A DNA stretch of 64,000 nucleotides from positions 82 to 64,081 of the forward strand of contig CAZDYI010000073.1 in the NCBI GenBank assembly GCA_964509765.1, read 5' to 3'. Shown piece by piece: positions 1-64,000 of the stretch. The stretch is from an uncultured Gammaproteobacteria bacterium (lineage in GTDB: Bacteria; Pseudomonadota; Gammaproteobacteria; Tethybacterales; Tethybacteraceae). A program made the position numbers and the translations under genes. The notes beneath the pieces are model-generated. The model was not told the DNA's origin and ran no database searches. It saw nothing but the letters and a program-made list of their open reading frames with translations. The stretch's first letter is position 1, and the number at the start of each line of letters is the position of its first letter.

Positions 1-224
1 AAGGCGCAGCCGGCGAAGATGATCCAGACCCACAGCACGAGGCAGAACTCGAGCGTCCACCCGTAGTGGGCCGGGTTTAGGAACGGGGCCGCCTCGGCGA
101 TCCACTCCAGCTTGGCCGTGTAGCGGATCGTGATCTGCAGGATGAAGGTGCAGAACATCAGCGCGACCAGGGCGCCGAGGAAGGCCTCGGCTCCCCGGCG
201 CAGGACGGTCAGGGCCTTGTTCAC
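1..224 (-). CDS. TRAP-type transporter small permease (DctQ-like), N-terminal fragment cut by window edge
   Basis: Manual minus-strand translation from GTG at 222-224 gives VNKALTVLRRGAEAFLGALVALMFCTFILQITIRYTAKLEWIAEAAPFLNPAHYGWTLEFCLVLWVWIIFAGCA. This TM-rich N-terminus resembles the DctQ family. It is absent from the ORF track because it runs off the edge. Confidence 0.5.
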   Translation of the reverse strand, partial: MNKALTVLRRGAEAFLGALVALMFCTFILQITIRYTAKLEWIAEAAPFLNPAHYGWTLEFCLVLWVWIIFAGCA

Positions 225-272
225 TTGCGTTGCCTCAGGAAGTGGCAGGTGGAAGGCGCGACCCGGCAGTCG

Positions 273-1133
273 CTAGCTGGCCGTCCCTTGGCTGCTGAAC
301 AGCGTTTTTCTGTCGCCTTCGCCGAGCTGCTCGAGTGGCGGGCGCACCCGCTCCCAGGCCGGGTTGCCGCTGGTTTTCGCCATCACGGCCTTGAGCGACG
401 GGATCACAGGCACCGAGACGATGCGGGTGATCTCCTCGATCAGCACGGGGTCGTCAGTCTTGGATTCGTACAGCTGCTTGACTTTCTCGGGGTATATGTT
501 TGTCGTCCCGCTGATGGTGCCCGCTCCCCCTGCGGCGGCGGACTTCGCGAGCATCCTCTCGTCGCCGACTAGCACCGGCAGCGCGCCCTGGTCGATGAGC
601 GCCTTGGTGTTCTCCCAGTCGCTCGAGCTGTCCTTGATCGCGCGCAGCCTGTCACCGAACCGCTCCTTCAGCTGCGCGACGAGCTCGAGGGAGATCGCAA
701 CCTCGGTGACCTGGGGTATGTGGTAGAGGATGAGGCGCGCGGCGGGGTCGGTCCGCTCGAGAAGCCTGCTGTGCCACTCAAGGTGGCCCCGGTCGCCGCA
801 GTCCTTGAAGTAGAAGTGCGGCGGGACGAGGAAGCTCGTTATCCCGGCCGACAGCCCCTCGCGCGCCTGCTCGGCGGCGTCGCCTGTTGACGTCGCGCAA
901 AGCCCGAGGTTGATGCGGTCGGCGGGGCAGCCGGCGCCGAGCAGGGCCTCGATCGCCGCGGGGCGCTCCACCCGCGAGACCGAGGCGGCCTCGCCGGTGG
1001 TCCCGAACAGCGTGACGCTCTCAATTCCGCTGTCGAGCAGGCCCTTGGCGTGCGCGGCGAGAAGCCCTTCGTCGATGCTGCCGTCATCGGCAAACGGCGT
1101 GAGAAGGGCCGCGGAGACTCCGAGTCTTTCCAT
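273..1133 (-). CDS. DapA/NanA-family class I aldolase (dihydrodipicolinate synthase family protein)
   Basis: 286-aa ORF with family-typical blocks: SAALLTPF...DEGLLAAHAKGLLDSGIESVTLFGTTGEA and AIKDSSSD (Schiff-base Lys context). It lies directly upstream of the TRAP permease fragment on the same strand. Confidence 0.8.
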   Translation of the reverse strand: MERLGVSAALLTPFADDGSIDEGLLAAHAKGLLDSGIESVTLFGTTGEAASVSRVERPAAIEALLGAGCPADRINLGLCATSTGDAAEQAREGLSAGITSFLVPPHFYFKDCGDRGHLEWHSRLLERTDPAARLILYHIPQVTEVAISLELVAQLKERFGDRLRAIKDSSSDWENTKALIDQGALPVLVGDERMLAKSAAAGGAGTISGTTNIYPEKVKQLYESKTDDPVLIEEITRIVSVPVIPSLKAVMAKTSGNPAWERVRPPLEQLGEGDRKTLFSSQGTAS

Positions 1134-1257
1134 GACATAAATTATCAGCGGTAAGAAGTGGTTGTTTCCAACACGATGATATTATCGGAAAACGTAGAAC
1201 CCGGTGTTGGTAGATGTGAATATGTGACTGTATTTGCTCGGTAGCGAGTGCAAGCAA

Positions 1258-2469
1258 TTACTGATCTGGAAAAAGGCCCGGCATCCAGCGACCTGCAAGT
1301 TTGGCAGGAAAGGCCAGTTGTAATGGGGCGCGAGTACTCGTTGAGGTTAGGGCACCGCAATCGACTAGCGCGGAAGTAATTCGGCGAGCAGTACGTTCGT
1401 TAACCCCAAGTAATTTTGCAACTTCAGCTCGCGGAATAAACCCTTGTAACAAAACTGTGCTGAGGACTGTTCCGACTTTTGCTGGAAGTGTGCCTCTGTA
1501 GAATTCTTCCTCGGCCCAGATTAGGATGCGTTTTCGAAGTAAATCGGGTCTCATCAGTCCTTCCATGAAGTTTACTTGGTCGATGCAACAATTCAGGAAA
1601 AAACGGGCAAAATCGGCAAGTGCTTCTTCGGAGAGCCCTTCTCTATCAACGCCGATTTCTTTGTTGGTTGCATCGCATTCCATGAGAAGCCTTTTGTACT
1701 CATCTACATTTCGCGCAAGCCCCCGAGCTATTGACCAAAGCCCATTATTGCCTAATTCTTCCAGAAGCATCGCATAGGACATCAGTCGAGTGACGCGGCC
1801 ATTTCCATCAGGAAAGGGGTGGATCCAAACAAGGCGATGGTGAGCATAGGCAACTGCTAGAATTTTATCGATGCGACTCAATTGTGGAGATGAATAGGCA
1901 TCATGAAAACGATTCATAAAGCGAGGGACTGCACCAGGACTAATGGCGATGTGAAAGCCTACCTTCACACCTCCAGTGCGAAATTGACCAGGAATAATCG
2001 GGACCATTTCGCCTGTATTTCGATTTAATTGCTTGAGTAGGTCTGGCGGCAGTAGTTTACAAAATCTCATGTGGATCTCTCGAATGGAGTCAGGATTGGT
2101 TGCTCCCCCTTGTAACCCTCCCTCATCGATCCATTTCTGAACTGCTATGTGGGCTTTAGCCTCTAGTTGCAGATTGCGATTTTTTATGTCGTCACTGAAG
2201 TCGTTGTTCAGTGCACGCTCAATGTCAACAGGATGTGTGTGATGACCTTCAATCAGGTTGCTGTAGTAGCAGTTCATTGACCGGATTAACACGGACAATG
2301 AACCGGCTATTGATTCCGGCAACGATGCTCGAAATTCCGTCGAGCGTATCGCCAGTGTCAGGGCTAGATCGTCCAGTCCTGATCTGAACTCCGAGGAAAT
2401 GCCAAGTGATAATGGCTCAAACTGCCCGATGGGTTCGCCATCGTCCTTGGTTTCTGTAATTGTAGACAT
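1258..2469 (-). CDS. Fic family protein (AMPylase-type, with C-terminal wHTH-like region)
   Basis: 403 aa. Fic motif HPFPDGNGRVTR and upstream inhibitory-type motif SNLIEG ([ST]xxxE[GN]). C-terminal LLGVNERTARRITSALVDCGAL looks HTH-like. AAGGAA Shine-Dalgarno before the ATG. Markedly AT-richer than its neighbours. Confidence 0.9.
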   Translation of the reverse strand: MSTITETKDDGEPIGQFEPLSLGISSEFRSGLDDLALTLAIRSTEFRASLPESIAGSLSVLIRSMNCYYSNLIEGHHTHPVDIERALNNDFSDDIKNRNLQLEAKAHIAVQKWIDEGGLQGGATNPDSIREIHMRFCKLLPPDLLKQLNRNTGEMVPIIPGQFRTGGVKVGFHIAISPGAVPRFMNRFHDAYSSPQLSRIDKILAVAYAHHRLVWIHPFPDGNGRVTRLMSYAMLLEELGNNGLWSIARGLARNVDEYKRLLMECDATNKEIGVDREGLSEEALADFARFFLNCCIDQVNFMEGLMRPDLLRKRILIWAEEEFYRGTLPAKVGTVLSTVLLQGFIPRAEVAKLLGVNERTARRITSALVDCGALTSTSTRAPLQLAFPAKLAGRWMPGLFPDQ

Positions 2470-2589
2470 CTGTCCGGTTCCTTGGCCGGTTAATTGACCG
2501 GTTTGTCGTTCGACAACTCGGGGTGATATTGTATATTACTCCATACAGTTAGAGGGACAGAAGAAAATTATGTATGGTCAAAATGTCCA

Positions 2590-2613
2590 CTTTAATGACC
2601 GCTTTAATGACCG
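2590..2613. repeat. Perfect 12-bp tandem direct repeat CTTTAATGACCG x2
   Basis: Read directly at 2590-2601 and 2602-2613, in the AT-rich spacer between coxC and the Fic gene. Confidence 0.7.
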
Positions 2614-2719
2614 CTTGCCAAGCCACAAATAATTCAATATATTCAAAATATATATGCAATATGGCTGGTTATTACCGATTGTGGGGTTCTGGGATTGCTT
2701 TGATCCCAGAGTTGGGCAG

Positions 2720-3598
2720 CTACAGCCAGTAGACGACCATGAACAGCCCGAGCCAGACGACGTCGACGAAGTGCCAGTACCACGCCACTGCCTCGAAGCC
2801 GAAGTGGTTGTTCGGCGTGAAGTGCCCCTTGAGGCACCTTATGAGTATGACGATAAGCGAGATCGTCCCGATGGTCACGTGGAAGCCGTGGAACCCCGTG
2901 AGCATGAAGAACGTCGACCCGTAGATCCCCGAGTCGAGCCGGAGGTTCAGGTCGGCGTAGGCATGCGCGTACTCGGCGGCCTGCAGGGCGAGGAACGCGA
3001 TGCCCAAGAGGACGGTGGCCGCCATCCACAGGGAGAGCGCGCCGCGCTTGTTGAGCTTGAGCGCCCAGTGGGCGAGGGTGATCGTCACGCCCGAGGTCAG
3101 GAGCACCGCGGTGTTGACAAGCGGCACGCCGAACGCAGGGATGGTCTCGAAGTCGACCTGGCGGTAGGGGCCCATAGTCGGCCAGGTCGCCTGGAAGCCC
3201 GGCCATATCGTCCGCGAGACCTCGGTGGCGAGGTCGGGCACCGAGATGCCGCGGGCGTAGAACAGCGCGCCGAAGAAGCCGGCGAAGAACATCACCTCCG
3301 AGAAGATGAACCACATCATCCCCCAGCGGAACGAGACGTCCTCCCAGGCGACGTACTTGCCGCCCTCGCTCTCGCCGATGACGTCCGACCACCAGCCGTA
3401 GGAGTTCGCTATCAGCCAGAGCAGGCCGAGCCCGGACACGACCAGCCCGCCCGCGATCGAGTTGAACACCATCGCGAAGCCGACGACGAGCACCGTCGCC
3501 GACAGCGCGGTCAGCAGCGGCCACCTCGAGGGCTTGGGGACGTAGTACTCGTCCTCGAACCCGTAGGTCTGGATGGTCGGGTCTATGCTGTGCGACAT
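2720..3598 (-). CDS. coxC: Cytochrome c oxidase subunit III
   Basis: 292 aa polytopic protein. C-terminal FHGFHVTIGT...FEAVAWYWHFVDVVWLGLF is the Cox3 hallmark. Confidence 0.9.
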   Translation of the reverse strand: MSHSIDPTIQTYGFEDEYYVPKPSRWPLLTALSATVLVVGFAMVFNSIAGGLVVSGLGLLWLIANSYGWWSDVIGESEGGKYVAWEDVSFRWGMMWFIFSEVMFFAGFFGALFYARGISVPDLATEVSRTIWPGFQATWPTMGPYRQVDFETIPAFGVPLVNTAVLLTSGVTITLAHWALKLNKRGALSLWMAATVLLGIAFLALQAAEYAHAYADLNLRLDSGIYGSTFFMLTGFHGFHVTIGTISLIVILIRCLKGHFTPNNHFGFEAVAWYWHFVDVVWLGLFMVVYWL

Positions 3599-3665
3599 GC
3601 TTCGTCCTTGCTCAACCTGGTCTGGTTTTCGTAGGACGCACGGAAGCGTCCAACCGGCGGGACGG

Positions 3666-3671
3666 ATTCTA
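3666..3671 (-). promoter_or_regulatory. Putative -10 box TAGAAT upstream of coxC
   Basis: Minus strand reads GGTTAGAATCC, 68 nt upstream of the coxC ATG. It belongs to a recurrent TAGAAT motif set seen in this window. Confidence 0.3.
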
Positions 3672-3768
3672 ACCTGTGCCGTCCGGCCATCAGTGTAACA
3701 GGCAAGGCAGGGGAAGTTGATTCCTGTTATATGTCATTGATTTCGCGGTTCTGCTGTAGACCGAAGTC

Positions 3769-4215
3769 TCATTCCTCATAGTCATAGTCCGGCGAGTACA
3801 TTTCCAAACCGCTCTCATAACTCTCCTTCCGAACCAGCCTCGCCTCTTCCGTGGGTCCTATCTCGATGTGAAGAATTTGCAGCGAGTACACCAACTCTCT
3901 GATCACCACATGCCGGGTTTCGCGCTGGGTGGTGTAGGACGCGCTCAACAGGCATGCCGCCCGATGACGCCAGTGCTCACGGGACAGCACGCTGTTGCTG
4001 TTTGGCGGAGAGGACTCCCAGTCCTTCGGAATTGCGTCCTCGATCTGCAGAGCCATTCCCCGCGCAGCTCCGCTTTGCAGCAGAAACTTTGGGGGAACAT
4101 TGTCGATCATGAGCAAGCAATCGCCCAATACATCCACTATCTTGGCTCGGTCTGCTTCGCGCAGTTTGGCTCCGTAGCCTTCGATCTCGTAGCTGCGAAG
4201 CTTCACTTTCTCCAC
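3769..4215 (-). CDS. Hypothetical protein (148 aa), immediately downstream of the second Fic gene
   Basis: GTG start preceded by a perfect AAGGAGGA Shine-Dalgarno 6 nt upstream. No family recognised. 55 nt after the Fic stop on the same strand. Confidence 0.6.
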   Translation of the reverse strand: MEKVKLRSYEIEGYGAKLREADRAKIVDVLGDCLLMIDNVPPKFLLQSGAARGMALQIEDAIPKDWESSPPNSNSVLSREHWRHRAACLLSASYTTQRETRHVVIRELVYSLQILHIEIGPTEEARLVRKESYESGLEMYSPDYDYEE

Positions 4216-4270
4216 GGCCGATCCTCCTTGGTAAGTCAGTTGCCGCTCAAGATGGCCCTTGCCGCCGGCG

Positions 4271-5461
4271 TCACTTGTCCGGCGCGTGAAGTTCGGGCCG
4301 GACGAACACTGTGAATGTGTGCAGCCTGCTCGGATCGACGTCCCAGTTCCCCAGCTGCCACATCAGTTCCCTGAACAGATAGAGGTCCGGCTTGGAGCCA
4401 TTGCCGTTCTCGTTTGCCTCGGTGATTTTCGCATCGCGGAGCTGATCGGCTATCCGTCGGCAAGCTACCCTGGACATGCCGGTTGCTTCTGCCATGTCGG
4501 AAACCCTGAACACCGGCGACGAGAACAGGAAGCGGATCACCTGCATGTGGTTCTTCGGAGACATCATCGCGACAGGTTCGGCAAGCCAGGTCCGCAGCTC
4601 GAGCAATAGCTCAGTGGCCGATCGCGTGGACTCTGCCTGGTCCCGGATGCCCTCGAGGAAGTACTTGCACCAGTCCGTCCACGCCCCTTTTTCGGATATA
4701 CCGCGCAAGCCGCTGTAGTACTTCCGCCTGTATCCGTCCAGATACAGGCTCAGGAACAGCGCCGGCTTGCCCAGCAGCTTGCTGTTGCGCGCCATCAAGG
4801 GAACCAGCATGCGCCCGGTCCTGCCGTTTCCGTCGACGAAGGGGTGGATGCCCTCGAACTCAGCGTGGGCCAGGGCTATCGCTATCAGCGGGTCGAAATC
4901 TCCGCCGACCTGATTGTTTACGAAATCGAGCAGGCGCTCCATCAGTCCCCGTACCCTTTCAGGAGGAGGGGGAAAGTAACTGTCCTGGTCGAAAGGGCCG
5001 AGGCGCGGATTGCCAATCCAGTTCTGGATCGTGCGGAACCGCCCCGGCTGCTTGTCGCGGCCGCGCTCGCCCCGCATCAGCGCCGCATGGGTTTTGCAAA
5101 GCACATCAGGAGTGAGTGCTCCGCTGATGCCAATGCCTTCGGCGGCAAGCCTAAGGGCGTCCATGCAGTTGAGGACCTCTTCGGCGTCACCGCGCTCGTG
5201 CTCGGAATAGCCCCGCCCTCGCAAGGCACGTATCATCATTGTCTGCACGGCATCGGAGTTGATCCCCTCGATCCTCGACGAGCGCACGGCCTCGATCAGC
5301 TCGAGAGGAGCTAGCAGCATCTCCGGGTCTGGAGTGGTGTCGAGCAGGTCAGCGAGACTGCCGAGAGCACGGCTTGCCTCCCCCACCAGCGGAAGCAGGG
5401 ATGCCACATCGAGGTTCTCCGGAGGAAATCCGTTCTCATTGTAATGGACTGGGTTCGCCAT
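4271..5461 (-). CDS. Fic family protein (AMPylase-type, with C-terminal HTH-like region)
   Basis: Fic motif HPFVDGNGRTGR and inhibitory-type motif SSRIEG. C-terminal VSDMAEATGMSRVACRRIADQLRDA looks HTH-like. Start placed at MANPVHY (5461, GAAAGAAAGG upstream); the ORF also opens at 5497. Confidence 0.9.
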   Translation of the reverse strand: MANPVHYNENGFPPENLDVASLLPLVGEASRALGSLADLLDTTPDPEMLLAPLELIEAVRSSRIEGINSDAVQTMMIRALRGRGYSEHERGDAEEVLNCMDALRLAAEGIGISGALTPDVLCKTHAALMRGERGRDKQPGRFRTIQNWIGNPRLGPFDQDSYFPPPPERVRGLMERLLDFVNNQVGGDFDPLIAIALAHAEFEGIHPFVDGNGRTGRMLVPLMARNSKLLGKPALFLSLYLDGYRRKYYSGLRGISEKGAWTDWCKYFLEGIRDQAESTRSATELLLELRTWLAEPVAMMSPKNHMQVIRFLFSSPVFRVSDMAEATGMSRVACRRIADQLRDAKITEANENGNGSKPDLYLFRELMWQLGNWDVDPSRLHTFTVFVRPELHAPDK

Positions 5462-5840
5462 GCCTTTCTTTCGTGCCGCCCCAGTTGGCAAATGCATAAC
5501 GCAACCGCAATATCGGCAGAAAATCGCCCGCCGAATGCGGCCAAGTCAGTTGCGCGGGACGCCTTCCCTGCATGTTATTGCATGTTGGAAGCGAAAATCA
5601 AGTTATTTCCTGTGTTCGGATAGAAAACAGCGGAAAATGTCAGATTTATTCACTCGAACTATTCGCAACGTTTCCGGAATCGGCATTCTAGCCTGAGTAA
5701 TTTAAATCCCATTCCGCATACTGCTCGAACGGCATTTCGCATATTGTGGAAGGCTTTCTCACTGCAAATCATATTGAATTCTGCCTTACTTGCTGTGTGA
5801 GCCGAGTGCCAGAATGCGCTTCTCCGTCAGCAACGCCATG

Positions 5841-5863
5841 CCAGGCGAGCCGCAGTCGCCTGG
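5841..5863 (-). terminator. Hairpin downstream of the outer-membrane protein gene (possible terminator)
   Basis: CCAGGCGA-GCCGCAG-TCGCCTGG, an 8-bp perfect stem 36 nt after the stop at 5899. No clear U-tract. Confidence 0.3.
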
Positions 5864-5898
5864 CGTCATAACTTGGTTCGGCTAGTTTTCTTCTGCTG

Positions 5899-6473
5899 TC
5901 AGAAGTATCGCTGGAAGCTCACCCAGAAGATGTTGGTTGAGATCCCGTCGGCGTCGACGATGCGCCAGTCAGCGCGAAGGGACGAGTTGTCGCTCATCTC
6001 CCGCTCGACGCCCACGCCGAACGTGATGTCGTTGCCGTCGGACTCGGCCGAAACGTTCATCGGAACCACGTTGGTTGTGGTTACCTCGTAGTCCCAGAAC
6101 ATCATCCCGACATGCCCGAACACGGTCATCTGGTCCGTCTTGTGCTTGATCAGCATTCCCGGGTTCAGGCCGGAAAAGGTCGCCTCGAAATTGACTGCGC
6201 CCAGGTTGCCTTCGACTTCCGTACCCTGGAAGTACGCAAGCTCGAACGCCAGGTTCTCGTTGAATTCGTACCCTCCGTAGAGCACTCCCCCGAACGAGCT
6301 GTCGTCGAGTTCGCCTGTTACGGTGTTGCCGCCAACCGTGAGCGTGTCCTCGCCGTCGTAGGAGCCGAATCCTCCTCCTGCGCCGACGTAGGCCCTTGGC
6401 TCAGCACCTAGAAGGGGGGGGGGGCAACTGCCAGTAGCGTCAGCAGCCCGATAAGGAACCTGAAGTGTTTCAT
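5899..6473 (-). CDS. Small outer-membrane beta-barrel protein (OmpX/Opa/OmpA-N-like), reading frame interrupted at a C11 tract in the signal peptide
   Basis: The mature part (AEPRAYVGAGGGFGSY...NIFWVSFQRYF) has alternating beta-strand patterns and a terminal Phe. ATG at 6473 with a GGGAG Shine-Dalgarno encodes MKHFRFLIGLLTLLAVAPPP, then hits TAG after the 11 C. 9 or 12 C would restore one 191-aa ORF. Confidence 0.75.
6414..6424 (-). repeat. Homopolymer tract C11 (coding strand) inside the signal-peptide codons
   Basis: Counted directly: G at 6414-6424 on the plus strand. Confidence 0.95.
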
Positions 6474-6502
6474 TGCGCGTTCTCCCTTGGAGATTTCGCG
6501 TC

Positions 6503-6508
6503 ATTATA
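6503..6508 (-). promoter_or_regulatory. Putative -10 box TATAAT for the outer-membrane protein gene
   Basis: Minus strand reads GAAAGTATAATGACG, 30 nt upstream of the ATG at 6473. Confidence 0.4.
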
Positions 6509-6527
6509 CTTTCTTCAAGCCGGTGCC

Positions 6528-7067
6528 TCAGTGCGCCGTGTGTCCGTCCGCCCCTTCCTTCGGGAAGAAGGTGTACGACAGCGAGACCACCTCGATGTCG
6601 GCGGGGATGTCGCGGTCGACGATGAAAACCACCGGGTCCACCCGCGCCTCGTTGGGCATGAGGTCGACCTCCTCGAAGCAGAAGCAGTGGAGCTTCCTGA
6701 CCCACTTCCCAGCGCGCTGCGGGCTGTACGACGGCACCGCCGTTCCTGTTACGTGCCGGTCGGTCAGGTTGCTTATCTCGTAGGCTACCTTGTAGGCGGT
6801 GCCGGTGTCTAGCCTGGTCGTGCGCAGGTCCGGGCTCATCGCGACGAGGTCGTTGTGGGAGTTCGCGTCGAACTCCATCCGCAGCGGGCGGACCGCGGCC
6901 TCGCCACGGGTTACCTCCTTGTAGACCTCGACTGTCGCGACGTCGATCCCGAGCGCCGCGCACAGGCGGTAGTAGAGCGGGACCATCGCGTAGCCGAAGC
7001 CGAACATCGCCGCCGCAATAGCGGTCGCGGCGATCGCGGTCTTCGGCTTGGTGAGCGAGAACCTCAT
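6528..7067 (-). CDS. ctaG: Cytochrome c oxidase assembly protein CtaG/Cox11
   Basis: These are the last 179 aa of the 478-aa track ORF: MRFSLTKPKTAIAATAIAAAMFGFGYAMVPLYY...KLHCFCFEE...VSLSYTFFP, a Cox11 pattern with an N-terminal TM anchor. ATG verified at 7065-7067. Confidence 0.9.
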   Translation of the reverse strand: MRFSLTKPKTAIAATAIAAAMFGFGYAMVPLYYRLCAALGIDVATVEVYKEVTRGEAAVRPLRMEFDANSHNDLVAMSPDLRTTRLDTGTAYKVAYEISNLTDRHVTGTAVPSYSPQRAGKWVRKLHCFCFEEVDLMPNEARVDPVVFIVDRDIPADIEVVSLSYTFFPKEGADGHTAH

Positions 7068-7090
7068 CGAATTGCCCTTCCCCTTCGCTG

Positions 7091-7100
7091 ATTCTAGCCA
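7091..7100 (-). promoter_or_regulatory. Putative -10 element TGGCTAGAAT upstream of ctaG
   Basis: Minus strand reads GCTTGGCTAGAATCAGCG, 24 nt upstream of the ctaG ATG. The same 10-mer occurs at 28078-28087 and 29351-29360. Confidence 0.35.
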
Positions 7101-7160
7101 AGCGGCGCAAGGCTTCGCGCATGCCTGCGCGCAAAGCCAGTGGATAGAATTCCGCCCGCC

Positions 7161-9920
7161 ATGGGCAGCAACGGCGACGCGCTCGCGAAGCAGTACGACC
7201 CCGCCGCGATCGAGCGCGGGATCTACGAGGGCTGGGAGTCCTCGGGGGCCTTCGACTCCACACCGCGCGAGGGCAGGAAGGGATACTGCATCCTGCTTCC
7301 GCCGCCGAACGTCACGGGATCGCTGCACATGGGCCACGCCTTCCAGCACGTGGTGATGGACGCGCTCGTCCGCCACCGGAGGATGTGCGGCGACGACGTG
7401 CTCTGGCAGCCGGGGACCGACCACGCCGGCGTCGGAACCCACATCGTGGTCTCCCGGGCGCTTCGCGGGCAGGGCCTGGACCCCGACGCGATGGGCCGCG
7501 AGGAGTTCCTCGAGCGGGTGCTCGAGTGGAAGGAGGGATCGGCGTCGACTATCGGCCGGCAGATGAGGCGCCTCGGCGACTCGTGCGACTGGAGCCGGGA
7601 GTGCTTCACCCTCGACCCCAAGCTCTCGGCGGTGGTCCGCGACGTGTTCGTCCGGCTCCACGATGACGGCCTGATCTACCGCGGCAAGCGGCTGGTCAAC
7701 TGGGACCCGAAGCTGCTCACCGCGCTTGCCGACCTCGAGGTCGCGGCCGAGGAGGAAAGCGGCGTGCTCTACCACGTGCGCTACCCGTTCGCCGACGGCG
7801 ACGGGACCGACGGGATGGTGATCGCCACCACCCGTCCCGAGACGATCCTCGTAGACGGCGCGCTCGCGGTGGCGCCGGGCGACCCGCGCCACGCGGCCCA
7901 GGTCGGGCGCTTCGTCCGGGTGCCGTGCACGGAGCGGACGATCGAGGTGATCGAGGACGAGCACGTCGACCCTGAGTTCGGCTCAGGCTGCGTGAAGATC
8001 ACCGCTGCGCACGACTTCAACGACTGGGAGGTTGCGATGCGCCACCCGGACAAGAACATCCCAATCATCGAGCTGATGACGCCCGAGGCGGTCCTCAACG
8101 ACAACGCGCCGGAGCGCTACCGGGGGCTCGACCGCTACGCGGCCCGCGAGCGGATCGTCGCCGACCTCGACGGGCAGGGCCTGCTGGTCAAGAAAGAGGA
8201 CCACACCTACATGCTCCCGCGCGGGATACGCTCCGGCGTGGTGGTCGAGCCGATGCTCAGCGACCAGTGGTTCGTCCGCACCGAGCCGCTTGCGAAGCTA
8301 GCCCTCAAGTCGGTCGAGGAGGGCAGGCTCACGTTCGTGCCGGGCAGCTGGCGGTCGGTCTACGAGAACTGGCTCTCCGGGATCAAGGACTGGTGCATCT
8401 CGCGGCAGATCGACTGGGGGCACCGGATCCCGGCCTGGGAGGACGCCGACGGCAACTGCTTCGTGGCCAAGGACGAGGGCGAGGCGAGGGCCAAGGCCGG
8501 CGACGGCCGCGATCTCCGGCAGGTCGACGACGTGCTCGACACCTGGTTCTCGTCGGCGCTGTGGCCTCTTTCGACGCTCGGCTGGCCCGACGGGGGCGAC
8601 GCGCACTTCAAGCGCTACTTCCCGACCTCGGCGCTCGTGACCGGCAACGACATCATCTTCTTCTGGGTCGCGCGGATGGTGATGATGTCGGAGTACCTCG
8701 TCGGCAAGGAGCCGTTCTCCGAGGTGTACATGCACGGCCTGGTGCGCGACCGCAACGGCGAGAAGATGAGCAAGTCGCGCGGCAACGTCCTCGACCCGAT
8801 CGACCTAATCGAGGGGATCGGCCTCGGCGAGCTGCTCGAGAAGCGGGTCACCCCCGACCTCGACGAAAAGCTCGCCGCCGAGATCGAGCGCAACACCCGC
8901 AAGGAGTTCCCCGACGGCATCCCGGCCTTCGGCGCCGACGCCCTGCGGCTTACCTTCGCCTCGCTCGCCGGCCACGGCCGCAACATCAACTTCGACCTGC
9001 GCCGCATCGACGGCCACAGGCGGCTGTGCACCAAGCTGTGGCAGGCCTCGCGCTTCGTGGTCTCGTCCTGCGAGGGCCCCCCCGCCGGGGGCGGCGAGCG
9101 CGGCTTCGCCGAGCGCTGGATCGTCTCGCGCCTGCAGCGCGCCGAGCGCGACGTCGCGGAGCGCTTCGCGGGCTACCGGCTGGACCTGGCGGTCGAGAAG
9201 CTCACCGCGCTCCTGCGCGACGAGTTCTGCGACTGGTACATAGAGGCGTCCAAGGAGCGCCTGGCCTCCGGCGGGGACGCGGCGGCGGGGGCGAAGGCGA
9301 CCCTTGCGGGCGTGCTCGCCGCGATCCTGCGCCTCGCCCACCCGATCGTCCCGTTCATAACCGCCGAGCTGTGGAAGTCAGTCGGCCCGCTGGCGGGCTT
9401 TGAGGGAGAGGACATCATCACCGCGCCGTACCCGGTTTGCGACGAATCGAAGATCGACTCCGCGGCGGAGGGGGACATGGAAAGGTTCGTCGGCCTGGTC
9501 CACGCTGGGCGCAGCCTGCGCGCTAGCCTCGGGATCGACCCGGGCAAGCGGATCCCGGCGCGGCTCGAGGACCCGGAGGGGACGCTCGACGGCTCGGTCG
9601 GGATGCTGCAGAGGCTCGCGCGGCTCGGCGAGGTGGAGTCCGGTGGGATAGGTCCCGACTCGGGCGAGCCGGTCGTCTCGGTCGACGGCATGCGCCTGCA
9701 GCTCCTGCTCGGCGAGGAGGGCGCCGGCTGGCAGGGGCGCCTCGACGGCGAGATCGCCAGGCTCGAGGAGAGCGTTGGAAGGATGCGCGCCAGGCTCGAC
9801 AACGAGTCCTTTGTCGCGAACGCCCCGGCCAAGGTCGTCGAGGAGGCGCGGGAGCGGTGCTCCAGGGAGCAGGGGCGGCTCGACGCCGCCAGGGATCTTG
9901 CCAGGGCCAACGCGCCCTAG
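7161..9920 (+). CDS. valS: Valine--tRNA ligase
   Basis: Class I motifs PPPNVTGSLHMGH and KMSKSRGN, plus a C-terminal coiled-coil. The ORF opens at GTG 7140; ATG 7161 (MGSNGDALAKQYDP) is preferred because TGGATAGAAT at 7141-7150 looks like a -10 box. Confidence 0.95.
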   Translation: MGSNGDALAKQYDPAAIERGIYEGWESSGAFDSTPREGRKGYCILLPPPNVTGSLHMGHAFQHVVMDALVRHRRMCGDDVLWQPGTDHAGVGTHIVVSRALRGQGLDPDAMGREEFLERVLEWKEGSASTIGRQMRRLGDSCDWSRECFTLDPKLSAVVRDVFVRLHDDGLIYRGKRLVNWDPKLLTALADLEVAAEEESGVLYHVRYPFADGDGTDGMVIATTRPETILVDGALAVAPGDPRHAAQVGRFVRVPCTERTIEVIEDEHVDPEFGSGCVKITAAHDFNDWEVAMRHPDKNIPIIELMTPEAVLNDNAPERYRGLDRYAARERIVADLDGQGLLVKKEDHTYMLPRGIRSGVVVEPMLSDQWFVRTEPLAKLALKSVEEGRLTFVPGSWRSVYENWLSGIKDWCISRQIDWGHRIPAWEDADGNCFVAKDEGEARAKAGDGRDLRQVDDVLDTWFSSALWPLSTLGWPDGGDAHFKRYFPTSALVTGNDIIFFWVARMVMMSEYLVGKEPFSEVYMHGLVRDRNGEKMSKSRGNVLDPIDLIEGIGLGELLEKRVTPDLDEKLAAEIERNTRKEFPDGIPAFGADALRLTFASLAGHGRNINFDLRRIDGHRRLCTKLWQASRFVVSSCEGPPAGGGERGFAERWIVSRLQRAERDVAERFAGYRLDLAVEKLTALLRDEFCDWYIEASKERLASGGDAAAGAKATLAGVLAAILRLAHPIVPFITAELWKSVGPLAGFEGEDIITAPYPVCDESKIDSAAEGDMERFVGLVHAGRSLRASLGIDPGKRIPARLEDPEGTLDGSVGMLQRLARLGEVESGGIGPDSGEPVVSVDGMRLQLLLGEEGAGWQGRLDGEIARLEESVGRMRARLDNESFVANAPAKVVEEARERCSREQGRLDAARDLARANAP

Positions 9921-10025
9921 GCCGGCGGTGCCGCTCGGAAACGCGCGCGCGATGGCGGTTGCGCTCGCCTCGCTTCCGTCGGTCGACCGGCGCTTCCGCC
10001 GGGAAGGCGGCGGGCGCTAGCGGCG

Positions 10026-13000
10026 GTGCTCGACGTCCGTCCTGGGGCGCGCGGCGAGCCGCGCAGGGTGGAGGGCCTGCCGGGCTGCGCCGAGGCGGTC
10101 GCGCTGTCGAGGCTCGGCAGGCGCCGCAGGGTGCTGGCGGTCATGGACGACCCGGCCGCGGCGCTGCGGATGGCGGACCAGCTCCGCAGCCTGACGGACC
10201 CTTCCCTGGTCCACCACCTCGTCGGCTGGGAGGTCCTGCCGTACGACGCGACCTCGCCGCCGAAGGCGATCGCAAGCGAGCGGATCGCGGTGCTCGCGCG
10301 CCTGCTTTCGGGCAGGCCCGGGGTGTATGTGACCGCGGCGGCGGACGCGCTGCTGCCGTGCATGCCGCCGGAGGTCCTGCGCGCGAAGGCGTTCCAGCTC
10401 GCGGTCGGTGACGTGCTCGACGTCGGAAGGCTCGCCGCCAGCCTGGCCGCCGCGGGATGCGCGTCCGTCGACCGGGTGCGCGCCGCAGGGGAGTTCGCCC
10501 ACTACGGCGGGCAGCTGGACATGTACCCCGGCGGGCAGCTGCGGCCGCTGCGGATCGTCATGGACGACGACCGCGTCGGCCAGATCCGCACCTTCGACCC
10601 TGCGACCCAGCTGAGCACCGGCAGGCAGGAGCGCATAGACGTGCTTCCGGCGCGGGAGTACCCGCTCGACGACGAGTCTGTGGTCGCGTTCCGGCAGAGG
10701 TGGCGGGAGCGCTTCGACGGCGACCTCGGCGACGACGTCTACCGCGCGGTGAGCCGCGGCGATGAGGCCGACGGCGCCGAGTTCTACCTGCCGCTGTTCC
10801 ACGGCGCGAGGGCGAGCGTGCTCGACTACCTAGGGCACAATGATGCGATCTGGCGGCATGCCGGACTCGCCGGCAGGATTGCGGACTTCACCGGCCTCGT
10901 CGAGGAGCGGCACCTCGGCGCGGTGCGCGCCGGGACCGCAGCGCTTGAGCCTGACGAGCTGTTTGTCTCGCCGGACGCGCTGTTCGCGGGCATGGACCGC
11001 CACGCGGTGGTCGAGGTGTGCGGGGACGGGGAAGATGGCGCCGAGGACGCGGGCGCGCGGGAGCTGCCGCCGCTCGGGGTGCGGCGCGATAGCGCCGCGC
11101 CGTACGGCCTGCTCAAGAAGTGGCTTGCGGGGCGCAGGGGGCGGGTGGTGTTCGCATGGTCGGGCAGGGCGCGCAAGGAGCGGGTGGCCGCTGCGCTCGA
11201 GGCCGCGGGGGCGAAGTACGAGGAGGCGGACGAGGTGGCCGGCCGCAGGCACGGGGTGTTCCTCCGCGAGGGCTCGCTGACCGGCGGATTCGACTGCCCG
11301 GCCTCGTCGCTCGCGGTGGTCACCGAGGCCGAGCTTCACGACTACGTCCCGTCGCCGCGCCTCGCGCGCTCTGCGGCCGTGGCCGCGTTCGAGCTCGACG
11401 ACCTCTCGCCGGGCGAGCTCGTGGTCCACCAGGACTACGGCATCGCGCGCTACCACGGGCTCACTGCGGTCGAGTCCGGCGAGGTCGAGGACGAGTTCAT
11501 CGACCTCGAGTTCGCCGGCGGCGTGCGGCTGTACGTCGCGGTCGCGCAGTGCCACCTGGTCTCGCGCCACCGCCGTCCCGAGCAAGGCGAGGAGGTCGAG
11601 CTCCACCGGCTCGGCTCGCGGCGCTGGAGGAGCATGCGCTCGAAGGCCGAGCAGGCCGCGCGCGACACCGCGGCGCACCTGCTCGAGCTCTACGCAACGC
11701 GCGAGGCGCTCGGGGCGCGGGAGAGGCTGCCGCTCGACGAGGAGGCCTACGCGGCCTTCCTCGCCGGCTTCGAGCACGGCGACACCGCCGACCAGATGCG
11801 CGCGAGCGCCGAGGTCGTCGCGGACCTGTGCTCGCCGCGGCCGATGGACCGGCTCGTCTGCGGCGAGGTCGGCTACGGCAAGACCGAGGTCGCCATGCGC
11901 GCGGCCTGGGTCTCCTGGCACCAGGGCGAGCAGGTCGCGGTCGTCGCGCCGACGACCGTGCTCTCCGACCAGCTCCACCGCAACTTCGTCGAGCGCTTCG
12001 CCGGGACCGGGGCCGAGGTGCTCGAGCTCTCGACCCTGCACAGCGCGGCCGACAGGAACAGGACGCTCGAGAGGCTCGCGACGGGACAGGCGATGATCGT
12101 CGTCGGTACCCACTCGCTGCTGTCCAAGGGCGTGCGGATCCCGAACCTCGGCCTCGTCGTGATCGACGAGGAGCACAGGTTCGGCGTGAGGCAGAAGGAG
12201 CGCATGCGCGAGATGCGCGCGAACGCCGACGTCCTGTCGATGAGCGCGACTCCGATCCCGCGCACGCTGTCGCTCGCGCTCGAGGGCCTGCGCGACATGT
12301 CGCTGATCGCGACCCCGCCGCCGGACCGCCTCGAGGTGCGGACGATGGTCTCCAAGGACCACGACTCGGTCGTCCGCGAGGCGCTCTCGCGCGAGCTCGC
12401 CCGCGGCGGCCAGGTCTTCTACGTCCACCACCGGGTGCAGACGATCAAGTCGGCCGAGGAGCGGATCAGGGACCTCGCGCCGTCGGCGAGGGTCGGCACC
12501 GCCCACGGGCAGCTGCCGCACGCCCAGCTGGAGTCTGTGATGCGCGGCTTCTACCGCGGCGAGGTCGACGTCCTGCTGTGCACCTCGATCGTCGAGAGCG
12601 GGATCGACGTGCCCAACGCGAACACTGTGATCGTCCCGCGCTCGGAGCACTTCGGGCTCGCCCAGCTCCACCAGCTGCGCGGGCGGGTCGGTCGCTCGGC
12701 CCGGCAGGGCTACGCCTACTTCCTGCTGCCGAGGGTCTCCGGCGATAACGGCAAGGGCAAGACCAGGGCCGAGAGCCGCCTGCAGACGATAGCCGAGTCG
12801 GCGCACATGGGCGGCGGCTACCACATCGCGACCCGCGACCTCGAGATACGCGGCGCCGGCGAGGTGCTCGGCGAGGCGCAAAGCGGGGTGATAACCGGCA
12901 TGGGCATGGAGGCCTTCCGGCGCATGCTCGCATCCGCGACGCGGAGCCTAAAGGGCGACACGGGAATCCCGGCGTCGGACTGCGAGGTCGACCTCGGCGG

Positions 13001-13415
13001 CCACGCGCGGCTGCCCGCCGACTACTGCGCGCGGGCAATCGAGCGGATGCGCTGCTACAGGACCCTTTCGGCGATGCACGAGGCCGAAGAGGTCGAGGGG
13101 TTCAGGGAGCACCTGGTCGACCGCTTCGGACCGCTTCCGTTCCAGGCGCGGCTCCTGATCGACTCTCACCTGCTGCGGATCAGGGCCAACGGGCTCGGGG
13201 TGTCGAGCATCAAGGCCAACTCGCACGGGCTGAAGCTCAGGTTCGAGGGTAGCCCCGACTTCGCCGACGCCCTGGTGGAAATGGCTAGGCGGCGCAAGGA
13301 CTTCAGCCTGGATCCCGACAACGGCATGCGGATCGCGGGCAAGGGCGACATGCAAGAGCTCCTCCATCGCGCGCGTCGCACCTGCGAGGAGATCGCTCAG
13401 GCCGTCAGGGCCTGA
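10026..13415 (+). CDS. mfd: Transcription-repair coupling factor
   Basis: 1129 aa. Helicase motifs GEVGYGKTEVAMRAA, VIDEEHRFGV and LHQLRGRVGRS. The N-terminal UvrB-like region aligns with Mfd. Confidence 0.95.
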   Translation: MLDVRPGARGEPRRVEGLPGCAEAVALSRLGRRRRVLAVMDDPAAALRMADQLRSLTDPSLVHHLVGWEVLPYDATSPPKAIASERIAVLARLLSGRPGVYVTAAADALLPCMPPEVLRAKAFQLAVGDVLDVGRLAASLAAAGCASVDRVRAAGEFAHYGGQLDMYPGGQLRPLRIVMDDDRVGQIRTFDPATQLSTGRQERIDVLPAREYPLDDESVVAFRQRWRERFDGDLGDDVYRAVSRGDEADGAEFYLPLFHGARASVLDYLGHNDAIWRHAGLAGRIADFTGLVEERHLGAVRAGTAALEPDELFVSPDALFAGMDRHAVVEVCGDGEDGAEDAGARELPPLGVRRDSAAPYGLLKKWLAGRRGRVVFAWSGRARKERVAAALEAAGAKYEEADEVAGRRHGVFLREGSLTGGFDCPASSLAVVTEAELHDYVPSPRLARSAAVAAFELDDLSPGELVVHQDYGIARYHGLTAVESGEVEDEFIDLEFAGGVRLYVAVAQCHLVSRHRRPEQGEEVELHRLGSRRWRSMRSKAEQAARDTAAHLLELYATREALGARERLPLDEEAYAAFLAGFEHGDTADQMRASAEVVADLCSPRPMDRLVCGEVGYGKTEVAMRAAWVSWHQGEQVAVVAPTTVLSDQLHRNFVERFAGTGAEVLELSTLHSAADRNRTLERLATGQAMIVVGTHSLLSKGVRIPNLGLVVIDEEHRFGVRQKERMREMRANADVLSMSATPIPRTLSLALEGLRDMSLIATPPPDRLEVRTMVSKDHDSVVREALSRELARGGQVFYVHHRVQTIKSAEERIRDLAPSARVGTAHGQLPHAQLESVMRGFYRGEVDVLLCTSIVESGIDVPNANTVIVPRSEHFGLAQLHQLRGRVGRSARQGYAYFLLPRVSGDNGKGKTRAESRLQTIAESAHMGGGYHIATRDLEIRGAGEVLGEAQSGVITGMGMEAFRRMLASATRSLKGDTGIPASDCEVDLGGHARLPADYCARAIERMRCYRTLSAMHEAEEVEGFREHLVDRFGPLPFQARLLIDSHLLRIRANGLGVSSIKANSHGLKLRFEGSPDFADALVEMARRRKDFSLDPDNGMRIAGKGDMQELLHRARRTCEEIAQAVRA

Positions 13416-13429
13416 TTCATGCAGGGGGG

Positions 13430-13459
13430 TTGACAAATGGTGTGGGAATGGTGTAGCAT
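13430..13459 (+). promoter_or_regulatory. Putative sigma70-type promoter (TTGACA-18 nt-TAGCAT) for the protease/mini-protein cassette
   Basis: TTGACA at 13430-13435 and TAGCAT at 13454-13459. The ATG at 13467 begins 7 nt after the -10 box, which suggests a leaderless or near-leaderless transcript. Confidence 0.45.
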
Positions 13460-13466
13460 GCGGTGT

Positions 13467-14282
13467 ATGGCAGACAAGAAAGAGCCGAAAAACAAGGCCG
13501 GCGCCGAGCAGGATGTGCTCGTCTTCGTCGGTCCCATGAGCCGTGAGCAAGTCCAGAAGGCGCTTGCCCTCGTCAAGGACTGCAAAGCAAGGTCGGCGGG
13601 CCTGCTGTTGGTCTTGGTCACCTTGGGTGGCAGTGCGGACGCTGCGTACAAGCTGGCGAGCACGCTCAGGAAGCTGTACGGGAAGATCACCGTCTTCGTG
13701 CCTCACATGTGCAAGAGCGCTGGCACCCTGGTCTGCCTGGCGGCAGACGAGCTTGTCATGAGCGTTGACGGTGAGCTCGGACCTCTTGACGTGCAGGTTG
13801 TCCAAGACGACAGGACAAAGATGCATTCAGGGTTGGATCAGAGTACCTCCTTTTCTGCCCTGATCTATCACACACGTGACGCCTTCAGCCACTATTTCAG
13901 GTACTGTGTGACGAAGCTAGGCTTGAGCAAGAAATCAGCTTCAGAAATTGCGTCAGATCTGGCTGGTATGACGATGGCTCCGATTTATTCCCAGATCGAC
14001 CCGCGCGTTGTCGGAGAGATAATCAGGGCAATGGAAGTATCCTACAGGTACGGAAACTTGCTTCGCACAATAAATGTGCAACCATGGACAATAAAAACAT
14101 TGGTGGATGCTTTCCCGTCGCATGGTTTTGTCATTGACAGCAAAACAGCTTCAGGACTGTTCAAGAAGCTCCGTGAGCCTGGCGAAATCGAACAACAGCA
14201 GGTGCCGGCAACAGACCTTCTCGAGGTCTTGAAAAACCAGAGAAGTATAATTACATTCAAGCAACAGGAGGCAACCAAATGA
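13467..14282 (+). CDS. Clp-fold serine proteinase, SDH/S49-like family
   Basis: LLVLVTLGGSADAAYK and HMCKSAGTLVCLAADELVMS resemble the ClpP/SppA GG and nucleophile-Ser blocks. Size is about 271 aa from MADKKEPKNK. The track ORF starts at 13437. Confidence 0.7.
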   Translation: MADKKEPKNKAGAEQDVLVFVGPMSREQVQKALALVKDCKARSAGLLLVLVTLGGSADAAYKLASTLRKLYGKITVFVPHMCKSAGTLVCLAADELVMSVDGELGPLDVQVVQDDRTKMHSGLDQSTSFSALIYHTRDAFSHYFRYCVTKLGLSKKSASEIASDLAGMTMAPIYSQIDPRVVGEIIRAMEVSYRYGNLLRTINVQPWTIKTLVDAFPSHGFVIDSKTASGLFKKLREPGEIEQQQVPATDLLEVLKNQRSIITFKQQEATK

Positions 14283-14461
14283 GCAAGAAGTTTGAGTTCT
14301 TCAAAACAAGAAAGGAACTCCTGGAGGAGTTGCAGGAGCACAGGCGGCTATTCCAAGAGGATCTGGACCGCCAGTTGGGGCGCATCCCGGAAGACTTCGT
14401 CGACGACGGAGCAGAGCCGGGCAGGAAGATCCCGCACAATCCCTTCACTGGAGGGAAGTGA
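14279..14461 (+). CDS. Mini-protein A (60 aa), paralogue family T-R-x-E-[LF]..E[LV][HQ]..RR.....[LM][DN]R.LGR
   Basis: Its ATG overlaps the protease stop (ATGA). Strong AGGAGG Shine-Dalgarno 7 nt upstream. The core FFKTRKELLEELQEHRRLFQEDLDRQLGRIPEDF is shared with B-D. Confidence 0.6.
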   Translation: MSKKFEFFKTRKELLEELQEHRRLFQEDLDRQLGRIPEDFVDDGAEPGRKIPHNPFTGGK

Positions 14462-14561
14462 TCGCCAGACGCCTCCTCAGGCGCCTGGTGCGAACCGCTG
14501 TTGCCCCCGTAGCTGGCATCTCAAGCTGGAGTCGGGAAAGGGCTTGAAGCAGGCGGACAAC

Positions 14562-14783
14562 ATGAAGAAGGTTGAAATGCACGACAGGAAGATCCCTTTC
14601 TTGTACCAAACCAGGGAAGAGTTCTGGGCGGAGTTGCACAAGAACAGAAGGCAATACCGGAAAGAGATGGACCGCTTGCTGGGACGCAGGCCAGGCGAGC
14701 CTCTTCTGTACAGGTACATGTTGGGCAGGAAGCGCCCAGAGGGACCTGTTGACTCTGGCGATCAACAGCCAGACGAGTCCTGA
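14562..14783 (+). CDS. Mini-protein B (73 aa), same paralogue family
   Basis: MKKVEMHDRKIPFLYQTREEFWAELHKNRRQYRKEMDRLLGRRPGEP... This is an internal ATG of the 163-aa track ORF, chosen because the shared core starts just after it. Confidence 0.55.
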   Translation: MKKVEMHDRKIPFLYQTREEFWAELHKNRRQYRKEMDRLLGRRPGEPLLYRYMLGRKRPEGPVDSGDQQPDES

Positions 14784-14993
14784 GTGACCAGGTCCAAGGG
14801 GTCGGTCAGCTTGAAACTGACATTACCTGAGACCAGCGAAGGGTTTGCTGAGTACCTGCAGGAATGCAGGAGGCTCAACGATGAGGACCTTGAGCGCGTG
14901 CTGGGTAAAAGGCCCGGCGAGAGCTGGTACAGGAGGGAGATCAAACAACTCGCAGAGGACAAGCGTGCGAGCGAAGAAAAAAAGGACAGGTGA
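14784..14993 (+). CDS. Mini-protein C (69 aa), same paralogue family
   Basis: GTG directly abuts the TGA of B in the same frame. Core TLPETSEGFAEYLQECRRLNDEDLERVLGKRPGES. Confidence 0.5.
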   Translation: MTRSKGSVSLKLTLPETSEGFAEYLQECRRLNDEDLERVLGKRPGESWYRREIKQLAEDKRASEEKKDR

Positions 14994-15059
14994 CGGCAGC
15001 CGGCCGGCGCCGCTCTTGCGATTCATGTGCTGTGGCGTGGCTGCTGAGGATGAGCAGGT

Positions 15060-15233
15060 ATGAACAACAAAATTAGAAAGGTCGTCTACCAGACCAGGGA
15101 AGAGTTCTGGGCTGAGGTGCATGAGCACAGGAGGCGGCACAGGGCAGAGATGAACCGCTTGCTAGGGCGCAAGTTGGGCGGAGCTCTTGCCCGCTACAGG
15201 GCTCGCAGGAACAGGACGGGGAACATCATCTGA
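15060..15233 (+). CDS. Mini-protein D (57 aa), same paralogue family
   Basis: Not in the ORF track (below 60 aa). Hand translation: MNNKIRKVVYQTREEFWAEVHEHRRRHRAEMNRLLGRKLGGALARYRARRNRTGNII. GAGGA lies 9 nt upstream. Confidence 0.55.
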   Translation: MNNKIRKVVYQTREEFWAEVHEHRRRHRAEMNRLLGRKLGGALARYRARRNRTGNII

Positions 15234-15426
15234 TCTTGGCAAGAGATGACCAAGCACACCTTGAGCAGCAAGTGGAGCGTGCTGGCTTGGATAATTTCGG
15301 AACTGTTCGAGTCAGAACGTCCTCTTTCAACAGATGAGGCAAGCCGGATTTTGACATCAACTTAGCGGAGGAGTTGACATCAGGCCGTGCTAGAACTACT
15401 TTCCTACCAAGCGAGGCAGAGCAGAA

Positions 15427-15609
15427 ATGGTAAAGCCATTTTCAAGAAACAATGAGCGGATAGATCAGTCGCACATACGGCGGCTGAGGAAGCTCTACAG
15501 TGGAGTCGGAGGGCGGGCGCCCAAGCCGATTCCCAGCGATGAGGAGCGCCGCGCCTGCAAGGAAGTGATCAGCCGGTATTACTCCGGACTGCGCAAGGCA
15601 GGGCTGTGA
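15427..15609 (+). CDS. Hypothetical small basic protein (60 aa)
   Basis: Last ORF of the lower-G+C cassette: MVKPFSRNNERIDQSHIRRLRKLYSG... No family recognised and only a weak RBS. Confidence 0.35.
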   Translation: MVKPFSRNNERIDQSHIRRLRKLYSGVGGRAPKPIPSDEERRACKEVISRYYSGLRKAGL

Positions 15610-15693
15610 TCGCTGCCCTCCGCTGAGCTCTGGTTCAGGAAACACCCTGAATCAGCGTGTCTCAGCCTTTGATGCAGGCAGGCTCTTGCGGAT

Positions 15694-17079
15694 TCAAATT
15701 TGTTGCGGGCCTAGGACAGCATCCGCTGCCGCCCGAACCTTTTCGACGTGGTCGCCATGGCAGAACACAGAGTCCCTGATCAGGTGGTCGGACACTTTCG
15801 TCCCGCGGTCCTTCAGGTCCATCAGCTCGAGAAGCTTCAGGGTGTTGTGTGATTCATCCTCGACCAGCATGTTCTTGGCCTCTTTGTTGTCCGTTGCCGG
15901 CGCCAGGTCCACCGCCACAAGGTGGCGGGGCACCTTCGCTTTTTCTGCGATTTGGTCCCGAAGCTTTTCGGTGTCAGAACCGTCGACATCTCCGGCCGCT
16001 CCCTTGTTCCGATCAAACCGCGCCGCAACCTTGAACAGCCTGCGGTTCCGCATGTCGCTGAATATCGACGCCGCGCTGTCGCTGCCGCGAACCGCTCCGG
16101 GCACAAGCGCCATCTCGTCGTCCAGCGCCAGGAAGCTTGCGGGAGACGTGATCTCGTTCCCGTTGATAGTCGCTCCGTCCTCAACGGCGCGCCCGAATGC
16201 GTTGATGCACATCACCTTGCAGGCCCGTGACACGTCGTGGTGGTAGACGACGGTGTTCATGTGGAGCTTGTGGTTTACGAGCTGCGCCAGGGCCGCGATC
16301 GCCCGCCTGCCGCCGACCAGCCTCATCTCGCCGTCCACGTCCCTTACCTTCATCAGGCGGTAGATCCTCCCGGCGTCGACGTGTATCGGTATCCCGCAGT
16401 GCATCCCGTCGCGGCTGAGGTAGTCCAGCTTGTCCGCGTCGAACGGGCCGTGAACGATCTCCCCCAGGTACTTCATGTCGCTAGGCAGCCTTCCTTGGAT
16501 GGCCCGGGCGATGAAGTCGCAGCCAAGCTCGGATCCGTTCAACGACCCGTCCTTGAAATGTCCGTTCACCTCATCGATGAACTTGCGGAACGCCTCGCTG
16601 CGGACGATCTCCGCCGACAGGTCCTCGGCGCTCGTCCCTCTCGGCTCCATGTTCCTGAAGAAGAACTCGGAGTTGTGCGAGAACGGGCCGTGGCCGGCGT
16701 CGTGGCAGATCGCGGCCATCCGCAGGTTCAGCCTCTGCCCGTCCGTCACCCGCACCTCGCCGGGCTTGTTCAGGCCGTTGCACATCAGCTCGACGAGGAG
16801 CACGACTCCCATCGTGTGCTCAAAGCGCGTGTGCACTGCGCCGGGGAAGACGAGGTGCGCGCCGCCGAGCTGCCTGATCCGCCGCAGCCGCTGCAAAAGC
16901 GGCGAGTTGATCAGCGCGATCTCGTGCGGGTAGACCTCGATGGTTCCCCAGACCGAGTCGTGCAGGTACCTTGTCTTGGCGCGGCCCTTGGGTAGCCCGG
17001 CGGGCAGGAGCTCCCGCAGCAGGCCGTTGATCTCCCGCCCGAGGCCCGCCCGCCCGGCGGGCGCGCCGGCCTCAGCCAC
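15694..17079 (-). CDS. HD-domain phosphohydrolase, SAMHD1/EF1143-like dNTP triphosphohydrolase family
   Basis: RFEHTMGV, ICHDAGHGPFSH and ADKLDYLSRD blocks. 461 aa. Its start overlaps the upstream gene by 8 nt. Confidence 0.8.
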   Translation of the reverse strand: MAEAGAPAGRAGLGREINGLLRELLPAGLPKGRAKTRYLHDSVWGTIEVYPHEIALINSPLLQRLRRIRQLGGAHLVFPGAVHTRFEHTMGVVLLVELMCNGLNKPGEVRVTDGQRLNLRMAAICHDAGHGPFSHNSEFFFRNMEPRGTSAEDLSAEIVRSEAFRKFIDEVNGHFKDGSLNGSELGCDFIARAIQGRLPSDMKYLGEIVHGPFDADKLDYLSRDGMHCGIPIHVDAGRIYRLMKVRDVDGEMRLVGGRRAIAALAQLVNHKLHMNTVVYHHDVSRACKVMCINAFGRAVEDGATINGNEITSPASFLALDDEMALVPGAVRGSDSAASIFSDMRNRRLFKVAARFDRNKGAAGDVDGSDTEKLRDQIAEKAKVPRHLVAVDLAPATDNKEAKNMLVEDESHNTLKLLELMDLKDRGTKVSDHLIRDSVFCHGDHVEKVRAAADAVLGPQQI

Positions 17080-17971
17080 CGACGGGCTTGGTCAGTCCGC
17101 TGTCGAGCCGCGCGATCAGGTGCAGCCTGTCCGTCCAGTCGTAGAGCGTGTCCGCGTCCACCAGGTCGTGCCTTGCGGCCACGACCTTGGTCCTGCCGAC
17201 CGTCCCCGCGACCAGCCCCTCGCCGAGCGGCTCGATACCGTGCTGCGGCAGGCCGCGGCTCTCGAGCGCCTCCTTGATCACGAGCATCATCCCGTCGCTC
17301 TCGACGATGAACACCGCAGCCTCGACGTCGGCCGTCTTGGCCAGCGCGATGGTCAGGGCCGCGTTGTCGTTGATCCCGCGGTCGGAGTGGACCTCTGAGC
17401 TGCCGTAGTCGCTCAGGCGGGAGGAGACGAACCCGATCAGCCTGCCTGCCGCCTCGCCGCTGGAGAACAGCGCGGCGGTTATCGTCCGGCGCGGGGAAAC
17501 GGCGAGCCGCGGCAGCTGCCCGATGACCGGCATGAAGGCGGGCTTGTGCACCGTCAGCGGGATCGACCTGGTCTTGACGCAGCGCATTCCCTTGGGCAGG
17601 ACCGTCCCGGAGGGCTTGGCCTCGATCGCGAAGTCGGTCAGCTCGCCCTTGAGGCTGTCGAGCTCGCCCTCGTCGTACTCGAGGATGCCGCAGCCAGACG
17701 AGAACACAACGCCGTGTCCCTTGCGCGACGGGACGTGCAGCAGCCCCTCGCCGGCCAGCCGGCGGTTGACGTGGTCTACGGCGGCGTCGGCGAACAGGTC
17801 GCTCAGCCCGATCCTGATCACCTCGACGCTCGACACGCCGGCCTCGTTGAGCATGACGATCTCGTCGTTGCCGATGATCCGGCCGCGCGCGATCACGCCG
17901 CCCGGGACCTTCACCTCCCTCGCGAGCAGCGTCCCCTTCGCCATGTTCGGCGTGCAGCGGTCCTCTTTCAT
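17072..17971 (-). CDS. Conserved protein, tentatively MoeA-like/molybdopterin-binding-domain protein
   Basis: About 299 aa from MKEDRCT. The C-terminal half (AALTIALAKTADVEAAVFIVESDGMM...) resembles MogA/MoeA-type binding domains. The functional call is weak. Confidence 0.4.
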   Translation of the reverse strand: MKEDRCTPNMAKGTLLAREVKVPGGVIARGRIIGNDEIVMLNEAGVSSVEVIRIGLSDLFADAAVDHVNRRLAGEGLLHVPSRKGHGVVFSSGCGILEYDEGELDSLKGELTDFAIEAKPSGTVLPKGMRCVKTRSIPLTVHKPAFMPVIGQLPRLAVSPRRTITAALFSSGEAAGRLIGFVSSRLSDYGSSEVHSDRGINDNAALTIALAKTADVEAAVFIVESDGMMLVIKEALESRGLPQHGIEPLGEGLVAGTVGRTKVVAARHDLVDADTLYDWTDRLHLIARLDSGLTKPVGG

Positions 17972-17996
17972 GCCTGTCCGTCCCCCTTTGCCGTGT

Positions 17997-18926
17997 TCAT
18001 TCGCAGGTCCCCTCGCGGATCTCGAGGTCCGGGAGGGAGAACCCCACCCCCTCATTATCCAACTCCAGCCTCGCGATCCCGGCAAACGAGTAGCTCAGGT
18101 CGCCGCCGCGGACCGCCGGGCACTCGTCCGCCTCAAGTCCGGCAAAGGCCAGGTGGCCGAGCGACTCGGCCTCGCCCGCCGCCTCGGCTCGGGCTACGAC
18201 CATCTCGGTGAGCAGCGGGCGCAGCTGTGCGCCGTCCGCCTCGATCCGCTCGAACAGCGAGCCCGCGCGCTCGTTGACCGTCCGCTCGACTAGGTCGGCG
18301 AGGTGGTCGCCCTCGCCGAAGCTTCCGCGCCAGGCGGCCCTGGTCTCGGCGTCGAGCTCGAAGGACACCGAGCGCCTCTCGATGCGAACGCTCCAGTCCT
18401 CGCCCAGCCCGACGGCCCCGAACGACGCCGTCACTCGCGCGCGGAACGGCATGCGGGCGCCGGTGTCCGGCTGCTCCTCGTCGGCCGCGTACTCGCGCCG
18501 CTCGCGGACGTAGAACTCGCCCGCCATCCCGGCGCCGGCCTCGATCCGCGGGCCGTCGCCCGAGAGGCTCCCCGAGCCGGCCTCGAAGGCGAGCCTGCCG
18601 AGCATCGACGCGACCGACGGGCTGTCGGTCTCGCCGACGAGCATGCTGAACTCGCGCTCGGGCAAGATCGCGTCGAAGTCGTCTGCGGCCACGCGCAGGG
18701 TTGCCTCGGTCGACACCGACAGGTCCATCGGGTGGAGCTGGAAGCCGACGCTCACCCACACCGGCGCGGTGCCGCCGACCTGCCGCGGCAGCGGGACCAG
18801 GATGCGGTCCTCGAACTCGTGGCGCTTGGTGATGAGCCAGGCCGCGACGGCGACGGCAAGCGCCAGAAGCACCAGCAGCGCGACCAGAGCCGACGCGACC
18901 CATCCCAGGAGCCCGCGCGCGCTCAC
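17997..18926 (-). CDS. Membrane-anchored hypothetical protein (309 aa)
   Basis: N-terminal TM helix LLGWVASALVALLVLLALAVAVAAWLI. Its GTG overlaps the dxs stop (GTGA). No family recognised. Confidence 0.65.
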   Translation of the reverse strand: MSARGLLGWVASALVALLVLLALAVAVAAWLITKRHEFEDRILVPLPRQVGGTAPVWVSVGFQLHPMDLSVSTEATLRVAADDFDAILPEREFSMLVGETDSPSVASMLGRLAFEAGSGSLSGDGPRIEAGAGMAGEFYVRERREYAADEEQPDTGARMPFRARVTASFGAVGLGEDWSVRIERRSVSFELDAETRAAWRGSFGEGDHLADLVERTVNERAGSLFERIEADGAQLRPLLTEMVVARAEAAGEAESLGHLAFAGLEADECPAVRGGDLSYSFAGIARLELDNEGVGFSLPDLEIREGTCE

Positions 18927-20788
18927 TTGTTTTCCTTCCTCGCCTTCCTCGCCTTGCCGCCGGAGCCGAGGAACTCCCGGACGGACCGCCCGATCCCTGC
19001 GGCGTCCAGGCCGGCCTCGGCGAGCAGCTCGGCCGGCGAGCCGTGCTCGATGAAGCGGTCGGGCAGGCCGAGCACCCTGACCCGCGGCGCCTTGGGCCTT
19101 GCGGCGAGCATCGCGGCCACCGCGCTGCCGGCGCCGCCCTCGCGGACGTTCTCCTCGACGGTGACCACGTGGCTGTGCTCCTTTGCGATCCTGTCGACCG
19201 TCCCCCCGTCGATCGGCTTGGCGAAGCGCATGTCCGCCACGGTCGCGTCGAGCTCTTCAGCGACTTTGAGCGCGGGGGCGGCCGTCGGCCCGAAGGCGAG
19301 GATCGCGAGCTTGCCGCTGCCCTCGCGGAGGATCCTTGCCTTGCCGACCTCGACCGTTCCGTCCCGGTCCTCCGGAAGCGCCGCGCCCGGCCCGGACCCG
19401 CGCGGGTAGCGCACCGCGGCGGGCGAGCCGAGCGAAAGCGCGGTGTTGAGCATGAGCCAGCACTCGGCCTCGTCCGAGGGCACCATCACCGTCATGTTCG
19501 GCACGCAGCGCAGGTAGGTCAGGTCGAATGCGCCGTGGTGGGTCGCGCCGTCTGCGCCGACGAGGCCCGCCCGGTCGATCGCGAAGACGACCGGCAGGTC
19601 CTGGATCGCGACGTCGTGGATCAGCTGGTCGTAGCCGCGCTGCAGGAAGGTCGAGTAGATCGCGAGCACCGGCCGCAGCCCGGCGCAGGCGAGGCCGGCG
19701 CTGAAGGTCACCGCGTGCTGCTCGGCGATCCCGCAGTCGAAGTAGCGGTCGGGGAAGCGGCGCTCGAAGCCGACGAGGCCGGAGCCCTCGCGCATCGCCG
19801 GCGTGATCGCCCGGACCCGGTCGTCGCGCTCAGCGGCGTGCTCGATCCAGTCGCCGAACACCTTCGAGTAGGTCGGCCCCTTCGGCCCGGCGGTCTCCAC
19901 CTTCTGCGGCGCCGCCTGGGCGGACACGCCGTGGTGCTTGACCGGGTCGTCCTCGGCTGGGGCGTAGCCCTTGCCCTTGACTGTCGCGACGTGCAGGATG
20001 CGCGGCCCGCGCCGGTTGCGGAGCTTTGAGAGCATCGGCACGAGCGCGTCGAGGTCGTGGCCGTCGACCGGGCCGTAGTACTTGAAGCCGAGCTCCTCGA
20101 AGATCGTCCCCGGCATCACCATCCCGCGCAGGTGCTCCTCGGCCTTCGAGGCGAACTCGCGCAGGGTCGGCGGCATGACCATCGCCGAGCCCGAGCGGAC
20201 CGTGTCGTAGACCGTCGACGCGAGGACCCGCGCGAGGTTCTGCCGCAGCGCGCCGACCGCGGGCGAGATCGACATGTCGTTGTCGTTGAGGACGACCAGC
20301 AGGTCGAGGCCCTCCATCGCGCCGGCGTTGTTGAGGGCCTCGAACGCCATCCCGCCGGACATCGCGCCGTCGCCGACCACCGCGACGGCCTTGTCTCCCG
20401 CGGCCGCGTAGCCCGTCGCCGCCGAGACCGCGGTCGAGGCGTGCGCGGTTCCGAAGGCGTCGTACTCGCTCTCGGCGCGGACCGGGAAGCCCGAGATCCC
20501 GCCCTTGCGGCGCACCGTCTCGAGCCGCTCGCGCCTGCCGGTGAGCACCTTGTGCGCGTACGCCTGGTGGCCGACGTCCCAGACGATCTTGTCGCGCGGC
20601 GGCTCGAAGACGTGGAGCAGAGCGACTGTGAGCTCGATCGAGCCGAGGTTGCTCGAGAGGTGGCCGCCGACCCGCGAGACGGTCTCGTGGACGAACGAGC
20701 GCAGCTCGCCGGCGAGCTGCTTGAGCCCGTCCTGCCGCAGGGCCCTGACGTCGGCGGGCGTGGAGGTTCGCTCGAGCAGTTCGTACAT
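18923..20788 (-). CDS. dxs: 1-deoxy-D-xylulose-5-phosphate synthase
   Basis: Starts MYELLERTSTPADVRAL. GHQAYAHKVLTGRR and the ThDP motif GDGAMSGGMAFEALNNAG are present. ATG verified at 20786-20788. Confidence 0.95.
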   Translation of the reverse strand: MYELLERTSTPADVRALRQDGLKQLAGELRSFVHETVSRVGGHLSSNLGSIELTVALLHVFEPPRDKIVWDVGHQAYAHKVLTGRRERLETVRRKGGISGFPVRAESEYDAFGTAHASTAVSAATGYAAAGDKAVAVVGDGAMSGGMAFEALNNAGAMEGLDLLVVLNDNDMSISPAVGALRQNLARVLASTVYDTVRSGSAMVMPPTLREFASKAEEHLRGMVMPGTIFEELGFKYYGPVDGHDLDALVPMLSKLRNRRGPRILHVATVKGKGYAPAEDDPVKHHGVSAQAAPQKVETAGPKGPTYSKVFGDWIEHAAERDDRVRAITPAMREGSGLVGFERRFPDRYFDCGIAEQHAVTFSAGLACAGLRPVLAIYSTFLQRGYDQLIHDVAIQDLPVVFAIDRAGLVGADGATHHGAFDLTYLRCVPNMTVMVPSDEAECWLMLNTALSLGSPAAVRYPRGSGPGAALPEDRDGTVEVGKARILREGSGKLAILAFGPTAAPALKVAEELDATVADMRFAKPIDGGTVDRIAKEHSHVVTVEENVREGGAGSAVAAMLAARPKAPRVRVLGLPDRFIEHGSPAELLAEAGLDAAGIGRSVREFLGSGGKARKARKENK

Positions 20789-20826
20789 CTTGCCGCCCGG
20801 ACCCCTCGGGCGGCGGCGGGAAGGGG

Positions 20827-20899
20827 TGGAGCCAAGGGGAGTCGAACCCCTCACCTTCTGGTTGCAAACCAGACGCTCTACCAGATGAGCTATGGCCCC
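20827..20899 (-). tRNA. tRNA-Ala (anticodon UGC)
   Basis: Minus strand GGGGCCATAGCTCATCTGGTAGAGCGTCTGGTTTGCAACCAGAAGGTGAGGGGTTCGACTCCCCTTGGCTCCA folds as a cloverleaf. It has the G3:U70 Ala identity pair, anticodon loop TTTGCAA and TPsiC GGTTCGA. CCA is not encoded. Confidence 0.9.
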
Positions 20900-20938
20900 T
20901 CCGCGCGCACCCGGTCCTGCAGGGCAGTCGGGAAGGGG

Positions 20939-20944
20939 ATTCTA
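20939..20944 (-). promoter_or_regulatory. Putative -10 box TAGAAT upstream of tRNA-Ala/dxs
   Basis: Minus strand reads CTTTATTAGAATCCCC, 39 nt upstream of the tRNA 5' end. Confidence 0.3.
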
Positions 20945-21035
20945 ATAAAGCGCGGCGCATGCCTGAAAATACGCGCCTGCAATGGAAGGCGGCCAGGGGG
21001 ACGTCGCGGCCGGCCTGCCGGGCGCGGGACGGGTG

Positions 21036-21611
21036 ATGCTCGCCGTCGGCCTGCGCAACCCGGGTGACAGGTACGTGCGCACCCGCCACAACGCCGGCGC
21101 GTGGATCGTCTCGCGACTCGCCCGCGAGCGCGGGCTTGCCTTCTCGCCGGTCGGCGACCTGCCGGCCGAGGCCGCGGGCACAGCCGACGGCCTGCGCCTG
21201 GGGCTTTCCGGGACGTACATGAACGAGTCCGGCGCCGCCGTCGCGGGGCTTGCCTCGTACTTCAGGGTCGAGCCATCCTGCCTGCTCGTCGCCCACGACG
21301 AGCTCGACCTGCCGCCGGGGACCGCGCGCTACAAGTTCGGCGGCGGCAGCGCCGGGCACAACGGCCTGCGCGACGTGGCCGAGCGGCTGGGCACGGCCGG
21401 CTTCTGGCGGCTGCGCATCGGCATCGGCCACCCGCGCGACCTCGAGGGCGGGCTATCGAACATGCCGCCGGAGCGCTACGTGCTCGAGCCGCCCGGCGAG
21501 GCGCATCTCGGGCTGATCGACGAGTGCCTCGGCCGCGTGGCGGAGGGCTGGGGCGACGTCGAGTCAGGCGCGATGGACGCCGCGGTCCGGCGCCTGCACG
21601 GCGGGGACTGA
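21036..21611 (+). CDS. pth: Peptidyl-tRNA hydrolase
   Basis: MLAVGLRNPGDRYVRTRHNAGAWIV matches the Pth N-terminus. The ORF opens at 20982, but homology begins at 21036. Confidence 0.9.
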   Translation: MLAVGLRNPGDRYVRTRHNAGAWIVSRLARERGLAFSPVGDLPAEAAGTADGLRLGLSGTYMNESGAAVAGLASYFRVEPSCLLVAHDELDLPPGTARYKFGGGSAGHNGLRDVAERLGTAGFWRLRIGIGHPRDLEGGLSNMPPERYVLEPPGEAHLGLIDECLGRVAEGWGDVESGAMDAAVRRLHGGD

Positions 21612-21612
21612 G

Positions 21613-22707
21613 GTGACGCTCCGCTGCGGGATAGTCGGCCTGCCGAACGTCGGCAAGTCGTCGCTGTTCAACGCCCTGTCCGAGGCCGGGGCCGCCGCGG
21701 AGAACTACCCGTTCTGCACCATCGAGCCGAACGTAGGCGTAGTGCCGCTGCCCGACCCGCGCCTCGAGGAGATAGCCGAGGTGTCGAAGTCGGCGCAGGT
21801 CGTTCCGGCCTCGCTGCGGCTAGTCGACATCGCCGGCCTCGTCGCAGGGGCGTCAAAGGGCGAGGGCCTCGGCAACAAGTTCCTCGCGCACATCAGGGAG
21901 GTCGACGGGATCGTCCACGTCCTGCGCTGCTTCGACGACGAGGGGGTCGCGCACGTCGCGGGCCGGGTCGACCCCGTCGAGGACGCGCGGACCGTAGAGC
22001 TCGAGCTGATCCTCGCCGACATGGAGACCGTCGAGCGGGCGAGGGACAGGCTGTCGCGGCTTGCGCGCTCGGGCGACAAGGATGCCGCCGCGCGCCTCGG
22101 CACCCTGGACGCGGTCGCGGCCGGCCTTGCCGAAGAGGTTCCCGTGCGGGCGATGGAGCTCAACGGCGCGCAGCGCGGGCAGCTCGCCGAGCTGTGCCTG
22201 CTGACCGACAAGCCGGTGCTCTACTGCGCCAACCTCGGCGAGTCCGAGTCGCCGGGCGGCAGCGAGGCGTTCGCGAGGGTTGCGGGGCTTGCCGGGGAAA
22301 CGGGCGCGAAGGCGATCTCGGTCAGCGCGAAGCTCGAGTCCGAGCTCTCCGGACTCGACCCCGGAGAGCGGAAGGAGATGCTCGCGGCGCTAGGCCAGGA
22401 GGCGAGCGGCCTCGACCGCCTCGCGCGGGCGGCGTTCTCGCTGCTCGGGCTTGCGACCTTCTTCACGACCGGGCCGAACGAGTCGCGGGCCTGGGAGTTC
22501 CGCACCGGCTCGACCGCGCCGGAGGCAGCGGGCCTGGTTCACACCGACATGGAGCGCGGCTTCATCCGCGCCGAGACGGTCTCGTGGGAGGACTTCGTCG
22601 CCTGCGGGGGCGAGGCCGGCTGCCGAGCCGCGGGCAAGCTGCGCAGCGAGGGCAGGGACTACGTCGTCGCGGACGGCGACGTGATGCACTTCCGCTTCAA
22701 CGTCTGA
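21613..22707 (+). CDS. ychF: Ribosome-binding ATPase YchF
   Basis: GTG start. CGIVGLPNVGKSSLFNAL P-loop and a C-terminal TGS-like ...DGDVMHFRFNV. Confidence 0.95.
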   Translation: MTLRCGIVGLPNVGKSSLFNALSEAGAAAENYPFCTIEPNVGVVPLPDPRLEEIAEVSKSAQVVPASLRLVDIAGLVAGASKGEGLGNKFLAHIREVDGIVHVLRCFDDEGVAHVAGRVDPVEDARTVELELILADMETVERARDRLSRLARSGDKDAAARLGTLDAVAAGLAEEVPVRAMELNGAQRGQLAELCLLTDKPVLYCANLGESESPGGSEAFARVAGLAGETGAKAISVSAKLESELSGLDPGERKEMLAALGQEASGLDRLARAAFSLLGLATFFTTGPNESRAWEFRTGSTAPEAAGLVHTDMERGFIRAETVSWEDFVACGGEAGCRAAGKLRSEGRDYVVADGDVMHFRFNV

Positions 22708-22745
22708 CCGATTCAATAGAATCCCGCACAGCAGGGGAGCGACCG

Positions 22746-23336
22746 ATGGCGGACGAAGACAAGCGGGAACCAGAGTCGGCCGGGCCGGAAGAGGCTGCGG
22801 CCGGTGAGTCCGGCGCCGAGCGGGAGGACGCAAAGCCCGCCGCTTCCGCAGGGGAAGACAACGCGCAGCCGGCAGCCGAGGGCAAGCCTGCGCCGGACGA
22901 GGGCAAGGACGCCCCCGATGCTGCCGGTTCCGACGACGGCGGCAAGGGCCCGGACCTGAGCGAGGGGGCAAAGGAGGGGGAAGAGCCCGAGCCCGAGGCG
23001 GAAGCCAAGGAAGAGAAGCTGGAAAGCGCCGCTGCGGAGAAGGAGGACGGCGGGGAGAAGGGCGAGGAAGCGCCCGCCCCCGAGCCCGCCGCGGCAAAGA
23101 AGGAGGAGAAGCCCAAAAAGCCGAGGGCGGCGAGGAAGAAGGCCGCCGCGCCGGAGCCTTCCGAAGAGGAGGCGCCGCCGGAGGACGGCGGAAAGCAGGG
23201 CGCGAAGGACTCACCCCCGGCCGAAGGCGGCGGGGCGCAGGGCGCCCCGGACAAGGCCGACCGCTACTTCTGGGGCGCGCTGGTCACGATCCTGGTAATT
23301 CTGGGCGTCCTCGCGGTCCTGAGCAGGATCAACTAG
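22746..23336 (+). CDS. Acidic low-complexity protein with a single C-terminal TM anchor
   Basis: 196 aa, E/A/P/K/G-rich, ending DRYFWGALVTILVILGVLAVLSRIN. ATG at 22746 with ATAGAAT 23 nt upstream. The upstream part of the 380-aa track ORF overlaps ychF and is discarded. Confidence 0.55.
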   Translation: MADEDKREPESAGPEEAAAGESGAEREDAKPAASAGEDNAQPAAEGKPAPDEGKDAPDAAGSDDGGKGPDLSEGAKEGEEPEPEAEAKEEKLESAAAEKEDGGEKGEEAPAPEPAAAKKEEKPKKPRAARKKAAAPEPSEEEAPPEDGGKQGAKDSPPAEGGGAQGAPDKADRYFWGALVTILVILGVLAVLSRIN

Positions 23337-23363
23337 CGCCGCCGCCCCGCCCGCGCGCCGGGC

Positions 23364-23990
23364 TCAGCCGAGCCCCGCTCCCCACTTGCCGGCGAACGCG
23401 ATGGTGCCGAGATCCTTGCGCTTGCGCTCGGCGAGTTCCATGTTGCGCATGTCCTCGATCTCGATAGTCTCGGCTGCGGCCTGCTTGCCGACCGCGATCA
23501 TCGCAAGGCAGTTCCAGCCCTCGGGGATGCCGAAGGCCTCCCTTGCCTTGTCGGGGTCGAAGCCGCCCATCTGGTGCGCGCGCAGGCCGAGGGACTCTGC
23601 CTGGACCACGAGCGAGAACGACGCCGCGCCGGTGTCGTACTGGTGCCAGCCGTTCGGCTTGCCGTTGTGCTCGAAGTCGGCCCGGCCGACCGCGGCGATC
23701 AGGAGGCTCGCGTTCTTCACCCAGGCCTGGTTGCCCTCCGCGAGGCAGGGGAAGCCGCGCTCCCAGCTGTCGGGGTCGCCGTGCCGGTCGCAGAAGACGT
23801 ACGACCAAGGCTCGGCGCCGAAGCACGACGGCGCCCAGCGGGCGGCCTCGGCGAGCGCGCGGACCTGGCCCGCCTCTATGCGGGCATCGGGGTCGAAGGC
23901 GCGCGGGCTCCAGCGCCGCGCGAGGATCTCGAGGATGGGCTCGGAAGTTGTGGCTGGCTTGTTCATCGAAGAAAGCTCCTGTTGATTCAA
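23364..23990 (-). CDS. Nitroreductase family protein
   Basis: ILARRWSPRAFD... and ...GGFDPDKAREAFGIPEGW blocks are typical of the NfnB/nitroreductase fold. 208 aa. Confidence 0.8.
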   Translation of the reverse strand: MNQQELSSMNKPATTSEPILEILARRWSPRAFDPDARIEAGQVRALAEAARWAPSCFGAEPWSYVFCDRHGDPDSWERGFPCLAEGNQAWVKNASLLIAAVGRADFEHNGKPNGWHQYDTGAASFSLVVQAESLGLRAHQMGGFDPDKAREAFGIPEGWNCLAMIAVGKQAAAETIEIEDMRNMELAERKRKDLGTIAFAGKWGAGLG

Positions 23991-24023
23991 TGATGAGGCG
24001 GAGAATGATACACCATCGGTCAG

Positions 24024-25394
24024 ATGGCTGACCCGGCGGCCCTCCGCGAGGCCCTCTCCGGCGCGCTGCCCGAAGGGCGGCTCGCCTTCGACGAGGGCGC
24101 CCGCCGCGCGTACTCAACCGACAACAGCAGGCTGAGCTTCGTCCCGGACTGCGTCGCCTGGCCCGCGAGCGAGGAGGAGGTGGCGAAGGTCGTCAAGGCC
24201 GCCAACCTGACGAAGACTCCGGTCTACGTGCGCGGCAGGGGGACCGCGACGACCGGCTCGTCGCTCGCCGAGGGCGGCGGGATGGTCCTGTCGACCGAGA
24301 GGATGGACGGCATAGTCAGGATCGACGAGGCGAGCAGGACCGCGACCGTCGGCCCCGGGGTGATAACAGGCGACCTCGCCAAGGAGCTCGAGGGGCGCGG
24401 TCTGTTCTGGCCGCCCGACCCCTCGAGCGCGCCGTACTGCTCGGTCGGCGGCAACATAGCGACCGCGGCCGCGGGCCCGCGCGGGGTGAGGTACGGCGGC
24501 GTGCGCGAGAACGTCCTCGCGGTGCGCGCGGTGTGCGGCGACGGAACGGTGGTCAAGAGCGGAGCGAGGGTGCACAAGTCGTCGGTCGGCTACGACATCG
24601 CAAGGCTGCTCGTCGGGTCCGAGGGGACTCTCGCCGTCGTGACCGAGGCGACCCTGCGGCTGTTCCCGATTCCGAGGGCCGCGGCGCAGGCGGCGGCGTC
24701 CTTCCAGTCGTCCGCCGACGCGCTCAACGCGGTCGGCAGGATCATGCGCTCGCGGGAAAGCCCGTCCGCGGTCGAGTTCATCGACGAGGGCTGCATCGAG
24801 CTCGTCGGCGACGAAGGCCTGACCGGCAAGGCCGGGGCGCTGTTGCTGCTCGAGGCAGAGGGCGAGGACGCCGAGGGCGCGTCGCGCGCGATGGAGAAGG
24901 TCCACAAGTCGCTCGAGGGCGGGCCGAAGGTGACGCTCCTCGCGCAGGAGGAGGGCGGGAAGGCGTGGGAGGCAAGGAAGGTGCTCTCGCAGAGGCTGCG
25001 CGACGCAGGCGCGGTGAAGGTCAACGAGGATGTCGCGGTCCCGGTCCCGAAGCTCGAGGAGCTCGTGGACCTCGCGAGGAAGTCCGCGGCCGAGGCCGGG
25101 CTGCGCAACCTCAACTTCGGACATGCGGGACTGGGCAACCTCCACATAAACCTTCTGTTCGACGACCCCGCCGACAGGGACAAGGCGACGGAGGCCGTGC
25201 GGCGGATAATGGAGTTTGTCGTACTTTCCGGCGGGAGCATATCCGGCGAGCACGGGATCGGGATCGCCAAGCGTCAGTTCCTGTCGGTGCAGGTCGACGA
25301 GCAGAGCCTAGCGCTCCAGGAGAGGATCAAGAAGGCGTTCGACCCCAACAACATACTGCGGCCGCTTCCAATTGAAAACGAATCCAATGGTTAA
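24024..25394 (+). CDS. FAD-linked oxidase (GlcD/D-lactate dehydrogenase family)
   Basis: FAD-binding PCMH-type N-terminus (VYVRGRGTATTGSSL), ...GHAGLGNLHINLL... and a SGEHGIG C-terminal block. Confidence 0.85.
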   Translation: MADPAALREALSGALPEGRLAFDEGARRAYSTDNSRLSFVPDCVAWPASEEEVAKVVKAANLTKTPVYVRGRGTATTGSSLAEGGGMVLSTERMDGIVRIDEASRTATVGPGVITGDLAKELEGRGLFWPPDPSSAPYCSVGGNIATAAAGPRGVRYGGVRENVLAVRAVCGDGTVVKSGARVHKSSVGYDIARLLVGSEGTLAVVTEATLRLFPIPRAAAQAAASFQSSADALNAVGRIMRSRESPSAVEFIDEGCIELVGDEGLTGKAGALLLLEAEGEDAEGASRAMEKVHKSLEGGPKVTLLAQEEGGKAWEARKVLSQRLRDAGAVKVNEDVAVPVPKLEELVDLARKSAAEAGLRNLNFGHAGLGNLHINLLFDDPADRDKATEAVRRIMEFVVLSGGSISGEHGIGIAKRQFLSVQVDEQSLALQERIKKAFDPNNILRPLPIENESNG

Positions 25395-25591
25395 GTTATG
25401 CGCTGGTATTACTGCAGTCATTGTGCTTCATGATGTGAAAATTGAGCAGGCAAACCGAAATAGTTCATGCTCTGACATTGCATCGACGTCGCCAAGGTCA
25501 GAAAGCACATGGTCGAGTCATTGAAATTGATATTGGGATACAATTCACTCAGGCAAAAGGCAGAATTACCTGACGCCTGAGATTTGTGAAC

Positions 25592-26751
25592 ATGTTATTC
25601 CCCCCCCCCTTCTGAAAATTCAGAAGAGGAGTCAGGGTTTAGCTCCTCGGAGCTGCGCTTCAAATTAAATGGCAACGCCATCGACTATTTCCACATCTTT
25701 GTGGTGAACGTCCTCCTAACCGTAGTCACGTTTGGGGTGTACTCGGGTTTGGGCGAAGGTTCGCAACCGGCGCTACTTTTTCGGCAACACAGTTCTTGAA
25801 GGCCAAACATTCGAGTTTGACGCCCGTCCTGTTGCGATTCTGATCTCCCGGCTGATCATTGTCGCGTTGCTGTTCTTCGCTTATCTCAGCGATGAGTTTC
25901 TCGGATTGATCTGGAACGAATTTGGATTGATTTCCACGCTCCTCCTCCTGCTTTTTCCCTTCGCCGTAGTCCGTGGGCGAGCGTTCAACGCACGCCACAC
26001 CCTGCTCGGCACGGTGCGATTTAGTTACATTTCGATCTACGGACCATCGATCTTTCTGTTCTGTGCTTACTTCTTGCCGCCATTGGCGTTGGCAGTAGTA
26101 TTGCCTGCTTCCACAAGCGGCGGTGAGATGCAAAGACTTGTGGATAGCATCGGCGCAATGATGGTACTGATTTAGCTGTCGGCATTTCCGACGTACCACT
26201 ATTTCAGGCACCGCATCTTGGTCAGCCAGCTCAAGTATGGGCGGTTAGGCTTTGAATTCATGTGCAGGACGAGAACCTACTACTATCATGCACTCATTGC
26301 ATTCCTGTTTAGCCTAATCTTCTTTCCGATCATGTCCTTCGGTGTGTTAGTCGAAACCGAGTCGGGCGTCCCTACAGACGAGGTCGGTTTGATCGGTATA
26401 GTCAGTATGTCGAGCTATTTTCTGATCCTTATCGGCGTCTATCGTGCAAGGATCATACGACAGTTCTACTCCTCCATCAGGCTCAGTGACGGCATCGCGG
26501 TCAAGTGTTCTATCTCCGCTAGTCGATACTTCTTCGCCTACGCTACGGTCAACTTCTTCGCCATAATTCTCTCGCTCGGGTTGCTGATTCCTTGGGTCCG
26601 GGTGCGGACCTGGAGATACATCTCGGAAAACTTGGTGATACTACAGCCCATGCCTGGCTCTGTCCTGGGCGGTCCGGAAGAAAAGGTCACGCCTCTCGGA
26701 GAGGAATTCGTGGATCTCAACAGTCTCGATTTTGACGTCGGGATAATCTGA
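25592..26751 (+). pseudogene. DUF898/YjgN-family membrane protein, degraded copy (C10 tract after ATG, +1 frameshift, in-frame TAG)
   Basis: Homology to the two intact paralogues runs through three pieces. First, frame 0 from about 25599 (..ELRFKLNGNAIDYFHIFVVNVLLTVVTFGVYS). Second, frame +1 from about 25745 (WAKVRNRRYFFGN...), with an extra base in the GGGTTTGGG run. Third, a TAG at 26173-26175 where the paralogues have Leu, after which the 177-aa track ORF continues. Confidence 0.75.
25600..25609 (+). repeat. Homopolymer tract C10 three codons after a candidate ATG
   Basis: Counted directly. ATG TTA TTC C9 TTC TGA terminates as it stands. 9 or 12 C would put the ATG at 25592 in frame with the DUF898 homology. 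Confidence 0.95.
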
Positions 26752-26811
26752 TTCCATGCGTATCAGTTGCAATCCAAGTCATCCTAGTGTCATCGGCAGT
26801 CTTTGTGTCAC

Positions 26812-27201
26812 CTAGTAGTAGATTGTCCGAGTACCGCCCTCCAACGTGATTCTTATTCGCCTTTTTGGCGGAGCACATACGACGATGAAGGCTTCCGCTT
26901 CCAAACAGCTGGATTCCTCCTTGATCAGTTTTTGCATCACGTGTTTCCTCAGACTTGGAACCACTCCGTCCTCGAACCTGATAACGCATGGGTGAGGTAG
27001 GTTGTCTCTGAAGACCAGAGTCACGAAGTCCTTGTCCATGGTGATGAGCACACGGTTCAGTCTAGCCGCCAGCGCGAGGATCTGTGCGTCCTCAGCCTTC
27101 TCAGAGAGAGCATCTTTGGAGAGCAACACGTCATGTCCCTGTTCCGCCAAGGCACGCACGACGACGCCCGACATCGCGCAGACGTCGATGAGGAACTTCA
27201 A
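26812..27201 (-). CDS. DUF5615-family PIN-like putative toxin
   Basis: MKFLIDVC...GHDVLL...ILALAARLNRVLITMDKDFVTLVF...LPHPCVIRF matches the DUF5615 pattern. 4-nt overlap with the upstream DUF433 gene. Confidence 0.7.
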   Translation of the reverse strand: MKFLIDVCAMSGVVVRALAEQGHDVLLSKDALSEKAEDAQILALAARLNRVLITMDKDFVTLVFRDNLPHPCVIRFEDGVVPSLRKHVMQKLIKEESSCLEAEAFIVVCAPPKRRIRITLEGGTRTIYY

Positions 27202-27497
27202 CCAGACTCTCGGGTGCTGGCAGCGCTCCGAATCTCCTGTGTCGCCATTTGTTGCTTTGCGAACAACAGGCAGGCTTGGATGTCTTCCCTCTCAAGGATA
27301 TCATTATCCTCAAGCAGTTCATCCACGCTCATTCCCGCGGACAACTGACCCAAGACATGCTCCACGGCAAAGCGCATGCCGCGGATGATCGGCTTCCCCC
27401 CGAAGATCCCGGGGTTTCTTGTGATCCGCTGCAGCAGTTCTTGTTCTTGCTTCGTGCTTAGTTCAGTGGGCTTTGTGTCGGTTGCGACCGTGCTCAT
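27198..27497 (-). CDS. DUF433-family putative antitoxin
   Basis: ITRNPGIFGGKPIIRGMRFAVEHVLGQLSAGMSVDELLEDNDILEREDIQACLLFA is the canonical DUF433 core. Confidence 0.8.
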   Translation of the reverse strand: MSTVATDTKPTELSTKQEQELLQRITRNPGIFGGKPIIRGMRFAVEHVLGQLSAGMSVDELLEDNDILEREDIQACLLFAKQQMATQEIRSAASTRESG

Positions 27498-27521
27498 TGG
27501 CTATCCCTGGCGTTCAATGTC

Positions 27522-27530
27522 ATTATACCA
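27522..27530 (-). promoter_or_regulatory. Putative extended -10 promoter TGGTATAAT for the DUF433/DUF5615 operon
   Basis: Minus strand reads TGGTATAAT (TGnTATAAT consensus), 24 nt upstream of the ATG at 27497. Confidence 0.45.
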
Positions 27531-27637
27531 ATTCAGATGACTATTGCATTTGTTCTGAGCATCCTGTTATCGTAGTGAATTCAGCGGTGGCCGAGGTCGG
27601 CTCCATCCAGCTAAACAAATTATCACGGGGGAATCGG

Positions 27638-27904
27638 TCATTTGAGATGGGGGCTGGCAGAAACGTACTCCTGCACGTTGTCGTAGGCTACGCTTCCGTA
27701 GGCATACACGAGGCATGCGCGGATGTCCTCGGACTCCATGGCAGGGTTGTCGGCGAGGATGTCCTCTGCCGTTCTGCCTGCAACAAGCATGTCCAGGACG
27801 TTTTCGACCAATACCGCCGTGTCACGGACGGCTGGCTTGTCCGAATGCTTGCCTAGATTGACAGTTATGCGTTCAAGCAGCTCGCGGTGGTCGTCGAGGT
27901 CCAT
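27638..27904 (-). CDS. DUF433-family protein (orphan, no cognate toxin gene)
   Basis: From MDLDDHRELLERITVNLGKHSDKPAVRDTAVLVENVLDMLVAGRTAEDILADNPAMESEDIRACLVYA. The upstream 56 codons of the track ORF look non-coding. Confidence 0.65.
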   Translation of the reverse strand: MDLDDHRELLERITVNLGKHSDKPAVRDTAVLVENVLDMLVAGRTAEDILADNPAMESEDIRACLVYAYGSVAYDNVQEYVSASPHLK

Positions 27905-28081
27905 TCTCTGCTTCCGGCCCAATGTTGTTGTCAGTCGAATTGTAAGGGAACCGCCGCAAACGATTCCTTGCCCATTCCGGCAGGGACAGCAGAATGTTGC
28001 ACCTCGTTTCCGAATCAGTGTTCGAGACATGAGCCGCTCAGTTGTCCTCCATGCCGAGCGTTCCTGCGGCAATCCGTTGGC

Positions 28082-28087
28082 TAGAAT
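28082..28087 (+). promoter_or_regulatory. Putative -10 box within TTGGCTAGAATTCAACCG upstream of DUF898 copy 2
   Basis: The motif is shared with 29351-29366 (upstream of copy 3) and 7091-7100 (minus strand, ctaG). Confidence 0.35.
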
Positions 28088-28128
28088 TCAACCGTCGGGT
28101 CGGCATGGCAACCGTCAGACACCTCAAG

Positions 28129-29331
28129 ATGGATTCTTCCGACTCCCTGCCGACATCGCCGGCCGCGGCAGCGGAGGCGGGAGAGGGCGCCAGGGAGATG
28201 CGCTTCAGGTTCGACGGAACCACCCTCGACTACTACGGCGTCTTCCTGGTGAACGTCCTGCTGACGGTCGTCACGCTCGGGATCTACTCTGCGTGGGCGA
28301 AGGTCCGCAACAGGCGCTTCTTCTACGGCAACACCCTGCTCGACGGCCACGCCTTCGAGTTCGACGCCCGCCCGGCGTCCATCCTGATCTCCCGGCTGAT
28401 CATCGTCGCCGTGCTGGTCGCGGCATCGTTCAGCGACGAGATACTCGGCTGGGTCTGGGGCGGGGTCGGGCTGTTCTCGTCGCTGATCCTCCTGCTGTTT
28501 CCCTTCGCCGTCGTGCGCGGCCGAGCGTTCAACGCCCGCCACACCCTGCACCGCACGGTGCGGTTCCGCTACCTGTCTGTCTACTGGCCGTCGTACCTGC
28601 TGTTCTTCGCCTACTTCCTGCCGGCGCTCGCCCTGTTCGCCGCGATGTCCGTCACGAGCGACGGCGGCATTCGGGAGCCTGCTGACTGGGTCGTCCTCGT
28701 GGCGACGTTCGTCTGGCTCTACCTGCTCGCGGCCTTTCCTGCGTACCACCTCTGGCGACACCGCATCATGGTCAACCAGCTCAAGTTCGGCAAGCTCGGA
28801 TGCGAGTACACGGCGAGGATGAAGACCTACTACTACCACGCGCTGATCGCGTTCCTGCTCAACCTTATTGCCGTGGTCGTGATCGGAGCCGCCGCCTTCG
28901 CGGCTGTGTCAGGCATCACGAGCAGCGTCGACCCGGCGGACCCCGATTCGTTCGGACTGGTCTTCATCATCATTTTCTTCTCGATCGTTTTCATGATCTT
29001 CGCCGGCTACGGCATCTACCGCTCGCGGATCATCCCGGTCTTCTACTCCTCGGTCAGGCTCAGCGACGGAAGCGCGCTCAAGTGCACCGTCACCGCGAGG
29101 CGCTACTTCTTCGCCTACGCGACGGTCAACTTCCTTGCCATCGTCCTCTCCTTCGGGCTGCTGTTGCCGTGGGTCCGCGTGCGGACCTGGCGCTACATCT
29201 CGGAGAACCTGAGGGTCGTCCTGTCGCCCGAGACCGGAGCCGTCCTCGCCGGGCCGGAAGAGGGGATCACTCCGCTCGCCGAGGAGCTTGCCGACGTCTC
29301 CGGATTCGACTTCGACTTCGGGATGATCTGA
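28129..29331 (+). CDS. DUF898/YjgN-family polytopic membrane protein (copy 2)
   Basis: LTVVTLGIYSAWAKVRNRRFFYGN, LLFPFAVVRGRAFNARHTL, RHRIMVNQLKFGKL and PWVRVRTWRYI blocks, with multiple TM segments. The start is uncertain (ATG 28129, 28105 or 28042). Confidence 0.85.
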   Translation: MDSSDSLPTSPAAAAEAGEGAREMRFRFDGTTLDYYGVFLVNVLLTVVTLGIYSAWAKVRNRRFFYGNTLLDGHAFEFDARPASILISRLIIVAVLVAASFSDEILGWVWGGVGLFSSLILLLFPFAVVRGRAFNARHTLHRTVRFRYLSVYWPSYLLFFAYFLPALALFAAMSVTSDGGIREPADWVVLVATFVWLYLLAAFPAYHLWRHRIMVNQLKFGKLGCEYTARMKTYYYHALIAFLLNLIAVVVIGAAAFAAVSGITSSVDPADPDSFGLVFIIIFFSIVFMIFAGYGIYRSRIIPVFYSSVRLSDGSALKCTVTARRYFFAYATVNFLAIVLSFGLLLPWVRVRTWRYISENLRVVLSPETGAVLAGPEEGITPLAEELADVSGFDFDFGMI

Positions 29332-29354
29332 GCCCGCGGGCGGCCCGGCGTGGC

Positions 29355-29360
29355 TAGAAT
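29355..29360 (+). promoter_or_regulatory. Putative -10 box within TGGCTAGAATTTCAATCGG upstream of DUF898 copy 3
   Basis: It sits in the 74-nt spacer between copies 2 and 3 and is conserved with the copy-2 upstream element. Confidence 0.35.
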
Positions 29361-29405
29361 TTCAATCGGCGGCCGCGGCGCGCGGCACGCAGCAGACACC
29401 GCGAC

Positions 29406-30602
29406 ATGAGAATCGAGCGCCCCGAGCCGCAGGCGAGGCCCGCCACATACTACGAGTCCATGCACGGGCTGTCGAGCCTGCGCTTCAGCTTCGTCGGGAC
29501 GACCTGGGGCTACTACGGGGTTTACATCACGAACGTCATCCTGACGGTCATCACGCTCGGGATCTACTCGGCCTGGGCGAAGATCCGCAACAAGCGCTTC
29601 TTCTACGGCAACAGCCTGCTCAAGGGACACGCCTTCGAGTTCGACGCAAACCCCGTCGCGATCCTGCTCTCGCGGATCATCATCGTCGCGGTCCTGGCCG
29701 CCGCCGCGTTCAGCGACGAGTTCCTCAACCTCGTCTGGCTCGGCTTCGGCCTGCTGTCGTCCATGCTGTTCCTCCTCTTCCCGTTCGCCATCGTCCGCGG
29801 CCGCGCCTTCAACGCCCGCCACACCCTCCACCGCTCGGTCCGCTTCAGCTACGACAGGGTTTACTGGCCGTCGTACCTGGTGTTCTTCGCCTACTACCTG
29901 CCGGCCTTCGGCCTGTTCCTCGCGCTCGCGGCCATACAGCAGGGACTCCAGGACGGGGAGTTGGCGCTCTCGCCGGGTCTTTACGCCGCCGCGGGCGCGA
30001 CCGCGGCGTACCTGCTGGCCGCGTTTCCCGCCTACCACTGCTTCCGGCACAGGATCATGGTCAACCAGCTTCGCTTCGGCAAGCTCGCCTGCTCGTACGG
30101 CGCAAGCGTCGGCGCATACTACCGGCACGCCGGCATGTCGGTCCTGCTGGGGATCGTGCTGGTGTTCGCCGCTTTCGTGGTCGCGTTCCTGTTCCAGCTG
30201 TTTGCCGGCGGGGCGATCGAGGAGGGCAAGCTCACCGCTTTCGTGGTCGCCGCGGTGATCGTCGCCCCGCTCCTGGTAATCGGCATCTACCGCTCGCGGG
30301 TTCTGCCGATGTTCTACTCCTCGGTCAGCTTCAGCGACGGCAGCTCGCTGCAGAGCTCGGCCACGGCCGCGGGCTACTTCTTCGGCTACGCGCTGGTCAA
30401 CGCCGTTGCGATCGTGGTGTCGGCCGGGCTCCTCCTGCCGTGGGTGCGGGTGCGCACCTGGCGCTACGTGGCAGACACCCTGACGCTGAGCCTCTCTCGC
30501 GAGACCGGCGTGGTCCTCGCAGGCACCTCCAGGAACGTCAGCCCGCTCGCCGAGGAGCTCGCCGACGTCTCCGACTTCGACATCGACTTCGGCGTGATCT
30601 GA
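29406..30602 (+). CDS. DUF898/YjgN-family polytopic membrane protein (copy 3)
   Basis: 398 aa with the same conserved blocks as copy 2 (LTVITLGIYSAWAKIRNKRFFYGN, LLFPFAIVRGRAFNARHTL, PWVRVRTWRYV) and the same acidic C-terminal tail. Confidence 0.85.
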   Translation: MRIERPEPQARPATYYESMHGLSSLRFSFVGTTWGYYGVYITNVILTVITLGIYSAWAKIRNKRFFYGNSLLKGHAFEFDANPVAILLSRIIIVAVLAAAAFSDEFLNLVWLGFGLLSSMLFLLFPFAIVRGRAFNARHTLHRSVRFSYDRVYWPSYLVFFAYYLPAFGLFLALAAIQQGLQDGELALSPGLYAAAGATAAYLLAAFPAYHCFRHRIMVNQLRFGKLACSYGASVGAYYRHAGMSVLLGIVLVFAAFVVAFLFQLFAGGAIEEGKLTAFVVAAVIVAPLLVIGIYRSRVLPMFYSSVSFSDGSSLQSSATAAGYFFGYALVNAVAIVVSAGLLLPWVRVRTWRYVADTLTLSLSRETGVVLAGTSRNVSPLAEELADVSDFDIDFGVI

Positions 30603-30632
30603 GCCGCAGCCCTTGGTAACATAACAGGCGAG

Positions 30633-31691
30633 ATGGCAGGGCAGATTCAGGCCGCGGGCCCGCTCGACGGCATCTGGCACGCCGGCAACTCCACCGACGC
30701 CGACGAGGTCCGGGTCGAGCGCGACGGCAGCGAGGTCGTCGTCAGCTTCGCGGACGGGCGCGCCGAGCGCCGCGACCTCTCCTCGGCGACCTACTCGTCG
30801 CGGATGAAGGGCGTGCCGCTGAGCGTGTCGTTCGCCGACGGCGCGGTGCTGGTCGTCCCCGGCGGCGACGATGCGCTGCGGCTCTCGCGCGGGATGTCCG
30901 ACTGGCTCGCCTTGCTCGAGAGCCGCCTGCTCATCGCCCTGCCGGTGCTGCTCGCCGCGGCCGCCGCGGTGATCGTCTTCCTCATCGAGGTTGTGGTCCC
31001 GTCGGTCGCGCGCAACGTCACCCCGCTGCTATCGGTCGAGCAGGTCAACGCAGTCGGCGCCCGGGTCTTCGGCGCGATCCAGAACTTCTGGGACATCGAG
31101 CTCAACAGCCAGGAGGAGGAGCACCTCGAGGCGACAGAGAACCTGCGCCGGATCGGCCACGAGATAGCGGAGGTCGCAGGCGGCGGCTACAACTACGAGT
31201 TCTACATCGAGTCGAGCGGCAAGATCGGCATGAACGCCTTCGCGATCCCCGACGGCAGCATCATCATGACCTTCGAGCTCTACGAGCACCTCGACGAGGA
31301 CGAGGTCGCCGCGGTGCTCGCCCACGAGGTCGCGCACGTGGCGGAGCGCCACGGGATGGAGGGGCTCGTGCGCGGGTCGGCGTGGTTCGTCATCTCGGCT
31401 CTGCTGTTCGGCGGCGGCGACTCGTTCCTTACCTACCTGCCGGGCCTGGCCGAGTTCGCCTACTCGCGGGAGGCCGAGGCCGAGGCCGACTGCGTCGCCA
31501 CCGACCTGCTCGCCGCGGTCGGTCGGCCGCCGCTTTCGATGGCGTCGGCGCTGCGCGCGCTCGGCGGGGCCTACGGCCTCGACGACGAGGACGAGTCGAG
31601 CGGGATCTGGGACCTGCTGCGGTCGCACCCGGAGATCGGCGACCGCGTGGTGATGGCGAGCCAGTGCGCGGGCCAGGAGGGCGACATCTGA
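30633..31691 (+). CDS. M48-family zinc metallopeptidase with N-terminal soluble domain and TM segment
   Basis: HEVAHVAERH zinc motif with a downstream E (EAEAEAD), and the TM stretch LLIALPVLLAAAAAVIVFLIEVVV. Starts 30 nt after DUF898 copy 3. Confidence 0.85.
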   Translation: MAGQIQAAGPLDGIWHAGNSTDADEVRVERDGSEVVVSFADGRAERRDLSSATYSSRMKGVPLSVSFADGAVLVVPGGDDALRLSRGMSDWLALLESRLLIALPVLLAAAAAVIVFLIEVVVPSVARNVTPLLSVEQVNAVGARVFGAIQNFWDIELNSQEEEHLEATENLRRIGHEIAEVAGGGYNYEFYIESSGKIGMNAFAIPDGSIIMTFELYEHLDEDEVAAVLAHEVAHVAERHGMEGLVRGSAWFVISALLFGGGDSFLTYLPGLAEFAYSREAEAEADCVATDLLAAVGRPPLSMASALRALGGAYGLDDEDESSGIWDLLRSHPEIGDRVVMASQCAGQEGDI

Positions 31692-31721
31692 CGCCGGCGC
31701 TGAAATAAAATCCCCGCCCCC

Positions 31722-32054
31722 ATGCCGATGTATGAGTACCAGTGCGCCGCCTGCGGCCACGGCGACACGCTGCTCGAGAAGGTCGGCAGCTCGTCGACCA
31801 AGAAGTGCCCGGAGTGCGGCAAGCTCCGCGCCTTCAAGCGCCAGCTCTCGGCGCCGTCGTTCCACCTCAAGGGCACCGGCTGGTACGCAACCGACTTCCG
31901 CGACAGCGGCAAGAAGAAGTCGGATCGCGACTCCAAGCCCGACGACGCCAAGGCCGAGCCTGCGAAGGACGGCGACAAGAAGGCCGACAAGGCCGAGGCC
32001 AAGCCCAAGGCCGAAAAGAAGGCAGAGAAGAGCAAGGCCGCGGCCGAGGCCTGA
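31722..32054 (+). CDS. FmdB-family zinc-ribbon protein with Lys/Ala/Glu-rich tail
   Basis: MPMYEYQCAACGH...KKCPECG...SAPSFHLKGTGWYATDF is the CxxC..CxxC FmdB signature. Confidence 0.8.
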   Translation: MPMYEYQCAACGHGDTLLEKVGSSSTKKCPECGKLRAFKRQLSAPSFHLKGTGWYATDFRDSGKKKSDRDSKPDDAKAEPAKDGDKKADKAEAKPKAEKKAEKSKAAAEA

Positions 32055-32058
32055 CTCG

Positions 32059-32844
32059 GTCCTCCGGGCGCTTATCGCGTCCGCCGCGCTCCTTGCGTCA
32101 TTCGCCGCGGCGCCCGCCGCGGAGACCCTGCGGGTGGCGGTGGCGAGCACGGTGGACAACTCCGGGCTGGCGGCGCGCCTTGCCGAGGGATACTCGAGGG
32201 CCTGCGGCTGCGAGGTGCGAATGATCGCCGCCGGCTCGACCCGGGCTCTTGCAATCCTCGCCGCGGGCGACGCTCCCGTCGCCATCACGCACGCGCCGGA
32301 GATCGAGATGCGATTCGTGGAGGGCGCGCCCGGCCGCAGCCGCGCCGAGTTCATGGCGAACGAGTTTGTCCTCGCCGGCCCCGCTGACGACCCGGCGCAG
32401 GCAAGGGGCAAGGGCCTCGCGGGAGCATTCGCCGCGATCGCCGCGGCCGGCGCGCCGTTTGTGTCCAGGGGCGACGGCTCGGGGACGAACCTCGCGGAGG
32501 AAAGGCTGTGGCGCGAGGCTGTCGGAGCGGTTCCGCTCGGGGAGAAGTGGTACAGGAGGGCAGGCGTGCAGATGGCCGCGGCGCTCCAGGTCGCCGACCA
32601 GACCGGCGCGTACACCCTCAGCGACTCGGGAACGCTCGCAACGTTGTCCGAAAGCGGCGTGCTCGGCTTCGAGCTGATCGCCCGCGACGCCCCTCCGCTT
32701 CGCAACGTCTACAGCGTGGTCGTCTCGGACTCTGCGGGCGAGGTCGGCAGGGGCTTCGCGCGCTGGCTTCGGTCCGACGAGGCGGCCGTGCTGATCGGGG
32801 CGGCGGAGGCGAGCGGCAAGCCTATGTTCAGGGCCCTGAGGTGA
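32059..32844 (+). CDS. Periplasmic substrate-binding protein, tungstate/TupA-like; start codon unresolved
   Basis: Signal-peptide-like LRALIASAALLASFAAAPAAE, then LRVAVASTVDNSGL (compare the TupA TTSTxDSGL block). There is no ATG, GTG or TTG in frame between 31732 and 32134, so the 5' end is approximate. Confidence 0.6.
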   Translation, partial: VLRALIASAALLASFAAAPAAETLRVAVASTVDNSGLAARLAEGYSRACGCEVRMIAAGSTRALAILAAGDAPVAITHAPEIEMRFVEGAPGRSRAEFMANEFVLAGPADDPAQARGKGLAGAFAAIAAAGAPFVSRGDGSGTNLAEERLWREAVGAVPLGEKWYRRAGVQMAAALQVADQTGAYTLSDSGTLATLSESGVLGFELIARDAPPLRNVYSVVVSDSAGEVGRGFARWLRSDEAAVLIGAAEASGKPMFRALR

Positions 32845-33530
32845 GCGTAGCAGAGGCGACGCTCGAGGCGCTGCGCCTGCTTGTCACCTTCGACGCCGGG
32901 CTGTGGTCGGTCGTCGGGACATCGCTTTCGATCGCGCTCGCGGCCCTCGCTGCGGCGGTCCCGGTTGCGGTCGGGCTTGCCTACCTGCTCGCCTCGACGA
33001 GGTTCCGCGGCCGCGGCGCGGTCGTCGCGCTGCTGCACGCTCTGCTTGCGACGCCCACGGTCGTCGTCGGCCTCGTCCTGTTCCTCCTGCTTTCGAGCGC
33101 GGGCCCGCTCGGCGCGCTCGGGCTGTTGTTCACCCCGTCCGCGGTCGCACTCGGCCAGTTCGTCATCGCCCTGCCGATCCTCGCCGCGTTCAGCCTCAGC
33201 GCGATCGAGCCGAACCTCGCGGTCGTCCGCGAGACGGCGCTGACTCTCGGGGCAGGGACGTTCGGAGCGTTCCGGACCGTCCTCGCCGAGGCACGCCGCG
33301 GCCTCGCGGCCGCGGCCCTCGCCGGGTTCGGCAGGATAGTCTCCGAGGTCGGCTGCGCGCTGATGGTCGGCGGAAACATCGCAGGCAGCACCAGGACGAT
33401 CCCGACCGCGATCGCGCTCGACACCGGCCGCGGCCTGTTCGCCGAGGGCATCGCGCTCGGCGCTGTGCTGCTCGCGCTCGCGGCCGCGGCAAGCCTGCTT
33501 CTTGCGGCCCTGCAGGGAAGGCGGCGGTGA
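32841..33530 (+). CDS. ABC transporter permease (TupB-like)
   Basis: Its GTG overlaps the upstream stop (GTGA). 229 aa with about 5 TM segments, including the EAA-like loop ETALTLGAGTFGAFRTV. Confidence 0.8.
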   Translation: MSVAEATLEALRLLVTFDAGLWSVVGTSLSIALAALAAAVPVAVGLAYLLASTRFRGRGAVVALLHALLATPTVVVGLVLFLLLSSAGPLGALGLLFTPSAVALGQFVIALPILAAFSLSAIEPNLAVVRETALTLGAGTFGAFRTVLAEARRGLAAAALAGFGRIVSEVGCALMVGGNIAGSTRTIPTAIALDTGRGLFAEGIALGAVLLALAAAASLLLAALQGRRR

Positions 33531-34165
33531 CGATCCTGGCTGTTTCAGGCCTCAAGAAGGACTGGCCGGACGGCGGCCAGGGGCTGCACGTCGAGTCGCT
33601 CGAGCTTGCCGAGGGCGAGACCGTCGCGCTCACAGGCGACAACGGAGCGGGCAAGACGACCCTGCTTCGCATCCTCGCCGGCCTGCTTCGTTTCGACTCG
33701 GGCGAGGTCTCGTGGCGCGGGTCGCGGGTCGCTTCGCTGCGCGCGGGAAGGGACGCGGCCTACCTTCACCAGCAGCCGTACCTGCTGTCGCGAAGCGTGC
33801 GCGCCAACGTCGAGTATGCCCTCAAGGCGGCGGGCCGGCCGGTGCCCGAGGCCGGCGCGCTGCTGGAGTGGGCGGGGCTTGCAGAAAAGGCCAGGCAGGA
33901 CTCCGGCGCGCTGTCCGCGGGCGAGGGCAGGCGCCTTGCGCTTGCGCGGATCCGTGCGACCGCCGCTCCGCTGGTTCTGCTGGACGAGCCGACCGCCAAC
34001 CTCGACGCCGCGGGCGTGGCCGCGGTCGGGACGATGGTCCGCGACATGGCGTCCGACGGCAGGACGGTAGTCGCGGCGTTCCAGGCCGGCGGGGTACCGG
34101 ACGGGATCGGAGCCCGCCGCCCGCTGCGGATGGAAGGCGGCAGGCTCGCGGGCGGCGGGGGATAA
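33527..34165 (+). CDS. ABC transporter ATP-binding protein (TupC-like)
   Basis: GTGA overlap with the permease. Walker A GDNGAGKTTLL, signature LSAGEGRRLALAR and Walker B LVLLDEPTANLD. Confidence 0.85.
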   Translation: MTILAVSGLKKDWPDGGQGLHVESLELAEGETVALTGDNGAGKTTLLRILAGLLRFDSGEVSWRGSRVASLRAGRDAAYLHQQPYLLSRSVRANVEYALKAAGRPVPEAGALLEWAGLAEKARQDSGALSAGEGRRLALARIRATAAPLVLLDEPTANLDAAGVAAVGTMVRDMASDGRTVVAAFQAGGVPDGIGARRPLRMEGGRLAGGGG

Positions 34166-34172
34166 TCGCAAG

Positions 34173-35231
34173 GTGGCGGACCTCGAGGAGATACTCAAGT
34201 CGATCCCGGCCGAGAGGGTCGGCGGCAACCTTCTCGACAGCGGGATCGCGAAGGTCGAGGGAGGCAGGAAGGTCTCGCTGACCTTTCCCTATCCCGGGGC
34301 GAGCGCGGGCGAGAGGGCAAGGGAGCACATCGAGCAGGCCGCGGCCAAGCAGGGGATCGAGGGCGTCGAGGTCGAGGCGCGCACCGAGATCGCGTCGCGG
34401 ACGGTCCAGGGCGGGGTCGAGCGCCTCGAGGGGGTCAAGAACGTGATCGCGGTGGCGTCGGCCAAGGGCGGGGTCGGCAAGTCGACGGTCGCGGCAAACC
34501 TCGCGCTCGCGCTCTTAGCCGAGGGCGCTGACGCCGGCCTTCTCGACGCCGACATCTACGGCCCGTCGGTCCCGCTGATGATGGGCGGGAGCGAGAGGCC
34601 CGAGGTCGACGGGCGCGACAGGCTCGTCCCGCTCCGGCGCCACGGGATTAGGGCGCTGTCGATGGGCCACATGGTCGACGATGGCCAGGCGGTGATCTGG
34701 CGCGCTCCGATGGTGGTGCGCGCCCTGCAGCAGCTGCTGCACCAGGCCGACTGGTCGGGCTGCGACTTCCTCGTGCTCGACATGCCGCCGGGGACCGGCG
34801 ACGTCCAGCTGTCGGTCGCGCAGCAGGTGCCGGTGACGGGGGCTGTGATCGTCACCACCCCGCACGAGCTCGCGCTCGCCGACGCCGAGCGCGGGGTGAG
34901 CATGTTCGGGAAGGTCTCGGTGCCGGTGCTCGGCTACGTCGCGAACATGGCCTCGTTCACCTGCCCCGGCTGCGGGGCGAGGCACGAGCTGTTCGGCAAG
35001 GGGGCCGCGGGCAGGCTCTCGGGGGACCTGGGACTCGAGGCCCTGGCCGAGCTGCCGCTCGACCCGAAGCTCGGCTCCGGCGGCCCGGGCTCGCTGGCTG
35101 TCGTCGAGGACCCCGGCGGGCACACTGCATGGACGTTCCGCGACTTGGCGGCGTCGGTCGGGGCCGCGCTGCTCAAGAAGTCGCGCGACAGGAGCGCGGC
35201 CTTCCCGAAGGTGGTCGTCCGGGAGGACTGA
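34173..35231 (+). CDS. apbC: Fe-S cluster carrier ATPase Mrp/ApbC
   Basis: VIAVASAKGGVGKSTVAANLAL deviant Walker A and the CPGCG motif (FTCPGCGARHELFG). Confidence 0.9.
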   Translation: MADLEEILKSIPAERVGGNLLDSGIAKVEGGRKVSLTFPYPGASAGERAREHIEQAAAKQGIEGVEVEARTEIASRTVQGGVERLEGVKNVIAVASAKGGVGKSTVAANLALALLAEGADAGLLDADIYGPSVPLMMGGSERPEVDGRDRLVPLRRHGIRALSMGHMVDDGQAVIWRAPMVVRALQQLLHQADWSGCDFLVLDMPPGTGDVQLSVAQQVPVTGAVIVTTPHELALADAERGVSMFGKVSVPVLGYVANMASFTCPGCGARHELFGKGAAGRLSGDLGLEALAELPLDPKLGSGGPGSLAVVEDPGGHTAWTFRDLAASVGAALLKKSRDRSAAFPKVVVRED

Positions 35232-35240
35232 GGGGGCGCG

Positions 35241-36428
35241 CTACAGGCTGTACTCGGCCTGGACGTCCTCGATCGCGCGCGTCGCGAAGCCGGCCTCGCA
35301 GTAGGCGAAGTAGAAGGACATCATCCGGCAGAAGCCGCGGTCGTAGCCGAGCTCGACGATCCGCTCCATGTTGTCGAGGAAGCGCGCGCGCCACTCGGCG
35401 AGCGTCCTGACGTAGTGGTCGGTGATGTCCTCGACCCTGCCGGGGACCATTCCTGAGTCGGTCGCGTGTTTCTTCATCGCCCTTTGCGACGGGCAGGCCC
35501 CGCCGGGGAAGATGTACTCCTTGACGAAGTCGATGTCGTAGAGGGCCTCCTCGAAGCGCTCCTCCGGCACGGTGATCGCCTGGATCACCGCGCGTCCGCC
35601 CTTGCGGAGCAGCTCGCTCACCCTCCTGTAGTAGTTGCCGAAGTTGTGCGGGCCGACCGCCTCGATCATCTCGACGGAGATCACCCGGTCGAAGCCGCCC
35701 TCGGGGTCCAGGTCGCGGTAGTCGGACAGCACCGGCTTGACCTTGCCCTCGAGGCCCTCCCTCCTTACGCGCTCGGTGACGAAGTCGAACTGCTGCTTCG
35801 AGAGCGTGATCGCGGTGACGTCGGCGCCGTGCTCGCGCGCGGCCCACGCCGACAGCCCGCCCCAGCCGCAGCCCAGGTCGAGCACCCGCATGCCCTCGTC
35901 GACGCCGGCCTTCTCGCACAGCAGCCGGAGCTTGTTGCGCTGCGCGTCGTCGAGGCTCGAGTCCTCGCTCGGGTACACCGCGCACGAGTACATCCGCTCC
36001 TCGTCGAGGAACAGCCCGAACATGTCGTTGCCGAGGTCGTAGTGAGTGGAGATGTTGCGCTTGGTGTTCCGCCTCGAGGTTCGGACGAGGTAGCTCAGCT
36101 GCGCCATCAGCTTGGTCATGCTCTTGCGGAAGCCCCTGTCGACAGTGCGGTTGTAGGTGTGGAGGTTGCGGCTGATGATCGCGAGCAGCTTCGGCAGGTC
36201 CGGCGAGTCCCACTCGCCCGCCATGTACGACTCGCCCGACGCGGTGTTGCCGCGCACGAAGGCCGAATACGCGCGCGGGTCGTTGATGACGACCTCGCCG
36301 ACGTCATCGCCCGACCCGGCGCTCAAGACCTCCTTGCCGTCCTCGCGCACGACAATCCGGCCGGTGCCCTCGACCAGGAACCGGTCGAGCTGGCGCGCGA
36401 TGGCGCTGCGGTACCAGGACTCGAGCAT
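35241..36428 (-). CDS. cfa: Cyclopropane-fatty-acyl-phospholipid synthase family SAM methyltransferase
   Basis: VLDLGCGWGGLS SAM motif and HYDLGNDMFGLFLDE; the C-terminal ...YCEAGF block is typical of the Cfa family. Confidence 0.8.
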   Translation of the reverse strand: MLESWYRSAIARQLDRFLVEGTGRIVVREDGKEVLSAGSGDDVGEVVINDPRAYSAFVRGNTASGESYMAGEWDSPDLPKLLAIISRNLHTYNRTVDRGFRKSMTKLMAQLSYLVRTSRRNTKRNISTHYDLGNDMFGLFLDEERMYSCAVYPSEDSSLDDAQRNKLRLLCEKAGVDEGMRVLDLGCGWGGLSAWAAREHGADVTAITLSKQQFDFVTERVRREGLEGKVKPVLSDYRDLDPEGGFDRVISVEMIEAVGPHNFGNYYRRVSELLRKGGRAVIQAITVPEERFEEALYDIDFVKEYIFPGGACPSQRAMKKHATDSGMVPGRVEDITDHYVRTLAEWRARFLDNMERIVELGYDRGFCRMMSFYFAYCEAGFATRAIEDVQAEYSL

Positions 36429-36433
36429 TACGC

Positions 36434-37525
36434 CTACGCCAGCACCTTCGCGGTCCGCCTGTCGTTGACCGCCTCGGCGAGCCTGCCGAGCAGCTCGGTA
36501 GTGTCGTCCCAGCCGAGGCAGCCGTCGGTGACGCTCTGACCGTAGGTCAGCTCGCCGCCGAGGTCCTGCTTGCCCTCGACGAGGTTGCTCTCGACCATCA
36601 TGCCGACGATCCGCGTGCTACCGCCCGCGACCTGCCTGGAAACGTCGGCGGCGACCGCCGGCTGGCGGCGGAAGTCCTTGCCGCTGTTGGCGTGGCTGCA
36701 GTCGACCATCAGCCGCTCCGGCAGGCCCGAGTCGCGCAGGGCGGCCGCGGCGGCCTCCACTGACTTCGAGTCGAAGTTCGGCCCGGAGATTCCGCCGCGA
36801 AGGATGACGTGCGTGTCGGGGTTGCCCGTCGTCTCCGCGATTGAGCACTCGCCTTCCTGCGTCACCGCAAGGAAGTGGTGCGGCGCGCGCGCCGCGCGGA
36901 TCGCGTCGACCGCAATGCGGACGTTGCCGTCGGTGCCGTTCTTGAAGCCCACCGGGCACGACAGGCCCGAGACCATGTCGCGGTGGATCTGGCTCTCGGT
37001 TGTGCGTGCGCCGATCGCGCCCCAGGCGACGGTGTCGCTGATGTACTGCGGGATCACCGTGTCGAGGAACTCCGTCCCGCACGGCAGGCCGAGCGCGGTG
37101 ATGTCCAGCAGGAGCTTGCGGGCGGCGCGCAGCCCGCGGCGGATGTCGAACGATCCGTCGAGGCCGGGGTCGTTAATCAGTCCCTTCCAGCCGACCGAGG
37201 TGCGCGGCTTCTCAAAGTAGACCCGCATCACGATCAGAAGGTCGTCCGCGACGCCCCTCGAGTACTCCTCGAGCTTGGCCGCGTACTCGACCGCCGCCGC
37301 CGGGTCGTGGATCGAGCAAGGGCCGACGACGACGAGCAGGCGGTCGTCCTTGCCTGCGATCACGTCGCACGTCGCCGCCCGCGCTTGCGCGATGCGGTCC
37401 GCGTGCTCGTTCGGGATCTCGGTGACGACCTCGGCGGGCGACGGCATCTCGTGGTAGGCGACGATCCGCGTGTCGCTTACCTGCGGCCCGGAGCCGCGCC
37501 GCGCCGCGGCCTGTTCGGTGCTCAC
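36434..37525 (-). CDS. aroG: 3-deoxy-7-phosphoheptulonate (DAHP) synthase, class I (AroF/G/H type)
   Basis: DDRLLVVVGPCSIHD, KPRTSVGWKGLINDP and VDCSHANS blocks. GTG start at 37525 is chosen by alignment of DTRIVAYHEMPSP with the AroG N-terminus. The isozyme is not determinable. Confidence 0.9.
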   Translation of the reverse strand: MSTEQAAARRGSGPQVSDTRIVAYHEMPSPAEVVTEIPNEHADRIAQARAATCDVIAGKDDRLLVVVGPCSIHDPAAAVEYAAKLEEYSRGVADDLLIVMRVYFEKPRTSVGWKGLINDPGLDGSFDIRRGLRAARKLLLDITALGLPCGTEFLDTVIPQYISDTVAWGAIGARTTESQIHRDMVSGLSCPVGFKNGTDGNVRIAVDAIRAARAPHHFLAVTQEGECSIAETTGNPDTHVILRGGISGPNFDSKSVEAAAAALRDSGLPERLMVDCSHANSGKDFRRQPAVAADVSRQVAGGSTRIVGMMVESNLVEGKQDLGGELTYGQSVTDGCLGWDDTTELLGRLAEAVNDRRTAKVLA

Positions 37526-37535
37526 CTGCCGTCCC

Positions 37536-38441
37536 TCAGGGCTTCGCGCCGGCCTTGCCCGGCCGCTTCGCGCGCGGGTGGGCGCGGTCGTAGACCTTGG
37601 CGAGCGACTGGAAGTCGAGGTGGGTGTAGATCTGCGTCGACCCGACGTCGGCGTGGCCGAGCATCTCCTGGACGCCGCGCAGGTCGCCGCTCGACTGGAG
37701 CAGGTGCGAGGCGCATGAGTGGCGCAGCATGTGCGGGGTGACGTCGCCGTCGATCCCGGCTGCGGCGGCCATGCGCTTGAGTCGCAGCTGCGCGCTTCGG
37801 GTTCCAAGCCGCCTGCCCTTGAGGCTCGTGAACAGCGGGCCCTCCGCCGGCAGGGCATGGCGCCTGCGGACCGAGTGCCACTTCTTGAGCGCCTCCGCTG
37901 CCTTGCGGCCGAGCGGGACCTCGCGCTCCCTGTCGCCCTTGCCGTGGCGCACGGTCAGCGTTCCATGCGCGACGTCGACGTCGCCGCAGTCCAGGCCGAC
38001 GAGCTCGCTCACCCGGAGCGCAGACGAGTAGGCCACCTCGAACATCGCCGCGTCGCGGCATGCGATGTCGCCTTCCGGCTCCGCCGACAGCAGCGACGCG
38101 GCCTCGTCGGGGGTGAGCGCCTTCGGCAGGCGCTTGCCGGCGCGCGGCGCGCGCACTCCGGAAGCGGGGTTGGACTCGAGCAGGCCGTCGTCGGCGAGCT
38201 TCGCGAAGAACCGCCGCCACGACGACAGCATCCTCTTTAGTGACGACGGCGCGAGCCCGCGCCTGTGCTCGCGGGCGACAAACGAGCGGATGTCGGCGTG
38301 GCCGAGCGACTTCCACGGCCTGCCCTCCGCGAGCCGCGCAAGCGCGGCGAGGTCCGCCTCTAGGGCGCGCAGGGTCGCCTCGCTCGCGGTCCTTTCGCGC
38401 CGGAGCCCGGCGACGAACTCGGCGTGGAGGGCCGCGCTCAT
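37536..38441 (-). CDS. xerC: Tyrosine recombinase XerC
   Basis: The 301-aa part from MSAALHAEF carries the catalytic R...HxxR...Y context (MLRHSCASHLL, GHADVGSTQIYTH). The conserved DUF484-xerC pairing is present. Confidence 0.9.
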   Translation of the reverse strand: MSAALHAEFVAGLRRERTASEATLRALEADLAALARLAEGRPWKSLGHADIRSFVAREHRRGLAPSSLKRMLSSWRRFFAKLADDGLLESNPASGVRAPRAGKRLPKALTPDEAASLLSAEPEGDIACRDAAMFEVAYSSALRVSELVGLDCGDVDVAHGTLTVRHGKGDREREVPLGRKAAEALKKWHSVRRRHALPAEGPLFTSLKGRRLGTRSAQLRLKRMAAAAGIDGDVTPHMLRHSCASHLLQSSGDLRGVQEMLGHADVGSTQIYTHLDFQSLAKVYDRAHPRAKRPGKAGAKP

Positions 38442-39055
38442 TTCTCCCTTGCGAGCGACGCGGAGACGACCTCGGACAGCCGCCGCGCGTAGTCGTCCTG
38501 TGCGTTGCGCGGGAAGTCCGCGGGACGGTCCGTCGCGAACACGATCAGCGCGCGGACCTTCTTCCCGGAAAAGACCGGGACGTTGAGGAACGCCCGCCAC
38601 CTGTCGCCGCGGTAGTGCTTGGCGACGCTCTTGAGCGGCTTGTCTGTCCTCACCGCGCCGATGTCGTCCTCGAGGCGCTTGCGGTCCTCCCTCTCGAGCT
38701 TCGCCTTGCCGTCCGCGAGGTCAACCACCCGGCAGTGCCTGACCCCGAGCGAGCCCTTTACCTCCTTCTTGAGGATCTTCATGGTCTCGCCCTTGCTTCC
38801 CTTCGCCGCGAGCAGGCTGGTCGTCAGCCGGTGGAGGAACTCGAGGGTCCTCTCGTTCTCGCTCGCGTTACCGTACCACTCGCCGAGCTGCTTGAGCAGC
38901 ATCTCGTTGGTGTCGCGCATCGTCGCGAGCTGCTGGCCGGCGAGGTCGATGATGTCGCGCTCGGCGAGCCGGAGCATCCTCTTGAGCTCGGCCTGGTTGC
39001 GGCGCAGGAACGCGGGGTTGTCCCGCAGGTACCCTAGGACTGCCTTCTCCCTCAT
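38438..39055 (-). CDS. DUF484 family protein
   Basis: MREKAVLGYLRDNPAFLRRN... N-terminus and a GAF-like C-terminus. ATGA overlap with xerC. Confidence 0.8.
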   Translation of the reverse strand: MREKAVLGYLRDNPAFLRRNQAELKRMLRLAERDIIDLAGQQLATMRDTNEMLLKQLGEWYGNASENERTLEFLHRLTTSLLAAKGSKGETMKILKKEVKGSLGVRHCRVVDLADGKAKLEREDRKRLEDDIGAVRTDKPLKSVAKHYRGDRWRAFLNVPVFSGKKVRALIVFATDRPADFPRNAQDDYARRLSEVVSASLAREK

Positions 39056-39187
39056 TCGAATCCATGATTTTCTCATTGATTCGGCGCCGCCGGGAAGTTT
39101 TCCGCCGCCAATCCGCAACGCAAGCGGGGTTTTTGCACAGGATGCCTACAGCGAATCCGCAGGATTCCCTTGAATAAAATCCGCAAA

Positions 39188-41886
<2,699 letters not shown>

Positions 41887-41890
<4 letters not shown>

Positions 41891-42705
41891 GAAGGCTCCT
41901 CCTCACAGCAGCCCTTGCGACCGTGGCCTCCCTTGTCGGCCCGTCCTCCTTTGCGGCCCCGAAGTCCGAGCTGTGGGATTTCTGGGACGCGAGCGACGAG
42001 TCGAGCGAGACGGCCGTGTCCCACGAGGCCTGGGATTCGTTCCTCAAGAAGTACGTCAGCGAGCGCGACGGCATCAACCTCGTCGCCTACGGCGCGGTCA
42101 CCGGCGCCGACGCGAAGGCGCTCAAGGAGTACGTCGCCGCGCTTGCCGGCGTCGGGGTGCGCTCGCTGCGCCGCGACGAGCAGGCGGCGTTCTGGATCAA
42201 CATGTACAACGCGGTCACGATCGACCTGATCCTCGACCACTACCCGCTCGAGACCATCCGCGACATCTCGCCGGGGCTGTTCGGCGGCGGGCCGTGGGAC
42301 GACGAGGTGGTGACCGTCGAGGGCGAGGCGCTCACCCTCAACGACATCGAGCACCGCATCCTGCGGCCGATCTGGCGCGACGCGCGGGTCCACTACGCGG
42401 TCAACTGCGCCTCGATCGGCTGCCCGAACCTTGCAACCGACGCCTACACCGCCGGCAACCTCGAGGAGCTGCTCGAGGCCGGGGCCCGCGCGTACATAAA
42501 CCACCCGCGCGGGGCGAGCGTCGACTCCGGCGAGCTGCACGTGTCGAGCATCTACGAGTGGTTCAAGGCGGACTTCGGCGGGACGGACGCCGGCGTGGTC
42601 GAGCACCTGCGCGGGTACGCCGAGGGCAGTTTGGCGTCTGCGCTCGGGGAGGTCGACTCGATCGCGGGCGACGCCTACGACTGGAGCCTGAACGACAGGC
42701 CCTGA
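41887..42705 (+). CDS. DUF547 domain protein with signal peptide
   Basis: Its TTG overlaps the alaS stop (TTGA). (M)RRLLLTAALATVASLVGPSSFA is followed by AFWINMYNA...HYAVNCASIGCP, the DUF547 blocks. Confidence 0.75.
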
Positions 42706-42711
42706 CCCTTC

Positions 42712-43599
42712 CTAGAGCGGGGCCTCTATCCTCGACCTGGTCCGCGCGAGCCACAGCGACAGCGAGCCGAAGCCGACGATCAGCGCGAAGCCCGCGAGGT
42801 CGCGCGCCGAGAAGTCGACGCCGCGGGCCGTCGCGTCGATGACGACCGAGAAGAACACCCCGCTGTAGGAAAGCGCGGCGCTCACCGCCGAGGCTCCGCG
42901 CGACAGCGCGCGCGTGAGGGCGAGCTGGCCCGTGGTCGCGAACGCGATCACGCCCGCGAGCGGCAGCAGGGATTCGGAGCCGAGGCCGCCGAAGCCGCCG
43001 AACAGGAGCAGCCCCGCGGCGCACATCCAGCAGCCGTGCAGGTTGAGGAAGAACACCGTCCGCAGGCCGCCCTCGCCGAGCCGGCCGAGCTTGCGGACCA
43101 TCAGGAAAGCCATCGCCGCACAGGCCCCGGAGGCGACCCCGACGATGCCGGCGATCCCCTTCGCGTCGCCGAGGTCGGGGCGCAGCAGGAGCAGCACCCC
43201 GCTGAAGCATCCGAGCGCGGCGAGCGCGGTCCTGCCGTCGAGGCGCTCGCGCAGGTGCACCGCCGAGAGGACGATGAACAGGATCGGCGCCGTGTAGTTG
43301 AGGGCGTAGGCAACCGACGGCTCGAGCGCGTCGATCGCGTAGTAGAACATCAGCACCGCGGCCATCCCCCAGACCGCGCGGTAGAGGTGGGTCGCCGGGT
43401 GGCGGACCGCAAGCGGCTGGCTGCGCAAGCGGATCAGGACGAAGACCAGGGCCGCGCCGCCGACGGAGCGCCACAGTCCTAGCTCGAGGATCGACATCCC
43501 CTTGGTCGCCTCCTTGATGCAGACTGCCATCAGCGCAAACGACAGCCCTGCGCCGACCATCCACAGCGACTGCCGGGCGGAGTGAGCGGCTGGCCTCAT
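42712..43599 (-). CDS. EamA/DMT-family transporter
   Basis: 295 aa with about 10 TM segments and a duplicated EamA-like architecture. Confidence 0.8.
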   Translation of the reverse strand: MRPAAHSARQSLWMVGAGLSFALMAVCIKEATKGMSILELGLWRSVGGAALVFVLIRLRSQPLAVRHPATHLYRAVWGMAAVLMFYYAIDALEPSVAYALNYTAPILFIVLSAVHLRERLDGRTALAALGCFSGVLLLLRPDLGDAKGIAGIVGVASGACAAMAFLMVRKLGRLGEGGLRTVFFLNLHGCWMCAAGLLLFGGFGGLGSESLLPLAGVIAFATTGQLALTRALSRGASAVSAALSYSGVFFSVVIDATARGVDFSARDLAGFALIVGFGSLSLWLARTRSRIEAPL

Positions 43600-43614
43600 C
43601 CGTCAGAAAGGAAG

Positions 43615-43966
43615 AAATGCGAGCCAGCCGATAAGCCGGATTCTGTCGAGGGACGGCCATCCATCTGGGACCGGCGTCGCCGCCGGCCTCTCGCGGCCCA
43701 CCCGGGACGGCGCGGGCAGCGCCTATGTCCCTGCTTGGCCTTGCTCCGGACGGGGTTTGCCATGCCGGCCGCGTTGCCGCGACCGCGGTGCGCTCTTACC
43801 GCACCCTTTCAGCCTTGCCTGTGCGCATGCGCCATCGGCGGTCTGCTCTCTGTTGCACTGATCCGTCACCTTGCGATGCCCGGGAGTTACCCGGCGTCCT
43901 GCCCTGTGGAGTCCGGACTTTCCTCCCCGGCGCAAAGGCCGGGGCGGCCGCCTGGCTGACTCGCAG
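43615..43966 (-). ncRNA. rnpB: RNase P RNA (bacterial type A)
   Basis: The minus strand contains GGGGAGGAAAGTCCGGACTCCACAGGGCA, CAGTGCAACAGAGAGCAGACCGCCGATGGC, GGGTGCGGTAAGAGCGCACC and ACAGAATCCGGCTTATCGGCTGGCTC. P1 pairs GCGAGTCAGCC with GGCTGGCTCGC. The ends are good to about +/-5 nt. Confidence 0.9.
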
Positions 43967-43987
43967 TGTCGATTCTACGTCCCGACC

Positions 43988-43993
43988 TAGAAT
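43988..43993 (+). promoter_or_regulatory. Putative -10 box TAGAAT, 7 nt upstream of the trpF ATG
   Basis: GACCTAGAATCTGCGGGATG with no Shine-Dalgarno, which suggests a leaderless trpF transcript. Confidence 0.35.
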
Positions 43994-44000
43994 CTGCGGG

Positions 44001-44622
44001 ATGACAAGGGTCAAGGTGTGCGGGGTCACATGCCCCGAGGACGCCGCAATGGCCGTCTCCGCAGGCGCCGACGCCGTAGGGGTGGTCTGTCACGCCGACG
44101 CCCCGCGGGCGGTCGGCCGCGACGCAGTGCGGGAGATCTCCTCCGAGATCCCGCCGTTCGTGACCCTGGTGATGCTGTTCGTCAACCCGCCGCACGGGGC
44201 CGTTGAGGAGTGCCTCGACATCGCCCCGCACGCCTGGCTGCAGTTCCACGGCTCCGAGGACCCTGAGCTGTGCATGGGCTTCGGCGCGCCGTACATCAAG
44301 TCGCTCCGGCCGTCGGCCGATGGCGACGTCGCCCGGGCGATGCGCGACTACGAGTTCGCGGCCTCGCTTTTGGTTGACGGCGGGGCGGGGACCGGCGAGG
44401 CCTTCGACTGGTCGCATGTCCCGCCGCGCGCCGAGAGGACGCTGCCGCTCATCGTCGCCGGCGGCCTGGACCCTTCCAACGTCGCCGCGGCGATCGCGCT
44501 CACCGACCCGGACGCGGTGGACGTCTCGAGCGGCGTGTGCGCAGACGGCGACCCGCTCCGCAAGGACCCGGCCAAGGTCGCGGCCTTCGTCGCTGCGGCG
44601 AAGGGAGCCGGCGCGAACGGCG

Positions 44623-44630
<8 letters not shown>
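44001..44630 (+). CDS. trpF: Phosphoribosylanthranilate isomerase
   Basis: [29 protein letters not shown] is the TrpF N-terminus. The upstream part of the track ORF overlaps rnpB and is discarded. Confidence 0.9.
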
Positions 44631-45815
<1,185 letters not shown>

Positions 45816-45816
<1 letters not shown>

Positions 45817-46592
45817 TGGCCTCGCGGATAGCAGAGTCGTTCTCGAATCGGGGCCAGTCGCTTCTCGTGCCGTACGTGACCGCCGGCTGGCCCGAGCTCG
45901 GCAGCACCCCGAAGCTGATGGCGGAGCTTGCTGCCGGCGGCGCGGACATCATCGAGCTCGGCGTTCCGTTCTCGGACCCGTCCGCCGACGGCCCGGTCGT
46001 CCAGCGCGCGAACGAGCGCGCGCTCCAAAACGGTTCCGGTCTCGCCACGGCGCTCGACGCGACGAGGTCGTACCGAGACGACGGGGGCCTGGTTCCGGTG
46101 GTGCTGATGGGGTACGCAAACCCCTTCCTGCGGATGGGGGCGGATGCGCTCGCCGAACGGTGCTCCGAGTGCGGGGTTGACGGGATACTCGCCGTCGACT
46201 GGCCGCCGTCCGAGGGCGACGGGCTCGGCGACGCGCTCAAGGGCGCCGGCGTCGACAGGATAGTGCTGGTCTCGCCGACCACTACCGAGGCGCGGATGAG
46301 GGAGGTCGGCGGCTTCGGCTCGGGCTACGCCTACTACGTCTCGGTGCAGGGTGTGACCGGCGGCGCGGTTGCGCAGGCTGGGGACGTGGGCGATGCGGCC
46401 TCGACAGTGCGCAATGCGACCGGGCTTCCGGTCGCGGTCGGCTTCGGCGTGCGGACGCCGGAGGACTGCGCGAAGCTTTCCGGAAGCTTCGACGCGGTGG
46501 TCGTCGGCTCGCGGCTGATCGAGGCCGTCGCGGAGGGCGGCCCGCCCGCGGCAAGGAAGTTGCTCGAGTCGATGCGCGGGGCAATGGCGTGA
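45816..46592 (+). CDS. trpA: Tryptophan synthase alpha chain
   Basis: Overlaps the trpB stop by one base (TGATG). LVPYVTAGWP, IELGVPFSDPSADGPVVQ and GFGV blocks. Confidence 0.95.
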
Positions 46593-47458
46593 GCTGGTTC
46601 GACGCGATCATCCCGCCGATCAAGAAGCGGAGCAGGAAGCAGGCGAAGACAGTCCCGGAGGGGGTCTGGCTCAAGTGCCACAAGTGCGAGGCGCCTATCT
46701 ACGAGCGCGAGTTCAGCGAGAGCCTCGGCGTCTGCTCCAAGTGCGACCACCACCACACCCTTCCCCCGGCCGAGCGCGCGAGGATGCTGTTCGACCCCGG
46801 GGAGGAGTTCGAGGAGATCGGCGTGCGGGTCCGCCCGCGCGACTTTCTCAAGTTCGTCGACAGCGAGAAGTACCGCGACCGGCTCGCGCGGTCGTCCGGC
46901 GGCGACAAGGGCAAGGAGGCGGTGCGGGTGTACGTCGGCCCGCTCGGCGGCCGGCCCGCGGTCGCGGCGTGCTTCGACTGGTCGTTCATGGGCGGATCGA
47001 TGGGGTCGGTCGTCGGCGAGCGCTTCGTGCGCGGAGTCGACGCCGCCTGCGACCGCGGCGCCCCGTTCGTCGCGTTCACCTCCTCGGGCGGGGCGAGGAT
47101 GCAGGAGGGCCTGACCTCGCTGATGCAGATGTCGAAGACGACCGCGGCGCAGGCGAAGCTCGCCGACCACGGCCTGCCGTTCATCAGCGTCCTGTGCCAC
47201 CCGACCACCGGCGGGGTCGCCGCGAGCTTCGCGATGGTCGGCGACGTGATCATCGCCGAGCCCGGCGCGACGATCGGCTTCGCCGGCGAGCGGGTGATCC
47301 GCTCGACGGTCAAGGAGGAGCTGCCGGAGGGCTTCCAGCGCAGCGAGTTCCTGCTCAAGCACGGCAACATAGACATGGTCGTGCACCGCCGCGAGCTGCG
47401 CGACAAGATCGCCTCGCTCGCCGCGATCCTCATGGAGGGGAGCCGCGCCGGTGCCTGA
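46589..47458 (+). CDS. accD: Acetyl-CoA carboxylase carboxyltransferase beta subunit
   Basis: Zn-ribbon CHKCEAPIYEREF...CSKCDHH followed by the carboxyltransferase domain GGSMGSVVGE. GTGA overlap with trpA. Confidence 0.95.
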   Translation: MSWFDAIIPPIKKRSRKQAKTVPEGVWLKCHKCEAPIYEREFSESLGVCSKCDHHHTLPPAERARMLFDPGEEFEEIGVRVRPRDFLKFVDSEKYRDRLARSSGGDKGKEAVRVYVGPLGGRPAVAACFDWSFMGGSMGSVVGERFVRGVDAACDRGAPFVAFTSSGGARMQEGLTSLMQMSKTTAAQAKLADHGLPFISVLCHPTTGGVAASFAMVGDVIIAEPGATIGFAGERVIRSTVKEELPEGFQRSEFLLKHGNIDMVVHRRELRDKIASLAAILMEGSRAGA

Positions 47459-48737
47459 GGGGCTTGCCGCCTGGGCCGCGCGCCTCGAGGGCCGCACGCC
47501 CTCGGGCAGCTTCGAGCTCGGCCTGACGCGCATCGCCCGCGCCGTCGCCGCGACGGGAATCGCCCCGCCGCGGCCCTTGATCACGGTCGCCGGGACCAAC
47601 GGCAAGGGCTCGACGTGCCGGCACGTCGAGTCGGTCCTCTGCGAGGCCGGCTACCGGCCCGGCTGCTTCTACTCTCCGCACCTGCACGACTTCGCCGAAA
47701 GGGTGCGGGTCGACGGCGGGCCCGCGGACGAGGCCCTGCTCGTCGAGGCCTTCGAGGAGGTCGAGGCCGCAGACGCCCGCCGCGGCGAGGGAGAGGAGCC
47801 GCTCAGCTACTTCGAGTTCGTCGCGGTCGCCGCCGCCCGCGCCTTCTGCGCCGCGGGCTGCAAGGCGACGGTGCTCGAGGTCGGCCTCGGCGGCAGGCTC
47901 GACGCGGTCAACGCCTTCGACGCCGACGTCGCGGTGATCACCTCGGTCGACATCGACCACACCGAGCACCTCGGCCCGGACCGCGAGAGCATCGGCGCCG
48001 AGAAGGCGGGCATACTGCGCGAGGGCATCCCCGTGGTGGTCGGCGACAGGAACGTGCCGGCCTCGGTCCTCGCGCGCGCCGATGAGCTCGGGTGCGAGGT
48101 CGCGCTGCGCGGCAGGGACTTCGCCGAGGAGCTGGTCGAGGGCGGGCAGTGGAACTACCGCGGCAAGGGGCTGCGCGCGGCGCTGCCGCGCCCGCCGATG
48201 CACGGCCGCCACCAGTACGCGAACGCGGCCTGCGCTCTTGCCGCGCTCGAGGCCCTCGACGACCGGCTGCCGGTCAGCCAGGCCGAGGTCCGCAACGGCA
48301 TCGCCGGCGCCACGCTCCCCGGCCGCTTCGAGGTGCTGCCGGGACCGGTCCCGGTCGTCCTTGACGTCGCGCACAACGTCCAGGGCGCGCGCGCCCTCGA
48401 CGCGGCCCTGCTCGACATGGGCTACTTCACCCGCACGGTCGCCGTGTTCGGCGCGCGGGCGAGGAAGGACGCCGAGGGAATCGTCGGCGCTCTTGCGGGC
48501 CGGATAGACGAGTGGCATGTCGCGCCGGTCAAGGGCGAGGACGCGGGCCAGGCGATGCGCAGCTGCGCGGCGATCAGGGGCCAGGGCGGGGAGGCGGCGC
48601 TCCACGACTCCGTCGCTGCCGCGGCCGCCGCCGCGCACGCCTCGGCGAAGGAGCGCGAGAGGATCGTCGTGTTCGGCTCGTTCATGACCGTGACTGAGTA
48701 CTCGCTGTTCCGCGAGGCCGGGCGCAAGGCGGCCTGA
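47451..48737 (+). CDS. folC: Bifunctional folylpolyglutamate synthase/dihydrofolate synthase
   Basis: VAGTNGKGST P-loop with Mur-ligase family architecture. Conserved position after accD. Confidence 0.9.
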   Translation: MPEGLAAWAARLEGRTPSGSFELGLTRIARAVAATGIAPPRPLITVAGTNGKGSTCRHVESVLCEAGYRPGCFYSPHLHDFAERVRVDGGPADEALLVEAFEEVEAADARRGEGEEPLSYFEFVAVAAARAFCAAGCKATVLEVGLGGRLDAVNAFDADVAVITSVDIDHTEHLGPDRESIGAEKAGILREGIPVVVGDRNVPASVLARADELGCEVALRGRDFAEELVEGGQWNYRGKGLRAALPRPPMHGRHQYANAACALAALEALDDRLPVSQAEVRNGIAGATLPGRFEVLPGPVPVVLDVAHNVQGARALDAALLDMGYFTRTVAVFGARARKDAEGIVGALAGRIDEWHVAPVKGEDAGQAMRSCAAIRGQGGEAALHDSVAAAAAAAHASAKERERIVVFGSFMTVTEYSLFREAGRKAA

Positions 48738-48787
48738 GCGGCAGGCTGCCGCCGGGGTTCGCGGAAGAGGCGGGGCCTAGGCTTGCG

Positions 48788-49360
48788 ATGGAGTCGGCGC
48801 TCTTTGACGTCGCGGTCGTCCTGTTCGTGCTCGTGAGCGTCTACGGCGACTACCGCGCGGGCGCCGCGCGGGCCCTCGCCAGGCTTGCCGGGGTCCTCGT
48901 CGCGCTGTGGCTGCTTCCCCACGTGATGCCGGGCCTTGGAGCGCAGGCCGGCTTCTACGCCCCGGAGATCGGCGTGATTGGCGCGGTGTTCGCCGTCGGG
49001 TTCATGGTCGTGCTCGCGTTGACGGTCGTCATGGACCGGCTGGCCCGCATATTCTTCTCCTCGGACAAGGGCAGGCGCAGCTCGCCGGCCGGCGGGGCGC
49101 TGGGGGCCGTGCGCTCTCTCGTCCTGGCGGTCGCGGTAGTCGGCGCCTCGGCGATCTCGCCCAGCCCCGTGATCAGGGAAAGCTGGGAGCGGTCGCTGCT
49201 CGCGCCGCCGCTCGGCGCTGCGCTCCGCGCGGTGTCCCTCGCCGGGCTCTACCCGCAGAGCATGGAGGGCTGGATGTCGGAGCTGCACTTCACCGAGGAC
49301 CACCAGCCGTTCGCGGTGCCCGAGAGCGTGATCGTGGTTCCGCTAGAGGGGCTTCGCTGA
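48788..49360 (+). CDS. CvpA-like membrane protein (first of three)
   Basis: N-terminus FDVAVVLFVLVSVYGDYRAGAARALARLAGVLVALWL resembles the CvpA helix-loop-helix start. About 4 TM segments. Confidence 0.55.
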   Translation: MESALFDVAVVLFVLVSVYGDYRAGAARALARLAGVLVALWLLPHVMPGLGAQAGFYAPEIGVIGAVFAVGFMVVLALTVVMDRLARIFFSSDKGRRSSPAGGALGAVRSLVLAVAVVGASAISPSPVIRESWERSLLAPPLGAALRAVSLAGLYPQSMEGWMSELHFTEDHQPFAVPESVIVVPLEGLR

Positions 49361-49987
49361 ATGGGGCCGACGGAACTCACGCTGCTGGCGATGGCCGCCT
49401 TCGCCCTTCTGCTTGCCTGGAAGGGGTCGATGCAGGGGTTCAGCAAGTCGTCCTTCGTCTTCTGTCTCCATGCCAACGCCCTCGCCCTGGCCGCGGCGGC
49501 CTTCCTTGCGACCGAATGGCTCTTGGACGTAGAGGCTCTGAGCCGCTCTAGAGAGCTGAAGTACGACGAGATAGAGGTCCCGCAGCTCGGCTCCGTCTCT
49601 GAGGTGGAGAACTACCTGGAGATAGCGGTCCACTACAACAAGCTCGGCTGGCTGGTCGCGGTGTACCTGAGGCCGCTCATAATCGGCCTGGCCGTGCTTG
49701 TCCCTGCCGTTTGGGCGCTGCGCTGGTACTTCAGGGTGTACTTGGTCGTCATGCCGTTGAGGCTCGGAGCTACCTCGCGCCTTGGCGGGGCCGCGGTGGG
49801 CGCCGTCGCGTCACTCTGCTGGCTGTCCTTGTTCGGGTTGTTCCTTCCCATGTGGTCCGAGGACTTCTTCCGCGGACACTACATCAAGTCAGACCTGTTG
49901 ATGATGTCCGGATGGCCGGCGCGTTCCGTTGTCAGTTTCATCTGGGAGGCGAAGTTGGCAGATGTTACAATTCTCATCCTGAGGTGA
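49361..49987 (+). CDS. Hypothetical polytopic membrane protein (weakly CvpA-like N-terminus)
   Basis: Its ATG abuts the upstream TGA. LLAMAAFALLLAWKGSMQGFSKS, with several TM segments. Somewhat lower G+C by eye. Confidence 0.5.
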   Translation: MGPTELTLLAMAAFALLLAWKGSMQGFSKSSFVFCLHANALALAAAAFLATEWLLDVEALSRSRELKYDEIEVPQLGSVSEVENYLEIAVHYNKLGWLVAVYLRPLIIGLAVLVPAVWALRWYFRVYLVVMPLRLGATSRLGGAAVGAVASLCWLSLFGLFLPMWSEDFFRGHYIKSDLLMMSGWPARSVVSFIWEAKLADVTILILR

Positions 49988-50041
49988 GCCCCGGAGCGAC
50001 GTCGCAACTGTTCCGGGAACGGGCGGCGTAAGGACGCCCCG

Positions 50042-50773
50042 ATGGCAGACCAGGAAGGCGAGACCGCCGCGGCCGAGCGGCCCTTCGGCCTGACACCGAG
50101 CCGCGTCCGCGGCTTCATCGCGGTCCTCGTGCTGTTCATCGGCATCTACGCGATCCTGTTCGAGAGCGAGCCGCCGCCGGTCTTCGAGGACGTCGACATC
50201 AACATCCCGGAGCGGCCGGAGCCGGACTTCGACGAGCGGTCGATAATCCTGCCCGACTTGGAACCCAGCCCCGAGGAGGAGGGCGCCGAGGCCGCCGAGG
50301 GGGTGGAGATCACCACGACCGAGGTTGAGGAAGCGCCCGAGCCGCAGCCGGTGGGGCAGGGGGAAACAGCCGAGGCCCCCGCAGAGATCGCGTCGGAGGA
50401 AGCGCCCGCTGAGGAGCCGGCCGAGGAGCCCGCGCCGGAACCCGAGCCAGAGCCCGTCGCGGCGGACGAGGAGCCTGCGCCCGAGGAGGAGCGGCCGCAG
50501 GATTCCGAGACGGCGCCCTCCGCGACGTCGGGCTACTACGTGCAGATCGGGGCGTTTGAATCGCGGGAGTCCGCGTCCTCCCTGAGCGAGAAGGTCGGCA
50601 GCGCCCTGGAGGTCCCTACCTACGTCGAGTCCATCAGGAGGGGCGGCAAAGTGCTGTACCGCGTGCGCCTCGGGCCGTTCGGCGACGACGAGGCGCGGGC
50701 GAGGAACACCCTCAACCGGCTGCGCGAGCTCGACCCCAATCTCGGCGCGAACTCGTACGTCGACCTTGAGTGA
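50042..50773 (+). CDS. SPOR-domain protein (DedD-like)
   Basis: N-terminal TM, an acidic P/E/A linker and a C-terminal SPOR block GYYVQIGAFESRESASSL...YRVRLGPFGDDEARA. Confidence 0.8.
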   Translation: MADQEGETAAAERPFGLTPSRVRGFIAVLVLFIGIYAILFESEPPPVFEDVDINIPERPEPDFDERSIILPDLEPSPEEEGAEAAEGVEITTTEVEEAPEPQPVGQGETAEAPAEIASEEAPAEEPAEEPAPEPEPEPVAADEEPAPEEERPQDSETAPSATSGYYVQIGAFESRESASSLSEKVGSALEVPTYVESIRRGGKVLYRVRLGPFGDDEARARNTLNRLRELDPNLGANSYVDLE

Positions 50774-51413
50774 GGCGCTAGGGAGCATTCCCCTGTCGAC
50801 CGCCGACCTCGTCGTGGTCGGCCTGTTGTGCCTCTACACGTTCTTCGGATTCCTCCACGGCTTTTTGGACGGGCTGATCAGGCTCGCCGCGCTCGCGGCG
50901 ATGGTCCTGATGTTCACCCACGGCGCCGAGTTCGCCATCGAGCGTTTCGGCATCGACCTCGGGATGGATCCCGGCACCGAGCGGACCGCGGTCGCCGTAA
51001 TAGCCATCGTCCCGATCCTCGTCGCCAGCATCCTGCTGCGCCTTGCCGTCAAGCTCGTTCCGTCCTCGGGGATCGGAAACGTCGCCGGGCTCGCGGTGGG
51101 CTTCCTGCGCGGCAACATTGCGGTGGTCGTCCTCGTGTACGCCGCTAACCTGTTCTTCCACGAGTACCTCAAGGACCGCGCCGGCGACTCGAAGGTCGTC
51201 CCGCTGTACGTCAGCCTGACCAAGTCGATAGTCGGCGACCTAGACGCCGAGCGCAGGGTCATGCTCGGCAGGATCGACGGGGCCGAGACCTACGAGGCGA
51301 TCAAGGAAGGCGCCGAGACCATCAAGCAGGGCCAGGGCGTGCTCGACGAGGAGGCCTACATCGAGCGCAACCAGGACCTCGGCGACCTCGTCGAGCAGGC
51401 GAACGAACAGTAG
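50766..51413 (+). CDS. cvpA: CvpA family protein
   Basis: LSTADLVVVGLLCLYTFFGFLHGFLDGLIRLAALAAMVLMF is a typical CvpA N-terminus. Conserved folC-dedD-cvpA neighbourhood. Confidence 0.75.
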   Translation: MSEALGSIPLSTADLVVVGLLCLYTFFGFLHGFLDGLIRLAALAAMVLMFTHGAEFAIERFGIDLGMDPGTERTAVAVIAIVPILVASILLRLAVKLVPSSGIGNVAGLAVGFLRGNIAVVVLVYAANLFFHEYLKDRAGDSKVVPLYVSLTKSIVGDLDAERRVMLGRIDGAETYEAIKEGAETIKQGQGVLDEEAYIERNQDLGDLVEQANEQ

Positions 51414-51456
51414 CGGCGCTAGCGGGAAGCCGCCGCCAGCAAATAGACTCCTGACC

Positions 51457-52647
51457 GTGGGCGACGGGGAAGGCAAGGCCGGCCGGCGGACCCTCGCGGT
51501 GCGCGAGGGCCTCGGGCGCACGGAGCACGGCGAGCAGTCCGAGCCGCTGTTCCTGTCTTCGAGCTTCCGCTTCGAGTCCGCCGAGCAGGCCGCGGCCCGC
51601 TTCGACGACAGCGAGCCGGGCTTCGTCTACACCCGCTTCTCCAACCCGACGGTCGAGACCTTCGAGCGGAGGCTCGCGGCGATGGAGGGCACCGAGGCGT
51701 GCTTCGCGACCGCAAGCGGCATGGCCGCGATCTTCGCCGCGGTCATGGCGCTGTGCGAGTCCGGCAGCAGGGTGGTCGCCTCCCTGCAGCTGTTCGGAGC
51801 GACGGTCAACCTGCTGCGAAACGTCGTCGCCAAGTTCGGCGTCGACGTCCGCTTCGTCGACACGACCGACCCCGGCGACTGGGCGAAGGCCGCCGACGGC
51901 AGGGCCGACCTCCTGATCGTCGAGTCGCCGTCGAACCCGCAGCTCGACGTCTACGACATTGCCGCGCTCGCCCAGGTCGCGCGCGACGCCGGCGGGACGC
52001 TGCTCGTCGACAACTGCCTGTGCACGCCCGAGCTGCAGAACCCGGCGGAACTCGGCGCGGGACTCGTCATGCACTCGGCGACCAAGTACATCGACGGCCA
52101 GGGCCGCGTGCTCGGCGGCGCGCTGTGCGGCGACGAGGAGACGATCCGCGGCCGCATCCGGCCGTTCATGCGCTGCGCCGGCCCGAGCATGTCGCCGTTC
52201 AACGCCTGGGTGCTGCTCAAGGGCCTCGAGACCGTCGGCCTGCGCGTGCGCGAGATGTCGCGCGTCGCGCTCGCGCTCGCCGGGCAGGCCGAGGCGCACA
52301 AGGCGGTCGAGCGCGTCGTCCACCCCTACCTGCCCTCGCACCCGGCGCACGAGCTCGCGAAGAGGCAGCAGTCCGCAGGATGCGGGATCGTCTCGGTCTT
52401 CCTCAAGGGCGGCCGGGAGGCTGCCTTCAGGGCGATCAACGCGACGAGGGTCATGTCGATCACGGCGAACTTCGGCGACGCGAAGAGCACCGTCACCCAC
52501 CCGGCCTCGACCACCCACCTGCGGGTCGGCGAGGAGATCCGCGCCCGCGCGGGGATAACCGACGGGCTCGTGAGGTTCTCGGCGGGACTCGAGGACGAGG
52601 GCGACCTCAGGGAGGACCTCGCCCGGGCGCTGGACGCCGCGAGCTGA
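51457..52647 (+). CDS. metZ: O-succinylhomoserine sulfhydrylase / Cys-Met-metabolism PLP enzyme
   Basis: FVYTRFSNPTV, the ATASGMAAI PLP family blocks and HSATKYIDGQG (PLP Lys). Confidence 0.8.
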   Translation: MGDGEGKAGRRTLAVREGLGRTEHGEQSEPLFLSSSFRFESAEQAAARFDDSEPGFVYTRFSNPTVETFERRLAAMEGTEACFATASGMAAIFAAVMALCESGSRVVASLQLFGATVNLLRNVVAKFGVDVRFVDTTDPGDWAKAADGRADLLIVESPSNPQLDVYDIAALAQVARDAGGTLLVDNCLCTPELQNPAELGAGLVMHSATKYIDGQGRVLGGALCGDEETIRGRIRPFMRCAGPSMSPFNAWVLLKGLETVGLRVREMSRVALALAGQAEAHKAVERVVHPYLPSHPAHELAKRQQSAGCGIVSVFLKGGREAAFRAINATRVMSITANFGDAKSTVTHPASTTHLRVGEEIRARAGITDGLVRFSAGLEDEGDLREDLARALDAAS

Positions 52648-54020
52648 CGGGCAGGGCGGGCGGCCGGGACTCCGGCTCCGACCTCACCCGCGGGGCCCCG
52701 GCGGCGCACCTGCGCCGGCTTGCGGTCCCGGCGACGGTCGGGGCGCTGTTCGGCCTGCTGTTCAACCTCACCGACTACTTCGTAGCCGGCTTCCACTCGA
52801 CCGACGCGCAGGTCGCGCTCGGGTTCTCGTTCCCGCTGTTCTACGTGATCCTGGCGTTCTCGGTCGGGCTCACCCGCGCCGCCACCGGGCTGGTTTCGCG
52901 CGCGCTCGGGTCCGGCGACCGCGAGGGCGCCGCGCGCTGCGCGTCGCAGCTGGTGTTCGCCTCTGCCGCTGCCGGGATCGCGATCGCCGCGGCCGGCATC
53001 CCGGCCGCAGGGCCGGTCGCGCGGGCTCTCGGGGCCGACGCGGTCCAGACGGAGATGACTGTCCGCTACATGGCGTGGCTGTACGCCTTCGCCGCGCTGT
53101 TCATAATCACCATGGCCGTCTCCGGGGTGCTCGTCGCGCACGGCAACACCCGCACCTACCGCAACGCGCTCGCCGCGAGCGCGGTCCTCAACATGATCCT
53201 CGACCCGGTCCTGATGTTCGGCTGGCTCGGCCTGCCTGCGCTCGGCATCGACGGCATCGCGATCGCGACGGTCGCGACGCAGGTGATGGTGCTCGCCTGG
53301 CTGCTCGCCGTCGCCAGGCGGACCGGCGTGGCCGGAAGGCTGTCCCTCGCCGCCCTGATGCCCGACTTCTCCGTGCAGAAGGCAGTTGCCGCCCAGGCGT
53401 TCCCGCCGACGCTGAACATGCTGTCGATCAGCCTCGGCTTCCTGATCTACGTCTACTACCTCGGCCAGATCGACGTCCTGTCAGTCGCGGCCTTCGGCAT
53501 CGCGCAGCGGGTAGACCAGGTCGTGCAGCTGCTTGCGAGCGGCTTCGGAGTCGCGCTGCTCGCGCTCGCGGGGCAGAACTTCGGGGCCGGGCTGCACCGG
53601 AGGATGAAGGAGGCCCTGTCCTCCGCCGACCGGCACGTCCTGGCGGTCACCGCGGCCGGCGGGCTGCTCATGATCATCGCCGGAAAGGGGATGATGTGGC
53701 TGTTCAGCAGAGAATCAGCCGTGATCTCGTATGGATACGCCTTCATGGTGACGGCCGCGTTCGTCGGCCCCGCCCACGCACTCCTGCACAACTGCGTGTC
53801 GATGCTCCAGGCAGTCGGCAGGCCGATGCTGATCGTCCCGCTCAGCCTGCTGCGGATGGTCGTCCTGCCGTCGGTCCTGTGCTGGGCGCTGGTCGCGGTC
53901 GCCGGGCTCGGGACCCTCGGCGTCTGGATCGCGTTCCTCGCGTCCAACCTCGTCGCCGCGGCCGCCGCGCGGCTGCTAACGGTCGGCGTGCTCCGCGAGG
54001 TCGCGCCGCTGAGGCCGTGA
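52644..54020 (+). CDS. MATE-family efflux transporter (copy 1); start codon unresolved
   Basis: DLTRGAPAAHLRRLAVPATVGALFGLLFNLTDYFVAG plus 12-TM MATE architecture. The only in-frame candidate near the 5' end is CTG at 52644, overlapping the metZ stop (CTGA). Confidence 0.75.
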   Translation: MTGRAGGRDSGSDLTRGAPAAHLRRLAVPATVGALFGLLFNLTDYFVAGFHSTDAQVALGFSFPLFYVILAFSVGLTRAATGLVSRALGSGDREGAARCASQLVFASAAAGIAIAAAGIPAAGPVARALGADAVQTEMTVRYMAWLYAFAALFIITMAVSGVLVAHGNTRTYRNALAASAVLNMILDPVLMFGWLGLPALGIDGIAIATVATQVMVLAWLLAVARRTGVAGRLSLAALMPDFSVQKAVAAQAFPPTLNMLSISLGFLIYVYYLGQIDVLSVAAFGIAQRVDQVVQLLASGFGVALLALAGQNFGAGLHRRMKEALSSADRHVLAVTAAGGLLMIIAGKGMMWLFSRESAVISYGYAFMVTAAFVGPAHALLHNCVSMLQAVGRPMLIVPLSLLRMVVLPSVLCWALVAVAGLGTLGVWIAFLASNLVAAAAARLLTVGVLREVAPLRP

Positions 54021-55459
54021 GCAAGGAAGACGCCGCAGCCGAGGCGCTGCCCGCGGAGGCCGAGGCGCACGACATCCCCGACTCGGCTATCCCGCCGCAC
54101 GCGGAGTCCGAGGACCGCTCGGACCTCACCCGCGGCCCGATCGCGAGGCACCTGCGCCGGCTCGCGGTCCCGGCGTCGGTCGGCTTCTTCTTCAACGTGC
54201 TGTTCAACGTCACCGACACGCTGTGCGCGGGCTTCTGGTCGACCGACGCGCAGGCGGCGCTGGCGTTCTCGTTCCCGCTGTTCTTCATCGTGATCTGCTG
54301 CGCGGTCGGCCTGTCGCAGGCGGCCTCCGGGCTGATCTCCCGGTCGCTCGGCGCGGGCAAGGCGATGCGCGCCCGCTACTACATCGGCCAGCTGCTCGTC
54401 TCGGTCGCGTTCGTCGGCGCCTTCGTAGCCGTCGCGGGCAACGTCATCGACCGGCCGCTGATGTCCTTCATCGGCGCCGCCGGCGATCAGCTCGAGCTCG
54501 GCCTCGACTACACGGTGTGGATCTTCAGCTTCTCGGCGCTGTTCATGCTGACGATGGTGCTGTCGGGGATCCTTTCGGCGCACGGCAACACCCACACCTT
54601 CCGCAACTGCCTGATCGCGGCCTCGCTGCTGAACATCTTCCTCGACCCGGCGCTGATGTTCGGCTGGGTCGGCCTGCCGCGGCTCGGCATGCACGGCATC
54701 GCGATCGCGACCGTGATCGCCCAGGCGCTGATGATCTGCTGGATGGTCCCGGTCGCCTACCGCCAGCGGTCGCTGCGCGGCATCAGGCCGGTGCACCTCT
54801 CGCCGCGCCGCCGCGCGATGCGGCGCATCGCCGGGCAGGCCACCCCGCCTACCCTCAACATGGTCGCGATCAACTTCGGCTTCATCGTCAACACCTACTA
54901 CCTCGCGCTCGTCGACACGATCTCGGTTGCCTCCTACGGCATCGCGCTGCGGATCGAGCAGATGGTCCTGCTTCTGACGATCGGCCTGAACATCGGCCTG
55001 CTCGCCGTTGCCGGACAGAACTTCGGCGCCCGCAAGCCCGCCAGGGTGCGGGAGGTGCACAGGCTCGCAAACCGCGCAGGCCTCGTGATCGTCGCCTTTG
55101 GCGCGCTGTTCATGCTCACCGCCGGCAGGCTGATGGTGTGGCTGTTCAACCGCGAGGAGGAGGTCATCGACTACGGCTACGAGTACCTGGTGACCGCGTC
55201 GTTGATCGGGCCGTTCTACATAATCGCCCACAACGCGACCGCGATGCTCCAGGCAGTCGGCCGCCCGGCGATGATCGGCCCGATCGGCGCCGCGCGGCTG
55301 ATCGTCATGCCGCTCATCTTCTGCTGGCTGTTCGTTGTCGTGTACGATCTCGGAACTCGGGGGGTCTGGCTGTCGCTGTTCCTCGCCAACGTGATCGCGA
55401 CGGTCTTCCTCTACTTCTACACCCGCCGGGTCCTCGACCGGACCGCGCCCGCGGCATGA
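54017..55459 (+). CDS. MATE-family efflux transporter (copy 2)
   Basis: GTGA overlap with copy 1. DLTRGPIARHLRRLAVPASVGFFFNVLFNVTDTLCAG. Paralogous to copy 1 over its full length. Confidence 0.85.
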   Translation: MSKEDAAAEALPAEAEAHDIPDSAIPPHAESEDRSDLTRGPIARHLRRLAVPASVGFFFNVLFNVTDTLCAGFWSTDAQAALAFSFPLFFIVICCAVGLSQAASGLISRSLGAGKAMRARYYIGQLLVSVAFVGAFVAVAGNVIDRPLMSFIGAAGDQLELGLDYTVWIFSFSALFMLTMVLSGILSAHGNTHTFRNCLIAASLLNIFLDPALMFGWVGLPRLGMHGIAIATVIAQALMICWMVPVAYRQRSLRGIRPVHLSPRRRAMRRIAGQATPPTLNMVAINFGFIVNTYYLALVDTISVASYGIALRIEQMVLLLTIGLNIGLLAVAGQNFGARKPARVREVHRLANRAGLVIVAFGALFMLTAGRLMVWLFNREEEVIDYGYEYLVTASLIGPFYIIAHNATAMLQAVGRPAMIGPIGAARLIVMPLIFCWLFVVVYDLGTRGVWLSLFLANVIATVFLYFYTRRVLDRTAPAA

Positions 55460-56451
55460 ATAGGAGGGAGCTGCTCAAGGCCGCGGGCCTCGCGCCGCTG
55501 CTGCCCGCACGGGCCGCCCTTGCCGACGGCGAGGAGCTCGCCCCGCTCGCTTCGGGCTTCATCGACATGATGGTCGACCGCCACGGCTTCGAGCGCGCCG
55601 AGCTCGAGGCTGCGTTCGAGGGGCTGCGCGCCAACGGCAAGGTTCTCGACCTGATCAAGCCGCCCGAGGAGGGAGGGCGCAAGTTCTACTGGGATGAGTA
55701 CCGCGCCATTCACGTCACGATCAACAAGATCGGCAACGGCGTGCTCTTCGCTGGGACCCACGAGGAGGACCTCGCCCGCGCCGAGCGGGAGTACGGCGTG
55801 CCGGGGGAGATCATCACGGCGATCATCGGCATCGAGACTCGCTACGGCGGCTACACCGGAAACTACGACAGCCTCGAGGCGATCGCGACGCTCGCGTTCG
55901 CCTACCCGCCGCGCTCCGAGTACTTCACTGGCGAGCTCGAGCAGCTGTTCCTCCATGCGCGCGAGCAGGGCATCGAGCCCGGCGGGACGCACGGATCGTA
56001 CGCAGGCGCGACGGGCTACCCGCAGTTCATGCCGACCTCGCTGCGGACCTGGGCGGTCGACTTCGACGGCGACGGCAAGGTGGACCTGTTCACCTTCTCC
56101 GACTCGATCGGCTCGGTCGCGAACTTCCTCGTCGACCACGGCTGGGAGCGCGGCTTCCCGGTCGCGTTCCCGGTGGCGCCGGGCGACGGCGCCGACCCGC
56201 AGCGGCTGCTCGACGCGGGAATAGTCCCGGCGCTGTCGGCCGGGGACTTCGCCGCGGCCGGGATGCCGGTCGACTTCGGCGAGGAGGCGCCGTTCCGCGG
56301 CAAGCTCGCGCTTATCGACCTCGAGAACGAGGGCGGCTACGAGTACCGCGCCGGGACGATCAACTACTACGTTCTGACGCGCTACAACCGCAGCAACAAG
56401 TACGCCATGGCGGTCCTCGACCTCGCGCGCGAGATAAGAAAGCGCGCCTAG
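55456..56451 (+). CDS. mltB: Lytic murein transglycosylase B family
   Basis: Tat-like signal MNRRELLKAAGLAPLLPARAALA, with GIETRYGGYTG and GYPQFMPTS blocks. ATGA overlap with the MATE gene. Confidence 0.85.
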   Translation: MNRRELLKAAGLAPLLPARAALADGEELAPLASGFIDMMVDRHGFERAELEAAFEGLRANGKVLDLIKPPEEGGRKFYWDEYRAIHVTINKIGNGVLFAGTHEEDLARAEREYGVPGEIITAIIGIETRYGGYTGNYDSLEAIATLAFAYPPRSEYFTGELEQLFLHAREQGIEPGGTHGSYAGATGYPQFMPTSLRTWAVDFDGDGKVDLFTFSDSIGSVANFLVDHGWERGFPVAFPVAPGDGADPQRLLDAGIVPALSAGDFAAAGMPVDFGEEAPFRGKLALIDLENEGGYEYRAGTINYYVLTRYNRSNKYAMAVLDLAREIRKRA

Positions 56452-56461
56452 CGCCCGGCCC

Positions 56462-57445
56462 CTAGTCCCGCACCCGCCGGCCCTCGGCGTCGAACCAAAG
56501 CACGTCCGAGTCGGCCCACTCGAGTCCGACCCGGTCGCCGACCTGGATAGGGCTCTGGCGGAAGAACCTGACGGTGAGCCCCTCGCCGGACTCGGTCTCG
56601 ACGATTGCGTTGGTGTCTCCGCCAAGTCGCTCGACGTGGGTAACCGTGGCCGCGAGCCCGCCGTCGCCGACGGTTATGCACTCCGGCCTGATCCCCATTG
56701 TCCGGCCGCTGCGCTCGAGGAAGTTGATCGACGGCGCCCCGAGAAACCCGGCGACGAACCTGTTGACCGGGTCGTTGTAGAGCTCCATCGGCGTGCCGGC
56801 CTGCTCGATCACGCCCTCGTTGAGGACGACGATCCGGTCGGCGAGCGTCATCGCCTCGACCTGGTCATGGGTGACGTAGACCATCGTCGCCTCGAGCTGG
56901 CGGTGGAGCCTGGCGAGCTCGACCCTGGTGTTGATCCGCAGCGCCGCGTCGAGGTTGGAAAGCGGCTCGTCGAACAGGAACAGCTTCGGCTCGCGGACGA
57001 TCGCCCGCCCGATCGCGACGCGCTGGCGCTGCCCTCCTGAGAGCTCGGCCGGCCTGCGCCCGAGCAGCTCCTCGAGCGAGAGCATCCGCGCGGCTCCCGC
57101 GACCCGCTCCTCCACGAGCTCGCGCGGAGCGCCCTCCTGGCGCAGGCCGAGGCTCATGTTGCGCTCGACGGTCAGGTGCGGGTAGAGCGCGTAGGTCTGG
57201 AACACCATCGCGATCCCGCGCTTGGCCGGCGGGACGTGGTTTACGACCTTGCCGCCGATCGACACCGTCCCGGAGCTGACGTCCTCGAGCAGCCCGGCGA
57301 TGACGCGCAGAAGGGTCGACTTGCCGCAGCCGGACGGGCCGACGATGACGACGAACTCGCCCTCCTCGACCTCGAGGCTGATGTCCCTGAGGACCTCGGT
57401 GTCGCCGTAGGACTTGCAGACCCGGTCGAGGGCAAGCGCGGTCAC
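56462..57445 (-). CDS. Carbohydrate-type ABC transporter ATP-binding protein (MalK/UgpC family)
   Basis: GTG start. [25 protein letters not shown] and [10 protein letters not shown], plus a C-terminal TOBE-like domain. Confidence 0.9.
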
Positions 57446-58476
57446 GGTCCCCCTTCGCCGAGGTCGACGGCCCTGCCGGTGCGGATCGACTCGTCGGCGG
57501 CGAGGCAGACGCGCAGCGACTGCAGCGCGTCCTGCATGTGGCGCGCAAGGTCGATGTCCTCGCGGATCGCCCGCAGGACGTACTCCTGCTCGGCGTCGCA
57601 GAGCTCCTGGTGGCCGGGTTCGCCGGCGAGGTCGATGTCCGTGTCGCCGCCGGCCGCGGAGTGCACGCGGATCATGCCGACCCTGGTGTGGCCGTCGACG
57701 TCGTCGGAGCCGTCCTCCTTGTCGGCGACGATCGACACCGCGCCGTTCGGCGAGACGATGTCCTTGACGAAGAACGCGGTCTCCGAGACCATCGGCCCCC
57801 AGGCCGCCTCGTACCAGCCGACCGAGCCGTCGGCGAACGCGACCTGGAAGTGGCCGTAGTTGTACATGTCGTCGGCGATCTCGTCCGACAGCCGAAGCCC
57901 CATGCCGCTGACCCGCACCGGCAGCGCGTCGGTGACCTGGCACATCACGTCGACGTAGTGCACCCCGCAGTCGACGATCGGCGAGGTCGTCTCCATCAGC
58001 GCCTTGTGCACCTCCCAGGTGTCGCCCGAGGACTGCTGGTTTAGGTTGAGCCGGAAGACGTACGGCCCGCCGAGCTTGCGCGCCTCCTCTATCAGCCGCA
58101 CCCAGCTCGGGTGGTGGCGGAGGATGTAGCCGACCACGAGCTTGCGGCCGGTGCGCCTCGCCGTGTCTATCACGCGCTCGGCGTCCGCGACGGTCATCGC
58201 CAGCGGCTTCTCGACGAAGACGTGCGCGCCCTGCTCCATCGCCGCGCAGGCGTACTCGGCGTGGGTGTCTGTGTAGGTAGCGACCACCGCGAGCTCCGGC
58301 TTGGTCTTCTTGAGCGCCTCGTGGAAGTCGCCGAAGTGCGGGAGGCCCTCGAGCTCGGGCGGCAGGTCGGGCTTTCCGCGCGAGACGAGAGCGGAAATTT
58401 CGCTGCCCGCCTTGCGGTGGGCGAGGGCGTGGCTCCTGCCCATGTTGCCGAGCCCGGCGACGAGGACCTTTGTCAT
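57442..58476 (-). CDS. Gfo/Idh/MocA family oxidoreductase
   Basis: [17 protein letters not shown]ossmann N-terminus and an EKPLA block. Coupled by 4-nt overlaps on both sides. Confidence 0.85.
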
Positions 58477-59321
58477 TTGACTGCTCCTGAGGTGATGCTG
58501 CGGATCAGCTGTCGGGAGAATATCACGTAGAGGGCGAGCACGGGAAGGATCGCCATCGACAGCGCGGCGAGCACCGCGTTCCAGTTGGTGACGTACTGGC
58601 CGATGAAGACCTGGCTGCCGAGGGTCAGCGTCTTGGTCTCCTCGGCGGGCGCGAGGATCAGCGGGAACCACAGGTCGTTCCAGATCGGGATCATGTTGAA
58701 CACCGCGACGGTCGCCATCGCCGGGCGCACGAGCGGCAGGACCAGCCGGAAGAAGATCACGTACTCCGACAGCCCGTCCATCCTGCCGGCGTTCTTGAGG
58801 TCGTCGGAGACCTGGCGCATGAACTCCGAGAGGATGAACACCGCGAGCGGCAGGCCCTGCGCGGTGTAGACGAGGACCAGCGCGGTGAGCGTGTTGACGA
58901 GACCGGTCGCGACCATCATCTCGAGGATCGCGACCGTGCCGATCCGGATCGGGATCATGATCCCGAGCGCGAGGTATAGGCCGAGCAGCAGGTTGCCGCG
59001 GAAGCGGTACTCGGCGAGCGCGTAGGCCGCCATCGATCCGAACAGCAAAACGAAGAACAGCGAGGCGACGGTCACGACGAGCGAGTTCTGGAAGTAGAGG
59101 AAGAAGTCGCCCTGCCTGAGGACCTCCTCGTAGCCGACGAGCGAGAACCTCTCGCCGACCGGCATCCCGAGCGGGTCGCCGAAGATCGCCTTGCGCGTCT
59201 TGAGGCTGTTGATCAGGATCACGAACACCGGGAAGAGCGCGATGAGCACGTACGTCACGAGGACCGCGTGCGCCGCGGCCGCCCGGCCGAGGTGGTCCCT
59301 TCCCTTGAGCGCCGCCGCCAT
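58473..59321 (-). CDS. Carbohydrate ABC transporter permease (MalG/UgpE-like)
   Basis: 282 aa from [13 protein letters not shown] loop [24 protein letters not shown]. Confidence 0.9.
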
Positions 59322-60283
59322 CAGAACTGGTAGCGGCGCAGCCGGGTCTGGATGCCGAACAGGTAGATGCACACGCCGACGAGGATCACCGCGAACATCG
59401 CCGACGCTATCGCCGAGCCCATGTGCGAGTCGCCGAGCTGGAGCTGGAAGCCGAAGAAGGTCCGGTAGAAGAACGTCCCGAGGATGTCGGTCGAGAAGTC
59501 CGGCCCGGCGAGCGCGCCCTGGGTCGCGTAGATCAGGTCGAAGGCGTTGAAGTTGCCGACGAAGGTAAGGATCGAGACGATCCCGATCGACGGCAGCACG
59601 AGCGGCAGCTTGATCTTCCAGAACGCCGCCATGCCGCTGATCCCGTCGCACTCGCCGGCCTCGAGGATCTCTTCGGGTATCGACAGCAGCGCGGCGTATA
59701 TGAGCATCATCGGGATGCCGACGAACTGCCACACCGACACTAGCGACAGGGTGACCAGCGCCGACTCCTCGCGGCCGAGCCACGGAGCGTACAGGCTCTT
59801 GAGCCCGACCGCGTCGAGCATCGACGGCGCGATCCCCCACAGCGGCGAGAGGATCAGCTTCCAGGTGAAGCCGACGATCACGAAGCTCAGTATGGTCGGG
59901 ACGAAGATCGCCGAGCGGTAGAAGGCCGCGAACCGCAGGCGCGGGCTCGAGAGGATCGCGGCGAGCGCGATCCCGATCGGGTTCTGGACCGCCATGTGGA
60001 TGAGGAAGAACACGAAGTTGTTCTGCAGCGCGTTCCAGAACGCGTCGGCCCAGAGCGGCTCGCCGAACAGGGTCTCGAAGTTTGCGAGCCCGACGAAGAC
60101 TCGCTCGTTTTCCACCTCGGTGTACAGCGCGAGCCGCATCGTGTTGAAGATCGGCGCGATCATGATCGCCGTGTAGACGGCGACCGCCGGCGCGAGGAAC
60201 ACCGCGATGTGCCACCTGAACGGCGGCTTGCGGGCCGCGGCCCCGCCCGCGCCCTGGACGCCTTCCCGCCCAGGGCCTGCCAT
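59321..60283 (-). CDS. Carbohydrate ABC transporter permease (MalF/UgpA-like)
   Basis: 320 aa with 6 TM segments. EAA loop PEEILEAGECDGISGMAAFWKIKLP. Confidence 0.9.
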   Translation of the reverse strand: MAGPGREGVQGAGGAAARKPPFRWHIAVFLAPAVAVYTAIMIAPIFNTMRLALYTEVENERVFVGLANFETLFGEPLWADAFWNALQNNFVFFLIHMAVQNPIGIALAAILSSPRLRFAAFYRSAIFVPTILSFVIVGFTWKLILSPLWGIAPSMLDAVGLKSLYAPWLGREESALVTLSLVSVWQFVGIPMMLIYAALLSIPEEILEAGECDGISGMAAFWKIKLPLVLPSIGIVSILTFVGNFNAFDLIYATQGALAGPDFSTDILGTFFYRTFFGFQLQLGDSHMGSAIASAMFAVILVGVCIYLFGIQTRLRRYQF

Positions 60284-60324
60284 GGCGCTGCCGCTTGTTA
60301 AGTGCCGCCCGGAGCGGCGTCAGG

Positions 60325-61587
60325 CTACGGCCTGTACCAGCTGTCGAGCCCGTCCTGGAGGCGCTTGCCGGCCTGCTCGGGGGTCTCGTCGCCCTTGATC
60401 ACCGCGACCGAGGCGTTCCACGTCTCGTTCTCGAGGTTGGGCGTGCCGCGCGAGAGGATCTGGTAGGTCGAGCGGATCGTCGACTCGCACTTGCCGCGCC
60501 AGGACACGAACTCCTGCGCGAGCGGGTCGGACAGGCTCACGCTGTGCTTCGACAGCGGGAAGAACCCCGGCAGCGCGTTGGCGTACAGCGCGGCGAAGTC
60601 CGGCGACGCCACCCACGACAGGAAGGTGCGCGCCGCGTCGGCGTTCGGGCTCGCGGCGTTGAGCCCGATCGCGATGTCGGTGTGGTCCGAGATGTAGCAG
60701 GTGTCGCCCGCGCTCTTAACCGGCGGCGGGAAGGCGCCCATCTCGAAGTCGGCCTGCGCGTTGAAGCCGGTGATCTCCCAGGAGCCCGCCGGGTAGATCG
60801 CCGCGCGGCCGAGCGTGAACAGGTTCTGGCTGTCCGGGTAGGTCTGGGCCGAGTAGCCGTCGCCGAGGTACGGCTCCCACCTGGCGAGCTGGCGGAACGG
60901 CGCGACCCACTCATCGTCGGTGAGCTTCGAGCTGCCGGCGATCAGCGCCAGGCGGCCCTGCTCGCCCTTCCAGTAGTTCGGGCCGATGTTGTTGTAGCCC
61001 ATCGTCGCGGCCTCCCACTGGTCGTTGGTGCCCATCGCCATCGGGATGTAGCTGCCGTCGTCCTTGATCCTGTCGAGCGCGGCGAAGAACTCGGACTCGG
61101 TCTTCGGCACCGAGATGCCGAGCTCCGAGAACGCGTCCTTGTTGTAGATGAAGCCGTGGATCACCGACGCCATCGGGACGCAGAATGTCGCCGAGCCGTC
61201 GTCGGTCTGCCAGGCCGACTTCGCGACGTCGGAGAAGTTGCCCATCCCCGAGAGGCCGGAGAGGTCCGCGAGCTTGCCGTCGTCGTAGAGCGCGAGCGAG
61301 GCGTCGAAGGGCCGGCAGGTGATCAGGTCGCCCGCCGAGCCGGCCTCGAGCTTCGAGTTGAGCGCGGCGTTGTACTCGGTCGGGGCGGTCGGCGAGAACC
61401 TAACCTTGATGCCCGGGTTCTTCGCCTCGAAGGCCGGGATGATCTCGTCCTGCCACAGGGCGAGGTCGTCGTTGCGCCAGCTCTCGATCGTCAACTCCTG
61501 CGCCGTTGCGGCCGACGCGAGCGCCAGCGCGGGTGCGGCCAGCAACAGTCTGCCCAAGCCCCTGCCCGTTTCATTGCCGTTGTTCAT
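60325..61587 (-). CDS. ABC transporter extracellular solute-binding protein (family 1, sugar-type)
   Basis: Signal peptide ...LLLAAPALALASAATAQ, 420 aa, first gene of the transporter operon. Confidence 0.9.
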   Translation of the reverse strand: MNNGNETGRGLGRLLLAAPALALASAATAQELTIESWRNDDLALWQDEIIPAFEAKNPGIKVRFSPTAPTEYNAALNSKLEAGSAGDLITCRPFDASLALYDDGKLADLSGLSGMGNFSDVAKSAWQTDDGSATFCVPMASVIHGFIYNKDAFSELGISVPKTESEFFAALDRIKDDGSYIPMAMGTNDQWEAATMGYNNIGPNYWKGEQGRLALIAGSSKLTDDEWVAPFRQLARWEPYLGDGYSAQTYPDSQNLFTLGRAAIYPAGSWEITGFNAQADFEMGAFPPPVKSAGDTCYISDHTDIAIGLNAASPNADAARTFLSWVASPDFAALYANALPGFFPLSKHSVSLSDPLAQEFVSWRGKCESTIRSTYQILSRGTPNLENETWNASVAVIKGDETPEQAGKRLQDGLDSWYRP

Positions 61588-61661
61588 TGCGTTTCTCCTG
61601 TCATGACCGCCGCCCGTGCGCGGCGAAACATCTCTTGCCGCAATTGTAATAGAAAGTCACC

Positions 61662-61689
61662 GGCCGCCGCGTAAGACGGGGCGGCGGCC
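61662..61689 (-). terminator. GC-rich hairpin downstream of the AbiE pair (possible intrinsic terminator)
   Basis: GGCCGCCGC-10 nt-GCGGCGGCC, a perfect 9-bp stem 21 nt after the AbiEii stop. On the minus strand it is followed by GGTGACTTTCTATT. Confidence 0.4.
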
Positions 61690-61709
61690 CCGAAAGAAAC
61701 GCCTTCCGG

Positions 61710-62579
61710 TCAGGAGCCGGATTCGAGTTTTTTCGTCAGCTTGTCAATCCCGTCCCACGGCTTCCCCGGCAGCAGCTCGACGACGTTCTCAAGGATGTTT
61801 CGGAAGGCGGAGTTCCTTCCCTCGTCTGACAGCACCGAGATGAATTTCGGAGACAGCATGTTTCGGACGTCGTCGTCGCGCTCCCGCAATTTGTATTTGC
61901 TGAAGAGGTTCTCTTGCGCCTTCGCCTTCGTCATGCGCTTTCCGCGGCCGTGCTTGTCCTCGTACATGAAGAACATGTCCACCACGTGACGGACATCCAG
62001 TCCCTCGAACACGCGGAGGGCGTGGTCCACGTCGAAGAGGTCCCGCCTCTTGTCTCGCCCAAGCAGGGCACGGAGCTTCGTCGCGATCATTTCCTCGCGG
62101 GAAAGGGTGGGGATGGAAGCCGCGCCGGAGAACCAGGGATTGTCGACGGCAAGCCGCAGCTTGCAGGTCGGGTCGAAGGCCACCCTCTCGCTTGTGTTGA
62201 TCTCGACCTTCAGCTTGATCGGATCGGCGCCGTCCTCCGCGGCCTTGACGCGGAAGATCATCTTCGGGGCGATGGTGCTCGGCACGAACTTGGCCATGCC
62301 CAGCCAGGACTCGAGCACGTCGCGCAGCTCCGACGCGAAGGTGCCGTCCGAGGGAGCCACGGTGCACACCAGGTCGATGTCCTCGGAGTACCGGAACGGC
62401 TCCGGGAAGTGGAGCTTGTTCAGGGCGGTTCCGCCGCGAATCCGCAACGTTTTGCTGAGGATCTCGTTGGAGAAAATCACGACCAGGGCGCGGCAGATGA
62501 TCAGGTCCTGCTCAACCTTGGCGCCTTCCCTCCACGGGACAGCCTTGCGCCAGTCTTCGATGTGGGCAGCCGGAATCAT
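61710..62579 (-). CDS. Nucleotidyltransferase AbiEii/AbiGii toxin family protein
   Basis: 289 aa. LRIRGGTALNKLHF...RYSEDIDLV is the AbiEii NTase core. Confidence 0.85.
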   Translation of the reverse strand: MIPAAHIEDWRKAVPWREGAKVEQDLIICRALVVIFSNEILSKTLRIRGGTALNKLHFPEPFRYSEDIDLVCTVAPSDGTFASELRDVLESWLGMAKFVPSTIAPKMIFRVKAAEDGADPIKLKVEINTSERVAFDPTCKLRLAVDNPWFSGAASIPTLSREEMIATKLRALLGRDKRRDLFDVDHALRVFEGLDVRHVVDMFFMYEDKHGRGKRMTKAKAQENLFSKYKLRERDDDVRNMLSPKFISVLSDEGRNSAFRNILENVVELLPGKPWDGIDKLTKKLESGS

Positions 62580-63421
62580 TCTTCGAAGTCATTCTCGCGG
62601 CGAACCACGACCTTCCACTTAGGGTCGCGGACTATGGGTTCCCTCACGAACCCCGGAGGCATCCGCAGCTCCTCCGGGTACATCTCAATCCAGGCCGACT
62701 TGCCTCTCTTCTGGAGCACTTCGTGCATAAGACTAGCCTGCCCGGCAAACCCAAGAAGGTCCATCATGTGCCCGGCGCGCTGGACGGCAGAGCGCTCTAC
62801 GAGCCCTGAGAGATGCGCCAGCAGTTCGGGATCGACCTGGCCGCCGAGGTCGTTGAGGACCGTTCCGTGGTGTTCCTGGCCTCCGGTGCCCTTGCGGAAA
62901 CGGAACAGGTCCAGGACGGTGAGCTCCACAGAAGAAACCCGCATGGTGCCCGACCTCGTCTTGCGCTTGATGATCCCGTCGCTGAGCATGTCGACGTCCT
63001 TGCGGAAATAGAAGTCCACCGGGACTCCTCCGCTCATGAAGTCCGAGGTCCTCGCCGACGTGACAACCTGGTGCCGGAACACGGCATGGTGCGTTGCGCC
63101 GTGGTAAGCCCCGGCCCTTAGCAAGCCCACGTAGTACGGGACGCGCATGTGGCGCATCAGGTCATCGAGGTACCATTCGACCGGCGGCGCGCCCCAGTCC
63201 ATGTAGTTCTCGGGCACGGCTACGTAGAAGCCGCGCTTCGGGCTGATCAGCCGGTTCTGCCCCAGCAGCCTTTCTGCGGCGCCGAGGAAGGCGCCGAGGG
63301 TGACTCCGTGCTCCTCCTCGAGCTCAGCAAAAGGGAAGGCTACCTTTCCGCGAGCTGCCGAGCGGAGGATCTTCGCCGCCAGCGGCGAATTCAGGTCGAT
63401 GTCGTAAAGCTCGTTCTTCAT
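62576..63421 (-). CDS. Type IV TA system AbiEi-family antitoxin/transcription regulator
   Basis: 281 aa. ...RLISPKRGFYVAVP... and YYVGLLRAGAYHGATHH blocks. 4-nt overlap with AbiEii. Confidence 0.8.
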   Translation of the reverse strand: MKNELYDIDLNSPLAAKILRSAARGKVAFPFAELEEEHGVTLGAFLGAAERLLGQNRLISPKRGFYVAVPENYMDWGAPPVEWYLDDLMRHMRVPYYVGLLRAGAYHGATHHAVFRHQVVTSARTSDFMSGGVPVDFYFRKDVDMLSDGIIKRKTRSGTMRVSSVELTVLDLFRFRKGTGGQEHHGTVLNDLGGQVDPELLAHLSGLVERSAVQRAGHMMDLLGFAGQASLMHEVLQKRGKSAWIEMYPEELRMPPGFVREPIVRDPKWKVVVRRENDFEE

Positions 63422-63778
63422 ATCCGGTCAGGAACAAACGCAATAACAAGCATCATGCATGCAATTCCGCGTTCACAGCGGATTTTACAACATAACACTG
63501 TATTATTGAATCAGAAAAAATTATCAAGGATCATTCGAATAATGACATGCATATGCTGCATTCAATCGGTCACTGGCGCTCGGCAATCGCATTTATGGAC
63601 TGTACGAAACTTAGTAACACACTCAATAAGCCAGAATTCCGCCTTTTCTTGTTGCCGGCCGCCCTCAGGCAGCCTTTTCGCCGAGCTGGATTCCTGCGCT
63701 GGTCCCGCGTTGCGCAATCGTACCAGCGGCGGCATGGCGGAGGATCGGGGGAGGGCGCGTGAGCTTCCAGTGAAGGCG

Positions 63779-63784
63779 TATAAT
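63779..63784 (+). promoter_or_regulatory. Putative consensus -10 box TATAAT
   Basis: GGCGTATAATCCGCACATG. An ATG (63791) starts 6 nt after the box, and the G12 tract follows 15 nt later. Confidence 0.4.
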
Positions 63785-63808
63785 CCGCACATGGCCTCAA
63801 TCCTCCAA

Positions 63809-63820
63809 GGGGGGGGGGGG
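63809..63820 (+). repeat. Homopolymer tract G12 between a putative promoter/leaderless ATG and a signal-peptide ORF
   Basis: Counted directly (63809-63820). Confidence 0.95.
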
Positions 63821-63825
63821 CTGAG

Positions 63826-64000
63826 ATGCGGCGCATCCTTGTTGCGGCGGCCCTCAGTCTCCTGGCGGTTCTCTTCGCGGTTCCCGAGCGGGCCGAGGCA
63901 CAGGTGATGCTCACCGCGGACACGGGATCCGCGCAGCCCGTGATGGGCCGCTGGAGGGAGGTCGTCCTAATGCTTTCCGAGACGCCCGCAGGGCAGGTGA
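63826..64000 (+). CDS. Secreted hypothetical protein, N-terminal fragment (runs off window)
   Basis: Hand translation: MRRILVAAALSLLAVLFAVPERAEAQVMLTADTGSAQPVMGRWREVVLMLSETPAGQV, a classic signal peptide. The ORF is open to the window end. Confidence 0.5.
   Translation, partial: MRRILVAAALSLLAVLFAVPERAEAQVMLTADTGSAQPVMGRWREVVLMLSETPAGQV

Follow-up and report, generated by a model that had tools for sequence, protein, structure and literature searches.

A C11 tract in the signal-peptide codons of a small OmpA-like barrel gene as a candidate slipped-strand phase-variation switch, currently OFF

Why does the leader of a predicted outer-membrane protein gene run into eleven consecutive C residues and then into a stop codon, while the long frame of the mature protein lies open one base out of register behind it? 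The question is raised by a locus on the minus strand of the window, as the whole stretch of 64,000 nucleotides analysed here is called. A first-pass annotation, made from the sequence letters, had read this locus as a slipped-strand switch in its OFF state, and every coordinate on which that reading was built (TATAAT, GGGAG, ATG at 6473, leader, C11, TTC-TAG and the offset barrel frame) checks. Read directly on the minus strand, a −10-like TATAAT hexamer occupies 6503..6508, 20 nt past the stop codon of ctaG, and a GGGAG Shine-Dalgarno sequence occupies 6482..6486, 8 nt 5' of the ATG. An alignment of four related sequences (the window and the contigs L001, L002 and L003) displays the TATAAT unchanged and the GGGAG kept in all of them. 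A simple promoter scan, however, found no −35 element matching the TATAAT. The phrase 'complete expression unit' used earlier is slightly generous in this respect, although the TATAAT and the Shine-Dalgarno sequence are present and conserved.

The ATG (6473-6471) and the first 16 leader codons, MKHFRFLIGLLTLLAV, followed by the G of codon 17, were read directly at 6425..6473, and the frame opened by this ATG at 11 C reads MKHFRFLIGLLTLLAVAPPPF and stops. The homopolymer itself, the proposed slippage tract, is a C11 at 6414..6424 (G11 on the plus strand), after which come TTC (6413-6411) and the TAG (6410-6408) that closes the leader frame in the OFF state. The barrel frame (5899..6414; LLGAEPRAYVGAGGG...SFQRYF), identified by Pfam and a PDB profile, opens at the last C of the tract, one base off the ATG frame, and comprises 171 codons (6414-5902) and a TGA (5901-5899). 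When the tract length was varied in silico, 12 C gave a leader-barrel precursor of 191 aa and 9 C one of 190 aa, and at 10, 11 or 13 C translation ended within 1-4 codons. The earlier proposal that 9 or 12 C would fuse leader and barrel is hence correct, except that the stated length of 191 aa holds for 12 C only. The window strain, with 11 C, is genotypically OFF, and the ON state is one insertion or two deletions away.

In the repaired frame, the leader is arranged as MKHFR, a 12-residue hydrophobic core FLIGLLTLLAVA, PP(P)LLGA and then EPRAY..., and the C tract, when in frame, codes for the Pro run of the signal-peptide c-region. The leader is signal-peptide-like, with the basic n-region and the hydrophobic core of a predicted Sec-type signal peptide; the call rests on inspection by eye and on comparison with an intact homologue, P0001, in which ...LAA before EP parallels the ...LGA before EP of the repaired frame. 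The public gene call for the locus (P0139, 201 aa, MTRNLQGRT..., 5899..6504 on the minus strand) follows the barrel frame from a start ATG that overlaps the TATAAT, and its frame, in the window's own public record, is the one dictated by 11 C. The N-terminus of P0139 is spurious and leaderless, that is, without a signal peptide, and it conceals the frameshift in the annotation. Such a leaderless 201-aa call masks the putative switch, and OFF-state contingency genes of this type will systematically escape automated annotation.

The protein obtained by repairing the frame matches OMP_b-brl (PF13505) with an E value of 1.3e-14 and 55.2 bits (cut-off 28.7) over residues 10-191, and OmpA_membrane (PF01389) with an E value of 2.2e-12 and 47.6 bits (cut-off 21), both scores exceeding the curated cut-offs. 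A three-sequence profile also matches the OmpA transmembrane domain 2k0l (E 1e-3, residues 19-176). The C-terminus, read directly as ...QRYF, ends in an aromatic residue. The product is predicted, from its profile matches, to be a small OmpA-like outer-membrane beta-barrel with eight strands. For the repaired protein, no Pfam match to the Opacity family (PF02462) was obtained at E values up to 1, and the AlphaFold model built from the three-sequence alignment has a pLDDT of 33.

The length of the tract was compared with chance expectation. Homopolymers in the 64-kb window (67% G+C) reach 7 at most, bar three G/C runs, namely the G11 at 6414-6424 (plus strand), a C10 at 25600-25609 and a G12 at 63809-63820. 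Run-length extrapolation and 200 third-order Markov simulations give about 0.005 expected runs of at least 10 per window against the three observed, and no run of at least 10 is present in 1.46 Mb of proteobacterial control loci, the longest there being a single C9. The tract is not due to chance, and the long G/C runs are as conspicuous as had been remarked. All three lie within ~60 nt of a start codon, an arrangement with a chance of about 5e-4 by a rough estimate, which assumes that ~8% of the window lies that close. The genic G/C tracts of Neisseria with proven phase variation include C(9-13), C(10-16) and G(9-20), and the lengths of 10-12 recorded here fall within this range of 9-20 (PMC5953494).

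The three runs had also been placed, without distinction, at the 5' ends of envelope or secreted genes. This is broadly so, with the nuance that the second heads a pseudogene and the third lies outside codons. The C10 (25600..25609, plus strand) occupies codons 3-6 of a DUF898 (YjgN-type) gene (25592-26751), which begins at ATG 25592 as ATG TTA TTC followed by the tract, reads PPPSEN... when in frame, and keeps its frame at 9 or 12 C only. This gene, for an inner-membrane protein, has two further lesions, an insertion of 1 nt near 25750 and a TAG in frame at 26173-26175. It is a real multi-lesion pseudogene, apparently a contingency gene in the past that has since decayed. It sits in a low-GC (~50-55%) insert absent from the related L089/L090 and adjoins two intact DUF898 paralogues, and a homology search for its orthologue found none, returning paralogues only. 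This sister tract shows that such tracts can also mark genes being lost.

The G12 (63809..63820, plus strand) is located in the 5' untranslated/Shine-Dalgarno region of a third gene, between a TATAAT at 63779-63784 and an ATG at 63826. It ends 5 nt upstream of this ATG, overlaps the Shine-Dalgarno position and looks like an expanded Shine-Dalgarno sequence; any effect that it may have would be something other than a simple switch of frame. An upstream ATG at 63791 would enter frame at G10 or G13. The start of the gene, which runs off the window, is signal-peptide-like (MRRILVAAALSLLAVLFA...), and tracts 1 and 3 have in common the upstream sequence GTATAAT...TCCAAGGG. No relatives of the tract-3 region were retrieved.

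The barrel protein is very rare: among 5.8 billion proteins, two homologous clusters, P0001 and P0002, were found. The repaired protein has no relative among 185,579 GTDB species representatives, and the JGI metagenomes gave none by peptide profile or by conserved DNA pattern; all relatives derive from Logan assemblies. In gene order (valS, ctaG, OMP, fic), each of the two is syntenic with the window. P0001, an intact protein of 190 aa, is carried by contigs L001 and L002 from two samples and has the leader MKLTKFLAGLLSLLIAAPFALAA followed by EPRAY; the DNA of L001/L002 contains no C run. An intact, syntenic orthologue of the interrupted gene thus exists. Genome-wide identity to the window is ~96% for the L001 lineage and ~91-92% for the L003 lineage; the tract-free lineage is represented in the runs SRR23238410/SRR23264968, the 10-C lineage in SRR26493823-5, and a 99.9%-identical strain in SRR16090825/6. 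In the more distant L085 (CtaG 70% identical), ctaG is directly followed by fic with no OMP gene (L085 6001-7835), and the barrel gene is regarded as accessory, or dispensable, because nothing lies between these two genes there. Exact-match look-ups with the CtaG, Fic and AbiEi proteins of the window returned no contig, the near-identical SRR16090825/6 strain included. The contigs L001, L002, L003 and L084, from four samples, all end at an identical base inside valS (window ~7800), at a short GACGG-type repeat GACGGCGACGGGACCGACGGG; the assembly graph may split here because the site varies between strains.

Tract-bearing sequences in the searchable collections are only three in number (the window, L003 and L084), and their tract lengths differ: the window has 11 C, L003 has 10 C, and L084 shows at least 9 C before its contig ends. 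P0002, on L003, was called from a truncated start ('MPPPLL...'). Its C10 lies at 1376-1385, and the leader frame stops in the third frame (...APPPSSR, then a stop), which makes the allele OFF. The L003 leader is identical to that of the window at 48/49 nt, the barrel frame is open past the tract with ~60% protein identity to the window barrel, and, likewise, some tract lengths lead to a full-length protein and others stop early. L084, from a sister sample of L003 and separated from it by few substitutions, has the same leader, and its contig ends after the ninth C. This break may reflect a C/T branch in a k-mer assembly, with 9-C and longer alleles present together; a coverage dropout would have an identical appearance. 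Among the complete tract alleles (n=2: 10 C and 11 C; both OFF), none is in frame at 9 C or 12 C, and two of two complete alleles would be OFF by chance in about 4 in 9 cases. As the 10-C and 11-C tracts stand out of frame in different ways on near-identical leaders, the tract must have changed length at least once since the shared leader.

The condition of the frame behind the tract is evident from the allele comparison. The window and L001 barrels differ by 6 synonymous and 0 non-synonymous substitutions over 151 mature codons, a pattern with a probability of ~1e-4 under neutrality, and the dN/dS between the window and L003 barrels is ~0.13. Every barrel indel between alleles is a multiple of 3, and the 10-C and 11-C OFF alleles carry no lesion besides tract length. 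The barrel frame is under purifying selection, with the caveat that the substitutions may have arisen in either lineage. Three 4-codon indels between barrel alleles align with the OmpA surface loops L1-L3; outside the loops, the strands and the periplasmic turns are conserved. By analogy with OmpA, these loop indels would fit, as expected, a surface antigen or receptor that is a target of diversifying selection.

Different parts of the gene have different closest relatives. The leader, from ATG to tract, is 98% identical between window and L003 and 63% between window and L001; the barrel, at the nucleotide level, is 65% identical to that of L003 and 98.7% to that of L001; and the ~50 nt just 3' of the tract are 73% identical to both. 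These values indicate that the tract sits at the junction of independently recombining leader and barrel modules. The leader-plus-tract module is common to the ~91%-identical lineage, the barrel module is common to the ~96%-identical lineage without the tract, and the leader with its tract has been retained in lineages that are ~9% diverged. In the segment 6352-6413 (minus strand), the window differs from both other alleles, mostly at synonymous sites, whereas these agree with each other at 87.5%; over the following 465 nt, the window matches L001 at 98.7%. The segment is a third patch exchanged by recombination, or else mutation is locally elevated beside the tract.

From the sequence comparisons taken together, we consider it likely that the C tract is a hypermutable translational ON/OFF switch of an accessory OmpA-like barrel. 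Replication strand slippage on the C run would alter its length at high frequency, by extension from known G/C tracts of at least 9 (PMC5953494). At 9 or 12 C, two or three Pro residues would precede LLGA and then EP, and the predicted outcome is an exported barrel; other tract lengths would abort translation past the hydrophobic core, and no exported protein would be formed. A population would then always hold both ON and OFF cells, between which phage, predator or host recognition of the surface protein would select. The features by which contingency loci are recognised in sequence are found here as a G/C tract of at least 9, a 5' coding position, an excess over chance, a length difference between strains with the same flanks, and an intact, selected downstream frame. 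As for the occurrence of both ON and OFF lengths in nature, the complete lengths are 10 and 11 only, and the end of L084 after 9 C would be compatible with a 9-C (ON) allele. The original proposal of a slipped-strand switch, currently OFF, is thereby supported by the length differences, the intact orthologue and the purifying selection.

Three other accounts of the out-of-frame tract were weighed against such a switch. A slip in the C-rich leader may have irreversibly silenced a dispensable gene, leaving a plain pseudogene and a tract without adaptive role. Such decay would agree with the OFF state of both complete tract alleles, with the lack of the gene in L085 and with its location in a lower-GC variable patch, and a comparable tract, the C10, precedes a DUF898 gene that three lesions have made a true pseudogene. 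However, the OFF alleles here are without other lesions, with 0 non-synonymous against 6 synonymous substitutions, a dN/dS of 0.13 and in-frame indels only; they differ in frame (10 vs 11 C) on leaders that differ at 1/49 nt; the tract has been kept across ~9% genome divergence; and one slip of a single step is enough to bring the frame back, the defining trait of a contingency locus. Irreversible loss is, in our estimation, unlikely. A sequencing or assembly error, by which an intact gene with 12 (or 9) C was miscalled at the homopolymer, would be a natural suspicion, as long G/C homopolymers are prone to error on every platform, the window seems to be a metagenome-derived contig, and all tract alleles found are out of frame. 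The assemblies speak against it, as does the frame of the public call P0139: L087, assembled independently from a strain 99.9% identical, aligns with 8,521 nt of the window and shows 0 gaps; a 7.8-kb alignment with L001 has no isolated indels, its indels being confined to hypervariable patches; and independent assemblies cover 16 kb of the window without stray indels. A separate assembly from another sample (L003) moreover gives another out-of-frame length, and, even if the count were off by one, at least 10 C in leader codons would stay slippage-prone. We hold a miscalled intact gene to be quite improbable. Systematic under-calling, with every tract 'one C short', was ruled out, as the corrections would be +1 in the window, −1 in L003 and −1 in tract 2.

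The OFF genotypes may, alternatively, never be fully OFF, if RNA polymerase slippage on the C/G run, or ribosomal frameshifting on the CCC Pro codons close before the stop, recodes the message and yields some full-length protein. Long homopolymers are sites of transcriptional slippage, by which frameshifted genes are rescued in some symbionts, and a Pro-Pro-Pro context before a stop stalls ribosomes. Recoding would accommodate a barrel that is conserved though every tract allele is out of frame, as well as OFF frames that stop right after a Pro-Pro-Pro run. Against it, there are only two complete alleles, for which a shared OFF state is expected by chance about 4 times in 9, and the locus yielded neither a stimulatory structure nor an RNA family. 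The tract-free allele, furthermore, shows that the protein needs no such event, and the established cases of transcriptional slippage known to us use A/T runs. Recoding, be it instead of a DNA switch or alongside one, is very unlikely. A combined form, in which the tract acts at two levels, by heritable DNA slippage and by RNA polymerase slippage or ribosomal frameshifting that allows low expression from OFF genotypes, would explain how all sampled tract alleles are out of frame and the barrel is yet strongly selected; we give it little credence, too. If true, this two-level control would operate in a proteobacterial lineage that is uncultured, deep-branching and possibly animal-associated, and we know of no description of contingency loci in such a lineage.

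The preferred reading, a heritable translational switch driven by slippage in the leader codons, involves a well-known mechanism, of which the locus would be a further case, in an uncultured bacterial lineage. The CTTCT pentamer repeats of Neisseria Opa lie in the leader-peptide codons of an 8-stranded barrel. Their number sets the frame, and Opa alleles, which recombination reshuffles, differ mainly in surface loops (PMC5953494). The present gene resembles Opa in having a repeat in the signal-peptide codons of a small outer-membrane barrel, with proposed translational ON/OFF control. It differs in the repeat, a pentamer in Opa and a homopolymer here; in the family, Opa belonging to the Opacity family PF02462, to which the present protein has no match; and in its setting, as Opa is multi-copy in a human pathogen, whereas a single accessory locus of an uncultured lineage is concerned here. 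The tract of Neisseria pilC also lies in signal-peptide codons. In pilC, nalP, lgtG and other Neisseria genes, in-frame G/C tracts of 9-20 switch by slippage (PMC5953494). The present locus has in common with these genes a homopolymeric G/C tract inside the reading frame, whereas the proteins (a pilus tip protein, an autotransporter and a glycosyltransferase) are unrelated to the barrel, and the switching, experimentally proven for pilC, nalP and lgtG, is deduced from sequence here.

Another parallel is OipA of H. pylori, which is reported to switch by slipped-strand mispairing in a 5' repeat, natural strains being 'on' or 'off' (PMC10564699). Both are outer-membrane protein genes with a repeat in the 5' signal-peptide region; the OipA repeat, unlike the present one, is a CT dinucleotide, and OipA belongs to another outer-membrane protein family in a low-GC genome. 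Poly-C tracts can also act from outside the codons, and that of Bordetella fim lies in the promoter. In Neisseria, a variable poly-C tract controls the surface protein Opc (PMC3960869), and the C(10-14) of fetA is intergenic (PMC5953494). Those of Opc and fetA act on transcription via promoter spacing, in contrast to the tract in codons described here. The 5' untranslated G12 of the window comes closer to the Opc/fetA type, but it is located downstream of the −10 box.

With regard to the host lineage, ValS has a best identity of 55%, to beta/gammaproteobacterial MAGs, among the matches listed, and CtaG shares 62% identity with its counterpart in the sponge symbiont AqS2. The likeness to AqS2 is a lead on ecology, not an assignment. 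A literature search found no paper linking phase variation with sponge symbionts, and none of the searchable papers names the sample accessions. To our knowledge, slippage phase variation is a textbook trait of host-adapted pathogens and has rarely been documented in uncultured environmental or symbiotic lineages. The G/C runs at gene starts, the length polymorphism and the modular leader and barrel suggest fluctuating selection on the surface, be it by phage, grazers or a host, and the tract-length distribution is a concrete marker that can be read from existing metagenomes.

The surroundings of the three tracts are of some interest in themselves. The OMP gene lies in a patch (1000-6500) of lower GC (50-62%), in which Fic-domain genes at 1258-2469 and 4271-5461 flank COX3 (2720-3598). 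Near the second tract, a DUF5615/DUF433 pair (26812-27497, minus strand) is followed at 28042-31691 (plus strand) by the two tandem intact DUF898 paralogues and an M48 peptidase gene, and this DUF5615/DUF433-DUF898-M48 array is conserved in L087-L091. Directly upstream of the third gene and divergent from it, there is an AbiEi antitoxin/AbiEii toxin pair of type IV (PF09407, PF08843) at 61710-63421 on the minus strand. Rfam matches at the gathering threshold in the window comprise only the class A RNase P RNA (43616-43963) and one tRNA (20827-20899), both on the minus strand.

Follow-up and report, generated by a model that had tools for sequence, protein, structure and literature searches.

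The 64,000-nucleotide stretch of DNA analysed here (the window) carries a 2.3-kb cassette between mfd and a convergent HD-domain phosphohydrolase gene. The cassette encodes an SDH-type serine protease of the ClpP/SppA fold, four paralogous mini-proteins (A to D) and an additional small ORF, E (Table 1). It stands out by its composition: G+C falls from 0.70-0.76 in the flanks to 0.48-0.62 over positions 13400-15800, with the drop beginning directly after the mfd stop codon (13415), as described in the original prediction. In mfd GC3 reaches 0.94, against 0.65 in the protease gene and 0.67-0.78 in the mini-ORFs; the protease and the mini-genes together form one compositional block. The source DNA has a G+C content of ~72%.

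Table 1. Features of the protease and mini-gene cassette and of its borders (window coordinates)
Feature	Coordinates	Strand	Basis or remark
mfd; left boundary, host core gene outside the module	10026..13415	+	Pfam TRCF architecture on the L001 orthologue
Accessory cassette, lower G+C, 2.3 kb	13416..15693		Between the mfd stop and the convergent HD gene stop
Sigma-70-like promoter, TTGACA-18-TAGCAT	13430..13459	+	Pattern match, 10/12 consensus positions
SDH-type serine protease (ClpP/SppA fold), 271 aa, start MADKK	13467..14282	+	PF01972, PHROG 21683
Candidate nucleophile Ser codon (CKSAGT; S87, 274-aa numbering)	13716..13718	+	Invariant in homologues
Protease C-terminal helical domain region	13799..14275	+	Deeply diverged allele in L001 and L085
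Mini-protein A, 60 aa	14279..14461	+	ATGA-coupled to the protease; AGGAGG 8 nt upstream
Mini-protein B, 73 aa	14562..14783	+	ORF, core paralogy
Mini-protein C, 60 aa from TTG 14811	14811..14993	+	Alternative GTG 14784 gives 69 aa
Mini-protein D, 57 aa, closest paralogue of B	15060..15233	+	B-D z = 21.8
Small ORF E, 60 aa, family differs from A-D	15427..15609	+	tblastn: L001, L084, L085
HD + HD_assoc_2 phosphohydrolase gene; right boundary, outside the module	15694..17079	-	Pfam

In four relatives (L087, L091, L092 and L093), dxs, two ORFs of ~300 aa and the HD gene form a syntenic block, and in L087 and L093 the mfd and HD genes are directly convergent with nothing between them. Because mfd converges directly on the HD gene in these more distant relatives, the block is an insertion. 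The cassette is best explained as an accessory operon, gained by horizontal transfer and differing from one strain to another. The HD gene itself was rejected as a member of the module, since the conserved block of dxs, two ORFs and HD exists without the cassette; its match to the PADLOC dGTPase model (E = 2.3e-5) covers 85 residues only. An apparent conserved pair of protease and HD genes (P0003/P0131) was also rejected: there is no HD gene within 8 kb of that protease. On the left, mfd is 97% identical to its L001 orthologue at the amino acid level (dS 0.117, omega 0.12). The same junction in relative L091 is occupied by methyltransferase, HNH and Mrr-type genes. In the block there was no match to an Rfam RNA family, and no convincing terminator was found after the array.

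The near-consensus promoter proposed to precede the protease gene was recovered, as a pattern match only; in L001 the -10 element TAGCAT is conserved and the -35 element reads TTGCAA. Transcription from it would begin at the protease ATG or slightly upstream, possibly giving a leaderless mRNA (alternative in-frame starts lie at 13458 and 13437). The operon is probably transcribed from this promoter, and the protease and mini-genes would then share one transcript, with their translation coupled. The protease stop codon overlaps the start of mini-gene A in the motif ATGA at 14279-14282, again as originally reported. This overlap is always formed by the first mini-gene, whichever type it is: in the window and L084 it is A (ATGA), and in L001 and L085 it is C', with an 11-nt overlap. 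Purine-rich, Shine-Dalgarno-like motifs lie upstream of the mini-gene starts in both the window and L001.

The protease scored 46.9 bits against Pfam PF01972 (SDH_protease), above the gathering cut-off of 31.3, over residues 56-124 only (profile positions 94-162 of 286), and matched PHROG 21683, a family of unknown function, over nearly its full length (E = 1.6e-52). Against the NF047768 equivalog ('SDH family Clp fold serine proteinase') it reached 60 bits, far under the curated cut-off of 250; judged by these scores it is a relative of that family rather than an equivalog member. The match to the NfeD1b_N model was weak (34.6 bits, under the cut-off of 40). The AF2 model (pLDDT 87.2) has a ClpP/SppA alpha/beta core, with helices at residues 125-260. 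With this model, Foldseek returned SppA (4kwb/3rst), ClpP and the NfeD-type protease 1510-N at probability 1.0, with a TM of up to 0.67 on the target and SppA as the best PDB structural match; in the BFVD structure search, the best matches were 'serine dehydrogenase proteinase' entries (E = 1e-8). The GELGPLDVQ and PSHGF motifs are kept, and across 29 homologues K86-S87-A-G-T, H222, E106 and D111 do not vary; S87, K86, H222, E106 and D111 are candidates for the catalytic dyad or triad. The Clp/S49 fold expected in the original prediction, with its candidate nucleophile intact, is supported by the PF01972 match, by the SppA and ClpP structures and by the invariant Ser of CKSAGT. The protease is best explained as a cytoplasmic enzyme with no ATPase partner in the block.

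The small ORFs had been given as 60, 73, 69 and 57 aa. The lengths of A, B and D stand, whereas C more likely has 60 aa from the TTG (MKLTLPETSEG; AAGGGG 9 nt upstream) than 69 aa from the GTG; the former matches the 60-aa, ATG-initiated L001 orthologue. The single core proposed for all four ORFs, here read as T-R-E-E-F...H-R-R...E-M-D-R-L-L-G-R-x-P-G, was recovered by local alignment, with z-scores of 5-22 against 2000 shuffles (A-B 12.1, A-C 7.8, A-D 11.2, B-C 7.3, B-D 21.8, C-D 5.1). For the core spacing, given as 304, 222 and 261 bp, a repeat search returned 304 and 483 (= 222 + 261). ORF E is no paralogue (z about 0 against A-D) and has no family match; it occurs in all four locus variants compared below, is split by a frameshift in L085 and has an omega of 0.57.

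Between paralogue pairs, synonymous sites are saturated (pS 0.47-0.85) against a pN of 0.30-0.56 and the amino-acid core is kept, in line with the suggestion of an old tandem amplification maintained as separate ORFs. Orthologue omega against L001 is below 1 for C (0.23, p = 7e-4), D (0.40) and B (0.54), GC3 > GC1 > GC2 holds in every called frame, and the mini-ORFs are intact in the homologous loci L001, L084 and L085. The loss or disruption in homologous loci that the original prediction named as refuting it is therefore not seen. On these measures of the sequence, the mini-ORFs are real genes under purifying selection.

For B, AF2 gave a single helix at residues 18-39 (pLDDT 82-87) followed by a disordered tail, and each mini-protein is predicted to consist of one amphipathic helix and a disordered, type-specific tail. 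The tails fall into types A, B/D, C and F. They had been called unrelated and highly charged; they are indeed charged, but not all unrelated: an RYRA-R motif is common to the B and D tails, and from strain to strain every type of tail is conserved. Compared by eye, C tails of different strains are ~79% identical, versus ~61% for the C core. The tails are long and poor in Cys, Ser and Thr, those of D and F are Arg-rich, and R22, R23 and R31 (A numbering) are invariant. The mini-protein sequences have no visible signal peptides.

As first proposed, the core belongs to no named family: there was no significant match in Pfam, NCBIfam, PHROGs or PADLOC. Nor were relatives present in IMG/VR, the JGI metagenomes or the PDB sequences. 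Among 5.8 billion clustered proteins, only the locus's own members were found, and exhaustive HMMER over 1.84 billion representative proteins gave no relatives; three extra matches were taken as spurious, each being made up of 5-13 separate stretches and the one inspected (P0253) being a repeat protein. No mini-gene was found without the protease in any database searched. Only four locus variants, all from one lineage, are known to carry the family, and comparison within it therefore has little power.

These four variants (the window, L001, L084 and L085) have flanks that are 93-95% identical despite a polymorphic cassette. The mini-genes differ in number and order, with 3-5 copies and an extra type, F. 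Identity between the window and L001 by blastn ends at 13798, within the protease gene: the N-terminal 110 aa of the protease are 80% identical (dS 0.43) and the C-terminal 164 aa only 44% identical, with dS saturated. For the protease against the L001 allele, omega is 0.31 (p = 2e-9). The hypervariable segment spans this C-terminal domain, of which L001 and L085 carry the deeply diverged allele, and the adjacent C'-D' pair. Mini-gene A is found in all four variants, and its product is 97% identical to the L001 copy; set against the 44% for the C-terminal domain, this speaks against A and that domain having co-evolved tightly. The B orthologue of L001 is chimeric with the D type. Compared as sequences, the arrays vary between strains in a modular fashion.

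Homologues of the protease are widespread: a single scan of genomes representing species gave more than 500 in various phyla, phage genomes carry further examples, and giant viruses contribute structural matches. The original prediction had pointed to the neighbourhoods of SDH/PF01972-type proteases as a place to look for downstream arrays, but an HMM search of six-frame translations found no mini-genes at 80 loci of distant homologues. All-against-all clustering of homologue neighbours gave no shared partner gene, and inspection by eye of the small ORFs downstream of distant homologues showed nothing consistent. Among the homologues examined, the array appears only with this protease clade; the more than 500 homologues, judged by these 80 loci, lack mini-genes and have no conserved neighbour in common, so that the protease can do without mini-protein partners. 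Most homologues carry a low-complexity C-terminal tail of 20-100 aa, which this 271-274-aa protease lacks. Homologues P0003 and P0014 also lack it, and at P0003 no small genes are called in the region downstream of the protease gene. More speculatively, the missing tail may be supplied in trans by the mini-proteins. Derivation of the mini-proteins from the protease or its C-terminal tail was rejected (hhalign probability 0.7%).

Many of the homologues lie among housekeeping genes. Others sit at accessory positions on phage or plasmid DNA: beside an XRE/ImmA immunity region in a Klebsiella phage; after the integrase in a Burkholderia P2-like phage; and between a zot-domain gene and an integrase on a small Methylovorus plasmid, which also has an annotated major capsid protein gene. 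The neighbours of distant homologues include IS transposases (~14/116) and scattered defence genes (DrmB, SspH, mad8 and SoFic). A literature search for substrates or functions of PF01972/SDH proteases returned essentially nothing relevant; apparent mentions of SppA in an anti-CRISPR paper were plasmid names, not the protease.

We tentatively favour a model in which the mini-proteins dock on the protease through their shared helix and act as substrates, inhibitors or adaptors. The N-terminal amphipathic helix of each mini-protein would bind to the protease oligomer and present the type-specific, disordered, charged C-terminal tail. The tail might be cleaved (as a substrate or pro-peptide), might block the active site (as an inhibitor) or might recruit other proteins (as an adaptor); in each case the array would set protease activity or specificity. 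Through recombination within the conserved core, together with whole-block swaps, each strain would come to carry its own set of tails. The link to the protease is at the genetic level only, in the stop/start overlap of the first mini-gene that is seen in both gene orders and with both protease alleles, and the protease-partner relationship originally suggested is in this sense plausible. The common composition of protease and mini-genes, and the hypervariable segment that unites the protease C-terminal domain with the C'-D' pair, also count in favour of the link. A bolder version, which we regard as a long shot, is that the array forms a swappable library of trans-acting tails: a common docking helix would bring disordered tails that gate or retarget a self-compartmentalised ClpP-fold protease, and recombination inside the sequence of the docking helix would reshuffle the library between strains, under selection driven by conflict, with phage for instance.

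Known systems resemble this arrangement in part, and ClpP-fold proteases offer a precedent for the docking model. In the NfeD/STOPP system (Pyrococcus PH1510-PH1511), a ClpP-fold protease is encoded beside its dedicated stomatin substrate. Our protease has 1510-N among its structural matches and a weak NfeD1b_N match, but the NfeD/STOPP proteins are membrane-anchored and the substrate has an SPFH domain. The NfeD-type 1510-N protease has been described as stomatin-specific (PDB 6m4b). In Bacillus subtilis, SppI (yteJ), encoded in the same operon, binds SppA and inhibits it through a C-terminal domain (PMC7568657), and SppA binds C-termini in its active sites (title of PDB 4kwb). As here, a ClpP-fold Ser protease is followed by a downstream gene of the same operon, and SppA is the best match in the PDB; however, SppA and SppI are membrane proteins and SppI is one partner, whereas the mini-proteins form an array without sequence relation to it, and their inhibition of the protease is only hypothesised. 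Within the PF01972/PHROG 21683 family, our protease is typical in its Pfam score above cut-off, the CKSAGT Ser, the GELGPLDVQ and PSHGF motifs and the alpha/beta core, and differs in its low NF047768 score, the absence of the low-complexity tail and the presence of the mini-gene array.

The mini-proteins could instead be independent small proteins with their own host or invader targets (nucleic-acid- or factor-binding regulators, or anti-defence-like proteins), merely co-operonic with a protease whose activity is irrelevant to them. We consider this unlikely. The protease family normally occurs alone, the invariant Arg residues and the Arg-rich D and F tails suit binding to nucleic acids or acidic surfaces, and A hardly changes where the C-terminal domain of the protease is exchanged; strain-variable small-gene arrays are also typical of accessory or anti-defence operons. 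Against this reading, the overlap with the protease stop is kept in two gene orders, no mini-gene was found apart from the protease, and a single helix with a disordered tail is predicted to be unable to form a stable domain alone. Anti-phage defence or abortive infection, along the lines of the defence- or toxin-like module of the original prediction, is improbable. Here the protease would act as effector, and the mini-proteins would be inhibitors of an antitoxin-like kind, sensors or decoys; if they were lost or titrated during infection, proteolysis would be released. This would be consistent with insertion at a junction where L091 has methyltransferase, HNH and Mrr-type genes, with the high polymorphism of the cassette between near-identical flanks, with the accessory positions of the Klebsiella, Burkholderia and Methylovorus homologues, and with the IS transposases and defence genes near distant homologues. 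That association is anecdotal, however, with no statistical enrichment, and many homologues sit among housekeeping genes. Moreover, no protein of the block was significant against PADLOC-DB v2 (the best was A against PDC-S26, E = 0.019) and the protease had no PADLOC match at all; the block has no toxin or nuclease domain, and no toxin family of a type II toxin-antitoxin system was found in any of its ORFs (Pfam, NCBIfam, PADLOC).

RiPP precursor arrays likewise consist of tandem short ORFs with a conserved N-terminal and a variable C-terminal part beside a protease, and the locus shares this layout with the prochlorosin ProcA and Nif11/NHLP arrays. If it were such a pro-peptide array, the N-terminal helix would be a leader for the protease, which would free active C-terminal peptides at the conserved L-L-G-R-x-P-G boundary between core and tail. 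We think this improbable: the block bounded by mfd and the HD gene has no modifying enzyme or maturase, no leader-recognition element and no exporter; its tails are long, charged, Cys/Ser/Thr-poor and conserved by type rather than hypervariable; signal peptides are not visible; and the protease is of another class. No ClpP-fold leader peptidase of a RiPP is known to us. The remnant of a prophage head-maturation module, with an S49/ClpP-like prohead protease and helical scaffold proteins, is extremely improbable. Phage scaffold proteins are small, helical and charged, and in lambda gpC/Nu3 the protease superfold is shared and such proteins are its natural substrates; weak matches to head-maturation protease models were also seen (NF045542, E = 1.4e-5; phrog_53, E = 3e-9). 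Yet between mfd and the HD gene there are no capsid, portal, terminase or integrase genes and no phage structural match in PHROGs, and the much stronger PHROG 21683 match is to a different subfamily whose phage members sit outside head modules. This gene content effectively refutes the head-module reading, for which the original prediction had asked that the block be checked. It is very improbable, too, that the small ORFs are not genes but a DNA or RNA element or chance ORFs. High-G+C DNA does yield many spurious ORFs, and the evidence for translation is indirect; but synonymous saturation over a conserved amino-acid core, omega below 1, the coding-like GC3 pattern, frames intact in four variants and the lack of an Rfam match all favour genes.

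The mini-protein family is confined to one uncultured lineage, and any function is a proposal. The locus is the only place we found where an SDH-type protease is genetically coupled to candidate partner proteins, and this makes its genes concrete candidates, ready to be cloned, for substrates or regulators of the protease. The locus further illustrates cleanly how a mini-protein family restricted to one lineage can be under selection, tandemly expanded and reshuffled between near-identical genomes, a kind of small-gene content that gene callers and family databases miss. If the array does act as a library of trans-acting tails, it would show that an ATP-independent protease can be programmed in a new way, and would give functional work on the uncharacterised SDH protease family its first point of entry.

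The original prediction described a stretch of lowered G+C behind mfd in which a promoter-like site precedes a Clp-fold, SDH-type protease gene whose stop overlaps (ATGA) the first of four small paralogous ORFs of no named family. As an observation this was borne out as a whole, with minor corrections. G+C falls from 0.70-0.76 to 0.48-0.62 between ~13400 and 15800, and GC3 is 0.65 in the protease gene and 0.67-0.78 in the small ORFs, against 0.94 in mfd, 0.91 in the next core gene and 0.85 in the HD phosphohydrolase gene. All genes of the block lie on the + strand. In the homologous locus L001, a copy from a public assembly, the -10 hexamer is kept with TTGCAA as the -35. Since only 7 nt separate the end of the -10 from ATG 13467, a leaderless protease transcript from this start is plausible. 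Rfam matches in the window were limited to a tRNA gene (20827-20899, -) and bacterial class A RNase P RNA (43616-43963, -).

Coordinates of the cassette, its flanks and related features in other loci
Feature	Locus	Position	Strand	Remark
mfd	window	10026-13415	+	directly 5' of lower-G+C block
Promoter-like site, TTGACA-18-TAGCAT	window	13430-13459		best of three in region; 0.7 expected by chance
Protease ORF	window	13467-14282	+	271 aa from MADKK; in-frame ATGs upstream at 13458 and 13437
A	window	14279-14461	+	
B	window	14562-14783	+	
C	window	14784 or 14811 to 14993	+	
D	window	15060-15233	+	
E	window	15427-15609	+	
HD plus HD_assoc_2 phosphohydrolase gene	window	15694-17079	-	convergent; closes block
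E	L001	6689-6868		
E	L084	4119-4295		
E	L085	5264-5438		
B'	L001	6444-6659		compared with window 14562-14783 and L001 5872-6078
Protease homologue	L088, Klebsiella phage ST13-OXA48phi12.4	3793-4990		adjoins XRE/ImmA region
Protease homologue	L089, Burkholderia phage vB_HM387 (P2-like)	3791-4861		3' of integrase
Protease homologue	L090, small Methylovorus plasmid pMsip02	4953-5918		zot-domain gene on one side, integrase on the other

By comparison with more distant relatives, the block is an insertion, because in two of these (L087 and L093; HD proteins 48-51% identical) mfd runs directly up to the convergent HD gene. The HD gene was considered as a component of the cassette and rejected; it is the boundary, and is part of a unit made up of dxs, two ~300-aa ORFs and HD. 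This unit (window 15694-20854, -) is conserved in L087, L091, L092 and L093. For its two ~300-aa proteins no Pfam match is recorded (the 337-aa window ORF at 17072-18085 was checked and had none), and the HD gene product has a match to PHROG 35128 (E = 4e-23) and weak ones to dGTPase models. In L091, the junction downstream of the HD gene (7359-10140), held by the protease cassette in the window, is occupied by two N6_N4_Mtase genes with HNH, Mrr_cat or NA-iREase1 domains. With such other occupants, the mfd-HD junction looks like a place where accessory or defence genes tend to collect.

The protease passed the Pfam threshold of PF01972 (SDH_protease), fell far short of the NCBIfam equivalog cut-off, and matched PHROG 21683 (function unknown) over near-full length (E = 1.6e-52). 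In an alignment of 29 homologues, the Ser of CKSAGT (the candidate nucleophile, S87 in 274-aa numbering), the adjacent Lys, the His of PSHGF and the acidic residues of GELGPLDVQ were invariant. The AF2 model (pLDDT 87) has a ClpP-like alpha/beta core (17-124) and a helical C-terminal domain (125-260). Its top matches were B. subtilis SppA, ClpP and the NfeD-type 1510-N protease among solved structures, and giant-virus 'serine dehydrogenase proteinases' among viral models.

We then compared the small ORFs. A core of ~35 residues with invariant T, RR, R, L and G aligns among A-D, and all six pairs gave local-alignment z values of 5.1-21.8 against 2000 shuffles; a repeat search also found a DNA repeat at 14295, 14599 and 15082. 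By the same test E (60 aa) showed no paralogy to any of A-D (z ~0), and represents another small-protein family, likewise with no known relatives. Paralogues are essentially saturated at synonymous sites (pS 0.47-0.85) with a lower pN of 0.30-0.56, while omega between window and L001 orthologues was 0.23 for C (p = 7e-4), 0.40 for D, 0.54 for B and 0.57 for E. Each called frame has GC3 > GC1 > GC2. Together, these values effectively exclude spurious ORFs. Purine-rich, Shine-Dalgarno-like motifs precede the starts of the small ORFs. For C, the most likely start is TTG 14811, because the resulting 60-aa protein is collinear with the ATG-initiated C' of L001. The frame of B is also open across the whole of A (window 14283-14780, 166 codons stop to stop), as it is in L001, L084 and L085, and a longer B isoform (106 aa, GTG start) was called in L001. 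The upstream translation is Ser/Arg-rich and resembles off-frame sequence, and the open frame is probably meaningless.

The most informative result was the comparative anatomy of the locus. Two contigs (L082 and L083) carry an array identical to that of the window, Prot(w)-A-B-C-D-E. Three other variants from public assemblies lie between mfd and the HD gene, with flanks 92-95% identical to the window: L084 has an identical Prot(w) followed by A-B'-E'-F', and L001 and L085 have Prot(v2)-C'-D'-A-B'-E'-F. F, which has a basic tail, adds a fifth type of paralogue. The first 110 residues of the two protease alleles are 80% identical (dS 0.43), whereas their C-terminal domains are only 44% identical with saturated dS; the blastn match between window and L001 breaks within the protease gene, at 13798. 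The diverged C-terminal segment of L001 and L085 is accompanied by the C'-D' pair, whilst the corresponding C-D pair of the window (72% DNA identity) sits after B instead. A hardly varies (dS 0.03, versus 0.12-0.16 for the flanks). B' appears to be recombinant, with a 5' end of B type and a middle of D' type: over the first 60 nt it is 97-100% identical to window B, but nt 120-165 are 83-89% identical to L001 D' and 63-74% to window B. A pattern of this kind suggests that array members undergo gene conversion via the conserved core. Tails fall into the types A, B/D (with RYRA-R), C and F, of which A and C are conserved between strains; the C tail is ~79% identical compared with ~61% for its core (by eye). 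Whichever mini-gene comes first, it overlaps the protease stop, by ATGA or 11 nt. E is present in every array variant, its window form being 42-44% identical to the other three; in L085 a frameshift splits the ORF, which may reflect a pseudogene or an assembly error. We are highly confident that the cassette is a genuine accessory operon, modular and acquired horizontally, and that its mini-genes encode expressed proteins under purifying selection.

Relatives of the mini-proteins were found only within the locus and its variants, both among 5.8 billion clustered proteins and when 1.84 billion representatives were searched exhaustively with a profile. Three further profile matches, repeat-rich or multi-stretch, were taken as spurious. 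IMG/VR and JGI metagenome scans found no relatives, the PDB and all family libraries gave no match, and there was no profile similarity to the protease family. The AF2 model of B is a single helix (18-39, pLDDT 82-87) followed by a disordered tail.

The protease, by contrast, has at least 523 relatives in many phyla in a scan of species-representative genomes. In 80 fetched loci, a search with an HMM of nine mini-proteins detected none near the homologues. Neighbour clustering of the same loci gave no conserved partner apart from lineage-specific synteny. The family normally stands alone, next to IS transposases (~14/116), HTH regulators, a few defence genes and housekeeping genes. Phage and plasmid homologues (35-42% identity) occupy accessory positions; pMsip02 also bears a gene annotated as major capsid protein, and the Klebsiella phage has a 71-aa ORF that overlaps the start of the protease gene. 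Five distant loci (L015, L029, L067, L051 and L058; Acidobacteriota-type MAGs, Planctomycetota and Albidovulum) share a same-strand, basic 80-112-aa ORF ~320-390 nt 5' of the protease match, with the motif KNPAAVALGRLGGLKGGKARAEKLS..R.EIA.KAA.ARW, an A-L-G-R motif and no Pfam family. This ORF could encode another kind of small partner for these proteases. The third-closest homologue, P0003, adjoins rpsL-rpsG in L086, where a run of five unannotated genes (10586-15524), including a 654-aa protein with a faint HATPase_c_3 match, could be another accessory island.

What the mini-proteins do is a matter of more tentative interpretation. They may be dedicated partners of the protease, a reading to which we give somewhat less than even weight, and would then act on it as substrates, inhibitors or adaptors. 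We consider it because they co-occur exclusively with the protease, because coupling to its stop survives rearrangement, because a shared helix with a specific disordered tail is predicted to be unable to fold alone, and because ClpP-fold proteases offer precedents: SppA is inhibited by the co-operonic SppI via its C-terminal domain (PMC7568657), C-termini are bound in SppA active sites (4kwb) and the 1510-N protease is stomatin-specific (6m4b). However, most members of the protease family do without partners of this kind, and the swap of the protease domain has no counterpart in A. The originally suggested partner link gained a measure of support from co-occurrence and stop coupling. Its defence component fared less well: the variable insertion site, polymorphism between strains and accessory positions of homologues on phage genomes make such a role possible, but the block matched no defence model. 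A prophage head module is effectively excluded.

The finding is a variation on the protease-plus-operon-partner theme, built on a mini-protein family without known relatives. Within the one uncultured lineage that it covers, the locus is a case of recombination-driven small-gene diversification, and offers a handle on an uncharacterised protease family.

Follow-up and report, generated by a model that had tools for sequence, protein, structure and literature searches.

A DUF898-M48 gene pair as a candidate two-gene membrane protease unit

The activity of a membrane metalloprotease, or its access to substrates, can be set by non-catalytic membrane proteins encoded beside it, as in FtsH-HflKC and SpoIVFB-BofA-SpoIVFA. 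Among M48 enzymes, Ste24-type proteases process motifs at the C-terminus. To our knowledge, the active site of HtpX lies in the cytoplasm and HtpX lacks a dedicated partner gene. BepA (YfgC), the periplasmic M48 quality-control protease of Escherichia coli, has the BAM complex as its partner. An HPx4R plug motif has been defined for BepA and for PF01435 (PMC7950410), the role of the plug in BepA is described there and in bioRxiv 10.64898/2026.07.01.735768, and a section title of the preprint names D205 as the residue that holds the plug in place.

The DNA analysed here (the window) is a stretch of 64,000 nucleotides from an uncultured gammaproteobacterium that carries DUF898 genes directly before a gene for an M48 protease, a pair for which the searchable literature holds neither a description nor an experiment on any family member. 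On balance, we consider it probable that a polytopic inner-membrane DUF898 protein and a single-pass M48 protease form a two-gene unit encoding one membrane protease complex, the partner having been amplified in this lineage.

The DUF898 copies

The genes of the locus, with the tails of the two intact DUF898 proteins, are as follows.

25611..26751, plus strand: copy 1, a DUF898 pseudogene (three-frame translation, repaired alignment, DUF898 profile and Pfam matches)
Between copy 1 and copy 2, minus strand: a DUF5615/DUF433 toxin-antitoxin pair and a second DUF433 gene
28129..29331, plus strand: copy 2, intact, encoding a DUF898 protein of 400 aa (Pfam PF05987, E 5.8e-72)
29269..29328, plus strand: acidic C-terminal tail of copy 2, ...PLAEELADVSGFDFDFGMI-COOH (alignments, family-wide tail list)
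29406..30602, plus strand: copy 3, intact, encoding a DUF898 protein of 398 aa and immediately preceding the gene for the protease (Pfam, E 9e-64)
30540..30599, plus strand: acidic C-terminal tail of copy 3, ...PLAEELADVSDFDIDFGVI-COOH (model, orthologue conservation, tail list)
30633..31691, plus strand: M48 zinc metalloprotease, 352 aa, with DUF7092, one transmembrane helix and the M48 catalytic domain in that order (Pfam, AF2 model)

The window has no further DUF898 or M48 gene. Copies 2 and 3 match PF05987 over its full length (243 and 216 bits, cut-off 28; both over profile positions 2-336 of 336). In a three-way alignment, copies 1 and 2 are 58% identical, copies 2 and 3 57%, and copies 1 and 3 47%, and all of the shared sequence blocks listed in the original prediction could be located in it, with small deviations in copy 3.

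That prediction also spoke of three tandem paralogues, the first of them degraded. There are indeed three copies on one strand and copy 1 is damaged, but the description understates its condition, as its reading frame breaks between ...GVYS (ending at 25745) and WAKVRN (starting at 25750) by a frameshift at 25746-25749, a TAG at 26173-26175 interrupts it in frame, and the one ATG that precedes it (25593) is separated from it by a run of ten Cs at 25597-25606 and stands in another frame. Coding similarity is recognisable from near 25611 onward, the DUF898 profile matches are split over three separate frame segments, the two ORF fragments match PF05987 (84 and 78 bits), and the 3' end still encodes the acidic tail. 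Copy 1 is a pseudogene. It is also compositionally foreign, with an overall GC of 0.51 (0.49/0.38/0.66 by codon position) compared to 0.64 for copy 2 (0.58/0.44/0.91) and 0.66 for copy 3 (0.60/0.45/0.94), and the island around it, which also carries toxin-antitoxin genes, is variable and low in GC. Nor is the array continuous, since 1.4 kb with three minus-strand genes lie between copies 1 and 2. In the relative L084, whose flanking genes are ~90% identical, the orthologous position has no copy 1, and its blastn homology with the window starts exactly at the ATG of copy 2 (28129). Copy 1 is dead and was probably acquired horizontally; it is not a working member of the module, which has two functional copies only.

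The number of partner genes nevertheless varies around a single protease gene, with two intact DUF898 copies in the window, three in the relative L001 and one in each of 156 other loci. In the phylogeny, the copies of the window and the three of L001 fall in separate clades (bootstrap 87% and 97%). Such amplification beside a single protease gene suggests alternative partners that share one protease. Within the window's own clade the surroundings are syntenic, with an FAD oxidase gene before the module and genes for a zinc-ribbon protein, an ABC transporter and a ParA-like protein after it; when copy 2, copy 3, the M48 protein and the zinc-ribbon protein were searched against the anti-phage defence models of PADLOC-DB, none matched.

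The AF2 model of copy 3 (pLDDT 82.9, pTM 0.82), a protein for which neither fold nor sequence searches found a relative in the PDB, has five helical hairpins alternating with beta-hairpins. It comprises six long helices, two short, re-entrant-looking helical hairpins and a basic platform of beta-hairpins that would face the cytoplasm. The two short hairpins are the most conserved parts of DUF898 (3.7 bits at the TLGIY turn, 3.2 bits at the turn of hairpin 5), and their helices, at 14-18 residues, are too short to span a bilayer. An architecture of this kind would be typical of channels and transporters and, together with a fold that lacks a solved relative, it lends some credit to a reading in which these two hairpins form a site for transporting or sensing a small molecule or peptide and the periplasmic M48 domain processes the cargo or gates the channel. 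We regard that reading as unlikely: the periplasmic loops are the least conserved parts of DUF898 (0.15-1.0 bits), no similarity to any transporter family was detected, and no conserved gene for a cargo, precursor peptide or regulator lies nearby.

The protease, the acidic tail and their topology

To return to the protease complex that we favour, its enzyme is encoded from a start codon 30 nt past the end of copy 3 and has the make-up that was first described for it, an M48 peptidase with the motif HEVAHVAERH (residues 231-240), an extra N-terminal soluble domain, which Pfam identifies as DUF7092, and one transmembrane helix. The parts of the gene, all on the plus strand, are these.

30663..30887, plus strand: DUF7092 domain, PH-like, residues ~11-85 (Pfam PF23368, secondary structure, Foldseek)
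30927..31001, plus strand: single transmembrane helix, residues ~99-123 (hydropathy, flank charges, model helix)
31323..31337, plus strand: HExxH zinc-binding and catalytic motif, H231, E232, H235 (invariance in homologues)
31476..31490, plus strand: third zinc ligand E282 with A285 and D286, the ExxAD motif (invariance, spacing to BepA)
31626..31646, plus strand: HPx4R autoinhibitory plug motif, H332, P333, R338 (invariance, BepA/PF01435 motif definition)

The match to Peptidase_M48 (PF01435) is clear (E 6.5e-20, 72.2 bits, cut-off 20.3). H231, E232, H235 and E282 are invariant in 68/68 M48 homologues partnered with DUF898, as are A285, D286 and the HPx4R residues in the alignment of these homologues, and HPx4R, which the window protein has, recurs in 154 of 155 partnered M48s. 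By spacing (E201+4), D286 matches D205 of BepA. Judged by its sequence, the window enzyme is catalytically complete, all catalytic residues being kept, and since the BepA-type plug is kept with them, the protease is probably latent until activated.

The N-terminal domain of the window protein is divergent, with a weak match to PF23368 (residues 11-80; 27.7 bits, cut-off 24.5) and replacements at the family-consensus residues R63, E74, D77 and D82; DUF7092 was matched at E <= 0.001 in 60 of the 68 partnered M48s. In the AF2 model (pLDDT 82.8), it forms seven strands followed by a C-terminal helix, and the transmembrane helix is part of a long helix of residues 90-132. Foldseek matched the domain to PH, PTB and talin F3 domains (probability ~1, E 0.06-0.16), the PTB and talin F3 matches including structures solved with peptide tails bound.

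All three DUF898 copies terminate in an acidic tail, which in copy 3 (residues 376-398) is modelled as disordered (pLDDT < 50). The expectation that this tail is conserved holds far outside the source genome: the motif GEExxDxFDxDxG[LFI]-COOH is carried by ~160 partnered DUF898 proteins, and its conservation (2.5 bits per column in 157 orthologues) equals that of the membrane core. It is absent from the C-terminus of E. coli YjgN (...RGVMPSLPFL), the sole solo DUF898 protein compared. It is also gone in 7/7 of the natural single-chain DUF898-M48 fusions (representatives at 50% clustering), five of which have lost DUF7092 as well; the other two, P0205 and P0287, retain DUF7092 without the tail and so indicate that this domain may have another role. 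Mutual information between tail and DUF7092 columns was no higher than in the catalytic-domain control.

Several lines of evidence bear on the side of the membrane at which these parts lie. DUF898 loops carry 8.8 K+R on the beta-hairpin side versus 0.5 on the other, and the flanks of the M48 transmembrane helix average 2.44 K+R on the N side versus 1.19 on the C side (68 homologues), favouring an N-in orientation in 47 sequences versus 7. The M48 protein has no signal peptide and no N-terminal hydrophobic segment. In the fusions, a short basic linker connects the DUF898 C-terminus to the transmembrane helix, and among 157 M48 sequences the catalytic part is free of cysteine in 129, with cysteine present in DUF7092 in 88. 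From the positive-inside rule, the missing signal peptide, the fusion architecture and the cysteine statistics, we infer that the tail and DUF7092 are cytoplasmic and the M48 active site periplasmic; both DUF898 termini would likewise be cytoplasmic.

With the tail and the catalytic domain placed on opposite sides of the membrane, the tail more probably serves for docking than as a site of cleavage. In the complex that we propose, DUF898 would be the non-catalytic partner, acting as a scaffold, regulator or substrate selector; its free C-terminal tail would dock on the cytoplasmic PH-like domain of the M48 protein, contacts between transmembrane helices would also hold the two together, and DUF898 would control where or when the periplasmic active site is unplugged. 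The original prediction left open a protease-substrate or a protease-regulator relationship. Of the two, a partner or regulator fits better, and the tail as substrate fares poorly given the predicted topology. If DUF898 were a regulated substrate of the M48 protease, with the conserved tail as its recognition or cleavage site by analogy to the C-terminal processing of Ste24-type enzymes, the tight linkage of the genes, the conservation of the extreme C-terminus and the accessibility of a tail modelled as disordered would all be understandable. However, the tail would be cytoplasmic and the active site periplasmic, the catalytic domain is structurally closest to periplasmic BepA-like M48s, and seven clusters fuse the enzyme permanently to its supposed substrate with loss of the cleavage motif, which is hard to reconcile with such a role and makes it distinctly improbable.

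The pairing across bacteria

The adjacency of DUF898 and M48 in other genomes, put forward in the original prediction, proved to be real. We define the M48-coupled DUF898 subfamily by an M48 gene directly downstream on the same strand and GEExxDxFDxDxG[LFI] at a free C-terminus; the window has its M48 gene directly 3' on the same strand and the acidic tail in copies 1-3. Neighbourhood statistics found co-occurrence in every assessable locus in both directions. The M48 gene was immediately downstream on the same strand in 79/79 assessable DUF898-anchored loci (80 sampled, the contig of the 80th ending), taken from one genome per species and spanning alpha-, beta-, gamma- and deltaproteobacteria, Nitrospiraceae, Planctomycetota, Holophagales and Bdellovibrionales; DUF898 was directly upstream in 77/77 assessable M48-anchored metagenome loci (80 sampled, three cut by contig ends). 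Each sample was the best 80 of ~600 pattern matches, and these counts thus describe the M48-coupled subfamily rather than PF05987 as a whole, 140 of the 157 DUF898-M48 pairs being non-redundant at 85% identity. Within this subfamily, the pairing is close to obligatory and spans many bacterial phyla. In 31 loci the two reading frames overlap, by 4 or 1 nt, at their stop and start codons. There is no third conserved neighbour, any given flanking gene being common to at most 16 of 156 loci, and shared synteny therefore does not explain the pairing. The idea of a membrane module is, as a functional unit of DUF898 and M48, well supported by the adjacency, and the gene fusions strengthen the case.

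That the adjacency is merely inherited gene order without functional coupling, and the three copies a local gene family, would agree with the wider synteny within the window's own clade but is extremely improbable, being already contradicted by a pair that is kept from phylum to phylum amid neighbours that all change, by adjacency in both directions, by frequent stop/start overlap and by repeated single-chain fusions.

The favoured two-gene complex can be extended, tentatively, to a wider possibility: a widespread, unrecognised transmembrane protease machine in which a polytopic sensor or selector with re-entrant hairpins holds a latent, plug-inhibited periplasmic M48 protease via contact of its tail with the PH-like domain, with lineages amplifying the selector. 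If so, cytoplasmic or intramembrane events would be coupled to unplugged proteolysis across the membrane, and the selector subunit would have been diversified by gene amplification in lineages like that of the source.

Comparison with known systems

Among solved structures, the nearest relative of the catalytic domain is the M48 peptidase Q74D82 of Geobacter sulfurreducens (PDB 3C37; Foldseek E 1e-6 with a TM-score, on the target, of 0.64; profile E 1e-37). This structural-genomics entry covers the catalytic domain alone, without DUF7092, transmembrane helix or partner. BepA has the same fold (Foldseek E 2.6e-4, profile E 3e-23), and both proteins have HExxH, the Glu ligand, the HPx4R plug and the Asp that pairs with the plug (PMC7950410); the window protein is also hydrophobic between HExxH and the Glu, where BepA has its membrane-inserting alpha6 lid (bioRxiv 10.64898/2026.07.01.735768). 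By analogy, the window enzyme, like BepA, probably works docked on a membrane-protein partner. BepA differs in having a TPR domain and a signal peptide, whereas the window protein has no TPR by Pfam and no hydrophobic N-terminus; it would have a one-helix inner-membrane anchor, a putatively cytoplasmic PH-like domain and, in place of the BAM complex, a partner encoded next door. With the BepA equivalog (NCBIfam NF052400) its score is 35 bits, the cut-off being 570, and with LoiP (NF052399, a criterion that also includes a lipoprotein signal) 31.5 bits, the cut-off being 365; it was assigned to neither.

HtpX, too, is an M48 zinc protease anchored in the inner membrane, where it is engaged in membrane-protein quality control, and a similar role is plausible for the window enzyme by analogy. 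HtpX has multiple transmembrane segments; the window protein has one strong segment and an active site that would be periplasmic, and neither this architecture nor its scores with the HtpX models (NCBIfam, 16-27 bits against cut-offs of 245-422) support an assignment as HtpX. On the partner's side, E. coli YjgN belongs to the same Pfam family as the DUF898 copies, is of similar length and has the same N-terminal TLGIY...W motif, but its gene, flanked by yjgM and valS, has no M48 gene beside it. FtsH-HflKC and SpoIVFB-BofA-SpoIVFA differ in their protease families (AAA+/M41 and S2P/M50) and in partner folds that are unrelated, with no homology detected; yet it is the same logic, by analogy, that the DUF898-M48 pair appears to follow.

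DUF898 copies of the window and a variable island

The first reading of the window placed three tandem DUF898 paralogues ahead of an M48 peptidase starting 30 nt after the third, and for copies 2 and 3 and the peptidase this was borne out by the ORF listing and Pfam, whereas copy 1 proved to be a pseudogene, probably of foreign origin. The motif blocks named in that reading, as well as the acidic C-terminus, were found in all three copies on alignment, with pairwise identities of 58% (copies 1 and 2), 57% (copies 2 and 3) and 47% (copies 1 and 3). No further DUF898 or M48 sequence was present elsewhere within the 64 kb, and no anti-phage defence system was matched by PADLOC.

Genes of the DUF898-M48 region and of the island preceding it
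26812-27497 (-): DUF5615 (PIN-like, 129 aa)/DUF433 (99 aa) gene pair, 4-nt overlap
27638-28072 (-): second, orphan DUF433 gene
28129-29331 (+): copy 2, DUF898, intact, 400 aa (Pfam E 5.8e-72, ORF listing)
29406-30602 (+): copy 3, DUF898, intact, 398 aa (Pfam E 9e-64, ORF listing)
30633-31691 (+): M48 protein, 352 aa, start 30 nt past the end of copy 3 (Pfam Peptidase_M48, 72 bits)

Copy 1 has a frameshift between ...GVYS (ending at 25745) and WAKVRN (starting at 25750) and an in-frame TAG at 26173-26175, and the 25593 ATG, the only one upstream, precedes a C10 run and is in the wrong frame. A gain of one C or a loss of two in this homopolymer (25597-25606, just past the ATG) would bring the ATG into the reading frame of copy 1's 5' part, and the run could be a former slipped-strand switch or mere decay. 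The pseudogene lies in a low-GC variable island (25395-28128; GC 0.43-0.57 versus about 0.70 around it) between a FAD-linked oxidase gene and copy 2, the opposite strand of which carries the DUF5615/DUF433 pair, which fits a type II toxin-antitoxin module, and the second DUF433 gene. In L084, a relative with about 90% identity to the window in the flanking genes, the FAD-oxidase gene is followed by variant toxin-antitoxin alleles (about 68% DNA identity, versus about 90% for the flanking genes, with a DUF5615 gene of only 76 aa) and then directly by orthologues of copies 2 and 3, copy 1 being absent. Homology restarts exactly at the copy 2 ATG, the right-hand boundary of the island, and the promoter of copy 2 must therefore be in variable DNA; a promoter and terminator scan of 25300-32400 in this high-GC genome gave sites no more numerous than in shuffles. 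Three other stretches with a GC of 0.56-0.62, markedly under the window mean of about 0.70 (1-6000, 14001-16000 and 62001-64000), may be additional acquired segments.

That copy 1 is a decayed local duplicate was rejected, given only two disabling lesions in 1.14 kb, a GC lower at all three codon positions (0.49/0.38/0.66, against 0.58/0.44/0.91 for copy 2 and 0.60/0.45/0.94 for copy 3), a pN/pS of 0.43 against copy 2, and the absence from L084. The copy fits a gene with a history of selection in some relative of lower GC and a recent inactivation, a dead and probably xenologous remnant and not a simple tandem duplicate. In a neighbour-joining tree, the three window copies formed one clade (87%), with copy 1 branching deeply as sister to the copy-2 clade (92%), and the three intact copies of L001, a more distant relative, formed their own (97%); DUF898 was therefore amplified independently in each lineage, or the copies were homogenised within each. 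The window's own story is a modest one of lineage-specific amplification of a partner gene and one dead foreign copy.

DUF898 and M48 as a gene pair

The adjacency of DUF898 and M48 genes in other genomes, which the original prediction had also put forward, was confirmed in both directions. A forward scan ran a DUF898 alignment against one genome per species and a reverse scan ran an M48 alignment against metagenome contigs; out of some 600 matches to the pattern, the best 80 were taken from each, samples that stand for the M48-coupled subfamily and not all of PF05987, and more than 570 loci were confirmed in each scan. Among the best 80 forward matches, an M48 homologue lay immediately 3' on the same strand in 79, the contig of the 80th ending 111 nt past DUF898, and among the best 80 reverse matches, a DUF898 ORF lay directly 5' in 77, the other three being cut by the contig end. 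After those more than 85% identical had been dropped, 140 of 157 pairs were left, and the DUF898 stop codon overlaps the M48 start codon by 4 or 1 nt in 31 loci. The forward loci (best 80 of about 600), whose DUF898 proteins are 26-33% identical to copy 3, span alpha-, beta-, gamma- and deltaproteobacteria, Nitrospiraceae, Planctomycetota, Holophagales and Bdellovibrionales. The pair is present in Rhizobium, Ensifer, Marinobacter, Pseudoalteromonas and Geotalea, and probably in Yersinia-type enterobacteria; yjgN of E. coli is solo, with yjgM and valS as neighbours. The loci of both scans (best 80 of about 600 each) had one DUF898 gene apiece, more than one copy being a peculiarity of the window's clade.

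Inherited synteny alone is excluded as the source of this adjacency: clustering of all flanking ORFs gave no third gene common to more than 16 of 156 loci, and the pair is a self-contained unit amid changing surroundings. Just 3' of the window's M48 gene, 31722-32054 (+) encodes a zinc-ribbon protein of the FmdB type (CxxC...CxxC; TIGR02605, E 9e-16) whose tail is rich in lysine and alanine; its gene is kept in the window's clade (L001-L003, L084) and not in 156 other loci, and L168 has a different zinc-ribbon gene (Zn_ribbon_2) at this position. The protease side also varies. Two tandem M48 genes (6966-8009 and 8083-9192) follow DUF898 in a Thiohalomonadaceae MAG (L008), and in P0154 (592 aa) a single chain combines DUF7092 with a TM helix and a pair of M48 domains. 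In the metagenome loci L102, L143 and L165, the M48 ORFs of about 750 aa continue about 400 residues past the usual end, the excess being either an added domain at the C-terminus or a run-on ORF.

The acidic tail, the fused chains and membrane topology

Conservation of the DUF898 tail extends well beyond this genome, the last ~15 residues reading GEExxDxFDxDxG[LFI]-COOH in about 160 partnered DUF898 proteins (those with an adjoining separate M48 gene) from all sampled taxa. Among these are the enterobacterial DUF898 of a pair sited between aroG and gpmA, and a short 319-aa form. The tail is conserved at 2.5 bits per column, the same as the membrane core, and is disordered in the AF2 model of copy 3. 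Solo YjgN of E. coli ends in ...RGVMPSLPFL without the motif and so, with one solo case only, the tail would appear to accompany a separate M48 partner.

Gene fusion is classic evidence for physical association, and a profile search returned P0121 (626 aa), whose single chain contains both DUF898 and M48. A search based on it among 1.84 billion representatives gave 9080 relatives of its DUF898 or M48 halves at E <= 0.001 and, after Pfam, seven DUF898-M48 chains at 50% clustering. In five of these (P0121, P0145, P0146, P0170 and P0294), a basic linker of 25-70 residues runs from DUF898 straight to the TM helix and M48, with neither acidic tail nor DUF7092; in P0205 and P0287, DUF7092 is present and the tail motif absent, and the linker of P0287 resembles out-of-frame sequence and may be an artefact. 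P0294 (710 aa) has ARELLH at the HExxH site, and its protease domain may be catalytically dead. Two more long chains, P0222 (752 aa) and P0187 (939 aa), show other DUF898 architectures, with a TPR region N-terminal to a tailed DUF898 in one and several DUF898 units in series in the other.

From the fusions, the C-terminus of DUF898 lies on the same membrane face as the N-terminal flank of the protease TM helix. The loops of DUF898 average 8.8 K+R on the beta-hairpin side and 0.5 on the opposite side, a bias that would put both termini in the cytoplasm. Of the M48 TM helices, 47 have more K+R on the N-terminal than on the C-terminal flank and 7 show the reverse, and no N-terminal signal-like segment exists in the M48 proteins. 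The catalytic part lacks cysteine in 129 of 157 proteins, and DUF7092 has cysteine in 88 of 157. Taken together, charge bias, signal segment, cysteine counts and fusion architecture lead us to infer that the tail and DUF7092 are cytoplasmic and the active site periplasmic.

The AF2 model of copy 3 (pLDDT 82.9, pTM 0.82) has five helical hairpins in alternation with beta-hairpins. The helices of hairpins 1 and 5 are only 14-18 residues long, and these hairpins hold the most conserved residues of DUF898, with 3.7 bits for the TLGIY turn and 3.2 bits for that of hairpin 5; conservation is lowest (0.15-1.0 bits) at the far tips of hairpins 3 and 4. Some DUF898 homologues (P0015 and P0024) have a ~60-residue insertion at the tip of hairpin 3 (alignment A1, columns about 201-300) with two cysteines each, compatible with a disulfide in a periplasmic loop. 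In the PDB, neither Foldseek (best E 4.2) nor a profile search of the sequences gave any relative of DUF898. In the model of the window's M48 protein (pLDDT 82.8), the TM segment lies within a 43-residue helix, and the catalytic domain is nearest to Geobacter 3C37 (E 1e-6) and BepA. The N-terminal domain, a weak DUF7092 match in Pfam (27.7 bits, cut-off 24.5), is formed by seven strands and a helix and matched PH, PTB and talin F3 domains in Foldseek (probability about 1, E 0.06-0.16).

A predicted latent protease and its proposed DUF898 partner

M48 proteases, e.g., BepA, HtpX, Oma1 and Ste24, are central to membrane-protein quality control, and to our knowledge their targeting and activation are only now being worked out, for BepA. 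As an identity for the window's enzyme, BepA, LoiP and HtpX were rejected, with scores far under the NCBIfam cut-offs. Among 68 partnered M48s, H231, E232, H235, E282, D286, H332, P333 and R338 do not vary, and 154 of 155 have HPx4R. This motif is conserved all through PF01435, and in BepA its histidine serves an autoinhibitory plug as the fourth ligand of the zinc (PMC7950410); according to a 2026 preprint, the plug is held by R252 and D205 and released on membrane insertion of a hydrophobic alpha6 lid (bioRxiv 10.64898/2026.07.01.735768). The equivalent segment of partnered M48s is hydrophobic family-wide (mean best 15-mer hydropathy 1.80). With catalytic residues invariant, plug motif kept and lid segment hydrophobic, the enzyme is predicted to be active but latent, on the membrane surface.

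The best-supported reading of these observations is that DUF898 and M48 form a two-subunit inner-membrane protease complex. DUF898 would be its non-catalytic partner, held at least partly by the free C-terminal tail, for which the PH-like DUF7092, with PTB and talin F3 structures that have peptide tails bound among its Foldseek matches, would be the natural candidate receptor. Against such docking are P0205 and P0287, which retain DUF7092 without a tail; several residues conserved across the DUF7092 family are also lost from the window's version of the domain. APC-corrected mutual information between tail and DUF7092 gave no excess over TM/stalk or catalytic-domain controls in 140 non-redundant pairs, a set with too few sequences and low alignment entropy in the tail. 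It is also possible that DUF898 is a transporter and the M48 protein its processing enzyme, and the conserved hairpins do look re-entrant. Of the relationships originally proposed, protease-substrate or protease-regulator, cleavage of DUF898 by M48 via the tail is disfavoured by both the inferred topology and the single-chain fusions, and DUF898 as a non-catalytic partner or regulator fits better.

No function of DUF898/YjgN or DUF7092 was found in the literature searched. An apparent assignment of DUF898 to the urate oxidase PuuD (PMC4562309) was rejected as a misprint, "DUF898" occurring once, in the PuuD domain-organisation section, and DUF989 14 times; it could mislead text-mining for DUF898 function. 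For a large bacterial membrane-protein family without a function, solved structure or literature that could be found, the obligate, phylum-spanning pairing with a latent M48 enzyme provides a concrete, testable context, as it does for the protease family. The fusions, the docking-type tail and the PH-like domain each suggest specific experiments, and tractable genera are at hand. Each component falls into a known Pfam family and the protease into a familiar clan, and the partnered M48s are like BepA in both HPx4R and the hydrophobic lid segment; in its obligate partner, tail and putatively cytoplasmic PH-like domain, the pair is an undescribed variant of a membrane protease system.
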